Shown here: positions 1-64,000 of the stretch, piece by piece
How positions within the stretch are numbered: the first letter of the stretch is position 1
Layout of the letters: every line of letters begins with the position of its first letter
Assembly (NCBI GenBank): GCA_021735655.1
Contig: JAIPGM010000002.1
Location: forward strand, 1 to 64,000
Length of the DNA: 64,000 nucleotides
Source of the DNA: Candidatus Omnitrophota bacterium
Lineage (GTDB): Bacteria; Omnitrophota; Gorgyraeia; Duberdicusellales; 4484-171
Reading direction: 5' to 3'
Position numbers and translations under genes: made by a program
The notes under the pieces: generated by a model
Seen by the model: only the letters and a program-made list of their open reading frames with translations
What the model was told of the DNA's origin: nothing
Databases searched by the model: none

Positions 1-8
1 GGCGAGTA

Positions 9-2180
9 GTGGCAGATATAACAAATAACATGAGTTTGCGTAAGACCGGCATAAAGGTGGTTGGAGATATGCCCTGGGGATCGCATCTATGCCAGTTTTA
101 CCATACTAAAAGAGATTTGCTTGAAATACTCTTACCTTATTTTAAGGCCGGATTAAAGAATAACGAATTTTGTATGTGGGTGACTTCCGAGCCTCTAGGC
201 ACTAAAGAGGCAAAAGGCGCACTTAAGAAAGAGGTAAAAAACCTGGATAGGCTGATTAAAAAGGGGCAGATAGAGATACTGGATTATAGCCAGTGGTACA
301 CAAAGGGCGGCAGGTTCAATGCCGATAGAGTATTAGCCGGCTGGGTAGAGAAAGAGCAGCAAGCCTTAAAAAAAGGGTTCTCTGGCCTGCGTCTTACCGG
401 AAATACCTTCTGGCTGGAAAAGGCAGACTGGGAGAATTTTACCGAGTATGAAGCTAAGGTCAACAATACTATTGGCGGCCGCCGGATGCTGGCTATCTGT
501 ACTTATTCTCTGGATAGATGCAGCGCATCCCAGGTCATAGACGTTGTCAATAATCATCAGTTTGCCCTGATAAAACGCAAGGGCAGGTGGACTTCCGTTG
601 AAAGCTCATCGTACAGAACGGCAATAAATAATTTAGAAGAGATGAACCGTAGATATCAATTGCTTATTGACAATATACGTTTACATATCGCCGTGATAGA
701 CAAAACTGGGAAATTTACCGTGTGGAACAAATATTCGGAAGATTTATTCGGATATACAAAAAGTGAGGCCATTGGGAAGCTTAAGCCAGGGGACATACAT
801 ATTTCCCGTACGGATGCCGCAAGGGTTATCCGCGGCGCGAAAGAAAAAGGTATTTTTGATGATGAAGTTAAGTTAAGGCGCAAAAATGGCTCGCTTGTAG
901 ATGTGCATTTGGTTGTGGTGCCTAATAAAGATCACAAGGGTAATGTAATAAACTACCATGGATTTGGCGAGAACATCACCGAACGTAAGCATGCTGAAAG
1001 ATTTCTACGTCAATCACACCACGGGCTTGAAAAACGCGTTCAAGAGCGCACTCGAGAGCTAAAACAGCTAAACAAGGCTTTGGAAGCGGCAAAGGATAAT
1101 CTTAATAGAGCCCAACAAGTGGCACATATTGGAAGCTGGTATCTCGATATAGCGGATAATGCCTTAGCCTGGTCTGATGAAACCTATCACATATTTGGGT
1201 TAAATATAGGGTCACCGCTTGATTACGCGAAGTTTCTTGAGATCGTTCATCCGGAAGACAGGGAGTATGTTAATATAAGTTGGCAGAACGCCCTACGTCA
1301 AGGGTTCTATGATATAGAGCATCGTATAGTGGTGGCAGGGAGAATAAAATGGGTCAGAGAAAGCGCCCAAGTAGAATTTGATAAGAGAGGTAAGGCTATT
1401 AGGGGCATAGGCACGGTACAGGACATTACTGAACAGAAAGAGCATGAAAAGAATACCCGTAAGCTCCAGCAGGAATTAACTCACGTCTCACGGGTTACGA
1501 CGATGGGAGAACTTACCGCGGCCTTAGCACACGAACTTAACCAACCCCTCATGGCCATTATGAGCAACGCTCAGGCAGCACAGAGATTCCTGGCTAAGAG
1601 CAATCCGGATATAAATGAAATCAAAGAAATACTTTCTGATATTGTCAAAGACGATAAGCGGGCAAGTGATGTTATCAATAAGCTCAGAGCATTAATAAGA
1701 AAATCCGATATCGAGTTTACAATATTAAATATTAATGATGTTGTCAATGAAGTAGTCTCTCTTGTACACAGTGATATAGTTATAAGGAGTATAACCTTAA
1801 ATACAGAACTCAGTGACAAAAATCTTTTTGTGAACGGGGACCGGATACAGTTGCAGCAGGTTATTTTAAATCTTATTCTCAACAGTTTTGAGGCAACGAA
1901 AGATGTTGATTCCAAGAGGGTTCGTATTCGCACGGCAAAAGAGAATGATGAGTCGATTGTCGTTAGTTTTGAGGATGCGGGAACCGGAATTGATGAAGAA
2001 AACCTGAGTCGTATCTTTGAACCATTTTTCACGACTAAGAAAGAAGGCATGGGAATGGGGCTGGCGATTAATAAAGTGATTATTGAATCTCATGGCGGCA
2101 CCTTGTGGGCAGAGAATAATCCCGATAAAGGAGCGACGTTTTATTTTACTTTGCCCATAAGTAAGGAGTGTTCTAAATGA
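9..2180 (+). CDS. Sensor histidine kinase. N-terminal ~200 aa are a non-membrane sensory domain, possibly MEDS-like (GSHLCQFYH). It is followed by two PAS domains, HisKA and HATPase. The 5' end may lie upstream of the window.
   Basis: PAS-like stretches (FTVWNKYSEDLFGYTKSEAIG; IGSWYLDIADNALAWSDETYHIFGL). H-box TTMGELTAALAHELNQPL. ATPase G-boxes DAGTGIDEENLSRIFEPFFTTK and GMGMGLAI. The ORF opens with GTG at 9 with no in-frame stop upstream. Confidence 0.85.
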   Translation: MADITNNMSLRKTGIKVVGDMPWGSHLCQFYHTKRDLLEILLPYFKAGLKNNEFCMWVTSEPLGTKEAKGALKKEVKNLDRLIKKGQIEILDYSQWYTKGGRFNADRVLAGWVEKEQQALKKGFSGLRLTGNTFWLEKADWENFTEYEAKVNNTIGGRRMLAICTYSLDRCSASQVIDVVNNHQFALIKRKGRWTSVESSSYRTAINNLEEMNRRYQLLIDNIRLHIAVIDKTGKFTVWNKYSEDLFGYTKSEAIGKLKPGDIHISRTDAARVIRGAKEKGIFDDEVKLRRKNGSLVDVHLVVVPNKDHKGNVINYHGFGENITERKHAERFLRQSHHGLEKRVQERTRELKQLNKALEAAKDNLNRAQQVAHIGSWYLDIADNALAWSDETYHIFGLNIGSPLDYAKFLEIVHPEDREYVNISWQNALRQGFYDIEHRIVVAGRIKWVRESAQVEFDKRGKAIRGIGTVQDITEQKEHEKNTRKLQQELTHVSRVTTMGELTAALAHELNQPLMAIMSNAQAAQRFLAKSNPDINEIKEILSDIVKDDKRASDVINKLRALIRKSDIEFTILNINDVVNEVVSLVHSDIVIRSITLNTELSDKNLFVNGDRIQLQQVILNLILNSFEATKDVDSKRVRIRTAKENDESIVVSFEDAGTGIDEENLSRIFEPFFTTKKEGMGMGLAINKVIIESHGGTLWAENNPDKGATFYFTLPISKECSK

Positions 2181-2806
2181 GGCGGCCGCTTCCAATTGTA
2201 TTCATCGCCGACGATGATCCATCGGTGCGTAAAAGCTTGGAGAGGTTAATCAAGTCGGCGGGATTTAAAGTGGAGGCCTTTGCTTCGTCGGAAGAGTTCC
2301 TTCAACGGAAAATCCATAAAGGAGCCCCAGCTTGCTTAGTACTCGATGTGCGCATGCCGGGATTAAGCGGCATCGATCTTCAAGGAGAACTTGTTCGAAA
2401 GGGTATTTTGCTGCCGATCATATTTATTACCGGCCACGGTAGCATTCCTATGAGTGTTAAGGCGATGAAAAACGGCGCCGTAGATTTTTTACCAAAACCC
2501 TTTGGTGAAGAAGAACTGCTTTCAGCAATAGACCGGGCAATAGAAAAGTGCGGACAGATGCAAAAAAATGACGCGGAAAAGGCAAAAATCCAGCGCCGGG
2601 TCAAGACCCTTACCCCAAGAGAATACGAGTGTTTACGCTGGGTAATTACGGGAATGCTGAATAAACAGATTGCTCCTAGATTAGGTGTTACAGAGAAGAC
2701 GATTAAAGTTCATCGTGGTCGCCTGATGCATAAAATGCAAGCTGTATCGGTTGCCGACCTTGTCCGCCTTACCCAAAAGTGCGGAATAACCCCAGCCAAA
2801 AAGTAA
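2177..2806 (+). CDS. Response regulator, NarL/FixJ family (REC + LuxR-type HTH)
   Basis: REC motifs (IADDDPS, LVLDVRMPG, KPF). C-terminal LuxR HTH LTPREYECLRWVITGMLNKQIAPRLGVTEKTIKVHRGRLMHKM. Start overlaps the kinase stop by 4 nt. Confidence 0.9.
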   Translation: MRRPLPIVFIADDDPSVRKSLERLIKSAGFKVEAFASSEEFLQRKIHKGAPACLVLDVRMPGLSGIDLQGELVRKGILLPIIFITGHGSIPMSVKAMKNGAVDFLPKPFGEEELLSAIDRAIEKCGQMQKNDAEKAKIQRRVKTLTPREYECLRWVITGMLNKQIAPRLGVTEKTIKVHRGRLMHKMQAVSVADLVRLTQKCGITPAKK

Positions 2807-2817
2807 CTCGCCCCCTA

Positions 2818-2862
2818 TTGGACTAAGGTCCAATTTACAGCATTTCTTCACTCTGATATCAT
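2818..2862 (+). promoter_or_regulatory. Perfect 16-bp palindrome TTGGACTAAGGTCCAA abutting a sigma70-like promoter (TTTACA-17-TATCAT). A second copy lies at 13712-13756.
   Basis: Read directly: ttggactaaggtccaa tttaca gcatttcttcactctga tatcat. Nearly identical composite at 13712-13756 (ttggaccaaggtccaa tttaca N17 taatat). Confidence 0.55.
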
Positions 2863-2870
2863 CACTACTG

Positions 2871-3254
2871 ATGATCAAGATTAAACCAAAAATCTACATA
2901 GTTGACGATGATGAGTCCATTCGGCGAGCCCTGAGCCGTCTCATGAAATCTACCGGCTATGAGGCGGAAACGTTTGATTCGGCCCAGCTATTTTTGGACT
3001 CTGTTCCTCCCGATACTCAAGGTATCTTGATTTTGGATATTCGCATGCCGGATATAGACGGTTTTGAACTTCAAAGAAGATTAAACGTTTCGCGTTCTAA
3101 GTTGAGGATTATTTTTATTACCGCACACGCTCAGGCAGGAGACCGTGAACGTGCGATGAAAGCTGGCGCGAAAGGTTTTTTGCAGAAACCATTTAACGAA
3201 ACCTCGCTCTTAGATTTGATAAATTCTATATCCATTGAGAAGGATAAAAGATAG
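2871..3254 (+). CDS. Single-domain response regulator (CheY-like receiver)
   Basis: KIYIVDDDESIRRAL, ILILDIRMPDIDGFEL, IIFITAH, KPF. No output domain. Confidence 0.85.
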   Translation: MIKIKPKIYIVDDDESIRRALSRLMKSTGYEAETFDSAQLFLDSVPPDTQGILILDIRMPDIDGFELQRRLNVSRSKLRIIFITAHAQAGDRERAMKAGAKGFLQKPFNETSLLDLINSISIEKDKR

Positions 3255-3262
3255 GAGGGGGC

Positions 3263-3679
3263 ATGGAATCTAAAATACTGATTATGGATGAAGATGAAGA
3301 ATTTTTAAAATGGGTTGAAAAAATATTAGCTTTAGCGGGTTATAACACTTTTGCATCTAGCAAAGAAGCCTTTGTAAACGGTAATTTTTTTGGAATAAAA
3401 TTTGATACTGTGCTGGTGAAGTTCGATGAATTTGAAAATAAGGAATATCATTTGGTTGATAAATTACGCCAGATGTCGAACAGAATTATCCCGATCATAG
3501 AAAAAAAATTGTTTTCCAGAAATGCGATTTTAAAACTATTTGAAACACTGGGGATTAAAAAATATCTTTTAAAGCCTTTTAATCCCTTGGATGTAATTGC
3601 CGCAATTGAGATGATTCCAGAAGTAGAATATCCGGAAAATGCAGTAGAAACCATAGCTGTAGAAAAGGGAGGTGGTTAA
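3263..3679 (+). CDS. Atypical receiver-domain-like protein
   Basis: ILIMDEDEEF, VLVKFDEF and LLKPFNPLDV resemble REC topology with a divergent acidic pocket. Confidence 0.45.
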   Translation: MESKILIMDEDEEFLKWVEKILALAGYNTFASSKEAFVNGNFFGIKFDTVLVKFDEFENKEYHLVDKLRQMSNRIIPIIEKKLFSRNAILKLFETLGIKKYLLKPFNPLDVIAAIEMIPEVEYPENAVETIAVEKGGG

Positions 3680-3680
3680 A

Positions 3681-3821
3681 ATGGGGTGCAATAGCTGCGA
3701 GCCAAAAAAGGATAATAAAGCAATATATGTATGTACAGCATGTGGCAAAGAGGAGATAAGGGAAGTTAAAGATGGCGAAGTGGTAAAGAGCTGCTGCGGA
3801 CAGCCGATGAAGAAAAAATAA
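3681..3821 (+). CDS. Desulforedoxin-like small iron protein (CxxC...CC), 46 aa
   Basis: Not in the ORF track because it is under 60 aa. Translation MGCNSCEPKKDNKAIYVCTACGKEEIREVKDGEVVKSCCGQPMKKK carries the desulforedoxin C-x2-C / C-C motif. A GGAGG RBS is 6 nt upstream. It sits directly 5' of the SOR gene. Confidence 0.55.
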   Translation: MGCNSCEPKKDNKAIYVCTACGKEEIREVKDGEVVKSCCGQPMKKK

Positions 3822-3855
3822 TAGTGAAAAGCTATATTACAGGAGGTGGTAAGCG

Positions 3856-4239
3856 ATGGAAAAGACATGGACATGCCAGGAGGATATTTTGTGCGGGGTT
3901 AATGAGCCAAAGGATAAAGCTAATCCTACAGACCTTGAGAAGAAACATATTCCTATAATAGAAGCACCGGACAAGGTTAAAAAGGATGAACTTTTTGAGA
4001 TTAAAATTGAGATCGGAAAGTTATTAGCCCACCCTAACGAACCGGCTCATTTTATAGAGTGGATCGAACTTTATTGTGGGCACACATTCTTAGGGAGAGC
4101 GTCTTTAAGCGGCGGTGCAAGCTATCCAACAGTGACTTTTCAGGTGAAACTAAGTCATGCTCACGGGCCGCTGAAAGCCTGGGGAAAATGTAATATACAT
4201 GGTTTGTGGGAAGGCCTGAAAACAATAACTGTAGAATAG
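3856..4239 (+). CDS. sor: Superoxide reductase (neelaredoxin-type, single-domain)
   Basis: Conserved SOR motifs EKKHIP, HPNEPAHFIEWIEL and CNIHGLWEG (His4-Cys iron site). Confidence 0.85.
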   Translation: MEKTWTCQEDILCGVNEPKDKANPTDLEKKHIPIIEAPDKVKKDELFEIKIEIGKLLAHPNEPAHFIEWIELYCGHTFLGRASLSGGASYPTVTFQVKLSHAHGPLKAWGKCNIHGLWEGLKTITVE

Positions 4240-4250
4240 GAGGTATCATA

Positions 4251-4439
4251 ATGAAAGCGATCGTAAATCAGGAAACATGTACAGGTTGTACTTTATGCGC
4301 TCAAGCCTGTCCGGATATCTTTGAAATGGATGGTGAAAAGGCAAAAGTTCTTGTTGACGTTGTAGCGAAAGATAAAGAAGAATGCAGTAAGAAGGCAGCC
4401 GATGAATGTCCGGTTACGGCCATATCTATAGAAGAATAA
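4251..4439 (+). CDS. Small single-cluster ferredoxin
   Basis: CTGCTLCAQACP ... CP cluster motif, 62 aa. GGAGG RBS before the ATG at 4251. The track ORF 4206 is an N-terminal over-extension. Confidence 0.75.
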   Translation: MKAIVNQETCTGCTLCAQACPDIFEMDGEKAKVLVDVVAKDKEECSKKAADECPVTAISIEE

Positions 4440-4455
4440 TGAAAGGAGGCGAGAG

Positions 4456-4881
4456 ATGGCGAAAATAACGAAAGAGAAACTGATTGAGCTTCTTAATAAG
4501 GACTTGGGTTTAGAGTATACCGCGTGTGTGCAGTATACCCAGCATCAAGGGGTCCTAAAAGGCGCGATGTATCAGAACATGCAGAAAGAGCTGGTTATCC
4601 ACGCCCAAGAAGAGCTCGCGCACGCGACAACGATTGCGGCTCAAATAGACTATTTGGGAGGCTTTCCGACCGTTGATATGCCGCTGCCTAAAACCTCTAA
4701 AGAAAACGAAACCATGCTGAAACAGGATCTAGAAGGGGAAAACGACGCTATTGCAAGGTATATAGTGAGGATAAAACAGGCTGAAGAACTGAATCTTTAT
4801 CACTTAGCCCAGCAGTTAAGAAATATCCTGGCTGTTGAGCAGGAACACGCTATGGATTTAGAGCAGGCCCTGGGTAAATAA
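4456..4881 (+). CDS. Ferritin-like diiron protein (Dps/rubrerythrin superfamily)
   Basis: Two E-x-x-H motifs (EELAH; EQEH) about 90 aa apart in a 141-aa helical protein. Confidence 0.55.
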   Translation: MAKITKEKLIELLNKDLGLEYTACVQYTQHQGVLKGAMYQNMQKELVIHAQEELAHATTIAAQIDYLGGFPTVDMPLPKTSKENETMLKQDLEGENDAIARYIVRIKQAEELNLYHLAQQLRNILAVEQEHAMDLEQALGK

Positions 4882-4883
4882 AA

Positions 4884-5096
4884 ATGGTTGTTTTGAAAAA
4901 AAAGAGAGCTAGACAAAAGGTGTTTCTTTATGGCCAGAACCTCAAGCCGGAAGATATTCTTATTTATCTACCAACTGCCTTTAGGCAGAAATTGACCAAA
5001 AGGCAAGCTAACTATCTTAAGCAGGCTTTTTTTAAAACGGTTCTAGCCTACCAAAAGAAAGAAGAGCAGGATTATTTAAATAAAATGCTGGTTTAG
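4884..5096 (+). CDS. Hypothetical small basic protein
   Basis: 70-aa ORF filling the gap between the ferritin-like gene and korA. No recognisable motif. Confidence 0.25.
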   Translation: MVVLKKKRARQKVFLYGQNLKPEDILIYLPTAFRQKLTKRQANYLKQAFFKTVLAYQKKEEQDYLNKMLV

Positions 5097-5104
5097 GTGA
5101 GAAG

Positions 5105-6769
5105 ATGCAAGAGTTATCTATATTGATCGGTGGCAAGGCCGGTTTTGGCATAGACCGTTCGGGTATGGTTTTAGGCCGGCTTTTAAACAGGCTGGGGTAT
5201 CGCATTTATATATACCGCGATTATCCTTCACTTATCCGTGGAGGGCACACCTTTTCTGTGATACGTGCCTCAAAAAACAGGATAGCTGCTTACGCTGACA
5301 AGGTGGATTTTGTTTTAGCTTTAAATAAGGAGACACTCGATTTACATAAAGATAGGCTAAAAAAAGATTGCATGTGTATTTATGATTCTGAACAAACAGA
5401 TGCAATGTCCGGTCTTTGTTGCCTGGGGCTACCATTGAGTAAGTTCCTTAAAATAGAAAAAGCGCCCGAGTTGATGCGTAATACTTGTATGCTTGGCGCA
5501 CTGACAAAAGCTATCGGCCTAGACTTTGAAATTTTAGAAGATGTCCTGAAAAAAGAGTTTTCTCAGAATGCCGATCTCAATATAAAAGTTGCCAGAAGGG
5601 GCTTTGAAGAAGCTAAAGAACTTATTAAGATAGATCCTTTGAATAGGGAAAGTTTGCCGTTACTTACTGGGAATCAGGCCATTGCCTTGGGATTGGTCAA
5701 AGGAGGCCTAAGGGCCTATGTTTCTTATCCGATGACTCCCAGTTCTCCGATATTACATTATCTGGCGAATGTGGCGGATGATTTTAACTTGGATGTGGTT
5801 CATCCGGAAAGCGAAATAAGCGTTATACTTATGGCGTTAGGTTACGCGTATGCCGGTAAGAAAGCGGCAGTAGGAACATCGGGCGGCGGTTTCTGCCTTA
5901 TGACCGAAGGCTTAAGTCTGAGCGGTATGGCTGAATTACCCGTTGTAATAGTCCTTGGCCAGCGGCCGGGCCCGTCAACGGGTCTGCCTACCTACTCCTC
6001 GCAGGGAGATTTACATTTTGCCTTGAGCGCCGGCCATGGTGAATTTACGCGTTTTGTTGTCGCGCCCGGTGACGCCGAAGAATCATATTACTGGTCGGCG
6101 ATGTCCATGAATATCAGTTGGAAATATCAGATCCCGGCTATAATTCTTACTGACAAAGAGTTAGGGGAAAGTACATCAAATTTCGATATATCGTTAATCG
6201 GAAATGTATCTGAAGAAGAAATAGCTATGCGGGATGGAAAATTGCCTTATAAAAGATATGCACTTACAGATAACGGCATTTCACCTTTAGCCTTCCCCCC
6301 GGTTAAGAATGAAATGATCAAAGTAAACAGCTATGAGCATGACGAATTTGGTATAACCACAGAAGTACCGGAAGAGACCATAAAGATGCAGGAAAAACGA
6401 TTGCGTAAAGAAAAATTTTTAGCAGAGGAACTTGAGGGGGTCAAGGCGGTAAATGTATATAATGGCAAGAGAGATGACATCGCACTTCTTTGTTGGGGTT
6501 CTAACAAGGGCGTCGGTGTTGAAATTGGAGAAAAGTTAGGAATAAAAGTCATTCAGCCGGTTGTGCTTAATCCTTTTCCAATAAAACAATTTCAGCAGGC
6601 TCTATCAGGAGTAAAAAAGCTTATTTCAGTAGAAAGCAACGCAACCGGCCAGCTTGCGAGACTCCTTAATAATTATGGTATTAGCGTTGATGAGAAAATT
6701 CTGAAATATGACGGCAGGCCATTTGGCATTGAAAGATTAGAAGAGAAGGTAAAAGAGGTGATAGCATGA
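5105..6769 (+). CDS. korA: 2-oxoacid:ferredoxin oxidoreductase, fused gamma-alpha subunit
   Basis: N-terminal gamma-like domain (GGKAGFGIDRSGMVLGRLL ... SLIRGGHTFSVIRAS) followed by an alpha domain (NQAIALGLVKGG ... YPMTPSS). Confidence 0.8.
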   Translation: MQELSILIGGKAGFGIDRSGMVLGRLLNRLGYRIYIYRDYPSLIRGGHTFSVIRASKNRIAAYADKVDFVLALNKETLDLHKDRLKKDCMCIYDSEQTDAMSGLCCLGLPLSKFLKIEKAPELMRNTCMLGALTKAIGLDFEILEDVLKKEFSQNADLNIKVARRGFEEAKELIKIDPLNRESLPLLTGNQAIALGLVKGGLRAYVSYPMTPSSPILHYLANVADDFNLDVVHPESEISVILMALGYAYAGKKAAVGTSGGGFCLMTEGLSLSGMAELPVVIVLGQRPGPSTGLPTYSSQGDLHFALSAGHGEFTRFVVAPGDAEESYYWSAMSMNISWKYQIPAIILTDKELGESTSNFDISLIGNVSEEEIAMRDGKLPYKRYALTDNGISPLAFPPVKNEMIKVNSYEHDEFGITTEVPEETIKMQEKRLRKEKFLAEELEGVKAVNVYNGKRDDIALLCWGSNKGVGVEIGEKLGIKVIQPVVLNPFPIKQFQQALSGVKKLISVESNATGQLARLLNNYGISVDEKILKYDGRPFGIERLEEKVKEVIA

Positions 6770-7617
6770 CTTCCCAGAACTTAGAAACTAACGCTAAAAA
6801 CACATGGTGCCCGGGCTGCGGTAATTTCGCTATTTTAAATTCCATAAAAGCGGTCTTAAAAAGTATCCGTGAAGAAGGAACGTCTTTAGAGAATGTGGTA
6901 TTGGTCTCCGGGATCGGTTGTCATGCTAAAATAGTTGACTATATAAACGCGAACAGTTTCTATTCTATTCACGGAAGAGCCACACCAGCAGCCGAAGGAA
7001 TTAAACTCGCGAATCCAAATCTTAAAGTTATAGGTTTTGCCGGTGACGGTGACGCTTATGGCGAAGGATTGGAACATCTGATATTCGCCGCTAAGCGGAA
7101 TATCGATATTACTATGATAATACATGATAATCGTGTATACGGGCTTACAACTGGCCAGTATACCCCTACATCTCCGCTTGGTTTTAAAGGCCGTTCGACT
7201 CCCGGGGGAAGTAAGGAACGCCCGATTAACCCTCTTGAACTTATGCTGGCCAGCGGCGCGACTTTTCTTGCCAGAGGTTTTTCACATGGAATAGAACAGC
7301 TCAAGAAAATATTTAAGGAAGCGATAAACCATAAGGGCTTTGCTTTGGTAGATGTACTTCAAGTTTGCGTTACCTTCTATAACATGTATGAGTACTACGA
7401 TAAACGAGTGTATGAACTAAAAGATCATGATGCAGGAGATTATGCCGAGGCGCTTAATAAAATAAAGGAATGGAATTATCACGATGATTCGAAGATAGCG
7501 CTTGGTGTATTATATAAAAAAGAAAGTCCGACTTTTGAAGAGGGGCTTTCATCATCCGGAAAAAGCGAAATAGACGTTGATTCAAACATAAAAAGCATAC
7601 TGGCTAAAACTATTTAA
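6766..7617 (+). CDS. korB: 2-oxoacid:ferredoxin oxidoreductase beta subunit (TPP-binding)
   Basis: WCPGCGNF plus GIGCH ... [12 protein letters not shown]-binding motif. Translationally coupled to korA (4-nt overlap). Confidence 0.85.
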
Positions 7618-7633
7618 TTGTGAAGGAGGGGAT

Positions 7634-8059
7634 ATGAGAGATCATGTTTATAAAGTTGTTGAGCTTGTCGGGTCTTCAAAAGCCACCATAGAAGATGCGG
7701 TTAAAAACGCTCTTTCCAAGTCGTCGGAATCTATCAGAAATTCACGATGGTTTGAGGTTAATCAAATAAGGGGGGAAATAGAAGACGGCGAAGTATCGTA
7801 TTGGCAGGTTGGGTTAAAGCTGGGGTTTACAGTCGAAGGGAGCAGCCGGAAAGAAGAGGTACCTGTCGAAACAAGTAAAAAAGCGGCAAAAACAGGGAAA
7901 TACCAATGCAAGGTTTGCAGCTATATCTATGATCCCGAAAAAGGTGACCCGGATAACGGCATAAAAGCGGGGACCTCTTTTAAAGATTTACCCGATGACT
8001 GGAAATGCCCGGAATGCGGTGTAAACAAGGATCAATTTGAAGAAATGAAGGGAGAGTAA
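7634..8059 (+). CDS. Dodecin - rubredoxin fusion protein
   Basis: N-terminal ~70 aa match the dodecin fold sequence ([12 protein letters not shown] ... [11 protein letters not shown] ... [13 protein letters not shown]). C-terminal ~50 aa are a rubredoxin ([14 protein letters not shown] ... WKCPECG). Confidence 0.75.
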
Positions 8060-8060
8060 T

Positions 8061-8915
8061 ATGGATAGAAGAATTACCTTGAAGTCAAAAACACTGTTTT
8101 TGGCAGGCAGGAGAGTCAAAGAAGGAGACTCGGCGTCACAATTTTATGCAGTTGATAGCGAGCTTAAGGAAGTTAAACTAACTGACTACAAAGATTCTAT
8201 AAAAATCATCACCTCTTTTCTTTCTCTGGATACACCTACTTGTAATTTGCAAGTTAAGGAATTTAACAAAAGGGCTAGCAAGTTGGCAGAAGATATTGTT
8301 GTTATCGGCATCAGCCAGGATTTACCTTTCGCCCAAAAGCGCTTTTGTGAGGCGAATAAAATCGAGAAGGTAATAACTCTTTCTGATTACAAAACCAACT
8401 CTTTTGGCATTAATTACGGCCTTTTGATTAAAGAACTGCGCCTTCTGGCCCGTGCGGTTATTATTGTAGATAAAAACAATGTCATTCGTTATGTTTCGAT
8501 TGTTCAAGAGGCAAGTGATGAGCCGGATTACCAGTCAGCGCTAAAGGCACTAAAAGATGTGATCGAAAAACCATTTCTTAAGGGATCCCAAGAGAGGCCT
8601 TCTCATTGTCTTCCCTGTGAAGCCGGTACCCCACCGCTTAAAGAGGGCCGCATAGAGCAGTTAATGGCTACTGTTGAGGGCTGGGAACTTATCGAAGGCA
8701 AGAAAATAAAAAAGACTTTTAAATTCAAAGATTTTATTGAGGCCAAATATTTTTTGGATATTATTAGCGTCATTGCCGAAGAGCAGGGCCATCATCCTAA
8801 CATCACGATTATTTATAATAAAGTAACGATTACGCTTACCACTCACGCTATCGGCGGGCTTAGCGATAATGATTTTATTATGGCTCAGATCATAGATGAA
8901 ATAGGGGGGGCCTGA
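8061..8915 (+). CDS. Thiol peroxidase (Tpx-like peroxiredoxin) fused to pterin-4a-carbinolamine dehydratase
   Basis: Tpx-like region with peroxidatic Cys context (SLDTPTCNLQ) and resolving Cys (KRFCEA). C-terminal PCD/DCoH motif EEQGHHPNITIIYNKVTITLTTH. Confidence 0.7.
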   Translation: MDRRITLKSKTLFLAGRRVKEGDSASQFYAVDSELKEVKLTDYKDSIKIITSFLSLDTPTCNLQVKEFNKRASKLAEDIVVIGISQDLPFAQKRFCEANKIEKVITLSDYKTNSFGINYGLLIKELRLLARAVIIVDKNNVIRYVSIVQEASDEPDYQSALKALKDVIEKPFLKGSQERPSHCLPCEAGTPPLKEGRIEQLMATVEGWELIEGKKIKKTFKFKDFIEAKYFLDIISVIAEEQGHHPNITIIYNKVTITLTTHAIGGLSDNDFIMAQIIDEIGGA

Positions 8916-10201
8916 TGAAAAGAGTCATAGCGATATATCGTTGGGGACTCATATTGATAACCGGATTTGTTTTATTATTTTTGCCGAAACTTGCCCAAGC
9001 CGAGATACACGCTGAAACTATAGAGTATAAAGACGGCGAGGTTATTTTGGAAGGGTATCTTGCTTATGATGACTCAATAAAAGAAAAACGTCCCGGGGTT
9101 TTAGTCGTGCATGAGTGGACAGGCATAAACGATTATATAAAACAACGTGTTAATCAATTGGCAGAAGAAGGTTATATAGCTTTTGCGGCTGATATTTATG
9201 GTAAAAGCATCAGACCGCAAAATAAGGAAGAAGCGGCTAAGCAGGCGGGCATTTACCGTGCCGACCGTAAACTCATGCGCAGAAGGGTACAGGCGGGTTT
9301 GGCCTGCCTTAAAAAAAATCCGATCACCGACCCTTCGCGTATTGCCGCGATAGGTTATTGTTTCGGCGGTGGCGTGGTCTTGGAGCTTGCCCGAAGCGGA
9401 GCTGATGTCGAGGGAGTGGTAAGCTTTCATGGCAACCTGGATACTCCTAACCCGGAAGACGCCGGAATGATAAAAGCGAAAGTGCTGGTTCTTCATGGTG
9501 CCGATGATCCCCATGTTCCAATGAGACAGGTAAAAGATTTTGAGAGGGAAATGGACCGGGCAAATGTGGATTGGCGCATGGTAAGTTACAAAGGCGCTGT
9601 CCATAGTTTTACGAATCCGGCGTCCGGAAACGATCCTTCCACGGGCGCGGCTTACAACAAAGAAGCGGATATGAATTCATGGAAAGAAATGATTGCCTTC
9701 TTTAATAAAATATTTCACGATTATAATTGGCCTTTAGAGGCTATGGCAAATATTACCGATACTAGTGGTAAAGAAGTAGGGAAGGTGCTGTTTAGGGAAA
9801 ACGAAGGCCGCGGAGTAACCATAGATTTAAAGCTACATTCATTTTTACCGGGCAGGCACGCTTTTCATATACATGAATTTCCTGTTTGTGATGCGCCGGA
9901 CTTTAAATCAGCAGGAGGGCATTTTAATCCTTATGGAAAACAGCATGGGTTTCTGAACGAAAAAGGCCACCATGCCGGGGATTTGCCAAATATCATTGTA
10001 GAGGAAAATGGTAATTGCCAGATGTCTTTCACTACGACACAGATAACTTTAAGAAAAGATAAGGAAAATTCTATATTAAGAAAGTTTGGGACATCTCTGG
10101 TGATTCATGAGCTGCCGGATGATTATTTCACCGATCCGGCCGGAGGCGGCGGCAAGAGGCTTGCCTGCGGAACAATAAAAGAAGTGGAGGTAAAAAGGTG
10201 A
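8915..10201 (+). CDS. Secreted dienelactone hydrolase - Cu/Zn superoxide dismutase fusion
   Basis: Signal peptide. DLH-family core (VLVVHEWTGIN ... GYCFGGG ... LVLHGADD). C-terminal SodC motifs (HAFHIHEFPVCD ... GGHFNPYGKQHG ... HAGDLPNI ... LVIHELPDD ... RLACGTI). Confidence 0.75.
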   Translation: MKRVIAIYRWGLILITGFVLLFLPKLAQAEIHAETIEYKDGEVILEGYLAYDDSIKEKRPGVLVVHEWTGINDYIKQRVNQLAEEGYIAFAADIYGKSIRPQNKEEAAKQAGIYRADRKLMRRRVQAGLACLKKNPITDPSRIAAIGYCFGGGVVLELARSGADVEGVVSFHGNLDTPNPEDAGMIKAKVLVLHGADDPHVPMRQVKDFEREMDRANVDWRMVSYKGAVHSFTNPASGNDPSTGAAYNKEADMNSWKEMIAFFNKIFHDYNWPLEAMANITDTSGKEVGKVLFRENEGRGVTIDLKLHSFLPGRHAFHIHEFPVCDAPDFKSAGGHFNPYGKQHGFLNEKGHHAGDLPNIIVEENGNCQMSFTTTQITLRKDKENSILRKFGTSLVIHELPDDYFTDPAGGGGKRLACGTIKEVEVKR

Positions 10202-10713
10202 AGATAGCAGTATTAGTAGAGGATCATTATCAGGTTTTGGAGGTTTGGTATCCATATTTACGCCTTAAGGAAGAAGGTATAGAAACGGTTTTCGTCGGAC
10301 CGGGACGGAAAAAAGAATACGGTAGCAAGGAAGGCTATCCTGCCCCCGAAGAGACATCGGTAGAAACAGCTAGTGTGGATGATTTTGACGGGGTGATTGT
10401 ACCCGGCGGTTACGCTCCTGACTTGTTGCGAAGGTCAAAGAAGATAGTCGATTTTGTGAAAAATATAAATAAACAAAAGAAACTTGTTGCCGCCATATGC
10501 CATGCCGGTTGGGTCTTGGTTTCCGCCGGCATATTGAAGGGAAAGAAGGCGACCTGTTTTTCCGCCATAAAAGACGACGTCGTCAATGCCGGCGCGGAAT
10601 TTATCGACAAGGCGGTCGTTGTTGATGGCAATATAGTAACATCCCGCACTCCGTATGATCTTGGGCCGTTTTGCCGAGAGATCATAAAATTTCTAAAGAG
10701 TAAGGGACGTTAA
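10198..10713 (+). CDS. DJ-1/PfpI family protein
   Basis: AAICHAGWVL nucleophile-elbow motif. 171 aa. Confidence 0.8.
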   Translation: MKIAVLVEDHYQVLEVWYPYLRLKEEGIETVFVGPGRKKEYGSKEGYPAPEETSVETASVDDFDGVIVPGGYAPDLLRRSKKIVDFVKNINKQKKLVAAICHAGWVLVSAGILKGKKATCFSAIKDDVVNAGAEFIDKAVVVDGNIVTSRTPYDLGPFCREIIKFLKSKGR

Positions 10714-10747
10714 AAACAAATTTGTAGTTTAGCGGAGGAGGTAGATC

Positions 10748-11497
10748 ATGGATAAAGCCGATAGATTAGCCGGCCTTTTAAAGCGGCTCAATACCGGGGA
10801 AAATCCGGAAAGCGTGAAGAAGGAGGCCAAAGAATTCTTGGCGGCCCTTGACCCGAAAGACCTTTCATTGGCAGAGCAGAAGTTGATTGAGGCCGGGCTT
10901 TCGTATGAAGACTTACGTAACCTCTGTTGTGTCCACATGGAGGTACTTAAGGGCCAGCTGGAGAATATGAAGATAAAATTAAGCCCGGGGCATGTGATCC
11001 ATACAATGGTTGCCGAGCACGATATGATTTTGGGGTTTTTAGACCAACTTGAGAAGGTGAATAACAACATTCAGAAAATGGACCGATTCAACAGTGACAG
11101 GGAAGAATTTAAAGAATTAAAGCATATTGCCGAGCATCTTGTCGGTTCCGAACCGCATCACAAGCGTGAAGAGGATGTCGTATTCCCTGAGATGGAAAAG
11201 AAAGGGGTCTCGGCGCCGCAGAAGATAATGAGGATGGAGCATGAAGTACTGCGCGCCCGCAAGAAAGACCTTCTTGGTTTGGTGTCGAAGGCGCAGGTGA
11301 TGGATTTTAACGAATTCAAAAGTGAACTCGCGGCAACAGCGGGTTATATAATGTTTACTCTGCGTGAGCATATTTTCAAGGAAAACAATATTCTTTACCC
11401 CACGGCCATTGAAATCATTGATGAACAAGAAAGCTGGGATAGAATGAAGAAAGAGTGCGATACGATAGGGTACTGCTGCTTTACTCCGGAGCGGTGA
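10748..11497 (+). CDS. Hemerythrin-like (HHE cation-binding) / DUF438 domain protein
   Basis: His/Glu-rich helices (HTMVAEHDMI, HIAEHL, EHEVL, REHIFKEN) typical of a hemerythrin-like four-helix bundle. Confidence 0.55.
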   Translation: MDKADRLAGLLKRLNTGENPESVKKEAKEFLAALDPKDLSLAEQKLIEAGLSYEDLRNLCCVHMEVLKGQLENMKIKLSPGHVIHTMVAEHDMILGFLDQLEKVNNNIQKMDRFNSDREEFKELKHIAEHLVGSEPHHKREEDVVFPEMEKKGVSAPQKIMRMEHEVLRARKKDLLGLVSKAQVMDFNEFKSELAATAGYIMFTLREHIFKENNILYPTAIEIIDEQESWDRMKKECDTIGYCCFTPER

Positions 11498-11690
11498 AGG
11501 CGGCCGGCGTCCGATTCCATCCCTGCCCGCGTGCTAGCCTGAAAATGCGCTCATCATTAAAGGGGCGGATGAAAAAGATTCAGAACACCCCATAAAAGAA
11601 ATGGTACGTTTCGGGGTAGAGGGAATAACTTTTGCCGAGGCTGTCAAAGATTCCTAAGTTGTTGATATCTTAAGGGGGGGGTGAGACGAT

Positions 11691-12629
11691 ATGGCTGATG
11701 ATTACGACGTGATTATCATCGGTGGCGGCCCTGCGGGATTAACCGCAGGTATCTACGCCGCCCGGACCGGATTATATACGCTGGTCATCGACAAGAATAT
11801 TCTTGCCGGTGCATTAGGCTCTACGTCAAGAATAGAAAATTACCCCGGCATTCTTAAACCGTGTTCCGGCCGGACGCTGATCGGTAAACTCCGGCGGCAG
11901 GCTCAAAAGTTTGGGGCTGAGCTTGTGCGAGAGCGCGTGTTACACACCGAACTGGAGGGTCCCGTCAAAAAGGTCGTTTCCGAAGCCCGGGAATACCGCT
12001 CTCGTAGCCTGATTGTCGCCAGCGGGGCCATGGGGAGGAAGGCTTCGGTGGACGGCGAAAAGGAGTTCCTGGGCAAAGGGGTGAGTTACTGCGCGGTATG
12101 TGATGCGCCTTTCTTTCGCGGCAAGAAGGTTGCCCTGGTGGGAGGTATCGAGGAAATAAGTCAGGAGATCGGGGTTATCGCCAAATTCGCCAGTGCGATA
12201 TATATTGTAAGTCTTCAGGCGATAGATAGTCCAGGGAAGAAGACGATCGACTTCGCTGATAACCTTACCGTTTTCACTAACCACCGGTTGAGCAAGATCT
12301 ATGGGGCAAGGGCCGTTGAGGGTGTTGAAATAATCTCGGCCGGGGGCCAGCGAAAACAGATCGCGGTCGATGGGGTATTTATGTATCTGCACGGCAATCG
12401 GCCGCTGGTCGATTTCCTTGGTGATCATTTGAAAACTGGAAGCGATCGCTGTTTGATTGTAAATAGAGAGGATATGTCTACTTCCCTCGAAGGGGTGTTC
12501 GCTGCCGGCGATGTTATATGTACCAGGATCCGCCAGGCTGTGGTCGCGGCTTCAGAGGGGTGCATTGCCGCTCTTTCGGCGGAGAAATATATTATGCAGA
12601 GGCGGTCGCCTCGTGCGCAATGGCACTGA
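11691..12629 (+). CDS. Thioredoxin reductase-like FAD/NAD(P) disulfide oxidoreductase (GC-rich copy)
   Basis: DVIIIGGGPAGLTAGIYAAR, redox CAVCDA, second Rossmann GKKVALVGGIE. Local GC is well above the flanking sequence. Confidence 0.75.
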   Translation: MADDYDVIIIGGGPAGLTAGIYAARTGLYTLVIDKNILAGALGSTSRIENYPGILKPCSGRTLIGKLRRQAQKFGAELVRERVLHTELEGPVKKVVSEAREYRSRSLIVASGAMGRKASVDGEKEFLGKGVSYCAVCDAPFFRGKKVALVGGIEEISQEIGVIAKFASAIYIVSLQAIDSPGKKTIDFADNLTVFTNHRLSKIYGARAVEGVEIISAGGQRKQIAVDGVFMYLHGNRPLVDFLGDHLKTGSDRCLIVNREDMSTSLEGVFAAGDVICTRIRQAVVAASEGCIAALSAEKYIMQRRSPRAQWH

Positions 12630-12901
12630 GCTTGCCGATGAGCATCTGGTCGCGCAAAAGCTGCGGCAGAGGATCGAGGAGGCCGTGGAGCGCTTGCCGC
12701 TCAAATAGCGGGTGACTATCATTCTGCACGGTCCGGAGGGTTTTCTGTTGTCGATGCCGGGGTATCCTTCCTGAACGGCAGGATAAAATTGAACAATTTC
12801 TCTTCAAAAAAACATAAATTTATTGTACCCTTTCGCTTTTTTCGGCATCAAAATATACATAGGGAAGGTGAGTAAAATAGTGGGGCCTAAAAGAATATTA
12901 T

Positions 12902-13402
12902 ATGAAAAATATGAAGGTATTGGGGAATATGGTAAAAGCTGGAGATTTATTAGCGGGGGCGCTTTGCGCGGAAGAAGCCCGGGCTCGCTTGAGTGACTAT
13001 CTTGCCGGAATGATCGGAAACGGAAGAGTTCGAGCGAACTTTAGAGCTTTTTCTAAAGAGGCAATCTCCGCGCAGCAGGAGTTGATCGATTCCCATAAGG
13101 GGTTGTTTCCATGTCCGCGAGAAGGAAACGATTTTTGTAAAGCGTGCCGGGCGAATCCGGAAAGCTTCTCACTCGCCGGAGCCCTGCAGTATGGTGTCGA
13201 ATTAAGCCGGGAGGGGATAGCCTGCTATAAGAGGCTTTCGCGGGGAGCACGCCACACAGACACTAAAAAACGCCTCGGACGGCTTCTCGCGCAGCAGAAG
13301 CGCTACCAAAAGTTTCTAACGAGAGAGCAGCGGTTTGACCGCAGCGAGAATGAAATTTTTAGCTTAGGTTTCTCTACTAAAGAGAGCATACTTGATTCCT
13401 GA
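12902..13402 (+). CDS. Hypothetical protein (Cys-containing, GC-rich)
   Basis: 166-aa ORF in the GC-rich segment. No motif recognised. Confidence 0.35.
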   Translation: MKNMKVLGNMVKAGDLLAGALCAEEARARLSDYLAGMIGNGRVRANFRAFSKEAISAQQELIDSHKGLFPCPREGNDFCKACRANPESFSLAGALQYGVELSREGIACYKRLSRGARHTDTKKRLGRLLAQQKRYQKFLTREQRFDRSENEIFSLGFSTKESILDS

Positions 13403-13711
13403 ACAGCGGCCCTTAAAGAGGCATTCGGGATAAAAAAAGGGGGGGGTGATTACGATGGCCAGACTGAAAAATATCAAGGAAAAGGCTAAGCGGGTAATCG
13501 AAAAAGCAAAAAGTAAAATGAAATGTAAATGTTGAAAGGCCTTGCTGTTAAAGGGAGTGCATTACAAATGAGATGAAAAACAAAAAGGTCAGAAGTGACT
13601 CATCTGCGCAAGATTGCCATTGAATAGCCAGCTAGCATCGTAGCAAGAAAGACTCAAGATCCTCTGCCGACGCTTTAAAAAAAGGGGGTCTTGAGTTTAT
13701 TTTTTCCCTTA

Positions 13712-13756
13712 TTGGACCAAGGTCCAATTTACATCATTTTTTCATTTTGATAATAT
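13712..13756 (+). promoter_or_regulatory. Second copy of the TTGGAC-N4-GTCCAA palindrome + TTTACA-17-TAATAT promoter, upstream of the nrnA ... arsSM operon
   Basis: ttggaccaaggtccaa tttaca tcattttttcattttga taatat. Compare 2818-2862. Confidence 0.55.
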
Positions 13757-13862
13757 CTATGTGTCAATTTAGGGCGGAGCATTCTCCGACAGAAGTTAAC
13801 TTAAAAATAGCCTAAAAATTAGGCAAAAGAGTATGCCGGGTTGCTGGGAAATTAGCTGAAAA

Positions 13863-14816
13863 ATGAGTAATTTAAGGACAATCAAAGAACGAATATTCAA
13901 AGCGAAGGATTTCGTCATCGCCTGCCACCGGAATCCCGATGGCGATTGCATTGGTTCTCTTTTAGCCTTAGGTTTGGGCTTGAAAACTTTAAAAAAAAGA
14001 GTGATTATGGTTTCTCAAGACGGGGTGCCTTTAAGCTATAGAGGGCTACCGGGGGCCAATAAGATAACTAGAAGATTAGGGAAAGTGCCGGATATGGCCA
14101 TAACCGTGGATTGCAACTCAAAAGAAATGGTTGGCAGGCCGTTTAAGACTATACGGAAAGCAAAGTATTTATTAGAAATAGACCACCATGAATTTAGGGA
14201 ACCATATGGCAACATGTTTCTCATAGACACAAAAGCGGCGTCTGTAGGCGAAATGGTTTATAAGTTATTGTATTATTTAAGAATAGGCATAACCAAAGAA
14301 ATAGCCGAAAATATATTAACTTCTATAATTGTTGAGACTAATTCATTCCGGCTTCCTACAGTAAAGCCGGCTACTTTTAACATTTGTTACAAACTCCAGA
14401 AAACCGGAGTGGACTTTCATAAAATTTCCGAAACAGTTTATTGGTCGAAAACTAAACAAGCAGTAATACTTTCCGGCATCTGTATGTCCAAACTCGAATT
14501 TTCGCGAAACGGTCAAATAGCCTGGTCAATAGTATCAAAAAAAGATTTTTCCAGCGTGAAGGGCAGGGACGAAGACGTAGACCCCGTGGCTAACGATATA
14601 CTTGCGATAAAGGCGATCAAGATAGCAGTTTTATTCCGGGAAAAGAGCCAAAATATTTTAAGGGTAAGTTTAAGAGCAAAAGGAGGCATAAATGTTGCCT
14701 CGCTTGCTTATAAATACGGCGGCGGCGGCCATTTTGATTCTGCCGGGTGCCAGATCACTAATACTAAAAAAGAGATCAGAGGTTTTATCGAAGCGGCCAA
14801 GCGGTTATTGAGATGA
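13863..14816 (+). CDS. nrnA: DHH/DHHA1 phosphoesterase (NrnA-like oligoribonuclease / pAp phosphatase)
   Basis: CHRNPDGDCIGS (DHH motifs), IDHHEF, C-terminal GGGGH DHHA1 motif. Confidence 0.8.
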   Translation: MSNLRTIKERIFKAKDFVIACHRNPDGDCIGSLLALGLGLKTLKKRVIMVSQDGVPLSYRGLPGANKITRRLGKVPDMAITVDCNSKEMVGRPFKTIRKAKYLLEIDHHEFREPYGNMFLIDTKAASVGEMVYKLLYYLRIGITKEIAENILTSIIVETNSFRLPTVKPATFNICYKLQKTGVDFHKISETVYWSKTKQAVILSGICMSKLEFSRNGQIAWSIVSKKDFSSVKGRDEDVDPVANDILAIKAIKIAVLFREKSQNILRVSLRAKGGINVASLAYKYGGGGHFDSAGCQITNTKKEIRGFIEAAKRLLR

Positions 14817-15427
14817 AACGTATACTTATTGTTTTTGCCAAAGAGCCTCAGGAAGGCAGGGTAAAAACCCGGCTGTTGGACTGTTTATCCGCTAGAGAAT
14901 GCCTTAAGCTTTATAAGAAGTTGTTAAAAAATACGGTCAGCTTAGCCAGAAAAGTAAAATGTAGCGGAAGAATTATGGCTTATGATTCTTATAATCAAAG
15001 GGCGCCTTTTCTCGAAAGAATAGCTTCGGATTTTACATTTTATAAACAGGCTGGAAGAGGCCTCGGAGCAAGAATGTTTGATGTTTTTAAAGCGATTCTT
15101 AAAAGTAATACTAAAGCGGTGATTATCGGCTCGGATTCACCGAATCTACCGATAAATTATATAGACCGAGCTTTTGAGAAACTTAGTAAAAACGATCTTG
15201 TCTTAGGCCCCGCCGATGACGGCGGCTATTATCTCATTGGCCTTAAACAGCCATGTAAAAAATTATTCGAAAATATAAAATGGAGCTCTGGTACGGTGTT
15301 CGATAGAACGGTCAAGAAGGCAAAAAAACTAAAGAAGAAGACCACTGTTTTGGATTATTGGTATGACATAGATGAGCCAAAAGATTTAAAATATATTAGA
15401 AAAAAGCCTGAAAGTGTTGATCGATGA
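14813..15427 (+). CDS. DUF2064 (TIGR04282-type) glycosyltransferase-partner protein
   Basis: RILIVFAKEPQEGRVKTRL ... GPADDGGYYLIG. Confidence 0.65.
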   Translation: MKRILIVFAKEPQEGRVKTRLLDCLSARECLKLYKKLLKNTVSLARKVKCSGRIMAYDSYNQRAPFLERIASDFTFYKQAGRGLGARMFDVFKAILKSNTKAVIIGSDSPNLPINYIDRAFEKLSKNDLVLGPADDGGYYLIGLKQPCKKLFENIKWSSGTVFDRTVKKAKKLKKKTTVLDYWYDIDEPKDLKYIRKKPESVDR

Positions 15428-16098
15428 AAGTATCAATAATTATACCAACCTATAATGAAGAAAATAGTATCGAGAGTACTTTAGGGCCCTTGATCGGTGA
15501 AAATGGTTGTGAAGTCATTGTTGTGGATGGATATAGCAAGGATAGGACAAAGGAGATCGTCCGTAGCTACCCGGTTATTTTTAAGCAGGCTGGTAAAAAT
15601 AGAGCTAATCAGCTCAATGCGGGCGCCGGCATTGCCGGCGGGGATGTTTTAGTGTTTCTTCACGCTGATTGTATTTTGGAAAAAGGTGGCTTGCCGGCAA
15701 TTATAAATAGTGTTAAAAAGGGGTTTATCGGCGGATGTTCCTCGCAAAGAATAAATTCCTCGGCTTTAATTTATAGGTTCATTGAGGCGTCAGGAAATAT
15801 CCGGGCAAAGCTCTCTCATATCTTTTACGGCGATCAAGCCATTTTTGTCAGAAGAGACATATTCCAAAAAATTGGCGGCTTTGACGATGTCGCCCTGTTT
15901 GAGGATATTATATTTTCCCGAAAACTTAAAAAATACGGCAAGACCTGTACTTTAAAGAATAAGATATTTACATCTGCGCGGCGCTGGGAAAAACAGGGAA
16001 TCATCAAGACGACCTTGATTAACTGGCTGGTCAGTATTGGATTTTTTTTTGGTATCGCCCCGCATATTTTAAAGAAAATATATTCTGAGGTACGGTGA
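15424..16098 (+). CDS. Family 2 glycosyltransferase (TIGR04283-like)
   Basis: VSIIIPTYNEE ... VVDGYSKDRT ... FLHADC. Translationally coupled to the DUF2064 gene. Confidence 0.75.
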   Translation: MKVSIIIPTYNEENSIESTLGPLIGENGCEVIVVDGYSKDRTKEIVRSYPVIFKQAGKNRANQLNAGAGIAGGDVLVFLHADCILEKGGLPAIINSVKKGFIGGCSSQRINSSALIYRFIEASGNIRAKLSHIFYGDQAIFVRRDIFQKIGGFDDVALFEDIIFSRKLKKYGKTCTLKNKIFTSARRWEKQGIIKTTLINWLVSIGFFFGIAPHILKKIYSEVR

Positions 16099-16101
16099 GT
16101 T

Positions 16102-17532
16102 ATGAAATATGATTACGATTTGATTATTCTAGGCGGAGGAGCTGCCGGATTGTTTGCTGCCAGTGTGGCTAATACTTTGGGAGCAAAGGTAGCGATAGTT
16201 GAAAAGCATAGATTAGGCGGGGATTGTACCTGGTACGGATGCATACCGTCTAAAGCGCTCATTAGATCAGCACAGGTTGCTCATAATCTATGCTGCCCGG
16301 AGAAGTTTGGTTTATCTTTAAAGAGGGCCTGCGGCATCGAAGCCGGTTCGGTGATGGCGCATGTCCGGGATGTAACTATTGAAATCGCCGCTCATCATAA
16401 GCCCGAGGATCTAAGAAAGAGAGGGATCGAGATCATCTTCGGTAGCCCTCATTTTATAGATGAAGCAACCGTTAAGGTCAGCGATAAGATATATAAAGCG
16501 AAAAAGTATATCATTTGTACAGGTTCTCATCCGTTTATTCCAACCATAGAGGGCTTAAGGGAAATAGATTATTTGACTAACGAAACCATATTTGATTTAA
16601 AAGAGCTGCCAGGAAGCTTAATTGTTTTAGGCGGCGGGCCGATCGGCATAGAGCTGGCCCAGAGCCTTAAAAGATTGGGTGTTGAAGTCTCGGTAGTGGA
16701 GATGTTAGATAGAATTGTTCCTAAAGAAGACAGAGAAGTAGCAGAAGTTTTGGAGCAAAAGCTAAAAGCCGAAGGCATCAGGCTTATGACATCTCATAAG
16801 GCGGTTAATTTCGTCAAAAATACTGATAAAATAACAGTAACCCTGGAAGATAAGGGAAAAAATAAATCAGAAATCAGCGCCGATAAAGTTTTGGTCGCGG
16901 TGGGAAGGGCTGCGAATATAGCGGGGCTTGATTTAGAACGCTGCGGTGTAAATCACGATAAAAAATCAATTGAAGTAAACAAATTTTTGCAGACAACCAA
17001 CAAGAATATTTTTGCAGCCGGAGATGCGGTCGGCCCTTATATGTTCAGCCATGTAGCAGCTTATCAAGCTTCGATCTGCGTAAGAAATGCGATGTTTAAA
17101 AGATTAGCCTGGCAGAAAGCGAGTTATGAAAATATTGCCTGGGCTACTTTTACCGAACCGGAAGTCGCCCATTTGGGATTGACCGAAGAAGAAGCGAGAA
17201 AAAAATACAAGAAAATAAAAATTTACAAGTCGGATTATATTAAGTCAGACCGGGCGGTTACTGATTTAGAAAAGGACGGTTTAGTCAAAGTTATCTGCGA
17301 GCGAAACGGCAATATAATAGGGGCGCATATTGTTGGAGCCGCTGCCGGAGAAATTATCCAGGGCCTTTCAATAGCTAAATCCCAGAAAATACCTTTAAGT
17401 AAAATTGCCCAAACAATTTTTGTTTACCCTACTTTATCAGAGCTGATCAAGAAAACTGCGGCCTTGAATTTAGTCGAAAAGATGCAAAACCGGCTTATAA
17501 AGTTAGCTCTTAAAATAATGAGGCAAAATTGA
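16102..17532 (+). CDS. Class I pyridine nucleotide-disulfide oxidoreductase (mercuric reductase / dihydrolipoyl dehydrogenase-like)
   Basis: DLIILGGGAAG, redox-active GGDCTWYGCIPSK, second Rossmann LIVLGGGPIGIE, dimerisation-domain HP motif. Confidence 0.75.
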   Translation: MKYDYDLIILGGGAAGLFAASVANTLGAKVAIVEKHRLGGDCTWYGCIPSKALIRSAQVAHNLCCPEKFGLSLKRACGIEAGSVMAHVRDVTIEIAAHHKPEDLRKRGIEIIFGSPHFIDEATVKVSDKIYKAKKYIICTGSHPFIPTIEGLREIDYLTNETIFDLKELPGSLIVLGGGPIGIELAQSLKRLGVEVSVVEMLDRIVPKEDREVAEVLEQKLKAEGIRLMTSHKAVNFVKNTDKITVTLEDKGKNKSEISADKVLVAVGRAANIAGLDLERCGVNHDKKSIEVNKFLQTTNKNIFAAGDAVGPYMFSHVAAYQASICVRNAMFKRLAWQKASYENIAWATFTEPEVAHLGLTEEEARKKYKKIKIYKSDYIKSDRAVTDLEKDGLVKVICERNGNIIGAHIVGAAAGEIIQGLSIAKSQKIPLSKIAQTIFVYPTLSELIKKTAALNLVEKMQNRLIKLALKIMRQN

Positions 17533-17533
17533 T

Positions 17534-18205
17534 ATGGAAAAAAAGCGATTCGTCAAATCGCCATGGTTTAAAACTATATTTATAGTCGCTGCGCTTGTTG
17601 TGGTAATCATAGTCTTAAGGGCTGTTAATGTTGATTTTTCTAATATTAGCGAGGAGAAGTTCAAAAACTGGATTGAGTCTCTCGGTATCTGGGGGCCTCT
17701 AGCCTATATTGTGTTATATATTTTGCGGCCGCTTATTTTATTTCCGGCTGCTGTTTTTTCGGCTGTGGCTGGTATTATCTGGGGAACCGGCCTGGGATTT
17801 CTTATTCTTTTGATCGCCGCTAATTTATCAGCAACAGTGGAATTTATCTTCGCTCGGTATGCTGCACGTCAGATCATAGAAAGACATCTCGGCCAAAGAG
17901 CAGCCACACTTGACAAAAAAATTCAAAAACACGGGTTCGTTACCGTGCTATTGATACGTTTGATACCCAATCTGGCCTGGGACATCCAGAATTTGACTCT
18001 TGGTTTAACCAGCCTGAAGCTCCGGGATTACTTTTTGGCCACACTTATCGGGATCATCCCCGGGTCTTTTGCTTTGGTATTTTTTGGCGCATCCTTTATA
18101 AAGGTTATTTATAACCCCAAGAATGTTTGGATTTTGGGAGTAGCCATTTTAATTTTCGCCGGTATTTATTATTCCAAGAAATATATTGCCAAGAAACACG
18201 GATAG
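17534..18205 (+). CDS. TVP38/TMEM64 (DedA/SNARE-associated) membrane protein
   Basis: Multiple TM helices and a DedA-family core. Commonly paired with the preceding oxidoreductase. Confidence 0.7.
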   Translation: MEKKRFVKSPWFKTIFIVAALVVVIIVLRAVNVDFSNISEEKFKNWIESLGIWGPLAYIVLYILRPLILFPAAVFSAVAGIIWGTGLGFLILLIAANLSATVEFIFARYAARQIIERHLGQRAATLDKKIQKHGFVTVLLIRLIPNLAWDIQNLTLGLTSLKLRDYFLATLIGIIPGSFALVFFGASFIKVIYNPKNVWILGVAILIFAGIYYSKKYIAKKHG

Positions 18206-18214
18206 AGGTTTTTC

Positions 18215-20224
18215 ATGAACCCTTTTTTGAATGTTTTAGAATCACAAAATATACCGAAAGAATCCTGTTTAAAAAGAGCAGAGTTGACCACCCTGCAGGT
18301 TAATATGGGCGACCTTTGCAATCAAAGCTGTTCGCATTGTCATGTGGGCTCCTCGCCCCAGGGAAAGAAGATCATGCCGCTGGAAGTGGTTGACCGAATT
18401 TTAGAGTTTCTTTCAAAAAACAGAGGGCTGATATTGGATATAACCGGCGGCGCGCCGGAACTCAATCCCAATTTCGATTATTTCCTTGAGAAAGCAAGGC
18501 CGCTGGCCAGGGAGATTGTCATAAGGTCGAATCTGACCGTGTTTTTTGAACCCGGTAAAGAATACTTGCCCGAATTTTTTAAAAGGAATAACATACATCT
18601 TATATGTTCACTTCCCTGTTATGAGGAAAAAAATGTAGACGCCCAAAGAGGCCTGGGTGTATTTGAAAAGAGTATAAAAGCGCTTCAGCTGCTAAATAGC
18701 TGTGGATACTCTCAAGATAAAGAACTGGTCTTAGACCTTGCATATAATCCTAAAGGTATAAATCTGCCTCCTCAACAGGATATCCTTGAAAGAGAGTACA
18801 GAGAAAACCTTAAAAAAAGTTACGGAGTGGAATTTAACAGACTCGTTGCTATGACCAACGTTCCGATAAAAAGATTCAAGGAATATTTGGAAGCCAACGG
18901 CGAATATAGTAATTATGTCCGGCTCCTGGAAGATAATTTCAATCCTGATACGGTTACCGGTATTATGTGTCGGCGGTATCTCAGTGTAGGCTACGACGGA
19001 AAATTATACGACTGCGATTTTAACCAATCACTTAACTGGGCTTTAAAGGACGAGAAGGCTAAGCCTCTTAGTATAGATAAAGTAGATATAAAAGATATTG
19101 AAAACAGAGATGTTATGGTGGGGGAGCACTGTTTTTCATGTACCGCAGGCTTCGGTTCAAGCTGCCAGGGAGCGCTTGACATTAAGGAAACCGTAAAAGC
19201 GTATTACGGCAAAGTCCTTAAAACCACAAAAGACCTAAAGACGACCGCCTGTTGTTCAGTAGATGCTATGCCTAAAAAGCAAAGAGAATACTTGGCTAAA
19301 ATCCACCCCGAAATTTGTGATAAATTTTATGGCTGCGGCTCTCCTATCCCACCGCTTTTAAAGGACCTAAAAGTTTTGGATTTAGGTTGTGGCACAGGCA
19401 GGGATACTTATCTGGTTTCACAGATGGTAGGGAGCAGGGGTTTTGTTATCGGCGTCGACATGACCGATGAACAACTCGATATAGCGAGGAAGCACATTGA
19501 TTACCAGACAGAAAAATCCGGTTTTAAAAAGCCTAATGTTGATTTTAGGAAGGGTTATATAGAAAACCTAAAAAGTGTCGGTATAAAGGATAACTCTATA
19601 GACTTGGTTATATCAAACTGCGTTATTAATCTTTCACCGGATAAGATAGGGGTGTTCTCGGAAGTTTTCCGTGTCTTAAAACCGGGAGGTGAATTTTATT
19701 TCGCCGATGTATTCTGCGGCCGCCGGATGCCGGAACACCTCAAGCATGACTCGGTACTTTACGGTGAATGCCTGGGAGGGGCGCTTTACATAGAGGATTT
19801 TCGCCGTAGTTTAAGAAAAATCGGCTGTTTGGATTATAGAGTAGTAACTTCCCGAAGAATAGCGCTTAACAATAAAGAAGTTGAAGAGAAAGTCGGCGGG
19901 ATTGATTTTTACTCTATGACTATACGGGCTTTTAAGCTGGATGATTTGGAAGACATCTGCGAAGATTATGGCCAGACTGCTGTTTATCTTGGCACGATAT
20001 CCGGATGCGCGCACCAATTCAAACTTGACGATCATCATCTGTTTTTTACCGGCAAACCGATGCTTGTGTGTGGGAATACCGCTTCAATGCTTTCAAATAC
20101 ACGGTACGGTAAACATTTTAAAATAGTTGGAGATAAAAGCCGTCATTTTGGGCCGTTTCCCTGTGGGCCAACTCCCGCGGCATCAAAGACCGATGTAGTC
20201 AAAACCGGCGGCAGTTGTTGTTAA
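18215..20224 (+). CDS. arsSM: Fusion of arsenosugar-type radical SAM protein (ArsS-like) and arsenite S-adenosylmethionine methyltransferase (ArsM-like)
   Basis: N-term has the radical SAM cluster motif CNQSCSHC plus LSVGYDGKLYDCDFNQSL and a Cys-rich CFSCTAGFGSSC region. C-term has ArsM Cys pairs (TACCS, YGCGSP), the SAM motif VLDLGCGTGRD and VLKPGGEFYFADV. One continuous 669-aa ORF. Confidence 0.7.
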   Translation: MNPFLNVLESQNIPKESCLKRAELTTLQVNMGDLCNQSCSHCHVGSSPQGKKIMPLEVVDRILEFLSKNRGLILDITGGAPELNPNFDYFLEKARPLAREIVIRSNLTVFFEPGKEYLPEFFKRNNIHLICSLPCYEEKNVDAQRGLGVFEKSIKALQLLNSCGYSQDKELVLDLAYNPKGINLPPQQDILEREYRENLKKSYGVEFNRLVAMTNVPIKRFKEYLEANGEYSNYVRLLEDNFNPDTVTGIMCRRYLSVGYDGKLYDCDFNQSLNWALKDEKAKPLSIDKVDIKDIENRDVMVGEHCFSCTAGFGSSCQGALDIKETVKAYYGKVLKTTKDLKTTACCSVDAMPKKQREYLAKIHPEICDKFYGCGSPIPPLLKDLKVLDLGCGTGRDTYLVSQMVGSRGFVIGVDMTDEQLDIARKHIDYQTEKSGFKKPNVDFRKGYIENLKSVGIKDNSIDLVISNCVINLSPDKIGVFSEVFRVLKPGGEFYFADVFCGRRMPEHLKHDSVLYGECLGGALYIEDFRRSLRKIGCLDYRVVTSRRIALNNKEVEEKVGGIDFYSMTIRAFKLDDLEDICEDYGQTAVYLGTISGCAHQFKLDDHHLFFTGKPMLVCGNTASMLSNTRYGKHFKIVGDKSRHFGPFPCGPTPAASKTDVVKTGGSCC

Positions 20225-20237
20225 TAAGATATAACCA

Positions 20238-20256
20238 TTCCGCCGCGTCGGCGGAA
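20238..20256 (+). terminator. GC-rich hairpin ttccgccg-cgt-cggcggaa followed by an A/T run. Likely the arsSM terminator.
   Basis: 8-bp perfect stem with a 3-nt loop read directly. Its reverse-complement twin lies at 20310-20328. Confidence 0.45.
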
Positions 20257-20566
20257 AAATTTGCTATCTGAAACACCTTTGTTCTATTAGCTTATTTTAA
20301 TACGGTCAATTCCGCCGACGCGGCGGAATTGGTTTGACAATACGGTAGATTAAACAAGGAAGTAAATAATGAACTCTACACCCGAAGAAATCAGAGATAT
20401 GGAACATATGCACAGGAAAATGAGCTATAACCAGATTACGGAGTATATTTACGCGGGAAACAACCTGTGTTGTCAGACACATTTTGAGATGGAGTTATTA
20501 GCAAAAGGAATTTCCGCTAAATACAGTGCAAAAAGCCTTTTTAGTTAATTATACCGGGAGGTCCTG

Positions 20567-21583
20567 ATGTCAAAAAAACAATGGTTTATAATATTATTTT
20601 TAATAAGCGGGGTATTTATGAGGGATAATTCATTAGCTGAGGAAAATTTGAAGAAGGCTACATTTGCCGGAGGATGTTTTTGGTGCATGGAGGCGGATTT
20701 TGAGAAAGTCAAAGGTGTCGAGAAGGTGATTTCCGGATATACCGGCGGGGCCGGTGAAAACCCGGTTTATGAAGATTACAGTCAAAAGGGGCATATTGAA
20801 GCCGTGGAAATTTATTACGATCCTTACCGAATAAGTTATCGGAAATTACTGGATATTTTTTGGACCAAGATAGACCCGATTGATGCCGGCGGCCAGTTTT
20901 GCGATCGGGGCCAGGCTTACACCACAGCGATTTTTTACCATAACCGGGAACAAAAGCAGTTGGCTGATGAATCAAAACAGCGGTTGGAGGAGTCAGGCAG
21001 ATTAAAACAGCCCATTGTTACTAAAATCATCAAGGCCGGCAAATTTTATCCGGCTGAAGACTATCATCAGGATTATTATAAAAAGAACCGGTTAAGATAT
21101 AAATTTTACCGGTTTAACTGCGGCCGCGATCAGCGTCTCAAAGAGATCTGGGGCCGGGTTAGCAAGGATGAGTTAAGAAATAGGTTAACTCCGATGCAGT
21201 ATAAAGTTACTCAAGAAGACGGCACAGAACCGGCGTTTAAAAACCAATACTGGGATAATAAAAGAGAGGGTATCTATGTTGATATTGTTTCCGGCGAGCC
21301 GCTGTTTAGCTCTTTGGATAAATTCGAATCCGGCACTGGCTGGCCAAGTTTTACCAAGCCGCTTGAGCCAGACAATATTGTCGTAAGGGAAGACAGGAGC
21401 TGGTTTTCGCTGAGGACGGAAGCAAGAAGCAAACAGGCCGATTCGCACCTTGGCCATGTATTTGATGACGGCCCAAAACCCACGGGGTTACGCTACTGCA
21501 TAAATTCAGCGGCTTTAAGGTTTATTCCTAAGGAAGATTTAGAGAAGGAAGGGTACCCAGAATATAAAAAACTTTTTGAATAG
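20567..21583 (+). CDS. msrAB: Bifunctional peptide methionine sulfoxide reductase MsrA-MsrB, secreted
   Basis: Signal peptide. MsrA GCFWCME motif. C-terminal MsrB motif RYCINSAAL with upstream [10 protein letters not shown]. Confidence 0.85.
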
Positions 21584-21593
21584 GGGTATAAAA

Positions 21594-22235
21594 ATGAAAG
21601 CCGTAGATTCAATTATTTTTGATCTTGACGGAACGCTGGTTGACTCAAAAGAAGATATAGTAAATGCCGTCAATTTCACTTTAAAAAAACTGGGCCTTAG
21701 CCAGAAACAAGCTGATGAGATCGCCTCCTATATCGGTACGGGCGCCGAAGACCTAATCAGAAAGGCAATCGGTGATAAAAACAGAGATCTGTTTGATAAG
21801 GGGATTTCTATATTCGAGGATGATTACAAAAAGCACTCGGCAACAAAGAGTAAACTTTATCCGCACGTGGAAGAGGTTTTAGAGTATTTTAAAAATAAAA
21901 ATCTTTTTATTGTCACTAACCGAAAAAAAAATATGGCACAGATCACTTTAAACAGTTTAGGGATTAATAAATATTTTAAAGATGTCGTAGGCGGGGATGA
22001 TGAAACCTGCCTGAAACCCTCCGCATGTTCATTGGAGAAGGCTTTAGGAAACGTCCAAGACAGAAAAAGAATCATTATAGTCGGGGATATGGATTTGGAT
22101 GTGCTAACCGGTAAAGAAGCCGGCATATTGACCTGTGCTGTCACTTATGGAATAGGGAAGAGGGATGATATAGTCAAGGTAAAACCGGATTATCTAGTCG
22201 ATGATTTGTTGCAACTTAAGGAGATAATTAGATGA
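21594..22235 (+). CDS. HAD-superfamily hydrolase (phosphoglycolate phosphatase-like)
   Basis: IIFDLDGTLVDS (motif I), VTNRKK, GDMDLDV (motif IV). ATG at 21594 preferred over the track start. Confidence 0.7.
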   Translation: MKAVDSIIFDLDGTLVDSKEDIVNAVNFTLKKLGLSQKQADEIASYIGTGAEDLIRKAIGDKNRDLFDKGISIFEDDYKKHSATKSKLYPHVEEVLEYFKNKNLFIVTNRKKNMAQITLNSLGINKYFKDVVGGDDETCLKPSACSLEKALGNVQDRKRIIIVGDMDLDVLTGKEAGILTCAVTYGIGKRDDIVKVKPDYLVDDLLQLKEIIR

Positions 22236-22279
22236 TCTATGGCAAAAATCTATGAGAATATGGATATAAGGGAGAAGAT

Positions 22280-23329
22280 ATGGACAACAATAAAAAAATA
22301 TTTCTTTATGATTCGAAGCCTTATGATCAAGAAGCTTTTGATCAGGCCAATAAAAAGCATGGTTTTGATATCCAGTATTTCAATGGGCATCTAAACCATA
22401 ATACAGCTTGTTTGTCTAAGGGCAGTGATGCGGTTTGTGCTTTTGTTAACGATACAATAGATAAGCCGGTAGTGGAAGTTCTTAAAGAGTGTAATATCGG
22501 CTTAATTGCCTTACGCAGTGCCGGATATAACAATGTTGATTTAAAGGCAGCTTACGGCACTATCCATGTGGCCCGGGTGCCGGGGTATTCTCCTTATGCG
22601 GTGGCCGAACACGCCAGCGCTCTTTTATTGAGCCTGAACCGGAAAACTCATAAAGCTTATCACCGGACACGCGAGGGAAATTTTTCAATCAACGGCTTGA
22701 TCGGCTTTGACCTTCACGCTAAAACCGCTGGGGTTATCGGAACCGGAAAGATCGGGCGTTGTTTGATATCGATTCTGAAAGGCTTTGGGATGAAGGTCCT
22801 GGCCTATGATGTTTATCCCGATGAAGAATATGCAGAGGCTAGCGGCATTAGCTATACGGACTTGCCCGAGCTGTATGCTAAATCGGACATTATTTCTCTG
22901 CATTGCCCGTTAAACAAAGATACCTACCATTTGATCGACAACCAAAGTATAAACCAGATGAAGCCGGGTGTTTTTTTAATAAATACCGGCCGGGGAGGCC
23001 TGGTAAAAACTCAAGACCTCATTGAAGGGTTAAAGAGCGGTAAAATAGGCGCTGCCGGCCTGGATGTGTACGAAGAAGAAAGCGAGTATTTTTTTGAAGA
23101 TTTTTCAGCTTCGATGATCAGCGATGATATCCTGGCCCGGCTTTTGACCTTTCCCAATGTACTTATCACATCACATCAGGGATTTTTCACAAAAGAAGCG
23201 TTGAGCAATATTGCCGAAACTACTTTAGCTAATATTAAAGAGTATTTTGAAGGAGGTTTTTTAAAGAATGAAATCTGTTACCGCTGCGATAAACAATGCT
23301 GCAAGAAACAAAAACAGCGCTGCTTTTAA
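22280..23329 (+). CDS. ldhA: D-isomer-specific 2-hydroxyacid dehydrogenase (D-lactate dehydrogenase-like)
   Basis: GVIGTGKIGR NAD-binding motif and catalytic R/E/H region. The last ~20 aa (Cys-rich) arise from overlap with the sigma-factor gene and may not be real. Confidence 0.75.
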   Translation: MDNNKKIFLYDSKPYDQEAFDQANKKHGFDIQYFNGHLNHNTACLSKGSDAVCAFVNDTIDKPVVEVLKECNIGLIALRSAGYNNVDLKAAYGTIHVARVPGYSPYAVAEHASALLLSLNRKTHKAYHRTREGNFSINGLIGFDLHAKTAGVIGTGKIGRCLISILKGFGMKVLAYDVYPDEEYAEASGISYTDLPELYAKSDIISLHCPLNKDTYHLIDNQSINQMKPGVFLINTGRGGLVKTQDLIEGLKSGKIGAAGLDVYEEESEYFFEDFSASMISDDILARLLTFPNVLITSHQGFFTKEALSNIAETTLANIKEYFEGGFLKNEICYRCDKQCCKKQKQRCF

Positions 23330-24095
23330 GCAGAAACTAAAGAGTATTTTTATCGCTTACCAGGATAAAATTTATGGCCTGGCTTTGAGTATCTGCCGCA
23401 ATCCTAAAGACGCCGAAGATATCACTCAAAATACATTCAGTAAGATTATTCTTAATTTGGATAAATTCCGCGGCCAATCCAATATTGCTACCTGGATTTA
23501 CCGGATTAGCTATAACGAAGCTTTGATGTTTTTACGGAAAAAGCGCCGCGATTTGAGGTTACAGGACAATATCGATTATCATATCTTAAAAGACAGATCC
23601 GCGGTATTGGCGGATTGGCCGTTGCTTCCTGATGATTTATTGGTGAATAAAGAATTACACCGGAAAATCAATTCGTCCATACAAAGGCTGGATCTTAAGT
23701 ATCGCTTACCCTTGTTGTTGCATCATGTCCATGGCTTAGCGATAAAAGAGGCAGCTAAAGTTTTAGATATAAAGGCCAATTCCTTTAAAACCAGGCTCCA
23801 TCGGGCCTATCTAATGCTGCGGGGCGAGCTAACCGCCTATTTCGCCGATGCTCGGGAGGAAAAAATCGGTTTTAAAACATTGGTTTGCGATCGTTCGCTT
23901 AAATTCATTTATGATTATTCTTGCAATAAGCTCGGCAGCCGGCAGCGTTTAAGATTCGACCAGCATATTAAAGATTGCCGTCCCTGCCGTAGTTTTCTAA
24001 ACGATTATCAGCAGGCAATAAAAATAACTCAGTCTTTACAGTGTCGTGATTTACCAGAAGCGCTTCGGGAAAAACTAAAAACTCTTTTTACTTAA
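23268..24095 (+). CDS. ECF-type sigma-70 family factor with a C-terminal ZAS-like (H-x3-C-x2-C) zinc-finger extension
   Basis: Region 2 (DITQNTFSKIILNLDKFRG ... WIYRISYNEAL) and region 4 (LAIKEAAKVLDIKANSFKTRLHRA). An extra ~80-aa tail carries CDRS ... C ... HIKDCRPCRSF. Confidence 0.7.
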   Translation: MKSVTAAINNAARNKNSAAFKQKLKSIFIAYQDKIYGLALSICRNPKDAEDITQNTFSKIILNLDKFRGQSNIATWIYRISYNEALMFLRKKRRDLRLQDNIDYHILKDRSAVLADWPLLPDDLLVNKELHRKINSSIQRLDLKYRLPLLLHHVHGLAIKEAAKVLDIKANSFKTRLHRAYLMLRGELTAYFADAREEKIGFKTLVCDRSLKFIYDYSCNKLGSRQRLRFDQHIKDCRPCRSFLNDYQQAIKITQSLQCRDLPEALREKLKTLFT

Positions 24096-24106
24096 ATAAT
24101 AGATAT

Positions 24107-24162
24107 TTGAAACTTTTTTTATTTTTTAACATCTAAATCAGAATAAGGAGGTGAGGGTTATG
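24107..24162 (+). promoter_or_regulatory. ECF (sigmaE-type) promoter GAAACTT-N16-TCTAAAT plus conserved leader/RBS. Copy 1 of a duplicated ~56-58-bp element.
   Basis: ttgaaactttttttattttttaacatctaaatcagaataaggaggtgagggttatg. A near-identical copy is at 30909-30964. Confidence 0.6.
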
Positions 24163-24546
24163 TTAAGAAAGATATGTTCGTTGGGCCTTGGTTTGGTAAT
24201 GTTGTTTAGCCTGTCTGGATGCGCCTTGCTTTTAGCCGGGGCTGCCGGCGGCGCCGGAACAGCATTTTGGCTGGGCGGTAAGTTGGAAAGCGAAGTAGCG
24301 GCTAGTTACCAAAGGACTATCGATGCTAGCAAGCGAGCCTTGAGTTCGCTGGGTATGGAGATAGTTAAAGAAGCAAAATCAGATGAGGTTACTCAGATTC
24401 GCAGTGAGTACACTGATGGTAGAAAAGTCTGGTTAGATATCCGTAAGTTTAGCGAAAAAACTTCAAAGTTGGAAATTCGCGTTGGTGCCAAGGGTGATCA
24501 GGCAGCATCAACTAAGCTGTTGGAGCGGATCAAGAAATACCTTTGA
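24160..24546 (+). CDS. Lipoprotein (DUF3568-like)
   Basis: Lipobox LSGC after a hydrophobic signal, Gly-rich region. ATG at 24160 preferred over the GTG at 24151. Confidence 0.55.
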   Translation: MLRKICSLGLGLVMLFSLSGCALLLAGAAGGAGTAFWLGGKLESEVAASYQRTIDASKRALSSLGMEIVKEAKSDEVTQIRSEYTDGRKVWLDIRKFSEKTSKLEIRVGAKGDQAASTKLLERIKKYL

Positions 24547-24548
24547 TT

Positions 24549-26684
24549 TTAAGCTTCACAGGTTTTCCGGGTAAAGACATTGCAGATGAACCAAGGCATA
24601 AGGTAAAGGGCAATTAAGGCGGCCATCAAAGAACCGGCGATTATAATACCGCCAAAGCGTTGAGTAGGCGGAAATTGCGAAAAAAGAAATACCCCAAAAC
24701 CGAGGCCGATGATCAACAGAGTGTTAAATACCGGGTTCCAGAGATAAGTTCTTACTTTTTCCCAGCGCCGCCGGGTAGTTTTTTCTTCGGCTTTGATCCG
24801 GCGCCAGTATTTGACCATGTGGATCATCGTATCAATGCCGATAGCAATAGCCACATTCAACGAAGGAGCAGCCACTATATCCAGAGGCATGCCGATTAAG
24901 CCAATAGCGCCCAAGCTAATTAGGGGGATTATTAAAATTCCTAAAGTCATCGATAAACTTACTGGCAGCGAACGGGAAACCAGCCAGCTGATCAGGAAAA
25001 AAATAAACAACAATCGGAACAAGCCGAAGACCAGGCTTGAGCTTACTAGTTTTGCCAGGCGCCCCTGCAAGGCGTAGACCCCGCCGGTGATTTCCGGGAC
25101 AAAGCCGTTTTCGCGTACCAGTTCTTTTAATTCAGCAATGATTTCTAAACGGGTTTTTGTCCGTCCGGTTTCTTTCATCCGCAGTAGAAAAAGCCCGTTT
25201 TTTCGGTCAGGGCTGATAAAGATTTTTCCGATTTCGTTATGGCTGGGTTTTTCCATAATATTCAGAAGCCAATCCCAGCCTAAAAAGAAAGAAAAGGGAT
25301 GTTGTCTGGCCTGAGCCATTAAAACCGGCAGCGAGATCACACTGCCGACAGCTTGGTGTTTTTCTAAGGCAGTCTGGAGCTGCCATAATTGATTATAGCT
25401 TTTGGTGTTATTCAATTTATTTCCGCTTTCAGTCTTTACCACGATAATCAAAGGGTTACTGCCGCCGCTTTGATCAATATAGCGTAAGCCTTCAGTGATC
25501 GGGTCACTCTTTTTAAAATAACTGAATATTGAAGGGTCATTTTTCAACCAGGCTAAGCCCGGCAAAAGTAAGATGCTTAAGCCGATTAAGATTAAGCGAA
25601 AAGCTTTTTTTCGCACTTTTACTTTCTGATAAATAAACTGTTCGCTTTCTTCAAAATAATCATTTTTTACCTGGGAATTTTGAACCCGGCTCAAAAATAA
25701 AGGATAGATTAGATAGGCGCAAGCCATGGCGATAATTGCGCCCAGAGCGCCGGATATCCCTAGTTCACGCAGCGGCTTTGCTGGCACGGTAATTAAGCTT
25801 AAAAAGCCCAGTAAAGTTGTAAACATACTCCAAAATGATGGGCTTAAGGTGTATTGAATTGATTTCTTTATCCGTTGTTGATCGCCAGAAGTATAAGCCA
25901 GATGTTTCCAGTTATAGGTAAGAAAGATTATATGCGATAGAGTAAGTACAAAAGTAATCGTAGTTAAGTTTGCCGTAAGCAAGCCGATCTTAATATTAAA
26001 TACTTTAGCTGCGATTATAGTCAGCATGGCGGCGTTAAGGCAAGCTAAGAGTGTCCCGAGCAAAATAGACCAGGAACGGAAAATAAATAACATTAATCCG
26101 GCGAAAACCAAAAAAGTCAGCAAGGTAAACAGCCGGAAATCTCTAACTAAATTTTTTTGGATTAGTTTTGTGATGTAGGGGGCTCCGGAAATTCGCAGCC
26201 GGAAATTATCGCCGCTAGCTTTGTTTACTAGTTTTTCGATTGCCGTAAGGTTTTCTTCCAGGCCTTGGCCGGGCAGCACAGCAATGATGTTAGTGGATTT
26301 TTGATCATCGGCGATTAAAAGGCGCCGCCAGAGAGGGCTTTTTAAGCCGGTAGCAAAATCTCCCGGGCCGGTAGCCAGGCTGATCACACTGATTATTTGC
26401 GGTAGAGCATTGATTTTGGCACTTAGATCTTCAACTTTTTTAAGATAAAGCGGTGAGTCGATTTTTCCTTCAGCGCTGATGATCAGCTGATCATCCTGCC
26501 GCTTGAATATTTTTGAAATTCGGCCTTCAGCTTGAGCCTGAGGATCGTGGCTGGAAAAAAAGAAGTTTTGGTCTACTTGGGGGGTTAAATCGATATATTT
26601 AGCGATAACAAAGATATTGGCGGCGGTTAAAAGAATAATTAAAATAAATTTTAATTTTAAGGCCGCAGTTATTGCTTTAAGCAT
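24549..26684 (-). CDS. MMPL/RND-superfamily membrane transporter
   Basis: 711 aa with two 6-TM bundles each followed by a large soluble loop (RND/SSD architecture). Only gene on the minus strand. Confidence 0.6.
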   Translation of the reverse strand: MLKAITAALKLKFILIILLTAANIFVIAKYIDLTPQVDQNFFFSSHDPQAQAEGRISKIFKRQDDQLIISAEGKIDSPLYLKKVEDLSAKINALPQIISVISLATGPGDFATGLKSPLWRRLLIADDQKSTNIIAVLPGQGLEENLTAIEKLVNKASGDNFRLRISGAPYITKLIQKNLVRDFRLFTLLTFLVFAGLMLFIFRSWSILLGTLLACLNAAMLTIIAAKVFNIKIGLLTANLTTITFVLTLSHIIFLTYNWKHLAYTSGDQQRIKKSIQYTLSPSFWSMFTTLLGFLSLITVPAKPLRELGISGALGAIIAMACAYLIYPLFLSRVQNSQVKNDYFEESEQFIYQKVKVRKKAFRLILIGLSILLLPGLAWLKNDPSIFSYFKKSDPITEGLRYIDQSGGSNPLIIVVKTESGNKLNNTKSYNQLWQLQTALEKHQAVGSVISLPVLMAQARQHPFSFFLGWDWLLNIMEKPSHNEIGKIFISPDRKNGLFLLRMKETGRTKTRLEIIAELKELVRENGFVPEITGGVYALQGRLAKLVSSSLVFGLFRLLFIFFLISWLVSRSLPVSLSMTLGILIIPLISLGAIGLIGMPLDIVAAPSLNVAIAIGIDTMIHMVKYWRRIKAEEKTTRRRWEKVRTYLWNPVFNTLLIIGLGFGVFLFSQFPPTQRFGGIIIAGSLMAALIALYLMPWFICNVFTRKTCEA

Positions 26685-26796
26685 AGTTCTAGTTTAAATT
26701 ATATTTTTACTTAGTCAACCGCTAAATCAGCCAGATTTTCGTATTGGAAGCGCCGATATATGCTATAATAAGAGCAAAAATAATCAAGGGGCGATT

Positions 26797-28194
26797 ATGC
26801 AGTTAGCACGCAAAATTCTTTTTTATTTTTTTGTTTTGGCCTATTTAGTCCTCTGTCCTTTGCTTATTTTCTATTCTTTAGGCTATATTTATCAACCAAA
26901 AAAGAAAGATATTTCGCAAACCGGCCTGATCCACCTTGTCAGTATTCCGGCCGGAGCCCAGGTTTATCTGGATGGCCGGCGTTTCAAAGATAAAACTCCG
27001 GCTACGATCAGCGAACTTAATCCGGGAAGCTATCGGGTAAAGTTAAGGCTAAAGAACCGCCGGCCTTGGGTTCATGAGGTAACGGTTAAAGCGGGAAAAT
27101 CAGCGGCTTTTAAAAATATTCTCCTTTTGCCGCACAGTTTCGATAAAACAACTATCGGCCCCAAACGGGTTTATACCAATTTATATTCGCTAAAAAATTC
27201 CGACTATCTGATTGTTCAGCAAGGCCCCCGGCTTAAGGAATTTTATGTTTATGACTTAGCCGAAAAAAGTCTCAAAACCATTATTGATAAGGATTCTCAA
27301 TATGCCGAATTAGCGGTGGAGCGTTTATTCAGCGCTGCCGGCAGCACTTATCTGATTATCTACGGCGGTTCTTTATGGGACCGGCAGTATTTGCTTATTG
27401 ATTTTAAGGAAAAAAAGCCCGGTTTAAAAGAAATAAGCCGGCTTTTTTCTCGGCATCCCGATTGGCTGGTTTGGTCGGAAGATTTACCTGAGGATATTTT
27501 TTCTATTTATGGCGTCGGCCTCGACCGCTTGGACATTAAAAATTTATCGCTCTATCCGCAGTATTTTGAGAACATTAAGGGCTTTGGCTTGATGGATAAA
27601 CAGTTTTATGTCCTGGGCAAGGATAACTTGATCAGAAAATTAAGCCTGGATAAGCAGGAGGAGGCTATTCTATTTGAGGATGAACATTTGGGCCGGGAGT
27701 TGTTCGCCAAATCAGGGTTTTATCGCATAGAGCCGCTTAATAAGGATAAGCTTATTTTTTGGGGCCGGCGCGGTGACCTGGTGATGACTGTGCCGCCTTA
27801 TGCCATTTTTGATCAGGGGGTTTTGGGCATGGAATATGAGCGGTTTAACAGCCGGCTTCTGTTCTGGACCAAGCATGATATCTGGCTGGCCGAGTTTAAC
27901 GGCCAGGCCCAAGACGATGTTTTATTCAGGCAGCGCCTGCGCCTTAATAAGATATATGAAGGGGGCTTTAATTTAAGCCAATGCTTTTGGGTTTATAGCG
28001 CAAGCAATTTGCTGCTTAAAGACAAAACCGAGATTTATCTTTTGGGCTTAACTCCGGACGGCCGGCACCATAGAGAACATATTGTCAGCGCTAAACAAAA
28101 TACTGAAGTATTTTACTATGAGCCTGAAGGTTGTTTGTACTATTTAGATAAAAAGGGGGCCTTGGTGAAGCTTAAGCTTTTAGCGGCTGATTAG
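26797..28194 (+). CDS. PEGA-domain membrane-anchored protein
   Basis: N-terminal TM helix then a PEGA-like beta domain (SIPAGAQVYLDGRRFKDKTPATISELNPGSYRVKLRL). Confidence 0.5.
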   Translation: MQLARKILFYFFVLAYLVLCPLLIFYSLGYIYQPKKKDISQTGLIHLVSIPAGAQVYLDGRRFKDKTPATISELNPGSYRVKLRLKNRRPWVHEVTVKAGKSAAFKNILLLPHSFDKTTIGPKRVYTNLYSLKNSDYLIVQQGPRLKEFYVYDLAEKSLKTIIDKDSQYAELAVERLFSAAGSTYLIIYGGSLWDRQYLLIDFKEKKPGLKEISRLFSRHPDWLVWSEDLPEDIFSIYGVGLDRLDIKNLSLYPQYFENIKGFGLMDKQFYVLGKDNLIRKLSLDKQEEAILFEDEHLGRELFAKSGFYRIEPLNKDKLIFWGRRGDLVMTVPPYAIFDQGVLGMEYERFNSRLLFWTKHDIWLAEFNGQAQDDVLFRQRLRLNKIYEGGFNLSQCFWVYSASNLLLKDKTEIYLLGLTPDGRHHREHIVSAKQNTEVFYYEPEGCLYYLDKKGALVKLKLLAAD

Positions 28195-28207
28195 TAATAG
28201 AGATATT

Positions 28208-29854
28208 ATGGATTTTCAATATTCACGCCAGGGGGTTAAAGGTAGAGAAAAGAGTTGGCAGCGGTTTCTGGAGGTTCTGCCCGGGTTCCTGAGCTGGACA
28301 GTGATTATCGGAATAGTGGTGCTATCGGTGTTACAGCCTTTAACGGCGGCGGTGGTCATGATCGCTTTTCTGCTTTATTGGCTGCTGCGGCTTATCTACA
28401 TGAACATTTTTCTTTTGCTTTCGTATACCCGTCTGGAGATCGAAAAAACTACTGATTGGCAGGAGTGTATTGCCTCTGTGGACCGCTTGAAAGTCCAGAC
28501 GCCGGTTTTCTGCGGCCCGGCTAAACAGCGCAGCCTAAAAGAAACAATTGCCGCCCGTATCCATTACCGGCAATTGAGGAAGCTTAAAACAAGCAAGAAC
28601 CTGCCGCCTTCCTCGGAAAATATTTACCACTTGCTTATTTTGCCGGTTATCCGCGAAGCCCGGCAAGTGGTTGAGCCGGCTATTGAAGCGGTTAAGCAGG
28701 GGAGTTTTCCGGCCGAAAGATTTCTGGTAATCATTGCTCTTGAGGATTCAGCTTCCCAGAAAGTCAAGCAGCAGACGGATGAACTGCGGGAAAAATATAA
28801 AAACGTTTTTTTAGATTTTTTAGTCATTTTACATCCGGAAAACCAACCCGGGGAAGCTAAAGTTAAGGGGGCCAATGTAAGCTTTGCCGCCCGCCGGGCT
28901 CAAAGTTTTTTCAGCGCCAAAGGCATTAAGCCGGAAAATATCCTGGTATCCTGTTTTGACGCCGATACAGTGGCCAATCCCGATTATTTCAGCTGTCTTA
29001 CTTATCATTATCTGATAAATCCTCTTCGCCTGCAGTCAAGCTATCAGCCGATCCCGGTTTATCACAATAACATTTGGGAGGTTGCCGGTTTTGCCAGGAT
29101 CCTTGATATCGGCACTTCTTTCTTCCAGCTGATCGAAGCAACTAATCCCGGTAAATTGGTTACTTTTTCCAGCCATAGTATGAGTTTTAAGGCCTTGCAG
29201 GATGTCGGCTACTGGCCGGTGGATATGATTTCTGATGACTCGGCTATTTTCTGGAAGGCATTTATCCATTATCAGGGCAATTATCGGGTTAGGCCCATTT
29301 ATACAACAGTTTCTATGGATATTGCTGCCGGGCCAGGCCTAAAGGAGACTTTTACCGCAATTTATAAACAGAAGCGGCGCTGGGCCTGGGGAATAGAAAA
29401 TTTTCCGATTGTGGTAAGAGGATTTTTTCAGGTAAAAAAAATCAGTTTCAGCCGCAAGCTAAGTTACGGTTATAAATTGCTGGATGGTTTTGTCTCCTGG
29501 GCTACCTGGTCGTTTTTGTTATTACTCGGCAGCTGGCTACCGGCATTTTTTGCTTCTCGGGAATTTTCTTCCAGCACGGCCTATTACCTTGCCCCGCGCA
29601 TCCGCGGGATTATGTTTAGCCTGGCTTCAATCGGAATTATTATTTGTACGGTAATAAGTTTATTACTGCTTCCCCGAAGAGAAGGTAAACACGGAATCCT
29701 AATCGGGGTCAAACATATACTTGAATGGTTGTTTATCCCGGTGGCGCTTTTATTCTTGAGTGCCATACCGGCGCTTGATGCCCAAACCCGCCTTATGTTC
29801 GGAAAATATATGGAGTTCTCGGTAACCGGAAAATACCGTAAATCAAAATCCTAA
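28208..29854 (+). CDS. Processive family-2 glycosyltransferase (polysaccharide synthase, cellulose/chitin-synthase-like)
   Basis: N- and C-terminal TM helices flank a GT-A domain with motifs ALED, KVKGANVS, FDADTV (DxD), ISDDSA and Q-K-R-R-W (QxxRW). Confidence 0.7.
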   Translation: MDFQYSRQGVKGREKSWQRFLEVLPGFLSWTVIIGIVVLSVLQPLTAAVVMIAFLLYWLLRLIYMNIFLLLSYTRLEIEKTTDWQECIASVDRLKVQTPVFCGPAKQRSLKETIAARIHYRQLRKLKTSKNLPPSSENIYHLLILPVIREARQVVEPAIEAVKQGSFPAERFLVIIALEDSASQKVKQQTDELREKYKNVFLDFLVILHPENQPGEAKVKGANVSFAARRAQSFFSAKGIKPENILVSCFDADTVANPDYFSCLTYHYLINPLRLQSSYQPIPVYHNNIWEVAGFARILDIGTSFFQLIEATNPGKLVTFSSHSMSFKALQDVGYWPVDMISDDSAIFWKAFIHYQGNYRVRPIYTTVSMDIAAGPGLKETFTAIYKQKRRWAWGIENFPIVVRGFFQVKKISFSRKLSYGYKLLDGFVSWATWSFLLLLGSWLPAFFASREFSSSTAYYLAPRIRGIMFSLASIGIIICTVISLLLLPRREGKHGILIGVKHILEWLFIPVALLFLSAIPALDAQTRLMFGKYMEFSVTGKYRKSKS

Positions 29855-29856
29855 AC

Positions 29857-30900
29857 GTGAAAAGAGCTGTCAAATTTGCTTTATTTATTTTTCTCTTGAT
29901 AATCCCGCAAAAGACTTACGCTGAAGAAGTAAAGGTGGGGGTTACTTTCAGCCAGGTGCAGTGTGAGTATTTAGATTTGAATTGGCGAAAGATTTATAAA
30001 AAAACCATGGCTTTGGATTTAGATGTCATCCGTTTAGGGGCTTATTGGAGCCGGATTGAGAAAAGCCGCGATAAATTTGATTTTAGCGAACTTGATTGGC
30101 AGATTCAGCAGGCAAAAGAAAATAATATCCCGGTATTGCTTACTGTGGGAATGAAAGCGCCGCGCTGGCCGGAATATTTTATCCCGGCCTGGCTGATGAA
30201 GGATTTATCTTTTCGTTTTGGCTCAGCAGTTTCCGATCGAAAAATTATTAAGGAGCGTAGTCTGCTCTTTATCCGGCGGGTAGTTGAGCGCTACAAAAAG
30301 GAAGCTATCATTGTTGCCTGGCAGGTAGAAAATGAACCATTGAACAGAGCCGGCCCCAAGGATTGGCGGATACGGAACGATTTTTTGCAAGAAGAGATTG
30401 ATCTGGTAGAGAAACTGGATACGAGAAGCCGTCCTATCGTTATAAATGCGATGACTTATCTTAACCGAATATTAAGATTTTTTAACCGGCTTATTTACAC
30501 CAAGAATCCGGTCTATCAGATAATCGATATTGCTGATATTCCTGCTTTTAATATTTACTCGACTATCGGCCATAAACTCATTGGCCAGAAAATCTGTTTT
30601 TTGACTGTTCCTCAAAAACGTTTAAAATACCTTAAACGCTTTGTTGATTATGCGAAAGCTCAGGATAAAACGGTCTGGGTTACTGAGCTTCAGGCCGAAC
30701 CCTGGGAGCCAGGGGAATTGGTGCATATCCGTAAGGAAGCAGCGATTACCTGCAGAGCCGAAGATTTCCCGGTTAGTTTTGGGGAGCTGGAGTATTTAGG
30801 GGTGGATACGGTTTTTTTCTGGGGAGTTGAATACTGGTTTTACCGGATGCAGTATTATAAAGATAAAAGCTGGCTGGATGCTTTTGAGCAGATACCTTAA
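29857..30900 (+). CDS. Secreted glycoside hydrolase, clan GH-A (GH5-like TIM barrel)
   Basis: Signal peptide. Acid/base NEP motif (VAWQVENEPLN) and a later nucleophile Glu region (VWVTELQAEPWE). Confidence 0.55.
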   Translation: MKRAVKFALFIFLLIIPQKTYAEEVKVGVTFSQVQCEYLDLNWRKIYKKTMALDLDVIRLGAYWSRIEKSRDKFDFSELDWQIQQAKENNIPVLLTVGMKAPRWPEYFIPAWLMKDLSFRFGSAVSDRKIIKERSLLFIRRVVERYKKEAIIVAWQVENEPLNRAGPKDWRIRNDFLQEEIDLVEKLDTRSRPIVINAMTYLNRILRFFNRLIYTKNPVYQIIDIADIPAFNIYSTIGHKLIGQKICFLTVPQKRLKYLKRFVDYAKAQDKTVWVTELQAEPWEPGELVHIRKEAAITCRAEDFPVSFGELEYLGVDTVFFWGVEYWFYRMQYYKDKSWLDAFEQIP

Positions 30901-30908
30901 TCTAATTT

Positions 30909-30964
30909 TTGAAACTTTTCTTATTTTTTAGCATCTAAATTAAGATAAGGGGGTGAGGGTTATG
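30909..30964 (+). promoter_or_regulatory. Copy 2 of the ECF promoter/leader element (GAAACTT-N16-TCTAAAT ... GGGGGTGAGGGTTATG)
   Basis: ttgaaacttttcttattttttagcatctaaattaagataagggggtgagggttatg. About 90% identical to 24107-24162, including the start codon context. Confidence 0.6.
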
Positions 30965-31330
30965 CTAAAAGAAATAAGCCGGGAAGAATTAAGCGATTTG
31001 ATCGAATCAGGAGAAGATTTTAAATTAGTGGATGTTTTGAGCCGGGAAAGCTTTGCTAAAGGGCACATTAAAGGGGCGGTTTCAATTCCCTTAGCAGAAA
31101 TCGGCCGCAAATCCGCTAAGTTACTTAAAAAGAGGGATAAAATTGTAACTTATTGTGCTAGTTTTGAGTGTTCAGCCAGCACTACGGCTGCCAGGAAATT
31201 GATAGCTTTAGGTTATAAAAATGTTTTTGACTACAAAGGCGGGCTAAAGGATTACCAAGAAGGCGGCTTAAGCCTTGAAACCGGTGCAGGCCAGGCAGAC
31301 AAAAAATGCACTGTTTGTGGAGGAGCTTAA
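30962..31330 (+). CDS. Single-domain rhodanese (sulfurtransferase)
   Basis: Catalytic-loop Cys in IVTYCASFECSAS. ATG at 30962 preferred. Confidence 0.75.
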   Translation: MLKEISREELSDLIESGEDFKLVDVLSRESFAKGHIKGAVSIPLAEIGRKSAKLLKKRDKIVTYCASFECSASTTAARKLIALGYKNVFDYKGGLKDYQEGGLSLETGAGQADKKCTVCGGA

Positions 31331-31346
31331 GGAAAGGAGGCTTATC

Positions 31347-31655
31347 ATGAAACAAGAAAAAATGAAATTCCGCGTCTGTCCGTCGGTGAGTATGAACTAC
31401 AGCGATGATGGTAACAGCATTACCACTGAAATAGACTTGGCTGGAGTTAAGAAAAAAGATATCTCTTTAGAGAGTGGTAAAGCTGGTTTTTGCTTGAAGG
31501 CCGGCAAGGAAGACCTGATTTTTGACTCTTGTTATCGGTTTTGCGAAGAGGTAGATGCCGAAAAAATTAATGCTGAATTTCGCAATGGCATGTTGAGGAT
31601 AACTGCACCGGTAGAAAAGAGCTTTTTACATGCCAGAAAGATTTCGGTTCACTAA
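31347..31655 (+). CDS. Hsp20/alpha-crystallin family small heat-shock protein
   Basis: ITTEIDLAGVKKKDISLE ... FRNGMLRITAPV (IxI-like end). GGAGG RBS before the ATG at 31347. The track start at 31275 is an over-extension into the rhodanese gene. Confidence 0.75.
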   Translation: MKQEKMKFRVCPSVSMNYSDDGNSITTEIDLAGVKKKDISLESGKAGFCLKAGKEDLIFDSCYRFCEEVDAEKINAEFRNGMLRITAPVEKSFLHARKISVH

Positions 31656-31665
31656 GAAAAAAAAG

Positions 31666-31697
31666 GGGGGTAAAAATTTTTAAGCCCCCTTTTTTTA
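31666..31697 (+). terminator. Rho-independent terminator (GGGGGG ... GCCCCC + T7), symmetric with an A-run upstream
   Basis: aaaaaaaaggggggtaaaaatttttaagccccctttttttac read directly. Confidence 0.6.
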
Positions 31698-31887
31698 CTG
31701 TCCTCAAGCTAGCTATATCCTGTTATAATAGTTGCCTATGAGAATCTACATTCGTATAGCCGATGGCCGATTTATGGTAAGTCGATGATGCCGCTCGTCA
31801 CGGCGTTGGTGGAGTAGACAACACGCACCGTCATCCTGAGGAGGAGTGAAGCGACGACGAAGGATCTCAACAAAATTGGAGGGTAAA

Positions 31888-32214
31888 ATGAATGTTTTAG
31901 AAAATATCCCGTATAATGACGATAAAATGGGGAATCGCAAACTGGTCGATGAAAAGCACCTGCTTGTTATGCAAATAGCGTTAAAGCCGGGGCAAAGTGT
32001 GCCTCAGCATAACGCTAATTCAAACGTTCATCTTCTGGTTGTAAGGGGCAATGATTTAACGGTCAATCTTGACGGTGCTGATAATCAGGTTAAGAAAGGC
32101 GATCTATTGCCGGTCGCCTTTCAAGCGCCGATGATCATTAAAAACACCGGCAGTATTGACGCCACATTTTTAGTGTTTAAAACGCCCAATCCGTCAGAAA
32201 TGGGGACGGTATAG
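31888..32214 (+). CDS. Cupin-domain protein
   Basis: Small beta-barrel with a conserved His (PQHNANSNVHLLVVRG ... KKGDLL). RBS GGAGGG before the ATG at 31888. Confidence 0.55.
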   Translation: MNVLENIPYNDDKMGNRKLVDEKHLLVMQIALKPGQSVPQHNANSNVHLLVVRGNDLTVNLDGADNQVKKGDLLPVAFQAPMIIKNTGSIDATFLVFKTPNPSEMGTV

Positions 32215-32215
32215 C

Positions 32216-32584
32216 GTGAAAATCAGGGATAGTGGAATGCCGGATAAGGGGATGTGGAAAGGTTTCTTTTTCCCTGCTCAAACGTTAGAAACGCTCGAAT
32301 TCAATAGCGGTGTTCGCGATGCTGTGGAATTTGGGTGTGGCTATGGCACATTTACGATTCCGGCCGCTAGGATCATTAAAGGTGTGGAGTATCAAAGCAT
32401 AAGCACCGATAAATTCAATACTATTGAGCAGGCAGAGAAGTTTATGCAAGATGGTGGCAAAATACTTGCCTGCGGAACTTGTATTAAATCTCGCAATCAA
32501 GAAGGCACCGAAATGTGCCCGATCAACACGATGAAGGACATGTACGATATCGTTAAAGAATCTGATAAGGTAGTAACCTTTTAA
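32216..32584 (+). CDS. Hypothetical protein with a DsrE/DsrF-like C-terminal region
   Basis: GCGYG glycine-rich motif, then ILACGTCIKSR and a DVVKESDKVVTF end resembling the DsrE/TusD family. Start codon uncertain (GTG 32216 or ATG 32234). Confidence 0.35.
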   Translation: MKIRDSGMPDKGMWKGFFFPAQTLETLEFNSGVRDAVEFGCGYGTFTIPAARIIKGVEYQSISTDKFNTIEQAEKFMQDGGKILACGTCIKSRNQEGTEMCPINTMKDMYDIVKESDKVVTF

Positions 32585-32598
32585 AGGGCGGTGAACAT

Positions 32599-32958
32599 AT
32601 GATAAATATTTTACTTTATATTTTAATCGGCCTATTCGCGGGCGCGATAAGCGGTTTAATTGGAATAGGAGGGGGAATCATCATTGTTCCCGCCCTTATT
32701 TATCTCTTTAAGTTTTCTCAGCATGCAGCTCAAGGGACAACTTTGGCGATGTTAATACCGCCTATTGGCATACTGGCGGCTTTAGCGTATTATAAGCAGG
32801 GACACGTTAATTTTCCGGTGGCAGGATTTATATGTTTGGGATTTGTTATCGGCGGATTCTTAGGCGCGAAATTCGCGGTAGGATTTCCGGAAGTTGTGTT
32901 AAGAAAAATATTCGGAGCGTGTCTTTTGGGTATAGCGAGTTATATGATTATTAAATAA
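32599..32958 (+). CDS. TauE/SafE (TSUP) family 4-TM half-size membrane protein
   Basis: GAISGLIGIGGGIIIVPALIY motif typical of DUF81/TSUP. Confidence 0.65.
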   Translation: MINILLYILIGLFAGAISGLIGIGGGIIIVPALIYLFKFSQHAAQGTTLAMLIPPIGILAALAYYKQGHVNFPVAGFICLGFVIGGFLGAKFAVGFPEVVLRKIFGACLLGIASYMIIK

Positions 32959-33012
32959 TCGATAGGCGATGGGGTTCGCCGTTAACCGCCTCAACAGGCT
33001 GATAACTCCTAC
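32958..33012 (+). promoter_or_regulatory. Fluoride riboswitch (crcB RNA motif)
   Basis: ataGGCGATGGggTTCGCCgttAACCGCCtcaacaggCTGATAACTCCTAC matches the crcB-motif consensus, directly upstream of the crcB RBS. Confidence 0.85.
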
Positions 33013-33036
33013 TTAAATGAAAGGAGGGATTTGTCT

Positions 33037-33423
33037 ATGTTGAGGCTTTTTTATATTGCTTTTGGTGGCGCCGCTGGCGCTTTATTGCGCTATTGGGCTT
33101 CAGGGCTGGCACATAGAATCGGAGGCAGTAGTTTCCCGTGGGGGACATTGAGCGTTAATCTCATAGGATCTTTTCTTATAGGTTTTTTATGGGGAATGTT
33201 TGAATCCGTTATCGTTTCCCAGAATACGCGAATTCTGATTTTTATTGGATTGCTTGGTTCTTTTACGACATTCTCCACGTTTTCGCTGGAGAGCTTTCAC
33301 CTGATCCGGGACGGTGAATACGGTCTTTTCATAGCAAATATATTATCGAGTTTTGCATTAGGTATATTACTAGTTTTTGCCGGATATTTTTTAAGCCGTT
33401 TTTTATTTAACATAGCGCGCTAA
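33037..33423 (+). CDS. crcB: Fluoride ion channel CrcB/Fluc
   Basis: FGGAAGALLRY ... TLSVNLIGSFLIGF ... LGSFTTFSTFSLE. Confidence 0.85.
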   Translation: MLRLFYIAFGGAAGALLRYWASGLAHRIGGSSFPWGTLSVNLIGSFLIGFLWGMFESVIVSQNTRILIFIGLLGSFTTFSTFSLESFHLIRDGEYGLFIANILSSFALGILLVFAGYFLSRFLFNIAR

Positions 33424-33437
33424 AGGAGGGACTAATC

Positions 33438-33770
33438 ATGAAACTGCCTGAAGAAGGAACATTGTTAAGGATATTCATAGGGGAATCCGACAAGTATAAG
33501 GGCAAGCCGTTATATGAGCAGATCGTTCTTAAAGCCAGAGAACTAAACTTGGCAGGAGCCACAGTTTTACGGGGGCTTATGGGTTTTGGGGCGGACAGCC
33601 ACATGCATTCGGCTAAAATCTTGAGGCTTTCCGAGGATTTGCCGGTGATTATTGAGCTTGTGGATACTGAAGAGAATTTAAACAAGCTCCTGCCTTTTTT
33701 AGATGAAACCGTGCAAGAAGGGCTGATTACGCTTGAAAAGGTTAGAGTCATAAAATACCGTCATAAGTAG
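33438..33770 (+). CDS. DUF190 protein (PII-like, crcB-associated)
   Basis: LLRIFIGESDKYKGKPLYEQIV ... ATVLRGLMGFG. Classic member of the fluoride-riboswitch regulon. Confidence 0.75.
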   Translation: MKLPEEGTLLRIFIGESDKYKGKPLYEQIVLKARELNLAGATVLRGLMGFGADSHMHSAKILRLSEDLPVIIELVDTEENLNKLLPFLDETVQEGLITLEKVRVIKYRHK

Positions 33771-33786
33771 GGAGATAAATTTTAAA

Positions 33787-34269
33787 ATGAAAAAATCTAT
33801 TACAATTAAACCCATAGGCATCATAAATACGCCGTATAAAGAATCCAAGGGTATGCCTATTCAGGGTAAGTTTAAAAGGGGAGTTTTTGGCACTGCCAAA
33901 ATATTTCCTGAATATAAAGCGGGCCTAAAGGATATCAAAGGTTTTTCGCATGTTATCTTGATCTATCATTTTAACCGCTCGAAAGAGGAACGTCTAACAG
34001 GCAAACCGTTTCTAGAAGATACCGAACATGGAATATTTGCAATACGCAGCCCGCACCGGCCAAATCATATAGGTTTCTCGATCGTGAAATTAAAGAGCGT
34101 AAAAGGGAATACCATTACTTTTATGGAAGTCGATATTTTAGACGACACCCCGCTTCTGGACATCAAGCCTTACGTCAAACATTTCGACAGCCGGGATAAA
34201 GTCAAGAACGGTTGGATCGATAAACACTTCAAAACCGGCAAAATCCCAAAGCGCACAAGACTGGAATAA
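33787..34269 (+). CDS. trmO: tRNA m6t6A37 methyltransferase TrmO (TsaA/YaeB family)
   Basis: IKPIGIINTPYKESKGMPIQG ... FSHVILIYHF ... RSPHRPNHIGFSIVKL. Confidence 0.75.
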   Translation: MKKSITIKPIGIINTPYKESKGMPIQGKFKRGVFGTAKIFPEYKAGLKDIKGFSHVILIYHFNRSKEERLTGKPFLEDTEHGIFAIRSPHRPNHIGFSIVKLKSVKGNTITFMEVDILDDTPLLDIKPYVKHFDSRDKVKNGWIDKHFKTGKIPKRTRLE

Positions 34270-34282
34270 TGTTCACTTTTTC

Positions 34283-34310
34283 CTAATGTTCACTAATTAG
34301 TGAACATTAG
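34283..34310 (+). promoter_or_regulatory. Perfect palindrome CTAATGTTCACTAAT|TAGTGAACATTAG, with an extra direct half-site AATGTTCACT at 34268
   Basis: Read directly. Lies between trmO and abiEi. A loop-less palindrome, so more like a protein-binding site than a terminator. Confidence 0.4.
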
Positions 34311-34357
34311 ATAGTTGGTTTTTGGCTTTATAAAATTAAATAACTCGAAGAAATAGC

Positions 34358-34396
34358 TTGACATCCTGTCACAAATAATATATACTTTTTGTGACA
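34358..34396 (+). promoter_or_regulatory. sigma70 promoter (TTGACA-17-TATACT) embedded in the inverted repeat TGTCACAAA-N12-TTTGTGACA. Candidate AbiEi autoregulatory operator.
   Basis: ttgacatcctgtcacaaataatatatactttttgtgaca about 20 nt upstream of the abiEi ATG. Confidence 0.5.
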
Positions 34397-34413
34397 AAAG
34401 CGAGGTATATAAA

Positions 34414-35013
34414 ATGTCGCAAAGCATTGAGAATAAAGTAGTTAGCAGGATTTATGGTAAGAATAGGGGTTGGGTATTCACTCCAAATCACTTTCTTGAC
34501 CTTGGAAGCCGTACAGCCGTGGCTCAAGCCTTGGGGCGGTTGGCAAAAGCCGGTACTATTCGCCGATTGGCACATGGACTATATGATTATCCTGAGAAAC
34601 ACCCTACGCTGGGCGATCTTCCGCCTAACTATGAGCGGATAGCCCAAGCTTTGGCAGGAAGGGATAGTTTAAAAATTCAGCCATCGGGGGCGTATGCCGC
34701 CAATCTGCTCGGGCTTACTGAGCAGGTTCCTGCAAAGATTGTTTTTCTGACTGACGGCCCTAATCGCAAAGTACAAATAAACAAACAGCAGGTTGTCTTA
34801 AAAAGGACAACTCCTAAAAATATGGCCACTGCCATGCGGGTGAGCGGTCTGGTTATCCAGGCTCTGCGTCATTTAGGCCAAGATCATGTGGATGATAAAA
34901 TAATCGGGATGCTTAAGAAAAGATTATCCAGCGATGACAAGCGTCAGCTTATAAACGACCTTCGTTACGCTCCTGTATGGATAGGAAATATATTTCGGCA
35001 ATTACAAGGATAA
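34414..35013 (+). CDS. abiEi: AbiEi-family antitoxin/transcriptional regulator (type IV TA / abortive infection)
   Basis: N-terminal winged-helix AbiEi_4-like region (VFTPNHFLDLGSRTAVAQALGRLAKAGTIRRLAHGLYDY). Confidence 0.7.
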   Translation: MSQSIENKVVSRIYGKNRGWVFTPNHFLDLGSRTAVAQALGRLAKAGTIRRLAHGLYDYPEKHPTLGDLPPNYERIAQALAGRDSLKIQPSGAYAANLLGLTEQVPAKIVFLTDGPNRKVQINKQQVVLKRTTPKNMATAMRVSGLVIQALRHLGQDHVDDKIIGMLKKRLSSDDKRQLINDLRYAPVWIGNIFRQLQG

Positions 35014-35020
35014 GAAGCCT

Positions 35021-36046
35021 GTGGACAAATTCGTATTATTGAGTGATAAAGACAAACGCGCCTATTTCGAAGTAGCCGCGGCTGACTTGAATGTAATGCC
35101 ACAGCTTATTGAAAAGGATTTCTGGGTTTGTTGGATACTCAGGACCCTTTTTTCGTTACCGTCATCAGGCAGTCACTTGACATTTAAGGGCGGTACATCA
35201 CTTTCAAAATGCTATGACGTTATCAGGCGTTTTTCAGAAGATGTCGATATTTCGATAGAAAGGTCTTTTTTATCAAGCCAACAGGCCATTGAACCTAAAA
35301 AACAAGAAAGTAACAAAGAAAACCAGCGAAGACTTGAAAGGTTACAGTTAGCCTGTCAAGCAAAGATCAGCGGCACTCTAATCCCAGAACTGAAAAAAAG
35401 TATTGCCGCTATTCTGACCGATAGAAAAAAATGGAATCTCGAAATCGATTCTAACGACGCATTAAAGCAGACAGTTTTGTTTACTTTCCCACACGCTTTG
35501 ACAAATAGTATGGAAAGCTACGTAAAGGCCGCTGTTAAAATTGAGTTTGGTTCCAGAGCCGACCATTGGCCTGTTGAAAATATGGCTGTTACGCCATATG
35601 TTGCTAATGTTTCAGACGATGTGACTATTGAAGGTGCATCAGTGCGTGTTTTAGCCGCAGAGCGGACCTTTTGGGAGAAAGCGACCATACTTCATATGAT
35701 ATATCATTATCCTGAAGGTAAGAATGTGCCTCCGCGGATGTCGCGGCACTATTATGATTTATTCGCGATGGTAGATTCTTTTGTATACAAGAAATCTTTA
35801 GAAAAAATATCGCTATTGAAACATGTATCCGATCATAAGTCTTTATTTTTTAAAGCTAACTGGGCGCATTATGAAGAGGCTAAACCGGGCAGCTTGCGGC
35901 TGGTGCCGCGCGATGACCAAATAAGCCAGTTGAAAACTGATTACCGACAAATGCAACAAATGTTTTTTGAGGATCCCCCGTCATTTGAGAGTGTTTTAGA
36001 GAAACTAAAAATAGCGGAAGATAAGATTAGCAGGGTCAAACAATGA
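35021..36046 (+). CDS. abiEii: AbiEii/AbiGii-family nucleotidyltransferase toxin (DUF1814)
   Basis: NTase motif FKGGTSLSKCYDVIRRFSEDVDI. 341 aa. Immediately downstream of abiEi. Confidence 0.7.
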   Translation: MDKFVLLSDKDKRAYFEVAAADLNVMPQLIEKDFWVCWILRTLFSLPSSGSHLTFKGGTSLSKCYDVIRRFSEDVDISIERSFLSSQQAIEPKKQESNKENQRRLERLQLACQAKISGTLIPELKKSIAAILTDRKKWNLEIDSNDALKQTVLFTFPHALTNSMESYVKAAVKIEFGSRADHWPVENMAVTPYVANVSDDVTIEGASVRVLAAERTFWEKATILHMIYHYPEGKNVPPRMSRHYYDLFAMVDSFVYKKSLEKISLLKHVSDHKSLFFKANWAHYEEAKPGSLRLVPRDDQISQLKTDYRQMQQMFFEDPPSFESVLEKLKIAEDKISRVKQ

Positions 36047-36167
36047 ATTACTGGTGGACGGCAGATTATCACTTTTCGCACGCCAAAGCTATTATGATAG
36101 CCGATGAACGATCGGGATTTTTATGATATTTTTGCAATAGAATAACGAAAAGTAGCATTTAGTAGAC

Positions 36168-37316
36168 ATGAATAACCCAAAAAACTCAATAAAAAAGGCA
36201 GTCTACATCCGTACCTTCGGATGCCAGATGAATGATCGAGACTCTGAGGCTCTTCTAGGCCTTTTTGTTGATTTGGGGTATTCTGTAGCTAAAGAGCCTA
36301 AGGAGGCCGATGTAATATTAGTTAATACTTGTTCGGTGAGAGAGCATGCTGAAGACCGGGCCCGTTCTTTTTTAGGTAGCCTACAGAAGCTCGCTGAGCG
36401 CCGGCGTTCCCGAGGCGCTAAACATAAGATAATTGGGCTTATTGGTTGTATGGCTCAGAATACTGGAGAAGAAATATTTAAAAGAATGCCCTATGTTGAT
36501 TTAATCTGTGGACCTGGCTGTCTAGATAGAGTCGTTGCTTATATTCAAAAGATAGAGAAAGAAAAAGTTCGGATTCTTGACTTAGAGGATAAGAAACGTA
36601 AAAGTGAATTTTATCAAGGTTCCTATCGTATTGAGAGCGACCATGCCCAAGTTGTGATATCAACCGGCTGTTCTAATTATTGTTCATATTGTGTTGTTCC
36701 TTATGTACGTGGTGAGTTACGCTTGCGCAAACCCAAAGATATCATTGATGAGATAAAGCAGAATATAGCTTTAGGTATTTCGAAAATTACTTTGCTTGGT
36801 CAAAATGTTAATGATTATTTTTTTAATCAGCGGGTTAATTTTGTTGAGTTACTTAATCGAATCGAGGCAATAAATGGATTAACCGAGTTAAATTTCATTA
36901 CTTCGCAACCAAGGAATATTCCTAAAGGTTTATTCGAGCTGATGGCAAAGAGCGATAAAATATCAAAGCATTTGCATTTACCTTTTCAGTCAGGATCAAA
37001 TCGTATTTTAAAGGCGATGAAACGAGGTTATACGATTGATAAGTACTTGCAAATAGTCTCTGATTATAAGAAAATAGTAAAAGGTACCTTGAGTACCGAT
37101 GTCATTGTTGGCTTTCCGACTGAGAGCGATGAAGATTTTGCGCAAACTAAGGAAGTTTTAGAAAAGGTGCGTTTCTCGAGTGCTTATATTTTTAAATATT
37201 CACCACGGAAAAGGGCAAAAAGTGCTAAGTTAATTGATGATCTAGTTCAGAGCGAAAAAGTTAAGAGGCACAAGATATTGCTCGATCTGCAAAGGAAGAT
37301 TTCACGCGATGGTTAA
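36168..37316 (+). CDS. miaB: MiaB-family tRNA methylthiotransferase (radical SAM, lacks an obvious TRAM domain)
   Basis: MTTase N-domain (VYIRTFGCQMN), radical SAM motif CSNYCSYC. Confidence 0.75.
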   Translation: MNNPKNSIKKAVYIRTFGCQMNDRDSEALLGLFVDLGYSVAKEPKEADVILVNTCSVREHAEDRARSFLGSLQKLAERRRSRGAKHKIIGLIGCMAQNTGEEIFKRMPYVDLICGPGCLDRVVAYIQKIEKEKVRILDLEDKKRKSEFYQGSYRIESDHAQVVISTGCSNYCSYCVVPYVRGELRLRKPKDIIDEIKQNIALGISKITLLGQNVNDYFFNQRVNFVELLNRIEAINGLTELNFITSQPRNIPKGLFELMAKSDKISKHLHLPFQSGSNRILKAMKRGYTIDKYLQIVSDYKKIVKGTLSTDVIVGFPTESDEDFAQTKEVLEKVRFSSAYIFKYSPRKRAKSAKLIDDLVQSEKVKRHKILLDLQRKISRDG

Positions 37317-38046
37317 AAGAAGTAAGGTTTGGTTTTTACTTATTTTTTATTTTTGTCTTGTTGCTAATGTTTGGGCAGTTTCTTTAGAGGAGGCCCAACA
37401 AGATTATCTTTTGGGTAATTATGAGGAAGCGATAGTTAAGGCCCGCCGTTTGCATGAAAACGATGAAACCCTTTATTTTTTAGGTTTAGCTTATACTAAA
37501 ACCGCAGACTATGAACGGGCCAGAGCATATTTAGATAAATTGATTGATCGCTTCCCGGGGTCAGATTTTCGTAATCTGGCTATGATGAAATTAGCCGATA
37601 CTTATTTTTTACAAAAAGACTATGATAAGGCTAAAGAACTTTATCAAATTATCGAGAGTAAATGTTTGAAACTCGAGAATCCATCTTTGCTTTTTCTTCG
37701 CTTGGCTCAAATTGCCAGCCGCCGGGGAGAGTGGGAAGATAAAGGCAAATATTTAGAGTTGATAAAGAAAAAATATCCTAATAGTCCGGAAATGTATTTT
37801 GTTAAAACTTTGGAGGAGTATGGTGACTTTTTTACTATTCAGGTAGGAGCCTTTAGTCAGAAGAAAAATGCAGTTTTACTTAAGGATGAGGTAACTTGTG
37901 AATCTAAGGCTTACATTGTTGAAGGTAAGTCTGGGGCCTATCCGATATATAAGGTGAGGGTAGGCAAATTTAAAAAGCGATATGATGCCGACAAGGTTGC
38001 CCAAGATTTACGTAGCCAGGGATATCCTGCCAGTATTTACCCTTAA
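37309..38046 (+). CDS. TPR-repeat protein with C-terminal SPOR domain
   Basis: Signal/TM N-terminus, TPR-like helices, SPOR-like end (FTIQVGAFSQKKNAVLL ... YKVRVGKF). Confidence 0.6.
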   Translation: MVKRSKVWFLLIFYFCLVANVWAVSLEEAQQDYLLGNYEEAIVKARRLHENDETLYFLGLAYTKTADYERARAYLDKLIDRFPGSDFRNLAMMKLADTYFLQKDYDKAKELYQIIESKCLKLENPSLLFLRLAQIASRRGEWEDKGKYLELIKKKYPNSPEMYFVKTLEEYGDFFTIQVGAFSQKKNAVLLKDEVTCESKAYIVEGKSGAYPIYKVRVGKFKKRYDADKVAQDLRSQGYPASIYP

Positions 38047-38049
38047 TTT

Positions 38050-38967
38050 ATGAATCCGATTATTTGTATAGTTGGTCCGACCGCCTCCGGGAAAACTCAA
38101 ACTAGTTATCTATTGGCTCGTAAGCTTGGTGTTGAGATTATTTCTTGTGATTCGATGCTTATCTATCGGGAGCCTTCAATCATTACTTCAAAGCCATCGC
38201 ACCAGCTATTAGCCGAAGTTAACCATCATTTTATCGGAATAACTTCGGTTAGCGAAACTTATAGTGTGTTTGATTATTTTCGTTTGGCCACCGAAGCAAT
38301 TAGGGCTCTTTATTTTAAAAATCAATCTCCGGTAGTTTGTGGCGGAAGTGGCTTATATTTCAAAGCTATAATTGACGGTATTTTTCAAGGGCCGGGGAAA
38401 AATGATCAATTGCGCGAGTCTTTAATGAGAACTGCCGAGACCTACGGTAAACAATATCTTTATGAGGAGTTAAAAAAAGTAGATTCGCCGGCAGCAATGA
38501 GAATTTCTCCCAATGATTTAAGAAGAACCATCAGAGCACTTGAAGTCTATTATGAAAGCGGCATGCCGATGTCTCAAAAACAAACCTTTTCTTTTGGGTT
38601 ATGGGGAGATTTGCCGATTAAGATATTTGGTCTGCGGCTTAAGCGTAAAGAACTATATCACCGGATTGAAGAAAGGGTTGATCAGATGTTTGTTGAAGGC
38701 GCCGTAGATGAGGTTGAAGCTTTAAGACAGGGCAATTTGAGCCTTACTGCCGAGAAGATAATTGGGGTAAAAGAAATTTCTGAGTTTTTAGATGATAAGG
38801 TAACTGAGGCTCAGGCTAAGGCTAATATGAAGAAAAATACTCGCCATCTAGCTAAACGTCAAATAACTTGGTTTAAAAAAGAAAAGCGTATCGAGTGGAT
38901 AGATATTGATGAACAAACTCCTAAACAAACTGCTGAATTAATCGAGTCACGAATTAGCAATGCATGA
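38050..38967 (+). CDS. miaA: tRNA dimethylallyltransferase
   Basis: P-loop IVGPTASGKT and the MiaA core. Confidence 0.85.
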   Translation: MNPIICIVGPTASGKTQTSYLLARKLGVEIISCDSMLIYREPSIITSKPSHQLLAEVNHHFIGITSVSETYSVFDYFRLATEAIRALYFKNQSPVVCGGSGLYFKAIIDGIFQGPGKNDQLRESLMRTAETYGKQYLYEELKKVDSPAAMRISPNDLRRTIRALEVYYESGMPMSQKQTFSFGLWGDLPIKIFGLRLKRKELYHRIEERVDQMFVEGAVDEVEALRQGNLSLTAEKIIGVKEISEFLDDKVTEAQAKANMKKNTRHLAKRQITWFKKEKRIEWIDIDEQTPKQTAELIESRISNA

Positions 38968-40228
38968 AACCATAAAAAAAGAAACCGCACTCTTGGTCGT
39001 GGTTAAAGAACCTAAAGAACTTTGGCTTTTTGAGGATTTAGCCTCGGAGTTTAAAAATTTAGTTATTTCTTCGGGGATTGAAGTGACTGAAGTTGTTTTA
39101 GTGAAACTGGCTCAGCCTAACCCTTCGCTTTATATTGGAAAAGGCAAGGTAGAAGAGATTAGACTTAAAAGGGAGGAGCTAGGGGTCGACGTAGTAATTT
39201 TTAACGCTAATTTGAAATTTACTCAACAGAGGAATCTGGAAGAAATATTAAATGTTAAGACCATTGATCGTACCCAGCTGATTTTAGATATATTCGCCAA
39301 GCACGCCCATAGTCAAGAAGGAATACTTCAGGTTGAGCTAGCTCAGTCTCAGTATCTCTTGCCGCGACTTAGAGGAAAAGGTATTGCTCTTAGCCGTTTA
39401 GGTGGTGGCATCGGGACCCGGGGCCCGGGTGAAAAAAAGCTTGAGGTTGATCAGAGAAAAATTTCCGATCGGATAAGTAAAATTAAAGAAGAACTTCATG
39501 ATCTAGGACAACATCATAATCTGATGCGCAAGCGGCGCGATAAGGCTAAAGAACATATGTGTTCTTTAGTTGGCTATACTAATGCCGGAAAGACTACCTT
39601 GTTTAATCTTCTAGCTCAAAGTGAGCAGGTAGAATCAGCCGGCTTGTTTACAACTTTAGATACAGTAACTCGTCAGTTTTCCTTAGCTGTTGGCCAAAAA
39701 GTAGTACTATCAGATACAGTAGGGTTTGTTTATAATTTACCTCCGAACCTAGTTGAGTCTTTTAAAACTACTCTTGATGAGTTGCAGTATTCAGATGTTT
39801 TATTACATTTAGTTGATCTGAGTAGTAAAAATTTCTTGCAGCTTAAGGCAGCGGTTGATAGTATCTTGACGGATTTAAAACTTGATTTAAAACCGACAAT
39901 TGTTGTTTTTAACAAGATTGATAAAATTTCCTCCCGAGAGGTTGAATTTTTAAAAAAAGATTATCCTAAGGCGGTTTTTATTTCTGCTAAGAGTGGTTTG
40001 GGTATAGAGGAATTAAAACAGGTAATTTCAATCAATATTTTTAAAGATACCCTAGAGGTTATAGCCAGGGTACCATTTGATCATATGGAAATTGTTAACT
40101 ATTTGCATAAAAATTGCGAGGTTTTGGAAAGCAACTATGAAGATAAAGAGGCTGTTTTTCACTTAAGGCTAAAGCGGGACAAATTAGATTATATTAAAAA
40201 TCAGGGGATCAAGACAAAGAAAGCTTAG
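38960..40228 (+). CDS. hflX: GTPase HflX
   Basis: HflX N-domain then G-domain (GYTNAGKTTLFN ... DTVGF ... NKID). Confidence 0.85.
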   Translation: MHETIKKETALLVVVKEPKELWLFEDLASEFKNLVISSGIEVTEVVLVKLAQPNPSLYIGKGKVEEIRLKREELGVDVVIFNANLKFTQQRNLEEILNVKTIDRTQLILDIFAKHAHSQEGILQVELAQSQYLLPRLRGKGIALSRLGGGIGTRGPGEKKLEVDQRKISDRISKIKEELHDLGQHHNLMRKRRDKAKEHMCSLVGYTNAGKTTLFNLLAQSEQVESAGLFTTLDTVTRQFSLAVGQKVVLSDTVGFVYNLPPNLVESFKTTLDELQYSDVLLHLVDLSSKNFLQLKAAVDSILTDLKLDLKPTIVVFNKIDKISSREVEFLKKDYPKAVFISAKSGLGIEELKQVISINIFKDTLEVIARVPFDHMEIVNYLHKNCEVLESNYEDKEAVFHLRLKRDKLDYIKNQGIKTKKA

Positions 40229-40322
40229 ATACTGTTAAAATCAACAGTTGAATGATTGGTAAAACGCGGTAGAATTAGTTTCTTAGGTGAAGAGTTGTAA
40301 CTAAACAAAAAAGGGAGTTGTA

Positions 40323-40673
40323 ATGCGAGTTGATGTTTCTTTTAAGTATCTCAAGAAAAGCGATTTTATTAACAATGTTTTAGATAATGGTTTCAAAAAG
40401 ATTGAGCGTCGGATTAAGATGTTTCGGCGCAACGACCCAATACATATTTCAGTACACCTAGAGAAGAACCCTCATAAGGAGCAATATTTTTGTAAATCTC
40501 ACGTTTATCTGCCTTCATCAAAAGTTTTAGCTGCTAACGAAAAGGGCACCAAAGTTTCTTTGGCCATAAATAAGACCTTTTCGGCTTTGAGCAAGCAACT
40601 AGATAAAGAGAAACATAAGTGGCAAAAGCAGCTAAGAATCCGCCGTCAGAAGGACTCTTTTGACTTTGAATAA
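40323..40673 (+). CDS. hpf: Ribosome hibernation promoting factor / RaiA family
   Basis: 116 aa with a YfiA/HPF-like beta-alpha-beta pattern. Confidence 0.55.
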   Translation: MRVDVSFKYLKKSDFINNVLDNGFKKIERRIKMFRRNDPIHISVHLEKNPHKEQYFCKSHVYLPSSKVLAANEKGTKVSLAINKTFSALSKQLDKEKHKWQKQLRIRRQKDSFDFE

Positions 40674-40719
40674 AATAACAATTTTTTCTTGACGAGGCTG
40701 AAGCGGTGTGTTAGGATAC

Positions 40720-40746
40720 TTAGCACTCTAAGAGCTAGAGTGCTAA
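40720..40746 (+). promoter_or_regulatory. CIRCE operator (TTAGCACTC-N9-GAGTGCTAA), HrcA binding site
   Basis: Perfect consensus read directly. Preceded by a TTGACG-N16-TTAGGAT promoter-like sequence. Confidence 0.9.
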
Positions 40747-40758
40747 AGGAGATTGATT

Positions 40759-41499
40759 ATGGTACGAAATATTGATAGCCAAGAAAGAGAAAATGAGATT
40801 CTCGGCTTAATTATTGAAAGTTATATTGAGCAGAGTAAGCCGATCAGTTCAGCTTATTTATGTGATAATCATAAGCTTAATTGTTCACCGGCAACGATTA
40901 GGAATGTAATGCTTTCTTTAGAGAGGAAGGGGCTCATTTCTCATATTCATACTTCAAGCGGCCGCGTGCCGACTAAGCAGGGTTTTAAGCACTACGTAGA
41001 AAGTTTAAAACAGGAAGAGCTTCAAAAGCAGCAGCCATCTAATCTTGATTTTCATTCACTTCCTGAGTCCAACATTGAAGAGGCAATTAATTATTCTTTA
41101 GATAGTTTAGCCAGTCTGAGTGGTTATGCTTCGTTGATTGCTGTTTCTGGACAGGATGAGCGGTTTTCTTATCGAGGGATGCGTTTTATATTAGAGCAGC
41201 CGGAGTTTGAGGATATCTCCAAACTCCGTCATATAATCTATGCTCTTGAAGTGAGGATGATCGATTTTCAGCATCTTCTTTTTGACTATATTGATGAGAA
41301 TATAAAGATACTTATTGGTGATGAGATCGGATTCGAAGAGATTTCTGATTGTTCTTTGATAGTCTCGGGAATTCACGAAAAAGGGGTTGCTCTTTCGCTG
41401 GCTCTTTTGGGTCCGATGCGGATGAATTATTCCAAAGCCGCATCATGTCTAAACTCAGTGAGAAATCAGCTTCGTGAAGTTGTTGAGGAGTTCGTATGA
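40759..41499 (+). CDS. hrcA: Heat-inducible transcription repressor HrcA (short form)
   Basis: N-terminal wHTH (ILGLIIESYIEQSKPISSAYL ... SPATIRNVMLSLERKGLI). Operon position before grpE-dnaK-dnaJ. ATG at 40759 preferred. Confidence 0.75.
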   Translation: MVRNIDSQERENEILGLIIESYIEQSKPISSAYLCDNHKLNCSPATIRNVMLSLERKGLISHIHTSSGRVPTKQGFKHYVESLKQEELQKQQPSNLDFHSLPESNIEEAINYSLDSLASLSGYASLIAVSGQDERFSYRGMRFILEQPEFEDISKLRHIIYALEVRMIDFQHLLFDYIDENIKILIGDEIGFEEISDCSLIVSGIHEKGVALSLALLGPMRMNYSKAASCLNSVRNQLREVVEEFV

Positions 41500-42068
41500 C
41501 CAAGAAAAATAAAAAACAGACTTCAAAGGAAGAAGCGTTAGAGAAAATTCAAAAAGAGTGTGATGAGCTTCGCGATAGATACTTAAGGCTTCAGGCGGAG
41601 TTTGATAATTATCGTAAACGTTCATTGAAAGAAAGGGGTGATTTTGTTAAGTTTGCTAACGAAGGTTTAATTGTTGAGCTGTTAGGCATTCTTGATAACT
41701 TCGAGCGTGGCATAAAAGCAGCAGACCTAAAGAAGGATTTTGACCTTTTACATCAGGGTGTGGACATGATTTCAAAACAGCTGCACGGATTGCTAGAGAG
41801 CAAGGGTCTAAAGCGAATAAAAGCACTGGGTGAGAAGTTTGATCCACATCAACATGAAGCAATGCAGGTAGTTGAGACTGAAGGTGTCGAGCAGGACATG
41901 GTGATTGAGGAGATGCAACCGGGCTATTTGCTGAATGGGCGTATAGTCAGGCCAGCCAAGGTTAAAGTTGCTAAGGCAAAGGAAGAAAAAAAGGAAGACG
42001 CAGAGGAAGATATAATAGAAGATCAAACAGAAGAAGTGATAGAGGAAGATTTTAACAAGGGAGGTTAA
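41496..42068 (+). CDS. grpE: Nucleotide exchange factor GrpE
   Basis: Coiled-coil N-terminus and GrpE core ([12 protein letters not shown] ... FDPHQHEAM). Confidence 0.9.
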
Positions 42069-42070
42069 TT

Positions 42071-43978
42071 ATGGCAAAAGTAATTGGAATTGATTTAGGG
42101 ACATCTAACTCATCAGCTGCAGTAATGGAGGGTGGCAGGCCAACAATAATTCCATCAGCTGAAGGAGCTGGCGTTGCAAGTGGAAAGGCTTTCCCTTCGG
42201 TAGTTGCCTTTACTAAAGATGGCCAGCGATTGGTTGGTGAACCAGCCAGGAGGCAGGCTTCAGTTAATCCCGAAGGAACAGTCTTGGCGGCCAAAAGAAA
42301 AATTGGAACAAACTTTAAATTCAGCGTTTATGGTAATGAATATACACCGCAGCAGATTTCAGCCTTTATTTTGCAAAAGATAAAGCAAGATGCTGAGAGT
42401 TATCTTGGTGATACGGTAACCGAGGCAGTGGTGACTGTACCAGCCTACTTTAATGATAATCAACGCCAAGCTACTAAAGATGCTGGAAAAATTGCCGGTT
42501 TAGAGGTTTTGCGAATTGTCAATGAGCCTACGGCGGCTTGTCTAGCTTATGGATTGAATAAGGTTGGTAAAGAACTCAAGATCATGGTTTTTGACTTTGG
42601 CGGTGGAACTCTAGATGTAACGGTTATGGAAATGTGGGCTGAAGGGGGCTTTAAAGTTCTCTCAACCTCCGGTGATACTCATCTTGGCGGAACTGACATG
42701 GACAAGGTTTTAATCGACCATATTGCCGAAGATTTTAAGAAACAGTCGGGCATTGATTTACGTAATGACAGTATGGCTATGCAACGTTTACGTGAAGCAG
42801 CTGAAAAGGCAAAGATAGAGCTTTCCAGCACCTTGACTACTGAGATAAATTTACCTTTTATTACTGCTGATCAATCAGGCCCTAAGCATCTTACAATTTC
42901 ACTCAATCGAGCTAAAGTCGAAGAGCTAGTTACGCCAATTATTGATAAGTGTAAGGCTCCGCTTCAGCAGGCTTTAGATGATGCTAAGTTGTCAGGTGGC
43001 GATATTGACAAAATTATAATGGTCGGTGGACCGACTCGGATGCCGATTGTTCAAAAGTTTCTTGAAGATTATGTCGGTAAAAAGATTGAACGGGGTATTG
43101 ATCCGATGGAGTGCGTTTCAATGGGTGCTGCAGTCCAGGCATCAATCATCAAGGGTGATACTAAAGATGTTTTGCTTTTGGATGTTACACCGCTTTCTTT
43201 AGGTATTGAAACTCTAGGCGGAGTATCAACTAAATTAATCGAAAGAAACACAACGATTCCGACTAAGAAGAGCCAGGTTTTTTCAACCGCTGAAAGCAAT
43301 CAGCCGGCAGTTACAATAAGGGTTCTGCAAGGGGAGCGGCCAATGGCTAGTGATAATATTGAGCTTGGTCGGTTTGACTTAGTGGGAATCCCACCGGCAC
43401 CACGCGGAGTGCCCCAGATAGAAGTTACTTTTGATATTGACGCTAACGGAATAGTTCATGTTACCGCCAAAGACAAAGGTACCGGAAAAGAGCAGTCAGT
43501 TCGGATAACTGCCCCGGATAAGTTATCTGAGGCTGATGTTGAAAAAATGGTTAAAGAGGCTGATAAGTATGCCGATGAAGATAAACAACGAAAAGAAGCA
43601 GCCGAGTTAAAGAATAAGGCTGATACTTTAGTTTATTCGACTGAGAAGTCGCTTAAGGACTACGGCGATAAGATTTCTGAAGGTGACAAAACTGATATTC
43701 AGAATAAACTTGATGCTTTAAGGGAGACTTTAAAGTTAAAAGAAGCAACTAAAGAGCAGATTGAAAAAGGCCTTGATGAATTAACTAAGGCTTCTCATAA
43801 GCTAGCTGAACAGGTTTATAAGGCTCAGAGTGCTCAGCAACAAGGGGCTCAAGATGCCGGAGCCGCTGGCCAAGGTCAGGCTGGCCCAGAAGCTAGTCAG
43901 CAACAAGATCCACAAACTGGCTCAAAAGATGATAATGTTGTTGATGCTGAATATAAGGAAGAAGATAACAAGCAGTAA
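42071..43978 (+). CDS. dnaK: Chaperone DnaK (Hsp70)
   Basis: [10 protein letters not shown] ... DFGGGTLDV. 635 aa. Confidence 0.95.
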
Positions 43979-43983
43979 TCATA

Positions 43984-45081
43984 ATGAGTACTGCTAAAGA
44001 TTATTATGAAGTTATTGGGTTGAGCAAGGGTGCGACCGTTGATGAGGTTAAGAAGGCTTATCGGCAGTTGGTAATGAAGCATCATCCTGATCGAGTGCCT
44101 GAAAATCAGAAAAAAGTCGCTGAAGAAAAGTTTAAAGAAATCTCTGAAGCATATGCGGTTTTAAGCGATCCTCAGAAAAAGCAGCTTTATGATCAATATG
44201 GTCATGCTGGAATAGACTCTCGTTATTCAACTGAAGATATTTTCCGCGGCGCAGACTTTTCAAGTATATTCGGCAATGCCGGCGGAGGCCTTGGTGGAAT
44301 TTTTGAGAGCTTATTTTCTAACTCTGGAGTGTTTGGTGGATCGGGATTTTCTGGATCTGGCCGGACGCGTTCCGGCGAGGATCTTCAGATTCAAGTTACG
44401 ATAAGTCTCGATGAGGCCTACCGAGGCGTAGAAAAGGATATTTCCTTTGGCCGGAATGATAATTGTTCCCATTGTTCAGGAAGTGGTGCTGAACCTGGAT
44501 CAAGGAAGCAAACTTGTTCTACTTGTCGGGGAAGAGGCCAGGTTAGCGCAGGGTTGGGAGGTTTTATTAATTTTGCTCAAACCTGCCCTAATTGCCAAGG
44601 TCAGGGCGAGATTATTAAAAATCGCTGCAAGAAGTGTTCAGGAGCCGGCAGGATAAAGGTTAAGAAAAATCTTAAAGTTACTATTCCGAAAGGGGTTGAT
44701 AGCGGATCGGTTTTACGCCTAAGGGCTGAAGGAAGTTGGGCATCTGGAGCTAGAGGTGATTTATATATTTACATCAATGTTAGAACCCATCCGCAGTTTA
44801 AACGCCAGGGTGATACGATACTTTGTGCGGTAAAGTTAAATGTTATCCAGGCAATACTGGGAGCTGAAATTGAAGTTCCTACTTTGTCTGGCAAAGTTAT
44901 GATGAAGATTCCGCCAGGTACCCAGCCCAATACGGTATTTAGGTTAAAAGGAAAAGGAATAATTGATTTACATTCAAAACGTCCGGGAGATGAGCTTATC
45001 GAAGTAGAAATAGAGATACCTAAGAAGCTATCTTCTCGAGAAAAAAAGCTCATTGAGCAATGGGCAAAATTAATAGGATGA
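43984..45081 (+). CDS. dnaJ: Chaperone DnaJ
   Basis: J-domain HPD (KHHPDR), G/F region, four CxxCxGxG zinc repeats. Confidence 0.95.
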   Translation: MSTAKDYYEVIGLSKGATVDEVKKAYRQLVMKHHPDRVPENQKKVAEEKFKEISEAYAVLSDPQKKQLYDQYGHAGIDSRYSTEDIFRGADFSSIFGNAGGGLGGIFESLFSNSGVFGGSGFSGSGRTRSGEDLQIQVTISLDEAYRGVEKDISFGRNDNCSHCSGSGAEPGSRKQTCSTCRGRGQVSAGLGGFINFAQTCPNCQGQGEIIKNRCKKCSGAGRIKVKKNLKVTIPKGVDSGSVLRLRAEGSWASGARGDLYIYINVRTHPQFKRQGDTILCAVKLNVIQAILGAEIEVPTLSGKVMMKIPPGTQPNTVFRLKGKGIIDLHSKRPGDELIEVEIEIPKKLSSREKKLIEQWAKLIG

Positions 45082-45093
45082 GGGAGTGATAAT

Positions 45094-45372
45094 ATGCCAA
45101 CTTACGATTACCAATGTTTAGATTGCGGAGATCATTTTGAACTTTTCCAGAATATGAGCGATAAAGTGCTCAAGGCTTGCCCGAAATGTAAGGGTAAAGT
45201 TAAAAGGTTAATTGGCTCAGGGAGTGGTTTGATTTTTAAGGGAAGTGGATTTTACGCAACAGACTACAAAAAACAGAATAAAAGTTCCAATAGCAAAAAG
45301 GTATCTTCGCCAGATTGTTCTGGATGCAAGGATGCTCCTAAGTGCCCGCAAGGCAAGATAAACAAAGAATAA
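45094..45372 (+). CDS. FmdB-family zinc-ribbon protein
   Basis: MPTYDYQCLDCGDHFE ... CPKCKG. Confidence 0.7.
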   Translation: MPTYDYQCLDCGDHFELFQNMSDKVLKACPKCKGKVKRLIGSGSGLIFKGSGFYATDYKKQNKSSNSKKVSSPDCSGCKDAPKCPQGKINKE

Positions 45373-45381
45373 GGAGGTTTT

Positions 45382-46578
45382 ATGCCTAAAACAGTAAAAC
45401 CGTTAAAGGCTACTTATTATAATCCGGCTATCTTTAAGGACTATTCTAGATTGGTTTCTCCACCTTATGATGTAATTAATAAAGACAAATTAAAAAGTTT
45501 ACGTAAAAAGTCTCCCTATAATTATTCCCGAGTTCTTTTGGCTGATCGAGGTGACTATAAGCAAGTAGCCGTCCGGCTTAAGAAATGGCTGGATTCACAA
45601 ATACTAGTTGACGATCAGAGCGAGAGTTTTTATATTTATGAGCAGACTTTTAAGGTTGAAGGGAAAACTTTTCGACGTTTTGGTGTTTTTTCTCTTTTAC
45701 GGATGGATAAAAAAGGTATTTTTCCTCACGAACATACCTTAAGTGCTCCGAAAAAAGATCGTAAAGCAATAATTGAATCAACTAAGGCTAACTTAGGTCC
45801 GATATTCGTTATCGCTACTAAAGAGCTGAATAAATTAAAGAAAGTCTATAATAACTGTCGTCAGCAAAAGCCTCTCTTTAAGTGTCAAGATAGCTTCACC
45901 GGTTTGAATAAGGTTTGGAAGATTTCCGATAAGCGGCAGGTTGCCAGTATTTGTCAGGATATTTCTAATTCAAAAATAGTTATCGCTGACGGACATCATC
46001 GTTTTGAAACTTCTTTTAATTATTTTAAAAATAATAAAGATAAATTTAAAGATTTAAATTATGTTTTGGCTTATATTACTCCGCCGCAAGAGGGATTAGT
46101 AATTCTGCCTACTCATCGGGTTTTAGCTGCTAATAAATCAACAGCATTGATTCCTGATAAATTAAAGAAATATTTTCGTATTGAGAAAATTTCAAAATCA
46201 GGGTTGGATAAAAAGTTGAAGTCCCGAGGGCCTTTTTGCCTGGGCCTATATCATCAGGATAAATTTTTATTTTTAGAGTTGAAAGATGAGCGACTTTTAG
46301 ATAGAATACCCAATAAACTTTTTCGGCAGTTAGATACTTATATTTTTCATAAATTGATATTGCCGATGTTTAAGTTAGACGGCGCAATTGAATATACCCA
46401 TAGTCTTGCTGAGGCTAAAAAAATGGCCGGTAAAACAAAAATCGGTTTTCTTTTACGGGCAGTACCTTTAGAAACTGTGTTAAAAATATCACGAAAAGGT
46501 TTTAAGTTTCCCCAAAAATCAACATATTTCTATCCGAAAATTTTATCGGGTTTGCTGATAAGGAGGTTTGGAGTTTGA
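45382..46578 (+). CDS. DUF1015 domain protein
   Basis: SPPYDVI motif near the N-terminus. About 400 aa. Confidence 0.55.
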   Translation: MPKTVKPLKATYYNPAIFKDYSRLVSPPYDVINKDKLKSLRKKSPYNYSRVLLADRGDYKQVAVRLKKWLDSQILVDDQSESFYIYEQTFKVEGKTFRRFGVFSLLRMDKKGIFPHEHTLSAPKKDRKAIIESTKANLGPIFVIATKELNKLKKVYNNCRQQKPLFKCQDSFTGLNKVWKISDKRQVASICQDISNSKIVIADGHHRFETSFNYFKNNKDKFKDLNYVLAYITPPQEGLVILPTHRVLAANKSTALIPDKLKKYFRIEKISKSGLDKKLKSRGPFCLGLYHQDKFLFLELKDERLLDRIPNKLFRQLDTYIFHKLILPMFKLDGAIEYTHSLAEAKKMAGKTKIGFLLRAVPLETVLKISRKGFKFPQKSTYFYPKILSGLLIRRFGV

Positions 46579-47411
46579 GAATATTTAAGAAGACTTTTGG
46601 TGGCCCGAAGAAACAGAAGAAAAACATTCCTGACGGCTTGTGGAGCAAATGTCCGAGCTGTTCGCATCTTGTTTTCAATAAACTATTAGAGGAAAATTCA
46701 AAGGTTTGTCCAAAATGCAGCCATCATTTTTTGCTTACTTGCTGGGAACGAATAGCCTTGATGACCGATAAGGATAGTTTTAATGAGATATCAGCTGGGT
46801 TAACCTCACGTGATCCGCTTGAATTCGCCGGCCCTAAGACTTATCGTACTAAACTAGAGGAAGCAACTAAAGCAACTGGATTAAAGGAAGCGGCTGTAGT
46901 CGGTGAGGCTAAAATAGAGGATAAACCAATTGCTTTGGGTGTCACTGATTCTCGTTTCATTATGGGCTCAATGGGTTCGGTGGTTGGTGAAAAAATAACC
47001 CGGATAGCCGAACTTGCTTTAGCTAAACATATTCCTTTAATAATTGTTTCTGGTTCTGGTGGCGGAGCAAGGATGTATGAGGGCATGCTTAGCCTTATGC
47101 AGATGGCAAAAACTAGCGGTGCCTTGGCGAGGCTTAAAGAGGAAAATATTCCCTTTATTTCAATTCTTACTAATCCGACTATGGCCGGAGTTATGGCTTC
47201 TTTTGCCGGTTTAGGCGATGTAACTATTGCTGAGCCCGGTGCTTTAATCGGGTTTACTGGTCCGCGAGTAATTAAACAAACGATAAAACAGGATTTACCT
47301 AAGGGGTTTCAGACTTCAGAGTTCAACTTAAAGCACGGAATGATCGATATGGTCGTGCCAAGGAAAGAGCTGAAAGCAATTTTAGCTAAATTGCTTTATT
47401 ATTTATCTTGA
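46575..47411 (+). CDS. accD: Acetyl-CoA carboxylase carboxyltransferase beta subunit
   Basis: Zinc finger CPSC ... CPKC and the carboxyltransferase GSMGSVVGEK region. Confidence 0.8.
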   Translation: MRIFKKTFGGPKKQKKNIPDGLWSKCPSCSHLVFNKLLEENSKVCPKCSHHFLLTCWERIALMTDKDSFNEISAGLTSRDPLEFAGPKTYRTKLEEATKATGLKEAAVVGEAKIEDKPIALGVTDSRFIMGSMGSVVGEKITRIAELALAKHIPLIIVSGSGGGARMYEGMLSLMQMAKTSGALARLKEENIPFISILTNPTMAGVMASFAGLGDVTIAEPGALIGFTGPRVIKQTIKQDLPKGFQTSEFNLKHGMIDMVVPRKELKAILAKLLYYLS

Positions 47412-47444
47412 CATAAATCCCTTTAAAACTTACAATTTTAACTT

Positions 47445-48548
47445 ATGGCTGAAGTAGTTTTAAAAAATATCACTAAATCTTACGCTAGCGGAGCTGACGC
47501 GGTTAAAGATATAAACCTTAAAGTAGAGGATAAGGAGTTTGTAGTTTTAGTTGGTCCCTCTGGTTGCGGTAAATCGACTACTTTGAGGATGATTGCCGGC
47601 CTTGAGCAGCCAACCAAAGGCGAAATTTATGTCGCTGATAAATTAGTAAATGAAGTTCCGGCAAAGGATAGGGATATTGCCATGGTTTTTCAAAACTATG
47701 CTCTTTATCCTCATATGAACGTTTACAATAATATGGCTTTTGCTCTGAAGTTACGTAACTATTCTCGTGAAGATATAGATACTCGGGTTAAAGATGCTGC
47801 TGAGATTTTGGGAATAAGTGCCTTAGTTGATAGAAGACCGCGACAAATTTCCGGTGGTGAACGCCAGAGAGTTGCCGTCGGAAGAGCAATCGTCCGGAAA
47901 CCTCAAGTATTCCTTTTTGATGAACCCTTGAGTAATCTTGATGCTAAGATGCGGGTTCAGATGCGAACTGAGATTCATAAGCTTCATTTAAAAATTCAGA
48001 CCACAATGATTTATGTAACTCACGATCAAACTGAGGCTATGACTTTAGGAGATCGAATTGCAGTAATGAAGGATGGTGAGATTTTACAATTTGATACACC
48101 GCTGAATGTTTATGATAATCCAGTCAGTAAGTTTGTTGCCGGATTTATTGGTTCACCGCCAATGAACTTTATGAATGGTAAAATGGTTAAAGATGATTCT
48201 GGTCTTTATTTTGACGAAGGAAGTTTTCGGGTCAGAGCTTTAGATGAGATGTATGAAAAGCTAAATGCTTATGCCGGAAAAGACATTATTTTTGGAATAC
48301 GTCCAGAAAATATTTACGATAAACTTTTTGCTTCTTATGCAACTGCCGATAATACCCTAAGTGTCCTTTGTGAGGTTATGGAAACTATGGGTTCGCAAAA
48401 CCATCTTCATTTCTCTACCGGAAAACACACCCTGATAGCTGTAGTTGAAGCCTCTAATAAACCTTCTATCGGAAGTATGGTTGAAGTAGTTTTCGATATG
48501 AGGAAAGTCCATTTTTTTGATCCTTCAAACGAACGTATCATTGTATAA
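47445..48548 (+). CDS. ABC transporter ATP-binding protein (MalK/UgpC-like with C-terminal TOBE-type domain)
   Basis: Walker A GPSGCGKST, signature LSGGERQRV, Walker B LFDEPLSNLD. Confidence 0.8.
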   Translation: MAEVVLKNITKSYASGADAVKDINLKVEDKEFVVLVGPSGCGKSTTLRMIAGLEQPTKGEIYVADKLVNEVPAKDRDIAMVFQNYALYPHMNVYNNMAFALKLRNYSREDIDTRVKDAAEILGISALVDRRPRQISGGERQRVAVGRAIVRKPQVFLFDEPLSNLDAKMRVQMRTEIHKLHLKIQTTMIYVTHDQTEAMTLGDRIAVMKDGEILQFDTPLNVYDNPVSKFVAGFIGSPPMNFMNGKMVKDDSGLYFDEGSFRVRALDEMYEKLNAYAGKDIIFGIRPENIYDKLFASYATADNTLSVLCEVMETMGSQNHLHFSTGKHTLIAVVEASNKPSIGSMVEVVFDMRKVHFFDPSNERIIV

Positions 48549-49800
48549 GCGTAATATTCTTATAAGCTTACCGTTTCTATTAATAACTTCAGTCATTTTA
48601 TCTCTCCATCCCAAAGGGGGACCTCTCTTTTTAATTCCAGCCGCAGTCAGCATTGTGATATTTATAGTTGTCTGCAAGATCCGAACTTTTATTATTTCTC
48701 AGCATCAAGGTGAATTTGAGAATTTTGATGAAAAAATAAATATTTTAAATAAAAGCATCGAAGAGAAAAATAAGATTTTGAACTCGTTTCCTAAAAAAAG
48801 TGAGCGAGCTTCCTTCCTTTTTGATATTTCTAAGAGTTTAATTGAACTAATTGAACTGGAAGAAATTTTTAATTCATTAATTAAAATCCTGGAAAAACTT
48901 TTTCCCGAAGCCGACAGTATTTTGATTTTCAGTTTTGACAAGGAAGGCGGGGCCTTAGAGCTTAAGCACTCTCTGAAACGTAAATTTAATACGATAAAAG
49001 AGAAAAAAGGCAGTAGCTTGGATAACTGGGTATTACATCAAAATCGTTCGCTGTTGATTGAAGATATTACTAAAGATTTTCGTTTCGATGCATCTAAGCT
49101 TACGGCTTATTATGAGCGTCGAGCACATTCATTCGTTTTAAGTCCTTTGTCGGTTGGCCGCAGGTCATTGGGGTTGGTGCGGATTGAAAGCCAAAGGCCA
49201 GGGGAGTTTTCTTTAGACGATTCAAGGCTCCTGCGGAATGTTTGTGATTTGGGCGTAGTGGTTCTGGAGCGTTCAGTTCTTTTTAAAAAAATTAAGGAGT
49301 TAGCCACCAAGGATGCTTTAACCGGACTATTTGTGCGTAGTTATTTTTCAGAGTATTTTTCGAGAGAATTAAAACTTATTCAGCGCCAAAACGGTAGGCT
49401 AGGCCTGATTATGCTTGATATTGATGATTTCAAAAAAATAAACGATACTCATGGTCATGTAGTGGGTGATTTGGTTATAGTGAAATTAGCTGACATTTTG
49501 CAAAAGAGTCTCACTAAAAGATCCGGTATAGTTTCTCGGTTTGGTGGAGAAGAGTTTACATTGCTTTTGCTTGAAATCAGCCTTAAAGAGCTTGTTGCTT
49601 GCGCTGAGGAAATTCGTTATGCAGTCGCGGCAGCCAATTTAGCATTTCGCAGAAAGAAAATTCAGTTTACAGTTTCTTTAGGGGCGGCTCTTTATCCGGA
49701 CAATGCTACAACGCCTACTGGATTAATTGAGGAGGCCGATCGAGCACTCTATAAGGCTAAACGGGAGGGTAAGAACAAGACGTGTTATTCTGGACAGTAA
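48517..49800 (+). CDS. Membrane-anchored GAF-GGDEF diguanylate cyclase
   Basis: TM helices, GAF-like middle, GGDEF core (RFGGEEF, DIDDFKKIND). Confidence 0.7.
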   Translation: MILQTNVSLYKRNILISLPFLLITSVILSLHPKGGPLFLIPAAVSIVIFIVVCKIRTFIISQHQGEFENFDEKINILNKSIEEKNKILNSFPKKSERASFLFDISKSLIELIELEEIFNSLIKILEKLFPEADSILIFSFDKEGGALELKHSLKRKFNTIKEKKGSSLDNWVLHQNRSLLIEDITKDFRFDASKLTAYYERRAHSFVLSPLSVGRRSLGLVRIESQRPGEFSLDDSRLLRNVCDLGVVVLERSVLFKKIKELATKDALTGLFVRSYFSEYFSRELKLIQRQNGRLGLIMLDIDDFKKINDTHGHVVGDLVIVKLADILQKSLTKRSGIVSRFGGEEFTLLLLEISLKELVACAEEIRYAVAAANLAFRRKKIQFTVSLGAALYPDNATTPTGLIEEADRALYKAKREGKNKTCYSGQ

Positions 49801-50750
49801 TAGCTATTGGGGAAGTAATTTTTTTAATCGAGGCTATTGTTTTTTTAGTTTGGTTCCGTAGTCAGGCTAACAAGAAGCGAGAAAATCTGTCTAAACAGGT
49901 TGCAAGTTTAGAAGCATCCGAATTCCAAATAAGAACAAAACTTGATAACTTGGAATCTATTCTTGCTGAGCGTTTTCTTTTTTATGATATGACCCGCCGG
50001 CTCGCTCCTTTACTTGATAAAAAAGAGCTTTTTGCTAATTTTTTGCAAGAGTTAAGCTATCTTGGTCCGATTGAGACAATGGAATTGTCGACAGAAATAA
50101 TGCCCGAGGAGTACTTGAGGTTTGAACTAGGCAAGGGGGTTAGGGAGGTATTGTATTTAAAGACAAGCTCAAAGAAGGTTGCTGAATATGCTTCTTACTT
50201 TGTAAAGATATTGCGTTTATGTCTTGAGCGTATTCGTCTTTATGATCGATTACAGCAGCTGTCTATTTACGATTCTTTAACTAAGATTTATAATCGTCGC
50301 CATTTCATGCAAAGATTTCAAGAGGAATTTGAACGGGCTAAAAAGTTTAAGCATAATTTGGCATTCCTAATGATTGATATTGATCATTTTAAAAAAGTTA
50401 ATGATACCTATGGTCATTTAGTCGGTGACGTAATCTTAAGAGAGGTTGCTCGTTTGATTAAAAAGAGTACAAGAGGAATAGACTTAGTAGCTCGTTTTGG
50501 CGGAGAGGAGTTCTCGGTAGTTTTGCCGGAGACCGACAAAGGCGGCGCAATTATGCTGGCCGAGCGTATTAATCAACATATTAATCGAGCACCAATTAGT
50601 GCTTTTGACGAAAAAATTATAACAAAGGTAAGCGTTGGGGTTGCCTCTTACCCTGAGAATGCGGTTAATTCTGATATTCTTCTTGAAGTTGCTGATAAGG
50701 CTCTTTATAAGGCTAAAATTTCCGGTCGCAATCGGGTTTCTTGGTTTTAG
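49782..50750 (+). CDS. GGDEF-domain diguanylate cyclase (tandem paralog)
   Basis: RFGGEEF, IDIDHFKKVND. Confidence 0.75.
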   Translation: MLFWTVIAIGEVIFLIEAIVFLVWFRSQANKKRENLSKQVASLEASEFQIRTKLDNLESILAERFLFYDMTRRLAPLLDKKELFANFLQELSYLGPIETMELSTEIMPEEYLRFELGKGVREVLYLKTSSKKVAEYASYFVKILRLCLERIRLYDRLQQLSIYDSLTKIYNRRHFMQRFQEEFERAKKFKHNLAFLMIDIDHFKKVNDTYGHLVGDVILREVARLIKKSTRGIDLVARFGGEEFSVVLPETDKGGAIMLAERINQHINRAPISAFDEKIITKVSVGVASYPENAVNSDILLEVADKALYKAKISGRNRVSWF

Positions 50751-50848
50751 ATTAAAAACATCTCAGTTTATACTATTTAATATTATAAATAATTAAGATT
50801 GATATTTTCAGTAATTTGTAGATAATAAGATACTTAAGGAGTTAATTA

Positions 50849-52285
50849 ATGAGCAAAGACTTAGAAAAATATTTGTTGGCGGCTATAGGTAAAGAAAAAG
50901 ATAGCCTACCCAGCGACAATCCTTATCGGGATGTTGGCTTTGACGGGGAGAAACGACGCCTGGGTTGGATACTTCCGGCATCCTTCATAGAGATAGAGAA
51001 GTCCTTAAGGGCATTGGCGCCTATTCTAGAAAACAAAGAAACTTTTATTTTTGTTGGCATGGGTGGCTCAATAAATGGAATAAAACCCCTACTTTCTTTG
51101 TTTAAAAATAAACAGTTTTATACTTTCGACAATTTAGACCCTAAAGCAGCTTCAGAACTTATTTCAAAGGTAGCTGATTTTAACAAAACTTTAGTTGTTT
51201 CGATATCTAAATCAGGCACAACTAAGGAAACTCAGCTTTTAGCTAAAACCTTACAGGAGTTATTTTCTAAAAAATTAGGATCGGACCAATGGCAGAAGAA
51301 CTTTCTTTGGTTGAGCGATAAGCCTTCTTTTGACAAGCTCAATGATTTAGGTTGGCAGGGTGTTGCCAAAACTCCTATTCAGTTTGATTCAGAAACTGAT
51401 ATTGGCGGCAGATTCTCTTCACCGCATACCTGTATTTTTTTCTTACCGCTATTTTTACTTTTAGGTCAAGATTTAGATAAACTGAAAAATGTCTATGATG
51501 ATTTTGTTTCTTTGCAGGAAGCAACTAGGGCGGAGGCCTGTCGCAAGGTTGAACAATATCGAGATACCAAGGAAGCTTACTTTTCTCCTTTAATTGATGA
51601 GATTCTAGGTAAATCTTTTTCTTCTTGGATAGTTCAGCTTTTCCAGGAATCTTTAGGTTCAAAAAGCACCCAACTCGCAGTCAAGACTATAACTAACTTA
51701 AAAGATACAGATCAGTTTTGTTCTTTAAGCTTAGATTTAGAGATTAGCGATAAGGTAGTTGAGCTTATGGAGCAAATGTATTTTTTCCAAGTGTTTATTG
51801 CTTATTATTCAGCTTTAAAAGGAATAAACTTTGTTACTCAGGAATTTGTTGAAAAGTATAAACAAGAGATGGGTCGTTTAGAAGGAGCCAGTGGCGAAAA
51901 CCAGTCGCCGCAAGTAGTAAATTTAGAAGATATTATTAAAGATTTACGGTCGAAGATAACCGAAAGGCAATGCTTTATTGAGGTGGTGCTTTATTTTTAT
52001 CCTGATTCTGAGTTCATTGAGGCGACTAAGTCTAGATTGGAAAAAGAATTCCCGGACAAACAAGTTTTAGTTTTTGTTGGTAGCGATTGGAACCATCAAT
52101 CCTATCAGGCTGCTTTCGGCGCTAAAGATACTTTTTATGTTTTACTTACCTTAGATCAATATGCTCAAAGGGCGTCAGTGGTGAGCGAGGCAACAAACGA
52201 TCGTAACATAGGAGCCTTAAAGCTTATTGCTCAAGCGACCTACCTTACTTTGAAAGACAAGTCAATTTTTTCTGTTTTTAAATAG
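50849..52285 (+). CDS. pgi: Glucose-6-phosphate isomerase-like SIS-domain protein
   Basis: FVGMGGSINGIK and ISKSGTTKET SIS motifs. Confidence 0.55.
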   Translation: MSKDLEKYLLAAIGKEKDSLPSDNPYRDVGFDGEKRRLGWILPASFIEIEKSLRALAPILENKETFIFVGMGGSINGIKPLLSLFKNKQFYTFDNLDPKAASELISKVADFNKTLVVSISKSGTTKETQLLAKTLQELFSKKLGSDQWQKNFLWLSDKPSFDKLNDLGWQGVAKTPIQFDSETDIGGRFSSPHTCIFFLPLFLLLGQDLDKLKNVYDDFVSLQEATRAEACRKVEQYRDTKEAYFSPLIDEILGKSFSSWIVQLFQESLGSKSTQLAVKTITNLKDTDQFCSLSLDLEISDKVVELMEQMYFFQVFIAYYSALKGINFVTQEFVEKYKQEMGRLEGASGENQSPQVVNLEDIIKDLRSKITERQCFIEVVLYFYPDSEFIEATKSRLEKEFPDKQVLVFVGSDWNHQSYQAAFGAKDTFYVLLTLDQYAQRASVVSEATNDRNIGALKLIAQATYLTLKDKSIFSVFK

Positions 52286-52301
52286 TTATTAAGGAGGATT
52301 T

Positions 52302-53258
52302 ATGGATGAAATTATCAAGAAACTATGGGGTCGGGCAAAAAGTGATCCTAAGGTAATAGTTTTTCCGGAAAGCCAGGATGAACGAGTTATTGAGGCGGTT
52401 AAGCGCATTGAACAGGAAAAAATAGCCAAACCTTTACTACTTACTCCGGATAATCTTAAGCCAGAACATCAGGAAGAGTTTGCTAGTATTTTTTTTGAAC
52501 GCAAGAAGGCAAAAGGGGTTACTTTTGAAGAGGCCCGAGAGCTCATGAATAATCCTTTATACTATGGGGCGATGATGACTCGCTATGGCAGCGCCGATGG
52601 TCTTGTTGCCGGAGCCGCATACACCACTTCCTCGGTTTTAAGAGCAGTCCTTGGCTGTTTGGAGATTGATAAGAGTGCGGGGGTGCTTTCTAGTGCTTTT
52701 ATCATGATTGTTCCTAATTGTTCTTATGGTGAGAATGGTGTTTTTGTTTTTGCTGACTGTAGTGTGATACCTCAGCCGAGCAGCGGGCAGCTTGCAAATA
52801 TTGCTATTTCCAGCGCTAGATTTACAAGTAAAGTACTTGGGGTTACACCTCGGGTTGCATTTTTAAGTTTTTCAACCAAAGGAAGCGCTAAGAATAAGTC
52901 AATTCAAAAGGTGAAAGAGGCGGTCGAAATTGCCAAATCTAAGAATAGTGGATTTTCAATTGATGGAGAGCTTCAGGCTGACAGTGCTTTAGTACCTGAA
53001 ATTGCCGCCAGAAAGCTTAGTGAAAGTGAAGTTGCCGGAAGAGCTAATGTTTTAATTTTCCCCGATTTAGATTCCGGAAATATTTGCTATAAGCTGACCC
53101 AGCGTTTAGCCAATGCTAGAGCGATTGGCCCGATTATTTTAGGAACCGTGCAACCTTGTAGTGATTTATCGCGCGGCTGTGACGTTAATGATATCGTTGA
53201 CTGTGCTGCAGTTACCGTAATAAGAGCTCAGGAAAAAAGCAAAACAGCTAAGAGATAA
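52302..53258 (+). CDS. pta: Phosphate acetyltransferase (short, Pta-domain only)
   Basis: Pta/Ptb fold motifs (GRANVLIFPDLDSGNICYKL). Adjacent to the kinase gene. Confidence 0.7.
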   Translation: MDEIIKKLWGRAKSDPKVIVFPESQDERVIEAVKRIEQEKIAKPLLLTPDNLKPEHQEEFASIFFERKKAKGVTFEEARELMNNPLYYGAMMTRYGSADGLVAGAAYTTSSVLRAVLGCLEIDKSAGVLSSAFIMIVPNCSYGENGVFVFADCSVIPQPSSGQLANIAISSARFTSKVLGVTPRVAFLSFSTKGSAKNKSIQKVKEAVEIAKSKNSGFSIDGELQADSALVPEIAARKLSESEVAGRANVLIFPDLDSGNICYKLTQRLANARAIGPIILGTVQPCSDLSRGCDVNDIVDCAAVTVIRAQEKSKTAKR

Positions 53259-53268
53259 GAGAGTCGGT

Positions 53269-54375
53269 ATGAAAATATTGGTCATAAATTGTGGTAGCTC
53301 ATCAATAAAGTATAAGCTTTACACTAAAGGCAGCGATCGGCCGTTAGCTAAAGGTCTTATTGAAAAAATAGGTGAAAAAGGTTCAAGCGTAAAAAATCAT
53401 AGCCAGGGGATTAAGAATCTTGTTTCGGATATTCTTGAGAGCAAAATTATTAGCAGTCTAGACGAGATTAAGGTAATTGGCCATAGGGTTGTTCACGGGG
53501 CAGAGACTTTTAGGCAGCCTCATTTGATTGATTCAAGAGTAATTAAAAAAATTAAGCAGTGCTCATCCTTGGCGCCGCTTCATAATCCGGCTAATCTAGC
53601 TGGAATTTTTGGCTGTCGGAAGTTATTTCCTCAGATACCACAGGTAGCAGTTTTTGATACTGCTTTTCATCAGAGTATATCCAAAATTGCCTATACGTAT
53701 GCTATAAACAATAGTTATTATAAGAAACATAAGGTAAGAAAATATGGATTCCATGGAAGCTCGCACCAGTTTGTCGCTAATCAAGCAGCTAAGCTTCTTA
53801 AACGCCGATTATCCAAGTTAAAGTTAATTACTTGTCACTTAGGGAACGGTTGCAGTATAGCTGCTATTGATAAAGGTAAATGCGTAGATACTTCGATGGG
53901 TTTTACTCCCCTAGAGGGCTTAGTGATGGGAACTCGTTCCGGCGATATAGATGTAGCTGCTGTTTTTTATATTATGAAGAAGGAAAAGCTATCGGTCTCA
54001 GAAATGGATCGGATTTTAAATAAAGAAAGTGGGCTTCTAGGTGTTTCAGGGATAAGTAATGATTTTCGTTTGATTCAAAAGGCAATGGTTCGAGGTTCAA
54101 AGAGTGCTAAATTAGCTTATCAGGTTTTTGTTCATAGAATCAAAAAATATATCGGAGCTTATCTTTTTATTTTAGGCGGAGCCGACGCGATCTGTCTTAC
54201 CGGAGGCATTGGTGAGAACTCTCAAAGAGTGATCGATGGTTTAAGAAGGGATGTTTCAAAGTTTTTAAGAAAGAAAACAGAAGTTTTAGTTATCCCTACT
54301 GATGAAGAGCTAATGATAGCGCACTTGGCTTTAGAAACCGTAAAGCCAAAATTAAAAAAGAGGAAGAAAAAATGA
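53269..54375 (+). CDS. ackA: Acetate (or butyrate) kinase
   Basis: MKILVINCGSSSIKYKLY ... GFHGSSH. Confidence 0.8.
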   Translation: MKILVINCGSSSIKYKLYTKGSDRPLAKGLIEKIGEKGSSVKNHSQGIKNLVSDILESKIISSLDEIKVIGHRVVHGAETFRQPHLIDSRVIKKIKQCSSLAPLHNPANLAGIFGCRKLFPQIPQVAVFDTAFHQSISKIAYTYAINNSYYKKHKVRKYGFHGSSHQFVANQAAKLLKRRLSKLKLITCHLGNGCSIAAIDKGKCVDTSMGFTPLEGLVMGTRSGDIDVAAVFYIMKKEKLSVSEMDRILNKESGLLGVSGISNDFRLIQKAMVRGSKSAKLAYQVFVHRIKKYIGAYLFILGGADAICLTGGIGENSQRVIDGLRRDVSKFLRKKTEVLVIPTDEELMIAHLALETVKPKLKKRKKK

Positions 54376-54734
54376 TGAGGACAATGCTTAAATCAAAAGT
54401 TAGCTATGCAGTTTTAACTGATTTGCAGCTTTATTACAAAGGGAGTATAACTGTTGATCAGGCGATAATGGAAGCTGCCAATTTAAAGGAAGGCGAGCAG
54501 GTCGATGTCTTAAATGTGAACACCGGCGGACGTCTGCAGACTTATGTAATTAAGGGTGAAAAAAACAGCGGTACGATTTGTTTGAATGGGCCGGCGGCAC
54601 GTTTGGGATTTAAAGGCGACAAAATTATAATTATTTCGTATGCGGCCTATTCTGAAGAAGAGTTAAAAGGCTTTAAATCACAGTACGTGGAGTTAGATGA
54701 GCAAAACAAAATTAAGAATACATACCTGGCCTGA
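54372..54734 (+). CDS. panD: Aspartate 1-decarboxylase (pyruvoyl-dependent)
   Basis: MLKSKVSYAVLTDLQLYYKGSITVD with the Gly-Ser self-cleavage site. Confidence 0.8.
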   Translation: MMRTMLKSKVSYAVLTDLQLYYKGSITVDQAIMEAANLKEGEQVDVLNVNTGGRLQTYVIKGEKNSGTICLNGPAARLGFKGDKIIIISYAAYSEEELKGFKSQYVELDEQNKIKNTYLA

Positions 54735-55227
54735 GAAGATTTTACGCAAGAAGTGCAAAAAAATTAAGGTGGTTGACGATTCGATACGTTCCCAGCTTTC
54801 GGAGATGTTGACCTTAATGCGGGTGACTGATGGCTTTGGTTTAGCCGGAAATCAGGCGGGCTTAGACGCTTCTTTAATCGTGGTTGGGATTGAGGATAGC
54901 GTATTTAAGCTGGTTAATCCTAAAATTATAAAGCGGGAAGGGTCGATATCTTTCCCTGAGGGATGCTTAAGTTTTCCTGGCTTAGAGATGGAGGTTAAGA
55001 GGGATAATAAAATTTTGATTTCTGCCTTGAATGAGAACGGCAAGAAAGTCGAGATTGAAGTCGAAGGGGTGCTTTCAGTTATTTTTCAGCATGAAATTGA
55101 CCATATCGAGGGAAAAGTTTTTATTGATCGAGTTTCTTTTTTGAAAAGATTGCAGATTGCTCCCAAGCTAGCAGCGATTACCAGGAGGACAAGAAATGTC
55201 TTGCGAAAACAAGAAAAAAAACACTGA
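54697..55227 (+). CDS. def: Peptide deformylase
   Basis: GLAGNQ, EGCLSFPG, QHEIDHIEG. Confidence 0.9.
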   Translation: MSKTKLRIHTWPEKILRKKCKKIKVVDDSIRSQLSEMLTLMRVTDGFGLAGNQAGLDASLIVVGIEDSVFKLVNPKIIKREGSISFPEGCLSFPGLEMEVKRDNKILISALNENGKKVEIEVEGVLSVIFQHEIDHIEGKVFIDRVSFLKRLQIAPKLAAITRRTRNVLRKQEKKH

Positions 55228-55396
55228 TTTTTGTAGTTGCAGTTATCCTGGTTGTCCGCGAAAAGGGGTTTGTTGTGAGTGTCTGCAGTATCATTTAGCT
55301 AATAATGAAATTCCCGGATGTCTTTTCCCGCCTGAGGCTGAAAAAACCTACAATCGTTCGAGAGACTATTTTATTTCTATTTGTAAGGATAAATAA
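55196..55396 (+). CDS. Small Cys-rich protein (9 Cys in 66 aa)
   Basis: CSCSYPGCPRKGVCCECLQYH. No known motif assigned. Confidence 0.4.
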   Translation: MSCENKKKNTDFCSCSYPGCPRKGVCCECLQYHLANNEIPGCLFPPEAEKTYNRSRDYFISICKDK

Positions 55397-55401
55397 TAAC
55401 A

Positions 55402-56334
55402 ATGAACGATCCAAAAGATTTAATTATTGTGGGAGCCGGTATAGCCGGAGTAAGTGCAGCTATTTATGCTAAACGGTCTGGGCTCGATTTTTTAATTTTC
55501 GAGCCTCAAGCTGTTGGCGGACAACTTTTGCTTATGCAGGATATCGATAACTATGTCGGTATTGGCTTAGGTTTGAAAGGTGTCCAGATGGCTCAGACTT
55601 TAGTTAAGACTTTGGATGATTTAGAGATCGAGGTCATCAATGAACGAATAAGTAAAGCTGAATTCGAAAAGGATCAGGTTATTTTTCAATCAGAAGATGC
55701 TACTTATATTGCAAAAACAGCTATTATTGCAACTGGGGCTAGTTTTAAAAAATTAGGTTTGGCCAAAGAGGCTAAATTTACTGGCAAAGGTATATCTTAT
55801 TGTGCGGTTTGTGATGGTTTCTTTTTTAAGGGAAAAGACGTAGCCGTGGTCGGCGGTGGTAATACAGCAGTTGAAGAGGCTTTGTATCTTTCGGACATTG
55901 CCAATAAAGTTACCCTTATTCATCGTCGCGATAAGTTAAGATCACTTGATTATTTACAGAAGCAGCTTTTGGCTAAAGATAATGTAGAGATTGCTTACAA
56001 TAGTGTAGTGGTTGAGCCCAAGGGTAAGGAGCTATTAGAGGAAATCATTATTGAAGATAACCTAACTAAAGATAAGCGTACCATAGCTTTACAGGGGTTA
56101 TTTGTTGCAATCGGCATTAATCCAGCAACTGAAATTTTTAAAGAGTTGGTAGCAAGAGACGATAAAGGTTTTATAATCACCGATCAGGAAATGAAGAGTT
56201 CTTGCGATTTAGTTTGGGCTTGTGGCGATTGCCGCAAGCGTCCCCTAAAGCAGCTGATAACGGCAGCCTCAGAAGGTGCTACAGCTGCCCTCAGCGCCTA
56301 TAAGCACATTAAAGGTCATTATATAAGTTCCTAA
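55402..56334 (+). CDS. trxB: Thioredoxin reductase
   Basis: IIVGAGIAGVSAAIYAKR, redox CAVCDGFFF, GKDVAVVGGGNTAVEEAL. Confidence 0.85.
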   Translation: MNDPKDLIIVGAGIAGVSAAIYAKRSGLDFLIFEPQAVGGQLLLMQDIDNYVGIGLGLKGVQMAQTLVKTLDDLEIEVINERISKAEFEKDQVIFQSEDATYIAKTAIIATGASFKKLGLAKEAKFTGKGISYCAVCDGFFFKGKDVAVVGGGNTAVEEALYLSDIANKVTLIHRRDKLRSLDYLQKQLLAKDNVEIAYNSVVVEPKGKELLEEIIIEDNLTKDKRTIALQGLFVAIGINPATEIFKELVARDDKGFIITDQEMKSSCDLVWACGDCRKRPLKQLITAASEGATAALSAYKHIKGHYISS

Positions 56335-57305
56335 TGTCTAAGAAGAAGAATTTCTTTCTAATTTTTAAAGTTGTTGTAACTATAGCAATTCTCTTTGCTC
56401 TTTTTAAGCTAGTACCCTATCAGAAAATAATCGAAGTTTTCAAAGATTCAAATAAAATATATCTTTTTTATGCTGCACTTATTTTCTTTAGTTGTTATTT
56501 TATTGCTGCCTGTCGTTGGCGCTTTCTTCTTTCTTCTCTAGGCGTTGACATGTCTTTTAAAGAAGTTTTCTATGCTTTTTTCTCAGGTCTGTTTTTTAAT
56601 TTATTTTTTCCGTCTTTTGTTGCCGGTGATGTATTTAGAAGCATGAGTATTTCCTATCGCCACGGCTCAGCAAAAAAAGTTGCCTCGTCGGTGCTGATGG
56701 ATAGATTCAGTGGTGCGATAGCTTTGGTTTCAGTTTCGGCGATAGCCTATTTTTTCGGCAGAGATATTTTGAATGACCCTCAGATAATTGTAGCCATAGC
56801 TATTCTTTGTTTGATAATTGTGTTTTCGTCTTTAGTAATATTTAATCGGAAAGTCTTTTTATTTTTAACTAAGATTTTTAGAAAAAATGATGCGATTGAA
56901 GAGAAAATTATTTCTTTTCATGATCAGCTTTATTTTTTCAAAAATAACCCCAAGGTGCTTTTAAAAAGTTTGTATTTTTCGGTGCCGATGCAGATGCTAA
57001 CTGCCATCAGTTTTTTTATTGCTTCTCGAGCATTTGGAGTAGAGGTGAGTATTGTTAATTTTTTAATTTTAGTTCCGATAATTATGGCAATAGCGATGAT
57101 TCCAATTACGATTGCCGGAGCCGGCACCCGAGAGGCCTCAGCAGTTTACTTTTTTTCTCTAATCGGAATAGAAAAAAGCATTGGATTGGGAATATCTTTA
57201 CTTAACCTCATTCTTATGATAGTTGTTGGAATCTTAGGGGGTATTTTTTATGTTAGTGTATATCATCGATGGCTACAATCTCACTCACCGAGTAAAAAGT
57301 CTTAA
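56334..57305 (+). CDS. Lysylphosphatidylglycerol-synthase-TM-like (flippase-like, UPF0104) membrane protein
   Basis: 8 TM helices, conserved R-x-x-R near TM2 (CRWRFL). Confidence 0.55.
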   Translation: MSKKKNFFLIFKVVVTIAILFALFKLVPYQKIIEVFKDSNKIYLFYAALIFFSCYFIAACRWRFLLSSLGVDMSFKEVFYAFFSGLFFNLFFPSFVAGDVFRSMSISYRHGSAKKVASSVLMDRFSGAIALVSVSAIAYFFGRDILNDPQIIVAIAILCLIIVFSSLVIFNRKVFLFLTKIFRKNDAIEEKIISFHDQLYFFKNNPKVLLKSLYFSVPMQMLTAISFFIASRAFGVEVSIVNFLILVPIIMAIAMIPITIAGAGTREASAVYFFSLIGIEKSIGLGISLLNLILMIVVGILGGIFYVSVYHRWLQSHSPSKKS

Positions 57306-57705
57306 GAGTTCCAGTACTCCTCAGAAGGATCTCGTTCATTATATTGAAAAAAATCGTCTTACCGGAAGCAAAAACAACAAAGTAATAATTGTCTTTGATG
57401 GTGGCTTAGAAATAGATGTCAGACAACAATCAGGTTCTTTTAATGTTTTTGGTAGTGGTGAAGTTAGCGCTGACGATGTAATAAGAAGAAAGGTTTCGAC
57501 AATAAGGACTAAAGGCGAAGTGGTGGTAGTAACTGATGATAGAGCTTTGAGGGATTCGGTTCGGGGGCCTAAAGTAAAACTCTGCCGAATAGCCGATTTT
57601 ATTAAACTTAAGTCAAAAGATGTTCCAGAAGCTGATAAGGATATAAATTATACCTTGCAACATGAAATCACTGAGGAAATGAGAAAGATTTGGCTTGATG
57701 AATAA
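57250..57705 (+). CDS. NYN-domain (YacP-like) RNase
   Basis: YIIDGYNL ... VIIVFDGG ... VVVTDDRAL. Confidence 0.65.
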   Translation: MLVYIIDGYNLTHRVKSLKSSSTPQKDLVHYIEKNRLTGSKNNKVIIVFDGGLEIDVRQQSGSFNVFGSGEVSADDVIRRKVSTIRTKGEVVVVTDDRALRDSVRGPKVKLCRIADFIKLKSKDVPEADKDINYTLQHEITEEMRKIWLDE

Positions 57706-57753
57706 TTTTTAAAGGCCATTTGACTAGTTGGTTAATTTACTATATAATTTCTA

Positions 57754-59061
57754 TTGATGGATAAAAGAGCTCAAATAAAAAGTTTAGGTTTATTATCATT
57801 TTTTTTGTTTTTAAGTTTTAATTTATGCGCTCAAGATTTCCTTGATGAGCCGATATTTTCTCCGGTTGCCGATAAGGTCTCCCAATACCCCGCTTCTTCA
57901 ATTCTTTATAAACAGTACTTAGAAAATGGTAATCATTATCTAGATCAAGGTCTCTATCGTGAAGCAAAAGAACTATTCTGGAAGGCGATACATCTGTATC
58001 CTCAAAATCCCGATGCTTATATAAATTTAGGAACTGCTCATATGCGTCAAGAGGATCTCGACAGCGCTTTGAGAATTTTAAAAGATGCAGAAGGGCTTGT
58101 TAGTCAGGATTATCAGCAGATCGAAATTCTTTTTTATAATTTAGGAAAGTGTAATTTTTTAAAAGAGGATTACCATCAGGCAATCTTTTACCTTGAGAAA
58201 GCTTTGGCTGAGTTTTCTGACTTTGCCCAAGCTAGATATTATTTAGGAGTTAGCTATTATCGATTGGGCCAGAATGAAAAGGCTTTCGTGAATATATTTA
58301 TGGCTGCTGAGATGTTTGATAAAAATGGTGATCAGGCTACGAGCTTAGAGGTAAGACAATTTTTAAGAAATATTCAGGGTACTCAAAATATTGATCGAGT
58401 TTCTTTAGCCAAGAGTCTTTTTGGTGATGCTCAGGTAGCTTTAGCTAATCAAGAACTAAGTCGGGCCATTGTTTTAATGAAGGAGAGTATATTTTTAAAT
58501 CCCAATGATGCTAATGTCTACTATGAGCTGGCACTTATTTACTCGCGAGAAAATGCCTTCCATAATGCAATTATTTATTTGAATAAGGCAATTGAAGTTG
58601 ATCCTGGTTTTACTAAGGCTTACTTGGGCCTTAATCAAGCTTATCGCAAGGTAGAAAAATATGATTCAGCAGTTGAAATTCTCAAAGCAGCCGCAGACCT
58701 TGATAAGGAAAATCCTTTAATTTATTATAATATGGCTCTTGCTTCCATTGAGGGTCATGACTTTAATACCGCAAGAAGATATCTAACTGAAGCGGAATTG
58801 GGCGCTTTAGCTAACAAAGATGATCTTTTGCTTGAGAAGATAAACGTTGCCTATGGTTTGATTGAGCAATATAAGCAGGCAAAAACTAAGCCACCCTTCT
58901 TTCCTAAGAAAATCACGCGTAAACCGAGCGAGACTCTTTATCCTTATCATTCGCTACCAGGCAATTCTGGTAACTTTAGTGGTGGCTATTTTGTTGTCCA
59001 GCGTTCTACTGAGGATGAGCAAAAGAAGTCAAAAAGTCATCGGACAACCCTTGAATATTAA
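57754..59061 (+). CDS. Secreted TPR-repeat protein
   Basis: Signal peptide and more than 8 TPR-like repeats. Confidence 0.7.
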   Translation: MMDKRAQIKSLGLLSFFLFLSFNLCAQDFLDEPIFSPVADKVSQYPASSILYKQYLENGNHYLDQGLYREAKELFWKAIHLYPQNPDAYINLGTAHMRQEDLDSALRILKDAEGLVSQDYQQIEILFYNLGKCNFLKEDYHQAIFYLEKALAEFSDFAQARYYLGVSYYRLGQNEKAFVNIFMAAEMFDKNGDQATSLEVRQFLRNIQGTQNIDRVSLAKSLFGDAQVALANQELSRAIVLMKESIFLNPNDANVYYELALIYSRENAFHNAIIYLNKAIEVDPGFTKAYLGLNQAYRKVEKYDSAVEILKAAADLDKENPLIYYNMALASIEGHDFNTARRYLTEAELGALANKDDLLLEKINVAYGLIEQYKQAKTKPPFFPKKITRKPSETLYPYHSLPGNSGNFSGGYFVVQRSTEDEQKKSKSHRTTLEY

Positions 59062-59088
59062 AATCTCGCCAGTTTCTTATTAAAATAT

Positions 59089-59120
59089 TGAGTTGACAGA
59101 TATGATTTTGTAGATAGAAT
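59089..59120 (+). promoter_or_regulatory. sigma70-like promoter TTGACA-16-TAGAAT for tRNA-Glu
   Basis: ttgacagatatgattttgtagatagaat about 15 nt before the tRNA 5' end. Confidence 0.45.
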
Positions 59121-59135
59121 TATTATAATTTATTT

Positions 59136-59210
59136 GGCCCCATCGTCTAGTCCGGCCTAGGACACATGGTTCTCAGCCATGAGACACCGGTTCGAATCCG
59201 GTTGGGGCTA
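59136..59210 (+). tRNA. tRNA-Glu (anticodon CTC)
   Basis: Manual cloverleaf fold: acceptor GGCCCCA/TGGGGCT, D-arm GTCT-AGTCCGGCCTA-GGAC, anticodon arm CATGG-TTCTCAG-CCATG, T-arm ACCGG-TTCGAAT-CCGGT. Followed by a T-run. Confidence 0.8.
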
Positions 59211-59262
59211 CTGTTTTTATTTCTCCCTATTGAATCCCCCCCTGTAGTGGTATAATTTAACT

Positions 59263-59925
59263 ATGAGAAAAGGATTTACCCTAATCGAACTAATAGTGGT
59301 CATTGCAATTATTGCAATTTTAGCTGCCATTATTGCTCCTAATGCTTTTAAAGCTATTGAGAAGGCAAAGATTGCAAAAACTATAGCCGAATTAAGGGTT
59401 TTCAAAACTGCTGCACATTCTTTGTATTCTGATACTGGTCGATGGCCAGGCTCTGGCGGAATTGGACCTATTGCTCAGTGGGTTTATCTTGATAATGGAT
59501 TAATTTGGCCGAGAACCCCTGCTGGTTTAAATAGCAGCTTGTTTGATAATGATGATGGAGTAGGAAATACAATTTCTGGTTGGGACGGACCGTATCTTGA
59601 TCGCCGATCATCTAAATCCGCTTGGGGTGGAACTTATGCTATGTATAAACGTTACAATGGTTTTCCTCAAACTGGATCTAGTGCCGGCGATCTTACTCTT
59701 GTTATTACTAGCATTTGTTATGGGTCACTTAATTCAGTGCTATCTAACAGGAATTGCCCTTTGAGTGAAGAATTAGCGGAGATAATTAATGGTAAAATTG
59801 AAGGCGACAATGATTTACGTTTTGACCAATCAACCGCCGGAAATTTTAGAAAGTTCCTTTGGGCTAACTCGGGTGATACTTGGGAAGGTTTTTATCATTT
59901 CATGATTGGAGAAGACGTTTTATAG
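59263..59925 (+). CDS. Type IV pilin-like protein (prepilin N-terminal cleavage/methylation domain)
   Basis: MRKG|FTLIELIVVIAIIAILAAIIAPNAF with Glu+5. Confidence 0.8.
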   Translation: MRKGFTLIELIVVIAIIAILAAIIAPNAFKAIEKAKIAKTIAELRVFKTAAHSLYSDTGRWPGSGGIGPIAQWVYLDNGLIWPRTPAGLNSSLFDNDDGVGNTISGWDGPYLDRRSSKSAWGGTYAMYKRYNGFPQTGSSAGDLTLVITSICYGSLNSVLSNRNCPLSEELAEIINGKIEGDNDLRFDQSTAGNFRKFLWANSGDTWEGFYHFMIGEDVL

Positions 59926-59938
59926 GGGGAGGCATCCC

Positions 59939-60496
59939 ATGAAAAAATCATTCACTCTAATCGAACTTATAGTAGTCATCGCTATTATAGCTATCCTTGC
60001 CGCAATTATTGCCCCGAATGCTTTTCGGGCTATTGAGAAGGCGAAGGTGGCTCAGGTGGTATCAGATTTAAAGACATTTAAAACAGCTGCTGTAGGTTAT
60101 TATGGGGATACTGGGCAGTGGCCACCAGATGGGGTTAGTTGGTTTACTGATGAAGAGCTGCAGTTTTTCATTACTGGAGTAGGGCAACCAGCAGGCTGGG
60201 ATGGACCCTATTTAGAAAGTTGGCCAAATCCACCTTGGCATTGTGAATTTGTCTATGGTGCTGATACGGTTCATGAAAATTATGATTGGGACCACTGGGT
60301 GGGGTGGTCTTATTGGGGTGTAGTGCCTGCGAATACTGATACTTGCGGTGCAAGTATTTCATGCGTTCCTCAAAAGTCAGCGACAAAGATAGATGTTAGT
60401 TTAGATGACGGTAACCCTTCTTCGGGCAGGGTTCGTTGGGTCAGCTCATATGCCGGTGGTTTCATGAATGCAATTATCATCGAAGGAGGACAGTAA
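59939..60496 (+). CDS. Type IV pilin-like protein, paralog 2
   Basis: MKKS|FTLIELIVVIAIIAILAAIIAPNAFRAIEKAK. GGGGGAGG RBS before the ATG at 59939. Confidence 0.8.
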   Translation: MKKSFTLIELIVVIAIIAILAAIIAPNAFRAIEKAKVAQVVSDLKTFKTAAVGYYGDTGQWPPDGVSWFTDEELQFFITGVGQPAGWDGPYLESWPNPPWHCEFVYGADTVHENYDWDHWVGWSYWGVVPANTDTCGASISCVPQKSATKIDVSLDDGNPSSGRVRWVSSYAGGFMNAIIIEGGQ

Positions 60497-60531
60497 AGGC
60501 CTGATTTGCATTGATAAGAGAAATAACTACT

Positions 60532-61134
60532 ATGAAAAAATCATTTACTCTCATTGAACTAATTGTAGTCATAGCTATCATTGCTATCCTTGCTGCAATC
60601 ATTGCTCCCAATGCCTTTCGTGCCATTGAGAAAGCTAAAATTACAAAAACCATTGCTGATCTAAAAGCCATAAAAACTGCCATTGGGGCTATGTATGCTG
60701 ATACTGGAAAATTTCCCAGCGGCTGTATTGCCTTTACCGTCAATGACCCTGAAGTTAATTTAGATACGGCACAGGCAGGGTTGGTATCCGAACCTCCGGT
60801 TGGAATTTTTACTGGCGCTACCGGCGGCACTTGTGAGTGGACCCAAGCTAATGTCAATTCTTGGGATGGTCCTTACCTTGAAAGCGGGCAAGTAAAGGAT
60901 GTTTGGCATTCAGCATATCATTATGACCCTGATTATTATTATTGCATAAATGGATATTTAAGCCCAGCTGGAGACGGGCCAATAACTAATTGCGGTGACG
61001 CTCCGGTAGCTCAAACTTGTCTAGAGGTATGCGGCGGCGCCTTTAACTGTGGCTTTCCAGTAATACAATCATTTGGCCCTGACAAAAGCGGTTATGGTTG
61101 TGATGATATTATAGTAAAAATGACACTCAATTAG
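60532..61134 (+). CDS. Type IV pilin-like protein, paralog 3
   Basis: Same N-terminal 35 aa as paralog 2, Cys-containing variable C-terminus. ATG at 60532. Confidence 0.8.
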   Translation: MKKSFTLIELIVVIAIIAILAAIIAPNAFRAIEKAKITKTIADLKAIKTAIGAMYADTGKFPSGCIAFTVNDPEVNLDTAQAGLVSEPPVGIFTGATGGTCEWTQANVNSWDGPYLESGQVKDVWHSAYHYDPDYYYCINGYLSPAGDGPITNCGDAPVAQTCLEVCGGAFNCGFPVIQSFGPDKSGYGCDDIIVKMTLN

Positions 61135-61280
61135 TGAAAAATAAATAGATAATTAACCACTTTTCCAATCCCAATCAACCCAAAACCGACTATTTCCTTT
61201 CCGTTTGACCACTTTTTACCAAGATGGTTGACAGTTTGGTTGACATCTTACGCTTAACTACTTGAGCCATAATAGTTTTA

Positions 61281-61324
61281 ATAGGACGCATGGTTCTTAG
61301 TCATGAGACACCGGTTCGAACTCG
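61281..61324 (+). other. Degenerate partial copy of the tRNA-Glu gene (D-stem 3' half through T-loop, about 39/44 identical)
   Basis: ataggacgcatggttcttagtcatgagacaccggttcgaactcg versus taggacacatggttctcagccatgagacaccggttcgaatccg at 59158-59201. The matching 3' acceptor end ggttggggcta reappears at 61453-61463 after a 128-bp GC-rich insert. Confidence 0.5.
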
Positions 61325-61619
61325 CAATTATTTAGGTTTTTACCTCTCGAGTCCATGAGTACGCCGAAGGCGTACGAATGAATCCTTCCGCCTGCGGACT
61401 AAAGTCCTCGGCGGAATCCCGCCGAATCCGCCAAAGGCAGATGCAGGCGGGAGGTTGGGGCTATTTGTTTTCATTTTTTCTTCAGAATTTTAGTAAATCC
61501 CATACGAATTAGTTTTCTATCTTTAAGGATGAGGCCAGGCTATATTTTGAGGTGGCATAAGAGTCAGCTGATGATATAATATGCTTAGTTCTAGAAGCAG
61601 TACATAAAGGGAGTAAAAG

Positions 61620-62543
61620 ATGAAAAAAGTAATCGTTGCGACAACAATACAAAACCCTACAGAAGCTATTGAAAAATTTGATAGTTTGAAGGAATGGACG
61701 CTTATTGTAGTAGGAGACTTAAAAACTCCAGAAAGTTATAAATTAGAAAATGGTATGTATTTCTCTCCCCAGGAGCAAGAAAAATATGATCAAGAGCTTT
61801 CTGATTTAATTGGCTGGAATACCCACGCGAGGAGAAATTTCGGCCATCTATTAGCAAAAGACATGGGTGCGGATGTTATTGCATGTGTGGATGATGACAA
61901 TATTCCGTATAATACATGGGGAAAAGACATTTTTATAGGAAAAGTTGTAGAGGCTAATTACTATGAATCTGACCTCGAGGCTTTTGACCCTGTAGGCGCT
62001 ACTAATCACCCTTACTTATGGCATAGAGGTTTTCCTATTCAGCTAATAAATAAAAGGGATTATAGTAAAAAAATAAAAAAGAAAATAAAAGTAGATATCC
62101 AAGCAGATTTTTGGAACGGTGATCCGGATATAGATGCTATATGCCGAATGATTTATAAATCGGAGGTTAGCTTCGAAGAACAGTATTTTCCTATAGCGTC
62201 TAACAAGCCGTCTCCTTTTAATTCGCAAAATACATTTATTGCGAAAGATGTCCTTCCATATTGTTTTTTTCTTCCACATATTACGCCACTTGGAAGACAG
62301 AGTGATATAGGGATCTCTTATCACTTAGCATCGCTGGGATATAATGTTATATATTGCAAGCCGTCTGTTTATCAGGCTAGAAACACACACAACTTAACTA
62401 TAGATATGGAGGATGAGTTTAAGGGATATATGAGCAATATAGATATCGTAAGAGCTATAGGCAATGGAACGTATAAGAAAGAAGACTTCTGGCCTGAACA
62501 GACATGCGCAGCATATGAGGTTTATCAGAGGAGATTTAAGTGA
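61620..62543 (+). CDS. Putative GT75/STELLO-like (DUF288-like) glycosyltransferase
   Basis: VIVATTIQNPTEAIEKF ... WTLIVVGDLKTP and a DDD motif (ACVDDDNIPY). AT-rich gene. Confidence 0.4.
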   Translation: MKKVIVATTIQNPTEAIEKFDSLKEWTLIVVGDLKTPESYKLENGMYFSPQEQEKYDQELSDLIGWNTHARRNFGHLLAKDMGADVIACVDDDNIPYNTWGKDIFIGKVVEANYYESDLEAFDPVGATNHPYLWHRGFPIQLINKRDYSKKIKKKIKVDIQADFWNGDPDIDAICRMIYKSEVSFEEQYFPIASNKPSPFNSQNTFIAKDVLPYCFFLPHITPLGRQSDIGISYHLASLGYNVIYCKPSVYQARNTHNLTIDMEDEFKGYMSNIDIVRAIGNGTYKKEDFWPEQTCAAYEVYQRRFK

Positions 62544-63460
62544 AGAATAGCAACGATACAAAAATCAATAATTCACTTTCCGGCATACTTTGTTGTATAA
62601 ATTTCAACGAAGTGCACTACGACAATATAGAATTTTTAAAAGATTTGTATAGCAATTTTGTTGATGTAGTTTTTTACGGGCCAGAGCGGAAGCAGGGGTT
62701 CGAAGTAAATCAATTATGCCACCATCGTGGCTATTTTAGTTATGCAGTGATATTAGACGCAATTAAAAAATTTCCAGATTACAATGGATATATATTTGTT
62801 AATGATGATTGTATCATGAATATATGGCAATTCATAAATAAAGACAAGACTAAAGTATGGTTGCAGCCGTTTCATTCTAAAGTTAATCGCCATGATTATA
62901 AAGAAAGCACATGGTTTTGGCTGAATGAGCCATGCGGTATCTCTGCTTATGGTAAAGCTTTCTTGCAAATCCCGCGTAGATACCGTGAAAGGCTTAAATC
63001 GTCATTTGGGTCTGAAGATGCTGTGATTTGTGGACCTGCTGATTGTTTTTATTTGCCCAAAAGACGGATAAATGATTTTGCTTCCTTGTTTGATATATAT
63101 TTTTCCAACAGGGTGTTTACTGAAATAGCGGTGCCTACTGGCCTATACGCAATCGAAGATAAGGCACAAATTACAGTTTTCAAGGGTCATGACAGAGTGA
63201 CATTTCCTTTGTCATTTATTCCTTATGACCTAAAAGCAAAAATATTCTACAGAGGAGAGTTGGACTTATACCATCCTTTAAAATTGTCTAATTCTAAAAT
63301 GAGATCTATGGTTAAAAATATGTTTAATGTATATCTTTTTCAAAGAAATAAATTTTTTTCAAAAATTTTAAGATTATGCGATTTGCTACGTCCTTTTATT
63401 TGGTTTTGGGCATATATGTATATGATTCAGGGGAGATTTTTGAGAAAGATTCGTTATTGA
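62540..63460 (+). CDS. Hypothetical GT-A-like protein (possible DUF5672-like)
   Basis: YIFVNDDC motif. Translationally coupled to the previous gene. AT-rich. Confidence 0.3.
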   Translation: MKNSNDTKINNSLSGILCCINFNEVHYDNIEFLKDLYSNFVDVVFYGPERKQGFEVNQLCHHRGYFSYAVILDAIKKFPDYNGYIFVNDDCIMNIWQFINKDKTKVWLQPFHSKVNRHDYKESTWFWLNEPCGISAYGKAFLQIPRRYRERLKSSFGSEDAVICGPADCFYLPKRRINDFASLFDIYFSNRVFTEIAVPTGLYAIEDKAQITVFKGHDRVTFPLSFIPYDLKAKIFYRGELDLYHPLKLSNSKMRSMVKNMFNVYLFQRNKFFSKILRLCDLLRPFIWFWAYMYMIQGRFLRKIRY

Positions 63461-63536
63461 AAAGTTATATGAGAAAGTAGAAGCAAACTGTTAACTTATA
63501 GTTTCGTGATATAATTTTAAGCAGAGGAGGTACCCT

Positions 63537-63674
63537 ATGAAAAAATCATTCACCCTCATCGAACCAATAGTAGTCATTGCTATTATTGCAGCAATCATCG
63601 CCCCTAATGCGTTTAAAGCTATTGAAAAAGCAGAGGAAGTAAAATGTCCACTTGGTGGCAAGATAAGAATCTAG
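63537..63674 (+). pseudogene. Truncated pilin N-terminal remnant (45 codons)
   Basis: MKKSFTLIEPIVVIAIIAAIIAPNAFKAIEKAEE. It matches the pilin 5' repeat but with an L-to-P change and a 4-codon deletion, then an early stop. Confidence 0.55.
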
Positions 63675-63845
63675 GAGGTAGGTGGTATTGGAAATTAATA
63701 TTAATGGTGCTATTTGTTGGTATTGCTGTACGAATCATTATTAGCATATCAATAAGATAACAGGTGATTTAATTTTATAGTATTTTTTTATTATGAAGTT
63801 GTTGATAACGGCTGGTCTATTTTTAATCGGATTCACAACTAGTCA

Positions 63846-63876
63846 TAAAAAATCCCGCCCTTTTACAGGCGGGATC
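63846..63876 (-). terminator. Rho-independent terminator for a minus-strand gene beyond the window end
   Basis: aaaaaa ATCCCGCC cttttacag GGCGGGAT. On the minus strand the hairpin is followed by a T-run. Confidence 0.5.
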
Positions 63877-64000
63877 TATAGAGTAGAAAGTTATTTCTTA
63901 GTTATTCTTTCAAAAGATAAAATCGGATATGATCCAGAATCTGTTTTTTTGAATCCTGGCTGATCTTTCGAAATTTCATGCCTATCAAATAAGGATAGTT

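Follow-up and report, generated by a model that had tools for sequence, protein, structure and literature searches.

The window, by which we mean the whole 64-kb stretch of DNA that was analysed, contains a row of oxygen- and ROS-defence genes, one of which encodes a dienelactone hydrolase (DLH) family domain and a Cu,Zn superoxide dismutase (SodC) domain in a single polypeptide. The row was delineated from the list of open reading frames and from domain matches, and it is laid out, together with the regulatory genes upstream of it, as follows:

9–3254, plus strand: MEDS-PAS histidine kinase, LuxR-type response regulator and single-domain response regulator, upstream of the island
3856–12629, plus strand: the oxygen/ROS-defence gene row as a whole
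3856–4239, plus strand: SOR
4456–4881, plus strand: ferritin-like protein
5105–7617, plus strand: 2-oxoacid:ferredoxin oxidoreductase
7634–8059, plus strand: dodecin-rubredoxin
8061–8915, plus strand: Tpx-PCD fusion
8915–10201, plus strand: the whole DLH-SodC fusion gene (428 aa, ATG start)
10198–10713, plus strand: DJ-1/PfpI
10748–11497, plus strand: DUF438-hemerythrin
11691–12629, plus strand: TrxR-like protein

The genes from 5105 to 11497 overlap or lie no more than 34 nt apart; the start ATG of the DLH-SodC gene shares an ATGA overlap with the stop of the upstream gene, and its stop shares a GTGA overlap with the GTG of the gene downstream. A scan for promoters and terminators produced counts at chance level and does not define the limits of the operon. 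Syntenic gene rows were also found in L006/L007, L149 and L069. The trio of the kinase and the two regulators also precedes the syntenic island of L006 and a further island (L005) that contains a stand-alone DLH gene, P0004, and the kinase and the response regulators are candidate regulators of the island. The sequence-only reading of this DNA held the presence of a copper-dependent SOD alongside an iron SOR to be notable. However, close SodC relatives come from MAGs of Omnitrophota, Elusimicrobia, Syntrophales and Chitinivibrionales, and in another Omnitrophota MAG sodC directly adjoins an SOR gene in a similar island; because the pairing recurs in related anaerobes, it is not remarkable.

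The DLH-SodC gene is a single open reading frame with no stop inside, and at the junction of its halves there is neither a stop codon nor a further signal peptide nor any remnant of an intergenic region. An identical protein has been deposited as MCF7907446.1 under the name [quoted passage not shown], which hides the SOD from name-based surveys of oxygen defence in Omnitrophota. The gene is divided as follows:

8915–9001, plus strand: Sec-type signal peptide, residues 1–29, with predicted cleavage between AQA and EIHAET (manual n/h/c-region analysis)
9002–9724, plus strand: DLH-family alpha/beta-hydrolase domain, residues 30–270 (Pfam match, triad, structural superposition)
9050–9712, plus strand: Pfam DLH match, residues 46–266 (E 1e-51)
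9359–9361, plus strand: catalytic Cys149, in GYC149FGG
9506–9508, plus strand: catalytic Asp198, in HGADD198P
9602–9604, plus strand: catalytic His230, in AVH230SF
9019–9734, plus strand: segment missing from the relative L002, corresponding to the DLH domain (blastn of L002 against the window)
9725–9754, plus strand: fast-evolving linker, residues ~271–280 (NWPLEAMANI)
9755–10177, plus strand: Cu,Zn superoxide dismutase domain, residues ~281–421 (Pfam, ligands, superposition)
9779–10177, plus strand: Pfam Sod_Cu match, residues 289–421 (E 9e-41)

Signal peptide and the two domains

Read manually, residues 1–29 of the protein (MKRVIAIYRWGLILITGFVLLFLPKLAQA, followed by E) consist of a basic n-region, a hydrophobic core with a Kyte-Doolittle mean of up to 2.9 and an A-x-A site, and they contain neither a lipobox Cys nor a twin arginine; residues 2–27 are modelled by AlphaFold as a lone helix. 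A signal sequence followed by a mature start of the form x(I/V)(H/K/R)TExVEY is common to 25 stand-alone DLH relatives (in P0039, for example, AVSA is followed by EIHTETVEY), so that the N-terminus of the fusion, signal peptide and EIHAET, is of the kind usual in the DLH family. Both the manual criteria and the layout of these relatives bear out the signal peptide proposed earlier and suggest that the protein, and with it the SodC half, is exported to the periplasm by the Sec route and cleaved after AQA. Since the signal peptide and the first mature residues are of the hydrolase-family type, it was presumably a secreted hydrolase that was joined onto a mature SodC.

The hydrolase half matches the PF01738 DLH profile with 176 bits against a cut-off of 21, over profile positions 2–216 of 217. 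Its Cys nucleophile, placed in a G-x-C-x-G-G motif, and the Asp and His of the triad align to their counterparts in P91 and ScDLH; Cys149, Asp198 and His230 are invariant in 25 of 25 stand-alone relatives and in a second lineage of the fusion described below, and Glu67 is also intact in both fusion lineages. The model superimposes on P91 (4zi5) and ScDLH (7jiz) with target-normalised TM scores of 0.94–0.95, as expected of an alpha/beta-hydrolase fold. Esterase activity is predicted from the residues. Two narrower assignments fit poorly: the score for the YghX family hydrolase (NCBIfam NF041440) is 86.8 bits against a cut-off of 460, and a true dienelactone hydrolase (carboxymethylenebutenolidase, EC 3.1.1.45) does not agree with the signal peptide, the ROS-defence neighbours and the ~20% identity to ClcD. 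The closest stand-alone DLH, P0004 (73% identical), shares its island with SOR, pirin, DJ-1 and OsmC, so that this hydrolase, too, may have a part in stress defence.

The SodC half matches the PF00080 Sod_Cu profile with 139.8 bits against a cut-off of 28.9, over positions 3–133 of 133. In a MAFFT alignment with human SOD1, the copper ligands His318, His320 and His398 and the bridging His336 are all present and align with human His46, His48, His120 and His63, respectively; they were also matched to the YojM variants. The zinc ligands His336, His344, His353 and Asp356 correspond to human His63 (bridging), His71, His80 and Asp83, and Arg415 and Cys418 align directly with human Arg143 and Cys146. 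Cys325, the partner of Cys418 in the disulfide, does not vary among bacterial relatives; it is located in the disulfide loop, where MAFFT sets it at an offset to the human Cys57 loop. None of the ten functional positions varies among the 20 stand-alone relatives compared, and both fusion lineages keep all of them. The Greek-key beta-barrel is modelled with pLDDT mostly of 85–98 and with TM scores of 0.81–0.89 to solved Cu,Zn-SODs, and in the linker in front of it pLDDT drops to 83–85. The best 120 stand-alone SodC relatives are all single-domain proteins of 116–228 aa. The scores against the NCBIfam SodC equivalogs stay below their cut-offs (SodCCaul, 113.4 against 250; SodCMycob, 58.1 against 230; PRK10290, 48.9 against 165), and the half is a SodC-family domain that is not an equivalog of these proteins. 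Judged by its residues, it probably binds both metals and has SOD activity.

What had been read from the letters, i.e., a signal peptide, a DLH-family hydrolase and a complete SodC with its Cu/Zn ligands in one gene, thus withstood closer inspection. The Pfam scan places both domains far above their cut-offs in one reading frame, the alignment locates the complete set of metal ligands together with the catalytic Arg and the disulfide, and the halves, far from being separate genes, form one 428-aa reading frame that recurs without a gap in an independent lineage.

Distribution and history of the fusion

The second fusion lineage is 63% identical to the protein of the window in a gap-free alignment over 428 residues, keeps every catalytic residue and is present on several contigs of different samples (anaerobic-digester and other metagenomes; Logan, ENA, JGI). 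Its gene likewise follows Tpx-PCD, at the corresponding position of the same oxidative-stress operon. Beyond this second lineage the architecture is scarce, as had been proposed, within the scope that was covered. Among the best 120 matches to the full-length query, two 90%-identity clusters contain both domains; among the best 150 representatives of 1.84 billion (down to ~211 bits), none does, and the multi-stretch matches there are tandems of DLH (2–4 copies) or of SodC (2–10 copies). The query's own cluster has no fusion as its representative, so fusions may hide under single-domain representatives in that search. A scan of GTDB genomes by literal peptide patterns of the query returned 59 loci and no fusion, and it also missed the source genome itself. 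Three tblastn candidates had matches past residue 300 (L089, L104 and L130), and the two inspected, L089 and L130, are plain DLH genes of 258 and 274 aa. Neither of the two known fusions was recovered when the SodC half or a 145-residue junction query was run in word-indexed searches, which therefore carry no weight on rarity; the search with the SodC half served for stand-alone relatives only. The literature search found no relevant description of a DLH-SOD fusion, an Omnitrophota SOD or a multi-domain SodC. These surveys, with their blind spots, support the view that DLH-SodC combines two known enzyme families in a new domain architecture.

Synonymous divergence between the two fusion lineages is saturated (pS ~0.8), and pN is 0.197 in the DLH half and 0.211 in SodC against 0.51 in the signal peptide; the linker, with 40% identity, has a pN of 0.42 compared to ~0.20 in the domains. 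Both halves have been under constraint since the fusion. A stand-alone SodC takes the place of the fusion in the syntenic operon of L006/L007. The relative L002 (GCA_036681025.1) differs from the fusion by a net 714 nt in frame, or 238 codons; apparently it kept SodC and lost the DLH domain again, and its DJ-1 gene, too, appears truncated. A neighbour-joining tree of SodC domains, for which the relatives were signal-trimmed before alignment with the fusion, has support of at most 37% and does not show whether the two fusion lineages are sisters.

The following order of events is probable. The fusion would have arisen once, by in-frame attachment of a secreted DLH gene, signal peptide included, to the mature part of a sodC gene. 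The acceptor would have been the sodC that ancestrally followed the Tpx-PCD gene, its own signal peptide would have been replaced in the process, and both halves would have been maintained in a functional state thereafter. The locus would be a clean example of domain gain, in which a secreted DLH gives its signal peptide to SodC, and of an apparent later loss, at one operon position.

Possible function and relation to known systems

We favour, with a probability of about 0.6, the reading that the product of the gene is a Sec-exported, bifunctional protein of the periplasm, a DLH hydrolase and a Cu,Zn-SOD, which originated by a single fusion and whose halves are probably independent. The N-terminal domain would be a metal-free Cys149-His230-Asp198 hydrolase of the P91/ScDLH branch, and the C-terminal Cu,Zn-SOD would remove superoxide outside the cytoplasmic membrane, the oxygen species inside being handled by the cytoplasmic proteins of the operon (SOR, rubredoxin, Tpx, hemerythrin, TrxR-like). 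The benefit of the fusion would lie in the use of one signal peptide and one promoter and in 1:1 co-export, with no shared reaction. A point against this reading is that searches of the 64-kb window turned up no gene for a copper exporter or chaperone.

It is conceivable, though rather unlikely, that the halves form a coupled unit in which proximity itself is selected: the thiol hydrolase would act on a compound linked to oxidative stress, for instance a lipid ester that has been oxidised or a redox-cycling quinol in lactone or ester form, and the SOD would clear local superoxide. The short linker of fixed length, kept through a divergence that saturates synonymous sites, and the position within a ROS-defence operon agree with this possibility, as do the nearest stand-alone DLH genes, which lie close to SOR, pirin, DJ-1, OsmC and glyoxalase genes. 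The AlphaFold model of the whole protein has a mean pLDDT of 91.7 and a pTM of 0.73, and the latter may indicate a defined inter-domain packing. On the other hand, a DLH or SodC partner was found at 0 of 42 long loci around stand-alone DLH relatives and at 0 of 42 around SodC relatives, ROS genes are almost absent from these loci, and they give no sign of a broader genomic link between DLH and SodC or ROS genes. Functional coupling is unsupported because, away from the fusion, stand-alone relatives of one half do not lie next to those of the other; moreover, L002 apparently shed the DLH domain and retained SodC, the linker evolves fast, and this DLH branch has no known substrate (bioRxiv 10.1101/2025.10.30.685675). 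The halves most likely act independently, an argument from the missing association. The more specific version, a periplasmic detoxification module in which DLH hydrolyses a redox-active ester or lactone (quinol-type or oxidised-lipid) and SOD quenches its superoxide on the spot, is slightly less probable still; if true, it would be the first physiological assignment for the P91-like DLH branch.

We regard as improbable the proposal that the SodC half is a SOD-like Cu- or Zn-binding module of the YojM kind, or that it acts on another substrate such as sulfide. YojM SOD-like proteins are its nearest solved structures, the SodC equivalog score is under the cut-off (113 bits against 250), sulfide-bound SOD structures exist in the PDB (8iq0, 8iq1), and the habitat is anoxic (anaerobic-digester samples) and probably sulfidic, so that copper would be scarce. 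However, the two copper-ligand His whose loss makes YojM defective are both in place here, the ten functional positions do not vary across 20 relatives and both fusion lineages, and copper genes adjoin relatives: one close SodC relative sits directly downstream of a Cu-type P-type ATPase, and multicopper-oxidase genes come after the fusion in the second lineage. Very improbable, too, is a catalytically inactive DLH half that serves SodC as an export carrier, a spacer or an oligomerisation module; it does provide the signal peptide and has no known substrate, but both lineages retain the triad and Glu67, its pN is as low as that of SodC, and a 240-residue carrier is not needed, as stand-alone SodC relatives have signal peptides of their own. 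That two neighbouring genes were merged by a sequencing or assembly error (e.g., a lost stop codon or a frameshift) is hardly credible, even if the window is part of a metagenome-assembled genome and its exact protein was seen on one contig only, because the 63%-identical lineage, with the same architecture, length and junction, recurs in the same operon slot on many independent contigs from Logan, ENA and JGI assemblies of different samples and the junction is clean: the fusion in one intact gene is real far beyond chance.

Under the favoured reading of two independent, co-exported enzymes, both halves belong to textbook families and no new chemistry is implied. A long-kept fusion in an oxygen-stress operon is, nevertheless, one of the few physiological hints for the P91-like DLH branch, for which there are solved structures and engineered activities. 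The characterised enzymes of this branch act as carboxyl-esterases and lactonases, show promiscuous phosphotriesterase activity and have no known natural role (bioRxiv 10.1101/2025.10.30.685675).

The closest solved relatives of the N-terminal half are P91 and the ScDLH/m3DLH/SfDLH/SaDLH group (4zi5, 7jiz, 7jka, 8vb3, 9n2w), which share with it ~40% identity (E 2e-52 to 1e-43), TM scores of 0.91–0.95 and the Cys-His-Asp triad; these are single-domain enzymes, none of them joined to SodC, whereas the protein of the window has two domains. ClcD of Pseudomonas knackmussii (1din) has the same fold and triad at ~20% identity, with Cys123, Asp171, His202 and Glu36, which we take to be the counterparts of Cys149, Asp198, His230 and Glu67. 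It is a cytoplasmic enzyme of the chlorocatechol pathway, in contrast to the signal-peptide-bearing protein of the window, whose neighbours are ROS-defence genes and include none of the chlorocatechol pathway (clc/tfd-type).

With bacterial periplasmic SodC (PF00080) the C-terminal half shares predicted export, the copper and zinc ligands, the catalytic Arg, the disulfide and the Greek-key fold, but it has no signal peptide of its own and is preceded by a hydrolase domain of 240 residues. A precedent for a bacterial SodC joined to another domain is the multi-domain SodC of Deinococcus radiodurans (9m58/9m59, a 441-aa chain). Its SodC part is N-terminal and matches at chain residues 5–159, whereas that of the window protein is C-terminal, and in sequence searches the extra ~280 residues of the Deinococcus chain showed no match to the DLH half. 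The closest solved relative of the SodC half in both sequence and structure is the SOD-like YojM of B. subtilis (1s4i, 1u3n; engineered 1xtl, 1xtm), with E 3e-36, 41% identity over the Foldseek structural alignment and a TM score of 0.89. In wild-type YojM Tyr88 and Pro104 replace two copper-ligand His, and the window protein, having His at both columns, does not belong with such copper-site-deficient proteins; its best PDB match is 1xtm, the YojM double mutant in which both His are restored.

The fusion gene and its two halves

The DLH-SodC fusion, a secreted hydrolase joined to a Cu,Zn superoxide dismutase (SOD), appears in the ORF list as a single 428-aa ORF with an ATG start (8915..10201, +), and the raw sequence is uninterrupted. 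Its ATG overlaps the upstream stop codon (ATGA, 8913-8917) and is preceded by a G-rich, Shine-Dalgarno-like run, and its own stop shares bases with the GTG of the gene that follows (GTGA, 10198-10201). The sequence-only reading had placed a signal peptide, a DLH-family hydrolase and a SodC half with complete Cu/Zn ligands in one gene, and this is what was found: one ORF, a Pfam DLH match behind a Sec-type layout recognized by manual reading, and no metal ligand missing.

Domains and functional residues of the fusion protein
46-266: DLH domain (Pfam E 1e-51, 176 bits, cut-off 21)
289-421: Sod_Cu domain (Pfam E 9e-41, 139.8 bits, cut-off 28.9)
His318, His320, His398: Cu ligands of the SodC half
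His336: bridging His
His344, His353, Asp356: Zn ligands
Arg415; Cys325 and Cys418: further functional residues of the SodC half

Residues 1-29 (MKRVIAIYRWGLILITGFVLLFLPKLAQA) were called manually as having the basic, hydrophobic and A-x-A layout of Sec/signal-peptidase-I signals, and neither a lipobox Cys nor a twin arginine was found in them by manual reading. The signal layout and a conserved mature start are common to all 25 stand-alone hydrolase relatives inspected (AVSA|EIHTETVEY in the related protein P0039 vs AQA|EIHAETIEY in the window protein). The hydrolase half carries the DLH-family Cys-His-Asp triad (GYC149FGG, HGADD198P, AVH230SF) plus Glu67; the triad aligns with the solved P91 and ScDLH and is invariant in 25/25 stand-alone relatives. 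The N-terminal half belongs to the Cys-His-Asp branch of the DLH family; judged by context or localisation, it is not a dienelactone hydrolase of the ClcD type. NCBIfam also recognises both halves, one through a SodC equivalog model and the other through the YghX hydrolase model, but at scores well under the curated cut-offs; by this measure neither can be called an equivalog of a named protein, YghX included. Within the P91/ScDLH group, the enzymes characterised so far act as carboxyl-esterases and lactonases and also show promiscuous phosphotriesterase activity; they have no assigned natural function (bioRxiv 10.1101/2025.10.30.685675).

All ten functional positions of the SodC half are invariant in 20/20 stand-alone relatives. 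Among solved structures the nearest to it is YojM, a SOD-like protein of B. subtilis in which two copper ligands are naturally missing; the top match is an engineered YojM double mutant with both His restored. The window protein has His in both columns, which rules out a degenerate SOD of the YojM type. In an AlphaFold model of the fusion made from a hand-repaired alignment (mean pLDDT 91.7, pTM 0.73), the DLH domain gave target-normalised TM of 0.94-0.95 vs P91 and ScDLH and the SodC domain 0.89 vs YojM structures, and the structural search with this model found no PDB chain spanning both domains. By every sequence and fold criterion testable in silico, the C-terminal half is a predicted Cu,Zn-SOD. 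An extra Cys368 (nt 10016-10018, 'GNC') lies in the SodC domain of both fusion lineages and in 7/20 stand-alone SodC relatives, all among the closest, and is missing from more distant SodCs.

Recurrence, divergence and rarity

An identical protein is present in GenBank (MCF7907446.1, from a 322-kb contig of a Candidatus Omnitrophota MAG), with no more specific name than 'dienelactone hydrolase family protein'. A second fusion lineage (lineage 2), formed by protein P0002 and the 90% cluster to which it belongs, shows 63% identity, aligns gap-free over all 428 columns and keeps every catalytic residue. The cluster has seven full-length members of 428 or 434 aa, found in assemblies from Logan, ENA and JGI, among them anaerobic-digester metagenomes, on contigs of up to 94 kb. 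Divergence between the two lineages, computed with our own Nei-Gojobori script, is saturated at synonymous sites in all regions (pS ~0.8), with pN of 0.197 in the DLH domain, 0.211 in the SodC domain, 0.51 in the signal peptide and 0.42 in the linker between the domains. The saturated pS and the similarly low pN of both domains indicate that the fusion is old and that its halves are under similar constraint. Given this pattern and the same gap-free architecture in a second lineage, an assembly error or a frameshift can in practice be ruled out as the source of the fusion.

Among close relatives there is good support for the supposed rarity of the SodC-hydrolase fusion: of the best 120 clusters matched by the full-length query, out of 7,986 significant matches, only 2 carry both Pfam domains, the rest being ~260-aa secreted DLH proteins of 60-75% identity from Omnitrophota, Zixibacteria, cyanobacteria and others. 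With the SodC half as query, every one of the best 120 relatives is single-domain, in a word-indexed database where sub-sequence queries missed the known fusions. When 1.84 billion cluster representatives were searched exhaustively with HMMER, no two-domain protein was among the best 150 matches; the multi-stretch matches were DLH tandems or SodC tandems, and this library evidently places the query under a single-domain representative. Scans with near-literal peptide patterns found no DLH-SodC fusion in 185,579 species-representative genomes and one additional fusion contig, of lineage 2, in metagenomes. Literature searches found no description of a DLH-SodC protein. Among the representative search matches P0241-P0384 are many proteins with DLH domains in tandem (2-4 copies, 500-1077 aa) and others in which the SodC domain is repeated 2-10 times (up to 1748 aa).

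The gene row and its relatives

The fusion belongs to a tight row of genes on the same strand.

Gene row around the fusion
9-3254 (+): MEDS-PAS histidine kinase, LuxR-type response regulator and stand-alone receiver, upstream of the row
3856-4239 (+): superoxide reductase (SOR)
4456-4881 (+): ferritin-like protein
5105-7617 (+): 2-oxoacid:ferredoxin oxidoreductase (OFOR)
7634-8059 (+): dodecin-rubredoxin
8061-8915 (+): thiol peroxidase with pterin-4a-carbinolamine dehydratase domain (Tpx-PCD)
8915-10201 (+): DLH-SodC
10198-10713 (+): DJ-1/PfpI
10748-11497 (+): DUF438-hemerythrin (HHE domain)
11691-12629 (+): thioredoxin-reductase-like (TrxR-like) flavoprotein

In the loci L006/L007 of an unclassified bacterium, a stand-alone SodC, 70% identical to that of the fusion, occupies the slot after Tpx-PCD, and the same kinase, regulators, hemerythrin, TrxR-like gene, OFOR, dodecin-rubredoxin and Tpx-PCD lie upstream. 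In lineage 2 (L149, L150 and L069), the fusion again directly follows Tpx-PCD, and downstream of it in L149 and L069 are multicopper-oxidase genes, one encoding a very large protein. In these two anaerobic-digester loci the latter is a 2253-aa multicopper-oxidase-domain protein with a stop/start overlap with the fusion, followed by two more multicopper-oxidase-like genes (the whole stretch being L149 11284-20642, L069 3858-13249), a strikingly large set of secreted copper enzymes for an anaerobe.

The presence of SodC alongside SOR, earlier singled out as notable in an anaerobe, is no peculiarity of the window: in L009, another Omnitrophota MAG, sodC lies beside SOR, DJ-1, hemerythrin, ferritin and OFOR genes. 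A periplasmic copper SOD together with a cytoplasmic iron SOR is a recurring design in these anaerobes. Fermentative genes of the window (pta-ackA and OFOR) are consistent with an anaerobic lifestyle. In locus L008 (5370-8535), the stand-alone SodC P0124 (66% identity) is encoded 16 nt downstream of a YHS-HMA P-type ATPase of the copper-exporter type, which suggests that in this clade the periplasmic SOD is provided with copper by a dedicated route; an ATPase of this type was not found in the 64-kb window.

Kinase/regulator/regulator trios similar to that of the window precede related islands (L006 1-2257, L005 1979-4907), and the trio may regulate the ROS island by sensing oxygen or redox state. 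Tpx-PCD is itself an unusual fusion (Redoxin/AhpC-TSA, residues 20-161; PCD, 192-281) kept in all syntenic relatives (L007 5324-6199, L149 9148-10008, L150 181-1041, L069 1740-2615). The fusion of dodecin, a flavin-storage fold, with rubredoxin is also present in one syntenic relative (L007 4894-5331); only a rubredoxin is called at this position in L006 and L149. Islands of L006, L009 and L149 have plain hemerythrin genes vs the DUF438-hemerythrin of the window.

Other features of the window
13863-20224 (+): row of DHH/DHHA1 phosphoesterase, DUF2064/CofC-like protein, GT2 glycosyltransferase, pyridine-nucleotide-disulfide oxidoreductase with dimerisation domain, VTT/DedA membrane protein, and a 669-aa fusion of radical SAM + DUF3641 (which we take to be a marker of ArsS-type arsenosugar radical SAM enzymes) with a SAM methyltransferase
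20567-21583 (+): MsrA-MsrB fusion (338 aa, methionine sulfoxide reductases A + B), a common architecture, which adds to the oxidative-damage repair theme
32956-33423 (+): fluoride riboswitch (Rfam RF01734, 62.7 bits) directly 5' of a crcB fluoride channel gene, an ordinary arrangement
34414-36046 (+): DUF6088 + AbiEii nucleotidyltransferase, a type IV toxin-antitoxin (abortive-infection type) pair

Origin and possible role of the fusion

The signal peptide and the first six mature residues of the fusion fit the DLH-family pattern, and stand-alone DLH relatives stop 1-2 residues past '...IFHD', where the linker of the fusion starts. The simplest account of its origin is a three-step history: a sodC gene with its own signal peptide would at first have followed Tpx-PCD, as in L007; a secreted DLH gene would then have been inserted ahead of it; and finally the DLH gene would have been fused in frame to mature SodC, with loss of the SodC signal peptide.

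The closest stand-alone SodC, P0121 (72% identity over the SodC domain), is encoded by L002, an 819-bp contig (GCA_036681025.1, JAXDEL011559426.1) that aligns to the window in three blocks.

Nucleotide identity of L002 to the window
L002 4-157: window 8865-9018, 77%
L002 160-618: window 9735-10193, 76%
L002 651-708: window 10586-10643, 78%

It contains, in order, the end of Tpx-PCD, a fusion-type signal peptide, 'DVQSET' (matching 'EIHAET') and the SodC domain. Exactly 238 codons are missing, which corresponds to the DLH domain, as is most of the DJ-1/PfpI gene, whose remnant is the third block. Our reading of this one short contig is that its ancestor had the fusion and probably lost the DLH domain secondarily; the resolution of the SodC tree is too low for the order of branching to be confirmed. 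The gap is either a real loss of domain and gene or a product of short-contig assembly.

The best reading is that the fusion protein is exported and bifunctional, each half acting independently of the other; the benefit of the fusion would be shared export and expression. It is quite unlikely that hydrolase and SOD form a coupled detoxification module: the partner gene is absent from 42 stand-alone DLH loci and 42 SodC loci, each of at least 8 kb, and no support for functional coupling of the halves was found. ROS genes are almost absent around the stand-alone DLH loci, the exceptions being the two nearest DLH genes: P0004 has SOR, pirin, DJ-1, OsmC and a comparable two-component system as neighbours, and P0003 is near glyoxalase and OsmC genes. 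These settings speak for the module and keep alive the idea that this DLH sub-branch takes part in stress defence.

The DLH-SodC architecture is real, conserved, rare and cheap to test, with no evidence of new chemistry. Multi-domain SodC proteins have precedents in the 441-aa D. radiodurans chain 9m58 and in SodC tandems; the DLH-SodC protein is a new domain architecture built of known enzymes.

Follow-up and report, generated by a model that had tools for sequence, protein, structure and literature searches.

A single gene encodes fused ArsS and ArsM domains at the end of an arsenosugar-type operon in a Candidatus Omnitrophota bacterium

In the stretch of Candidatus Omnitrophota DNA analyzed here, 64,000 nucleotides in length and referred to as the window, one real gene codes for both an ArsS and an ArsM domain in a single polypeptide of 669 amino acids. 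Comparison of its sequence makes it likely that the product is a bifunctional enzyme covering stages one and two of the synthesis of arsenosugars. These compounds rank among the major arsenic species of food webs, and, to our knowledge, no more than the first two steps that lead to them have been worked out, in cyanobacteria alone. The operon comprises six co-oriented genes (13863-20224), which overlap or are separated by gaps of no more than 9 nt, and the fusion gene stands last. A more novel lead than the fusion itself is the conserved pair formed by a DedA protein and a disulfide reductase within this operon. The coordinates of all the features discussed are compiled in Table 1.

Table 1. 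Positions in the window of the genes, domains, residues, and downstream element described in the text.
Feature	Position	Strand	Remarks
DHH/DHHA1 phosphoesterase (NrnA-like), first in operon	13863..14816	+	DHH + DHHA1 domains only
TIGR04282-family (DUF2064/CofC-like) arsenosugar-associated transferase	14813..15427	+	193.3 bits vs cut-off 134
TIGR04283-family arsenosugar-associated GT2 glycosyltransferase	15424..16098	+	221.1 bits vs cut-off 182
Class-I flavoprotein (pyridine-nucleotide) disulfide reductase	16102..17532	+	CxxxxC at C42/C47; Tyr for active-site His
DedA/VTT-domain membrane protein	17534..18205	+	PF09335; conserved arsS partner
ArsS-ArsM fusion gene	18215..20224	+	669 aa, TAA stop then second TAA
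ArsS domain, aa 1-321	18215..19177	+	radical SAM core plus DUF3641
CX3CX2C radical-SAM [4Fe-4S] motif (C35, C39, C42)	18317..18340	+	invariant in 79/79 ArsS domains
C252, C267, C306, C309	18968..19141	+	invariant 79/79; candidate auxiliary Fe-S cluster ligands
Cys317, Cys counterpart of family selenocysteine (GxxU motif)	19163..19165	+	aligned to TGA in Anaerococcus
Flexible inter-domain hinge, aa 318-329	19166..19201	+	pLDDT <50
ArsM domain, aa 322-669	19178..20221	+	C346/347, C374, C469, C519, VLDLGCGTG, C-terminal CC
Palindrome of about 100 nt, two 19-nt GC hairpins (20238-20256, 20310-20328)	20233..20334	+	3' of fusion gene

The open reading frame starts with an ATG, which is preceded at a distance of 7 nt by the ribosome-binding site GAGG, and the GC content around the gene, about 0.42, is the same as that of its surroundings. 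The two domains join at amino acids 321/322 (nucleotide about 19178) in the same frame and with no stop between the halves. The initial annotation had read the gene as one ArsS-ArsM polypeptide and had marked 19150-19250 as the place where a frameshift could lie; the frame from 18215 to 20224 is uninterrupted, and both halves are what that annotation had named them. A frameshift in the marked interval was ruled out by this continuous frame and by the architecture kept in relatives, while the two consecutive TAA codons ruled out a read-through of UGA as selenocysteine at the end of the gene. A 100% identical protein, derived from a Candidatus Omnitrophica MAG, had already been deposited in NCBI, where it is annotated simply as "ArsS".

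The N-terminal half matches the NCBIfam model TIGR04167 (ArsS) with 407.9 bits between amino acids 19 and 321, covering profile positions 2-303 of 303. This model is of equivalog level and its curated cut-off of 300 bits is exceeded by more than 100 bits, so that the half belongs to ArsS, as had been proposed, and not to another radical SAM subfamily. Pfam assigns to the same half PF04055 (Radical_SAM) and PF12345/DUF3641, the latter with 173 bits over 1-134 of its 134 positions. Eight cysteines (C35, C39, C42, C252, C267, C306, C309, and C317) are invariant across the 79 ArsS domains that we gathered, and the two motifs quoted in the initial annotation were located among them: CNQSCSHC holds C35/C39/C42 and DCDFNQSL spans amino acids 266-273. 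C252, C267, C306, and C309 may serve as the ligands for an auxiliary Fe-S cluster. The fold neighbors of the ArsS half are auxiliary-cluster enzymes; a PDB search and the fold comparison yielded no solved structure of ArsS.

The eighth cysteine deserves separate mention. The column of G314-S-S-C317 is occupied by an in-frame TGA in the arsS genes of Anaerococcus (L061 and L064; GSSUGG), and a GxxU selenocysteine motif is given for TIGR04167 in a review of selenoproteomes (PMC13188914). Since Cys317 stands at the selenocysteine column of the family, the protein of the window is the cysteine form of a family whose members are sometimes selenoproteins. The residue falls within the low-confidence tail of the structure model.

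The C-terminal half was compared with proteins of solved structure using phmmer. The best-matching entries were the arsenite methyltransferase 5evj (E 1.9e-108, amino acids 323-653 against chain residues 23-356) and CmArsM, 4fr0/4kw7 (E 1.4e-93), and the half is also matched by PF13847. The ArsM cysteines and SAM-binding motif that had been attributed to this half are present as C346/347, C374, C469, C519, and VLDLGCGTG. None of C346, C374, C469, and C519 varies among 41 aligned fusions, and we take these four to be the counterparts of C44, C72, C174, and C224 of CmArsM, in a numbering counted along the CmArsM sequence. A GGxCC tail at the C-terminus is likewise invariant among the fusions. 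The scores of this half lie below every NCBIfam ArsM cut-off: 188 against 263 for NF008823, 162 against 500 for NF040538, and 114 against 400 for the arsenosugar-specific NF038099 (AsSugarArsM). For this reason, we call it an ArsM-family domain and not a member of those narrow sub-families.

An AlphaFold (AF2) model of the full-length protein has both domains confidently predicted, a pTM of 0.52, no confident inter-domain interface, and pLDDT values below 50 at amino acids 318-329, and thus indicates, as a prediction, two bodies that fold independently and are connected by a flexible hinge. The linker between the sequences GSSCQGAL and KETVKxYYG has 0 amino acids in the protein of the window and reaches about 70 in a relative (P0100); judged from the aligned sequences, such variation in length is typical of a genuine linker between domains. 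Cys346/347, in a mobile loop of the ArsM domain, lie about 30 residues past Cys317.

The fusion is far from being confined to this genome. The best 120 clusters at 90% identity are all two-domain proteins of 628-736 amino acids from many independent assemblies, and this shared architecture excludes chance or a sequencing frameshift as its origin. For a survey of genomes, we took one genome per species, searched it with tblastn, and then checked whether a single stop-free frame crosses both halves. True single-ORF fusions were found in 31 of the 80 loci listed from these species-representative genomes. They occur in Omnitrophota, Elusimicrobia, Planctomycetia, Thermodesulfovibrionales/Nitrospirota, Desulfobacterales, Dissulfurispiraceae, Caldimicrobium, Spirochaetota/Leptospiraceae, Ca. 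Magnetocorallium, and Campylobacterales/Arcobacter; lineages besides Omnitrophota number at least seven. Full-length tblastn matches in Rhodanobacter, Dokdonella, and Anaerococcus, as well as in Brocadiaceae, Krumholzibacteriia, and Acidobacteriota, were rejected as fusions because the ORF check resolved them into separate adjacent genes; such separate arsS/arsM pairs occur in either order.

Both orders also exist within single proteins. When representatives at 50% identity were searched exhaustively, ArsS followed by ArsM was found in P0061, P0122, P0123, and P0126, and ArsM followed by ArsS in P0121 and P0132, which were verified with NCBIfam. RefSeq holds ArsS-to-ArsM fusions from isolates, namely Desulfosediminicola (WP_136805211.1) and Deferribacter thermophilus (WP_423302845.1), under the names 'ArsS' or 'methyltransferase domain-containing protein'. 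The earlier claim of a fusion outside cyanobacteria is thus true, while the unusualness attached to it is not, since the protein was already deposited and the architecture is widespread and found in both domain orders. The architecture is well populated, automatically annotated, and set in a known neighborhood; it is not rare. No paper on an ArsS-ArsM fusion was found in the literature searched, although the primary ArsS papers (Xue et al. 2019; Cheng et al. 2021) may mention one.

In a neighbor-joining tree of the ArsS domains, built without bootstrap, the fusions form two separate clades, and unfused members are nested within the Omnitrophota clade; the nearest neighbor of the window's ArsS, L037, is itself unfused. 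The tree suggests repeated fusion and/or fission. L037 and L058, close relatives from the same phylum as the window, have an unfused ArsS and no ArsM within 7 kb. Taken together, the two-domain structure of the best 120 clusters, the 31 of 80 loci, the two domain orders, and the two fused clades argue, at the level of sequence, that the fusion is under selection.

The genes located upstream of the fusion extend the picture beyond one protein. The gene had been placed at the end of an "nrnA/GT operon", and one half of that description stood. The "GT" genes are of the TIGR04282 and TIGR04283 families, which NCBI names arsenosugar biosynthesis glycosyltransferases; therefore, the whole operon, and not the fusion gene alone, represents the pathway. 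The other half did not hold, given that the NrnA-like product of 13863-14816 scores 112 against the cut-off of 350 of NF053633 (NrnA) and that its gene is near arsS in 0 of 85 related loci, for which reason it was discarded as a part of the pathway. The same annotation had pointed to a DedA protein and a mercuric-reductase-like oxidoreductase as neighbors. Both are conserved partners of arsS, but the oxidoreductase is a generic class-I flavoprotein disulfide reductase that scores below the MerA cut-off (353.9 against 454.45 for TIGR02053) and likewise below that for LipDH. Its translation has no cysteine at the C-terminus, where MerA has a pair, and it is equally near LipDH 2eq6 and MerA 5x1y.

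Within 7 kb of arsS, the reductase is found in 40 of 85 loci and DedA in 38; each of the four genes for the reductase, DedA, GT2, and DUF2064 is near arsS in 37-40 of the 85, regardless of whether arsS is fused or unfused. DedA adjoins the fusion gene in L001-L007, and every additional long contig examined had the genes in the order reductase-DedA-fusion or in a permuted order, accompanied by GT2 and/or DUF2064. Gene neighborhoods thus have the disulfide reductase and DedA traveling with arsS across phyla. In the cultured Rhodanobacter fulvus Jip2 (L017), one reading frame encodes both DedA and the reductase, and DUF2064 is fused to GT2 in Bacillota and Brocadiia MAGs (L071 and L076). By this comparison of sequences, the six activities fall into three pairs, each of them fused somewhere: ArsS with ArsM, DUF2064 with GT2, and DedA with the disulfide reductase. 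Our search of the literature for a link between DedA, mercuric reductase, and arsenic returned nothing relevant.

On the other side of the fusion gene, a 59-amino-acid ORF at 20369-20548 has no Pfam match, and the MsrAB, HAD, and D-LDH genes located downstream were rejected as members of the module, as they are essentially never near arsS in the 85 loci. The strong palindrome that follows the gene has a free energy of -52.6 kcal/mol (z -9.1) and is a probable terminator of the operon. Its GC hairpin was considered as a dispersed repeat and dismissed, there being just two sites within the window, a number reached in 0 of 100 shuffles. The annotated parts of the window showed no classical ars resistance or arsenic uptake genes. 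The window is rich in redox-stress genes.

The following sequence of reactions would account for the two domains. The cysteines of the ArsM domain would bind As(III), which two SAM-dependent methylations would convert into dimethylarsenite, DMAs(III); a third SAM would then be reductively cleaved at the CX3CX2C [4Fe-4S] cluster of the ArsS domain. [quoted passage not shown] According to the literature, ArsM supplies the methylated As(III), DDMAA subsequently loses its adenine for further derivatization, and the arsS of Synechocystis takes the products of ArsM and is co-transcribed with arsM.

The most likely benefit of joining the two domains is that DMAs(III), which is toxic, oxygen-labile, and volatile, would not be lost on its way from one active site to the other. 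The hinge with Cys317 and the nearby Cys346/347 may mediate the hand-over of DMAs(III). The unfused ArsS of L037 and L058, lacking an ArsM within 7 kb, speak against a general need for such channeling. Also weighing against the scheme are the sub-cut-off NCBIfam scores of the ArsM half, the lack of arsenic uptake or resistance genes in the annotated parts of the window, and the absence of a confident interface between the domains in the AF2 model. Further along the pathway, the TIGR04282 and TIGR04283 transferases would presumably act on the ribose moiety, while the reductase and DedA would probably provide a reduction of thiols or As(V) and a membrane step.

Against this scheme one has to weigh the possibility that the reactions follow another order or yield another product. 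ArsS could adenosylate As(III) or MAs(III) before ArsM methylates it, or the enzyme could make a non-classical or lipid-linked organoarsenical. Enzymes of the ArsM family do methylate organoarsenicals, such as hydroxyarsinothricin in the synthesis of arsinothricin, and NF040538 ranks with the best ArsM-type matches of the C-terminal half; moreover, some relatives possess ArsS with no ArsM nearby, and the module retains, along with the DedA membrane protein, a GT2 that resembles polyprenyl-phosphate glycosyltransferases. Given that ArsS acts on DMAs(III) in vitro and that the C-terminal half keeps the full set of four As(III)-binding cysteines known from canonical ArsM, we regard this as unlikely. 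It is considerably less probable that the true substrate is not arsenic at all and that a methyltransferase and a radical SAM enzyme act here on Se, Sb, or Te. The scores of the ArsM half under all curated ArsM cut-offs, the wealth of selenoproteins in the ArsS family, and the lack of ars resistance genes nearby would fit such a substrate, but the margin by which the TIGR04167 equivalog is passed and the match to an arsenite methyltransferase of solved structure (E 1e-108), in which the arsenic-binding cysteines are intact, point to arsenic. Slightest of all, to the degree of being negligible, is the chance that an assembly error or a frameshift joined two neighboring genes. These genes are indeed separate and adjacent in the cyanobacteria studied, in Rhodanobacter, Anaerococcus, and Brocadiaceae, and one Omnitrophica MAG (L018) bears a frameshifted copy of the fusion. 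Such an artifact would nevertheless not be expected to leave a continuous frame, the same architecture with linkers of variable length in the best 120 clusters, and fusions in RefSeq isolate genomes.

Methylation by ArsM followed by adenosylation by ArsS is the reading that we retain as likely for the fusion. A wider proposal can be built upon it, which we put forward only tentatively, the balance being somewhat against it: that the DedA-reductase pair is the missing component of a three-pair, six-activity module with a Cys/Sec317 arm in non-phototrophic bacteria. In such a module, the pair may serve steps around or after DDMAA; the reductase may recycle the thiols of ArsM and ArsS or reduce As(V) species, the pair may take part in membrane translocation or in a lipid-linked step, and the flexible tail with Cys/Sec317 may ferry DMAs(III) between the active sites.

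According to these results, what looks like a complete arsenosugar module occurs widely among anaerobic phyla that do not photosynthesize, namely Omnitrophota, Nitrospirota, Campylobacterota, Spirochaetota, and Desulfobacterota. Recurring fusions lend independent genomic support to a hand-over from ArsM to ArsS; for enzymology, the fused protein is a compact system consisting of one polypeptide. The oxidoreductase-DedA and DUF2064-GT2 pairs are concrete candidates for later arsenosugar steps, and cultured carriers of the module are at hand in Rhodanobacter fulvus Jip2, Desulfosediminicola, and Deferribacter thermophilus.

Among the known systems, the closest is that of Synechocystis sp. PCC 6803, in which ArsM and ArsS are encoded by two adjacent, co-transcribed genes, as other papers report, citing Xue et al. 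(2019) and Cheng et al. (2021). Both enzyme families of the fusion are involved there, their functions are genetically linked, and the chemistry is presumably the same. In contrast, the window has one polypeptide, with ArsS preceding ArsM and a linker of 0 amino acids, in a non-phototrophic Omnitrophota host, and its ArsM half scores under the cut-off of the cyanobacterial NF038099. With respect to the arsenosugar set of NCBIfam (TIGR04167, TIGR04282, and TIGR04283), all three models are passed within one operon of the window. This operon adds the disulfide reductase and DedA, which are conserved yet not named as pathway members in the profile libraries searched, and the DHH phosphoesterase, which is not conserved.

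At the level of the individual domains, the ArsM half resembles the solved ArsMs of Chlamydomonas (5evj) and Cyanidioschyzon (CmArsM, 4fr0/4fs8) over its full length and in the SAM motif, and differs from them in that its N-terminus is tethered to ArsS. The ArsS half can be compared with the SPASM/twitch radical SAM enzymes SkfB (6efn), anSME (4k36), and BtrN (4m7s), with which it shares at most 19% identity and merely about 232 alignable residues of its 321. Finally, the pairing of ArsL with ArsM in the arsinothricin pathway is similar in that a radical SAM enzyme makes a C-As bond and is paired with a methyltransferase of the ArsM family. ArsL, however, transfers a 3-amino-3-carboxypropyl group, acts before methylation, and belongs to another family, whereas the radical SAM half of the fusion is ArsS by the curated model.

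Among the close relatives of the window protein, two Omnitrophota loci (L037 and L058) encode an unfused ArsS that shares 55-66% identity with the ArsS part of our protein and is accompanied by the disulfide reductase, DedA, TIGR04282 and TIGR04283 genes, with no ArsM found within 7 kb of ArsS. At a further locus, L062, the reductase is followed by a divergent methyltransferase (35% identity). The fusions of L015 and L016 look mosaic, since their ArsM half is 66% identical to that of the window protein whereas their ArsS half is only 40% identical; these unequal values hint at either domain exchange or an independent fusion. In the Omnitrophica CG22 MAG (L018, 4000-6125), a frameshift inside the ArsS half splits the fusion gene, indicating either a pseudogene or an assembly error.

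The alignment column of Cys317 of the window protein is occupied in the arsS of Anaerococcus (L061 and L064; about 7844-7882) by an in-frame TGA (GSSUGG), which places the selenocysteine site of the ArsS family four residues before the fusion junction.

Immediately downstream of the fusion gene lies a palindrome with a free energy of -52.6 kcal/mol (z of about -9), in which each of the two hairpins is the exact reverse complement of the other; the GC hairpin motif has no further copy elsewhere in the 64-kb window. The small ORF that follows it gave no match in a Pfam search and could be either what is left of a gene or non-coding sequence. These and further features of the window are compiled in the table below. 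The 2.9-kb stretch that holds the fluoride riboswitch contains no ORF reaching 150 aa. The window also carries a run of redox-stress genes (8061-12629 and 20567-21583), whose further members are DJ-1/PfpI, a DUF438-hemerythrin and a TrxR-like reductase, with MsrA-MsrB downstream.

Additional features of the window and their positions
Feature	Position	Strand	Description
Redoxin–pterin-4a-carbinolamine dehydratase	8061-8915		Unusual fusion in the redox-stress run
Dienelactone hydrolase–Cu/Zn superoxide dismutase	8915-10201		Unusual fusion in the redox-stress run
Palindrome, ~100 nt	20233-20334		Two 19-nt GC hairpins, 20238-20256 and 20310-20328
ORF, 59 aa	20369-20548	+	Between the palindrome and msrAB
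Fluoride riboswitch (RF01734)	32956-33018	+	62.7 bits; gathering score 34
DUF6088/AbiEii pair	34414-36046		Type IV toxin-antitoxin or abortive-infection module

Pentose-phosphate genes, among them one for a transaldolase (TAL_FSA), are located next to the module or within it in three Omnitrophota contigs (L004, L006 and L007), an arrangement that may reflect a link with ribose metabolism or be coincidental. Other members of the module are themselves fused in other genomes. In Rhodanobacter fulvus Jip2 (L017:4043-6229), one frame encodes a VTT/DedA domain together with the full length of a pyridine-nucleotide disulfide oxidoreductase; this frame, 729 aa stop-free as counted from stop to stop and not from a start codon, lies directly upstream of arsS-arsM-TIGR04283-TIGR04282. 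A single frame likewise joins DUF2064 (TIGR04282-like) and GT2 (TIGR04283-like) in Bacillota and Brocadiia MAGs (L071:6572-7903 and L076:10272-11636). ArsS has another fusion partner in the protein P0219 (519 aa), where it is preceded at the N-terminal side by a StyB-like flavin reductase domain, which may supply the radical SAM cluster with electrons from within the same polypeptide.

Follow-up and report, generated by a model that had tools for sequence, protein, structure and literature searches.

Two closely similar elements in a 64-kb stretch of Omnitrophota DNA, which is called here the window, are most likely ECF-type (group 4) promoters that are read by the sigma factor encoded at 23268-24095. 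Copy 1 lies directly behind the gene of this sigma factor and in front of a lipoprotein gene, while copy 2 lies in front of a rhodanese-Hsp20 operon. The proposed link between the sigma factor and the motif rests on their adjacency and on their conservation together in other genomes. The element is of a well-known kind and is attached to a mildly unusual sigma architecture, in which the C-terminus of the sigma factor appears to be a soluble ZAS domain similar to RsrA, so the protein is probably a one-protein redox switch. The features of the window are the following.

12821-12860, + strand: third, weaker candidate site, with -35-like GTACCCT at 12825-12831 and -10 TCAAAAT at 12848-12854 (19.9 bits)
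20567-21583: msrAB (Pfam)
21576-22235: HAD hydrolase gene (Pfam)
22280-23329: 2-hydroxyacid dehydrogenase gene (Pfam)
23268-24095, + strand: ECF sigma gene (sigma2 and sigma4) with predicted fused C-terminal soluble ZAS domain (Pfam)
24103-24174, + strand: copy 1 of the putative promoter-leader cassette, with -35 GAAACTT at 24109-24115 and -10 TCTAAAT at 24132-24138
24145-24154, + strand: Shine-Dalgarno sequence AAGGAGGTGA of the copy 1 leader, with ATG at 24160
24160-24546, + strand: DUF3568 lipoprotein gene, 3' of copy 1 (Pfam DUF3568, E 1.6e-25; lipobox LSGC)
24549-26684, - strand: MMPL gene, convergent with the DUF3568 gene (Pfam)
26797-28194: PEGA gene (Pfam)
28208-29854: GT2 gene (Pfam)
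29857-30900: glycoside hydrolase gene (Pfam)
30905-30976, + strand: copy 2 of the putative promoter-leader cassette, with -35 GAAACTT at 30911-30917 and -10 TCTAAAT at 30934-30940
30947-30956, + strand: Shine-Dalgarno sequence AAGGGGGTGA of the copy 2 leader, with ATG at 30962
30962-31330, + strand: gene of a rhodanese-domain protein, 3' of copy 2 (Pfam Rhodanese, E 1.7e-19)
31347-31655, + strand: gene of a small Hsp20/alpha-crystallin-like protein, second gene of the operon (Pfam HSP20)
31655-31699, + strand: intrinsic terminator of the rhodanese-Hsp20 unit (hairpin at -18.3 kcal/mol with z-score -2.3, then U7)

The sigma gene at 23268-24095 is the only ECF sigma gene of the 64-kb window, and the redox-related genes inside the window include msrAB and a trxB-like gene. 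In the region of 11-34 kb, Rfam matches a fluoride riboswitch at 32956 and nothing else.

The earlier note described two copies about 90% identical over 56-58 bp, each with GAAACTT, a 16-nt spacer and TCTAAAT, followed by a common ribosome-binding and start context, and these descriptions are borne out. Positions 24107-24162 and 30909-30964 share 50 of 56 bases (89%), and in the register that begins at 24103 and 30905 the copies share 53 of 60 (24103-24162 and 30905-30964). A repeat finder gives the similarity as 24103-24174 and 30905-30976, which is 72 nt at 85% identity with a spacing of 6802 nt. The chance expectation of a pair with 53 of 60 equal bases at any two positions in the window is about 1e-9, computed even with the T-rich composition of the copy itself. 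Exact matches to GAAACTT-N16-TCTAAAT within the window are limited to the two copies; when two mismatches are allowed the window has 3 matches and 1.9 are expected, so a weight matrix was required, this pattern search being uninformative alone. The common leader AAGGrGGTGAGGGTTATG is present as AAGGAGGTGAGGGTTATG (24145-24162) in copy 1 and as AAGGGGGTGAGGGTTATG (30947-30964) in copy 2, and has no further occurrence in the window, even with three mismatches allowed (0.10 expected). A generic ribosome-binding cassette was rejected as an explanation because this leader is found only at the two copies. The placement of the elements that had been claimed is also correct: copy 1 starts 10 nt past the sigma stop codon (24093-24095), ahead of the DUF3568 gene with its LSGC lipobox, and copy 2 stands ahead of the rhodanese gene, the Hsp20 gene and the terminator that follows them. 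The predicted transcription start of copy 1 is near 24142-24146.

Orthologs of the sigma factor were found by a genome scan on 14 contigs (L001-L014), which are labelled Omnitrophota (12), Margulisiibacteriota (1) and Planctomycetia (1); contig look-ups contributed the further loci L161, L163, L164, L172 and L173, and a scan of metagenomes for more orthologs returned mostly distant ECF sigma factors. Directly past the sigma stop codon, most orthologs have nGnAAC(C/T)TT, 13 unrelated bases and gCATCTAAAt. A weight matrix was built only from the two informative blocks of 10 sites adjoining orthologous sigma genes, with the window excluded, and its consensus is TGnAACyTTT-N11-gCATCtAAAt. In the window this matrix gives 29.9 bits at 30907 (copy 2), 27.1 bits at 24105 (copy 1) and 19.9 bits at 12821, and the next best match has 13.0 bits. 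Windows simulated with a first-order Markov model (300) have on average 0.07 matches of at least 18 bits, with a maximum of 21.9 bits, and 886 kb of control sequence from loci of unrelated ECF sigma factors and from DUF3568 loci has no match of at least 18 bits. The 274 kb around 18 sigma orthologs have 14 such matches, none of them farther than about 1 kb from the sigma gene. No matrix site is found in the 7.5 kb past the end of the window. A site at 46002, which belongs to repeat family D4, was rejected as a further copy, because the -10 block is missing, the position is inside a coding region and the matrix matches of at least 10 bits do not include it.

The motif starts between -18 and +85 nt from the sigma stop, on the same strand, at 11 of the 18 ortholog loci, and copy 1, at +10, falls inside this range. 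Four ortholog loci that have a site stood outside the training of the matrix (L008, L161, L164 and L173). L004, L005 and L014 have the motif on the opposite strand, 5' of the sigma gene; in L001 and L163 a -35-like TTGAAC is placed 2 nt further away from a perfect GCATCTAAAT, and at the ortholog loci L007 and L172 no site is found. Between genomes, the -35 and -10 blocks have identities of 0.79 and 0.83, against 0.28 for the spacer and 0.37 for the sequence downstream. The AAC of the -35 block is nearly invariant in 15 genomes, with 1.7 bits per column, and the spacing AAC-N18-TCTAA, which equals the spacing of GAAACTT-N16-TCTAAAT, is the same in 17 sites from these 15 genomes. Two conserved blocks at a fixed gap, with a variable spacer between them, form a classical two-block promoter footprint. 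The match to the ECF/sigmaE consensus that had been pointed out earlier is confirmed in its parts, which are the -35 with AAC, the 16-nt spacer and the TCnAA -10. The sites thus combine an AAC-core -35, a -10 of the TCnAA class at 16 nt, a free spacer and linkage to a sigma gene, as expected of ECF promoters.

The sigma protein matches the Pfam models Sigma70_r2 and Sigma70_r4_2 and, weakly, zf-HC2. Sigma70_r2 and r4_2 are its only Pfam sigma regions, regions 1.1 and 3 being absent, as in ECF sigma factors. The closest sigma factor of solved structure by sequence is Bacillus subtilis SigW (E 7e-23), followed by SigH, AlgU and sigmaE, and the AF2 model (pLDDT 84.5) ranks the folds in the same order. 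The sigma2 domain of the model superposes on region 2 of sigmaE with its bound -10 element with a TM-score of 0.85. Residues ~200-275 form an additional helical domain, whose helices are predicted at pLDDT > 90, and contain the ZAS ligand pattern C207-x25-H233-x3-C237-x2-C240 and also C259. Each of the 35 full-length homologs (250-275 aa) has these five residues unchanged; the homologs with a source name are from Omnitrophota, and 19 of the 35 match Pfam zf-HC2 (best E 1.1e-9). The three best PDB matches of the extension profile are RsrA, RsiW and DdvA (E 0.018-0.034). By eye, no transmembrane segment is visible in the hydrophilic extension of about 80 aa, which ends at residue 275.

Relatives of the sigma factor with 35-44% identity have no extension, and their genes are followed by that of a separate soluble protein of 80-90 aa with the same ligand motif. 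The extension aligns by hhalign with these anti-sigma proteins over 70 columns (probability 96.7%, E 4e-10), and this match indicates that it is a class I ZAS anti-sigma domain that was gained through gene fusion. The placement of the domains relative to each other is uncertain in the AF2 model (pTM 0.42), so inhibition in cis by the ZAS domain is advanced as a proposal.

Four of the unfused relatives (L092, L095, L098 and L106) have the same promoter motif just 5' of their own sigma/anti-sigma operon, which suggests ordinary autoregulation. In the window, neither the sigma gene nor the msrAB-HAD-dehydrogenase genes have a matrix site of at least 14 bits anywhere 5' of them, and autoregulation of the sigma gene was rejected on this basis. 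Absence of the motif upstream is atypical for classical ECF sigma factors and usual for ECF sigma factors with regulatory extensions. Since the unfused relatives use the same motif, the two copies could be genuine ECF promoters whose reader is another ECF sigma factor of the same clade, encoded elsewhere, with the adjacent sigma-ZAS protein being incidental or sharing the sites. The motif of the unfused relatives is indeed indistinguishable from that of the fused proteins and the sigma gene is without an autoregulatory site, but the motif tracks the fused sigma factor in 14 independent genomes, mostly at no more than 85 nt from its stop codon, and the 64-kb window encodes no second ECF sigma factor. 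We regard a different reader as unlikely and the adjacent sigma factor as the preferred one.

Besides the two promoter blocks, copies 1 and 2 agree at 91% of the spacer positions and at 83% of the positions in the 24 nt past the -10 block. Spacer and leader are not common to sites of different genomes, whose conserved parts are the -35 and -10 blocks alone, and the copies of the window therefore appear to be paralogous duplicates of a whole promoter-leader cassette rather than sites that evolved independently. Gene conversion between the two copies is possible. The DUF3568 lipoprotein is well conserved in Omnitrophota, with homologs up to 69% identical, and none of four orthologs in other Omnitrophota has the motif upstream. 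For this reason a conserved lipoprotein target was rejected, and copy 1 is best described as a putative promoter capture specific to this lineage. Three of the four examined DUF3568 orthologs are at or near PEGA-GT2(-MMPL-GH) clusters, the exception being L166. The locus L167 has the order msrAB-HAD-PEGA-GT2-...-MMPL(-)-...-GH-DUF3568-...-TauE, which is the gene set of the window minus the dehydrogenase-sigma pair and minus rhodanese-Hsp20. A foreign origin of the 6.8-kb block between the copies was considered and rejected, as its GC content and skew are unremarkable and PEGA-GT2 and DUF3568 are native neighbours in relatives.

The copies could also be a scar of rearrangement, in which direct repeats flank a 6.8-kb insertion or translocation and copy 2 is the only functional promoter, copy 1 being a silent or decaying relic. 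Promoter function needs neither the common spacer nor the common leader, which would agree with such a scar, as would the DUF3568 orthologs elsewhere that have no such promoter. Copy 1 also points into a convergent gene: its transcription would run into the MMPL gene at 24549-26684(-), and no terminator is found between this gene and the DUF3568 gene. Against a relic, copy 1 retains all conserved positions of both blocks (27.1 bits), its Shine-Dalgarno sequence and ATG are intact and properly spaced ahead of a conserved and intact lipoprotein ORF, and it lies 10 nt past the sigma stop, where the orthologs have an active-looking site. We consider a silent copy 1 improbable and retain both copies as putative promoters.

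Housekeeping promoters of the sigma70 type, which would be joined to a strong ribosome-binding cassette and unrelated to the ECF sigma factor, are very improbable. TTGAAA at 24107-24112 agrees with TTGACA at five of six positions and the region is AT-rich, but no TATAAT-like hexamer is found 16-18 nt from TTGAAA, a consensus scan of 20000-33000 gives 19 sites with none at either copy, and conservation between genomes falls on AAC and TCTAAA and not on the sigma70 hexamers. A cis-regulatory RNA (leader, thermometer or riboswitch) or a transcription-factor operator, which the identity of the copies through the 5' leader and the Hsp20 gene downstream could suggest, is scarcely credible, because the leaders fold no better than shuffled sequences (z-scores -1.45 and +0.76) and have no common structure, the copies have no Rfam match, the leader is unconserved between genomes (0.37) while the two blocks at fixed spacing are conserved, and neither block is palindromic.

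A rhodanese ortholog with 51-60% identity is the first or second gene 3' of the motif in eight loci (L001, L003, L006, L009, L012, L013, L163 and L164), and in two of these eight (L012 and L013) it is followed by an Hsp20-like gene. A rhodanese homolog also lies behind a 24-bit site near the unfused relative L097. Other loci have different genes after the motif: the first gene is an isochorismatase in L008, small Cys-rich ORFs precede a flavodiiron-rubrerythrin-rubredoxin-glutaredoxin-TrxR cluster in L173, a short ORF precedes genes of a 2-oxoacid:ferredoxin oxidoreductase in L002, and no long ORF is found ahead of a terminator in L161. A candidate small RNA, with the loop CCCACCCC, was noted in L005 at 9030-9151(-). 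The neighbourhoods of the orthologs are rich in genes of MsrAB, AhpC, DJ-1, thioredoxin, glutaredoxin, rubrerythrin, desulfoferrodoxin and flavodiiron proteins. Of the putative targets, rhodanese(-Hsp20) alone is conserved, and the lipoprotein is specific to this lineage and a recent recruit.

The earlier note had taken the two units for the direct regulon of the adjacent ECF sigma factor and had named envelope, thiol or heat stress as the signal. The first part is favoured by the motif, which tracks the sigma orthologs. As to the second part, because the neighbourhoods are of the thiol and oxygen-stress kind and the protein carries a ZAS domain, a thiol or oxidative signal would be favoured over an envelope or heat signal.

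The third site at 12821-12860 is a plausible candidate member of the regulon. Its sequence is TATTGTACCCTTT...GGCATCAAAAT, with correct spacing; the -35 is weaker (ACC for AAC), and the -10 is the TCAAAA variant that is also present in L006, L011 and L173. The spacer and leader are unrelated to those of copies 1 and 2. The site is flanked by a thioredoxin-reductase-like gene (11691-12629) and a 166-aa ORF (12902-13402), the latter without a match in Pfam. Two homologs of this ORF were found. One, detected by tblastn in L010, lies about 770 nt 5' of the sigma ortholog and is truncated by the contig end, and the other, in L169, stands behind a rubredoxin gene without room for a promoter. The gene adjoining the L010 homolog looks ferritin-like by eye.

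Several characterized systems share parts of this arrangement. Promoters of Escherichia coli sigmaE (RpoE) have the consensus GGAACTT-N16-TCnAA, and the elements of the window resemble them in the -35 with AAC followed by TT, the 16-nt spacer and the TCTAA/TCAAA -10. Unlike in the sigmaE system, the conserved -10 block is longer here (gCATCTAAAt), the sigma factor is only about 22-27% identical to RpoE, the regulator is a fused cytoplasmic ZAS domain whereas that of RpoE is the membrane protein RseA, and genes of cytoplasmic thiol and stress functions, rather than envelope genes, are the likely targets. The SigW promoter of B. subtilis is TGAAAC-N16-CGTA, and its -35 is identical to the TGAAAC found here, but its CGTA differs from the TCTAA of the -10. 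RsiW too is an anti-sigma of the ZAS type, and it appears with the best PDB matches of the extension profile. RsiW is, however, a separate membrane protein that is removed by proteolysis, and SigW is autoregulated. In the ECF12 systems SigR-RsrA (Streptomyces) and SigH-RshA (Mycobacterium) the ZAS protein is soluble, as proposed here; the C-x25-H-x3-C-x2-C spacing of the extension is that of RsrA, its best PDB match, and the neighbourhood and likely regulon are also rich in Msr, Trx and Grx genes. Unlike in ECF12, the anti-sigma is fused, the promoter is not GGAAT-N18-GTT and an autoregulatory promoter was not found. By analogy, the sigma factor may work like these ECF12 proteins, but it does not appear to be a member of their group.

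[quoted passage not shown] The target promoter of ECF41 lies beside the sigma gene and not upstream of it, and here, likewise, the putative target promoter adjoins the sigma gene rather than preceding it. Unlike in ECF41, the extension has no SnoaL match in Pfam and is, as predicted above, a ZAS domain. Extensions described in such ECF sigma factors are SnoaL-like in ECF41, Cys-rich in ECF238/CorE and of ZAS type with transmembrane helices in ECF48, ECF52 and ECF53 (PMC8999054, PMC7826278, PMC3426412). In ECF48, ECF52 and ECF53 a zinc finger, likely a ZAS domain, is fused to the sigma factor, and the extension has up to ~400 aa with one or two transmembrane helices (PMC8999054, PMC7826278). 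The extension studied here differs from these in its length of about 80 aa, with orthologs of 250-273 aa in total, and in being a soluble class I ZAS domain only, with no transmembrane helix, and differs from ECF238/CorE in having neither a CxC linker nor a Cys-rich tail. By their descriptions, the fused sigma-ZAS arrangement seems to be set apart from ECF41, CorE and ECF48/52/53. No description of a soluble sigma-ZAS fusion was found in the literature searched.

From these comparisons we infer a mechanism, including the dependence of the promoters on the sigma factor, the redox signal, the transcription start and the order of rearrangements. In its reduced and zinc-loaded state the ZAS domain would keep sigma2 and sigma4 bound in cis, and oxidation of its Cys ligands would free both domains from it. 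RNA polymerase with the freed sigma factor would then bind TGnAACyTTT as the -35 and gCATCTAAAt as the -10, and transcription would start a few bases past the -10, giving a leader of ~15 nt that opens with a strong Shine-Dalgarno sequence. The ancestral and conserved order would be sigma gene, promoter and rhodanese(-Hsp20). In the window, a native 6.8-kb envelope/polysaccharide block with DUF3568, MMPL, PEGA, GT2 and glycoside hydrolase genes separates the sigma gene from the rhodanese gene. On the simplest reading, the sigma-promoter-rhodanese-Hsp20 module and this native cluster would have been joined, leaving a cassette of 60-72 bp at both junctions. Copy 1 would have kept the ancestral place behind the sigma gene and now drive the lipoprotein gene, and copy 2 would have kept the ancestral rhodanese-Hsp20 operon.

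A wider reading, to which we give slightly less than an even chance, is that the sigma factor is an undescribed, self-contained redox sensor that arose by fusion of an ECF gene with a neighbouring gene of a soluble RsrA-like anti-sigma. It would not be autoregulated and would control a very small local regulon headed by rhodanese. The regulon would grow as further genes, here that of an envelope lipoprotein, receive a copy of the whole promoter-leader cassette on their 5' side, and in sister lineages the same promoter would drive a small RNA with a C-rich loop.

The current understanding of ECF signalling is not overturned by these elements. They provide a clean case of regulon growth through duplication of a promoter-leader cassette, and the soluble sigma-ZAS fusion could become a compact, orthogonal and redox-responsive one-protein switch for synthetic biology. 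Omnitrophota is, to our knowledge, a phylum without cultured model organisms, and for an uncharacterised ECF clade of this phylum the analysis gives a testable consensus, TGnAACyTTT-N11-gCATCTAAAt, and names rhodanese, alone or with Hsp20, as the core target.

Three orthologs of the window's sigma factor, an ECF sigma with a fused C-terminal extension that is a zinc-binding anti-sigma (ZAS) domain, are found in a def-sigma-PilZ layout, and in each of these loci an ECF-type promoter motif lies upstream of the sigma gene on the opposite strand:

L004, 8490-8654, minus strand: ECF-type motif, hairpin and terminator region at a sigma-ortholog locus
L005, 9030-9192, minus strand: the same arrangement
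L014, 9205-9351, minus strand: the same arrangement

In these three loci the motif is followed not by an ORF but by a hairpin of 13 bp, whose loop (CCCACCCC) is C-rich, and by an intrinsic terminator. For the three sequences together, RNAalifold predicts 26 pairs, 12 of which have compensatory changes, and no Rfam family matches. The element is a candidate ECF-dependent small RNA. Another non-coding transcript may be present behind a further sigma ortholog:

L161, 10848-11100, plus strand: motif, ORF-poor stretch and hairpin

The motif of this locus scores 21.4 bits and is followed by about 250 nt containing only 10-aa ORFs and then by a terminator-like hairpin.

The ECF sigmas of loci L082-L098 and L106 share 35-44% identity with the window's sigma and lack its extension. 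In each of them the sigma gene is followed by a separate gene for a soluble ZAS anti-sigma of 80-90 aa, which is homologous to the extension (hhalign E 4e-10), and this indicates that the fused protein arose by fusion of a sigma gene and an anti-sigma gene.

The window has other intergenic and repeated elements:

2812-2863 and 13706-13757: 52-nt intergenic direct repeat, 85% identical (repeat search)
20229-20335: GC-rich hairpin (TTCCGCCGnCGnCGGCGGAA), two copies
32956-33018, plus strand: fluoride riboswitch (Rfam RF01734, 62.7 bits)
59252-63644: four paralogous genes with type IV pilin-like N-termini (MKKSFTLIELIVVIAIIAILAAII...)

The 52-nt repeat includes the palindrome ATTGGAC-TAAG-GTCCAAT and precedes a response-regulator gene and a putative DHH-type phosphoesterase gene, being probably a transcription-factor operator common to both. 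The GC-rich hairpins flank about 60 nt between a radical-SAM/methyltransferase gene and msrAB, and a short ORF (20369-20548) comes after them. The riboswitch, with crcB (33031-33423) and a DUF190 gene immediately downstream, is an already known, ordinary element. The 5' regions of the pilin-like genes are repeated with 70-86% identity (repeat search).

Behind copy 1, the promoter-leader cassette ahead of the DUF3568 lipoprotein gene, this gene (plus strand) and an MMPL gene (minus strand) are convergent, with stop codons 2 nt apart (24546-24549) and no terminator between them, and transcription from copy 1 would continue antisense into the MMPL gene.
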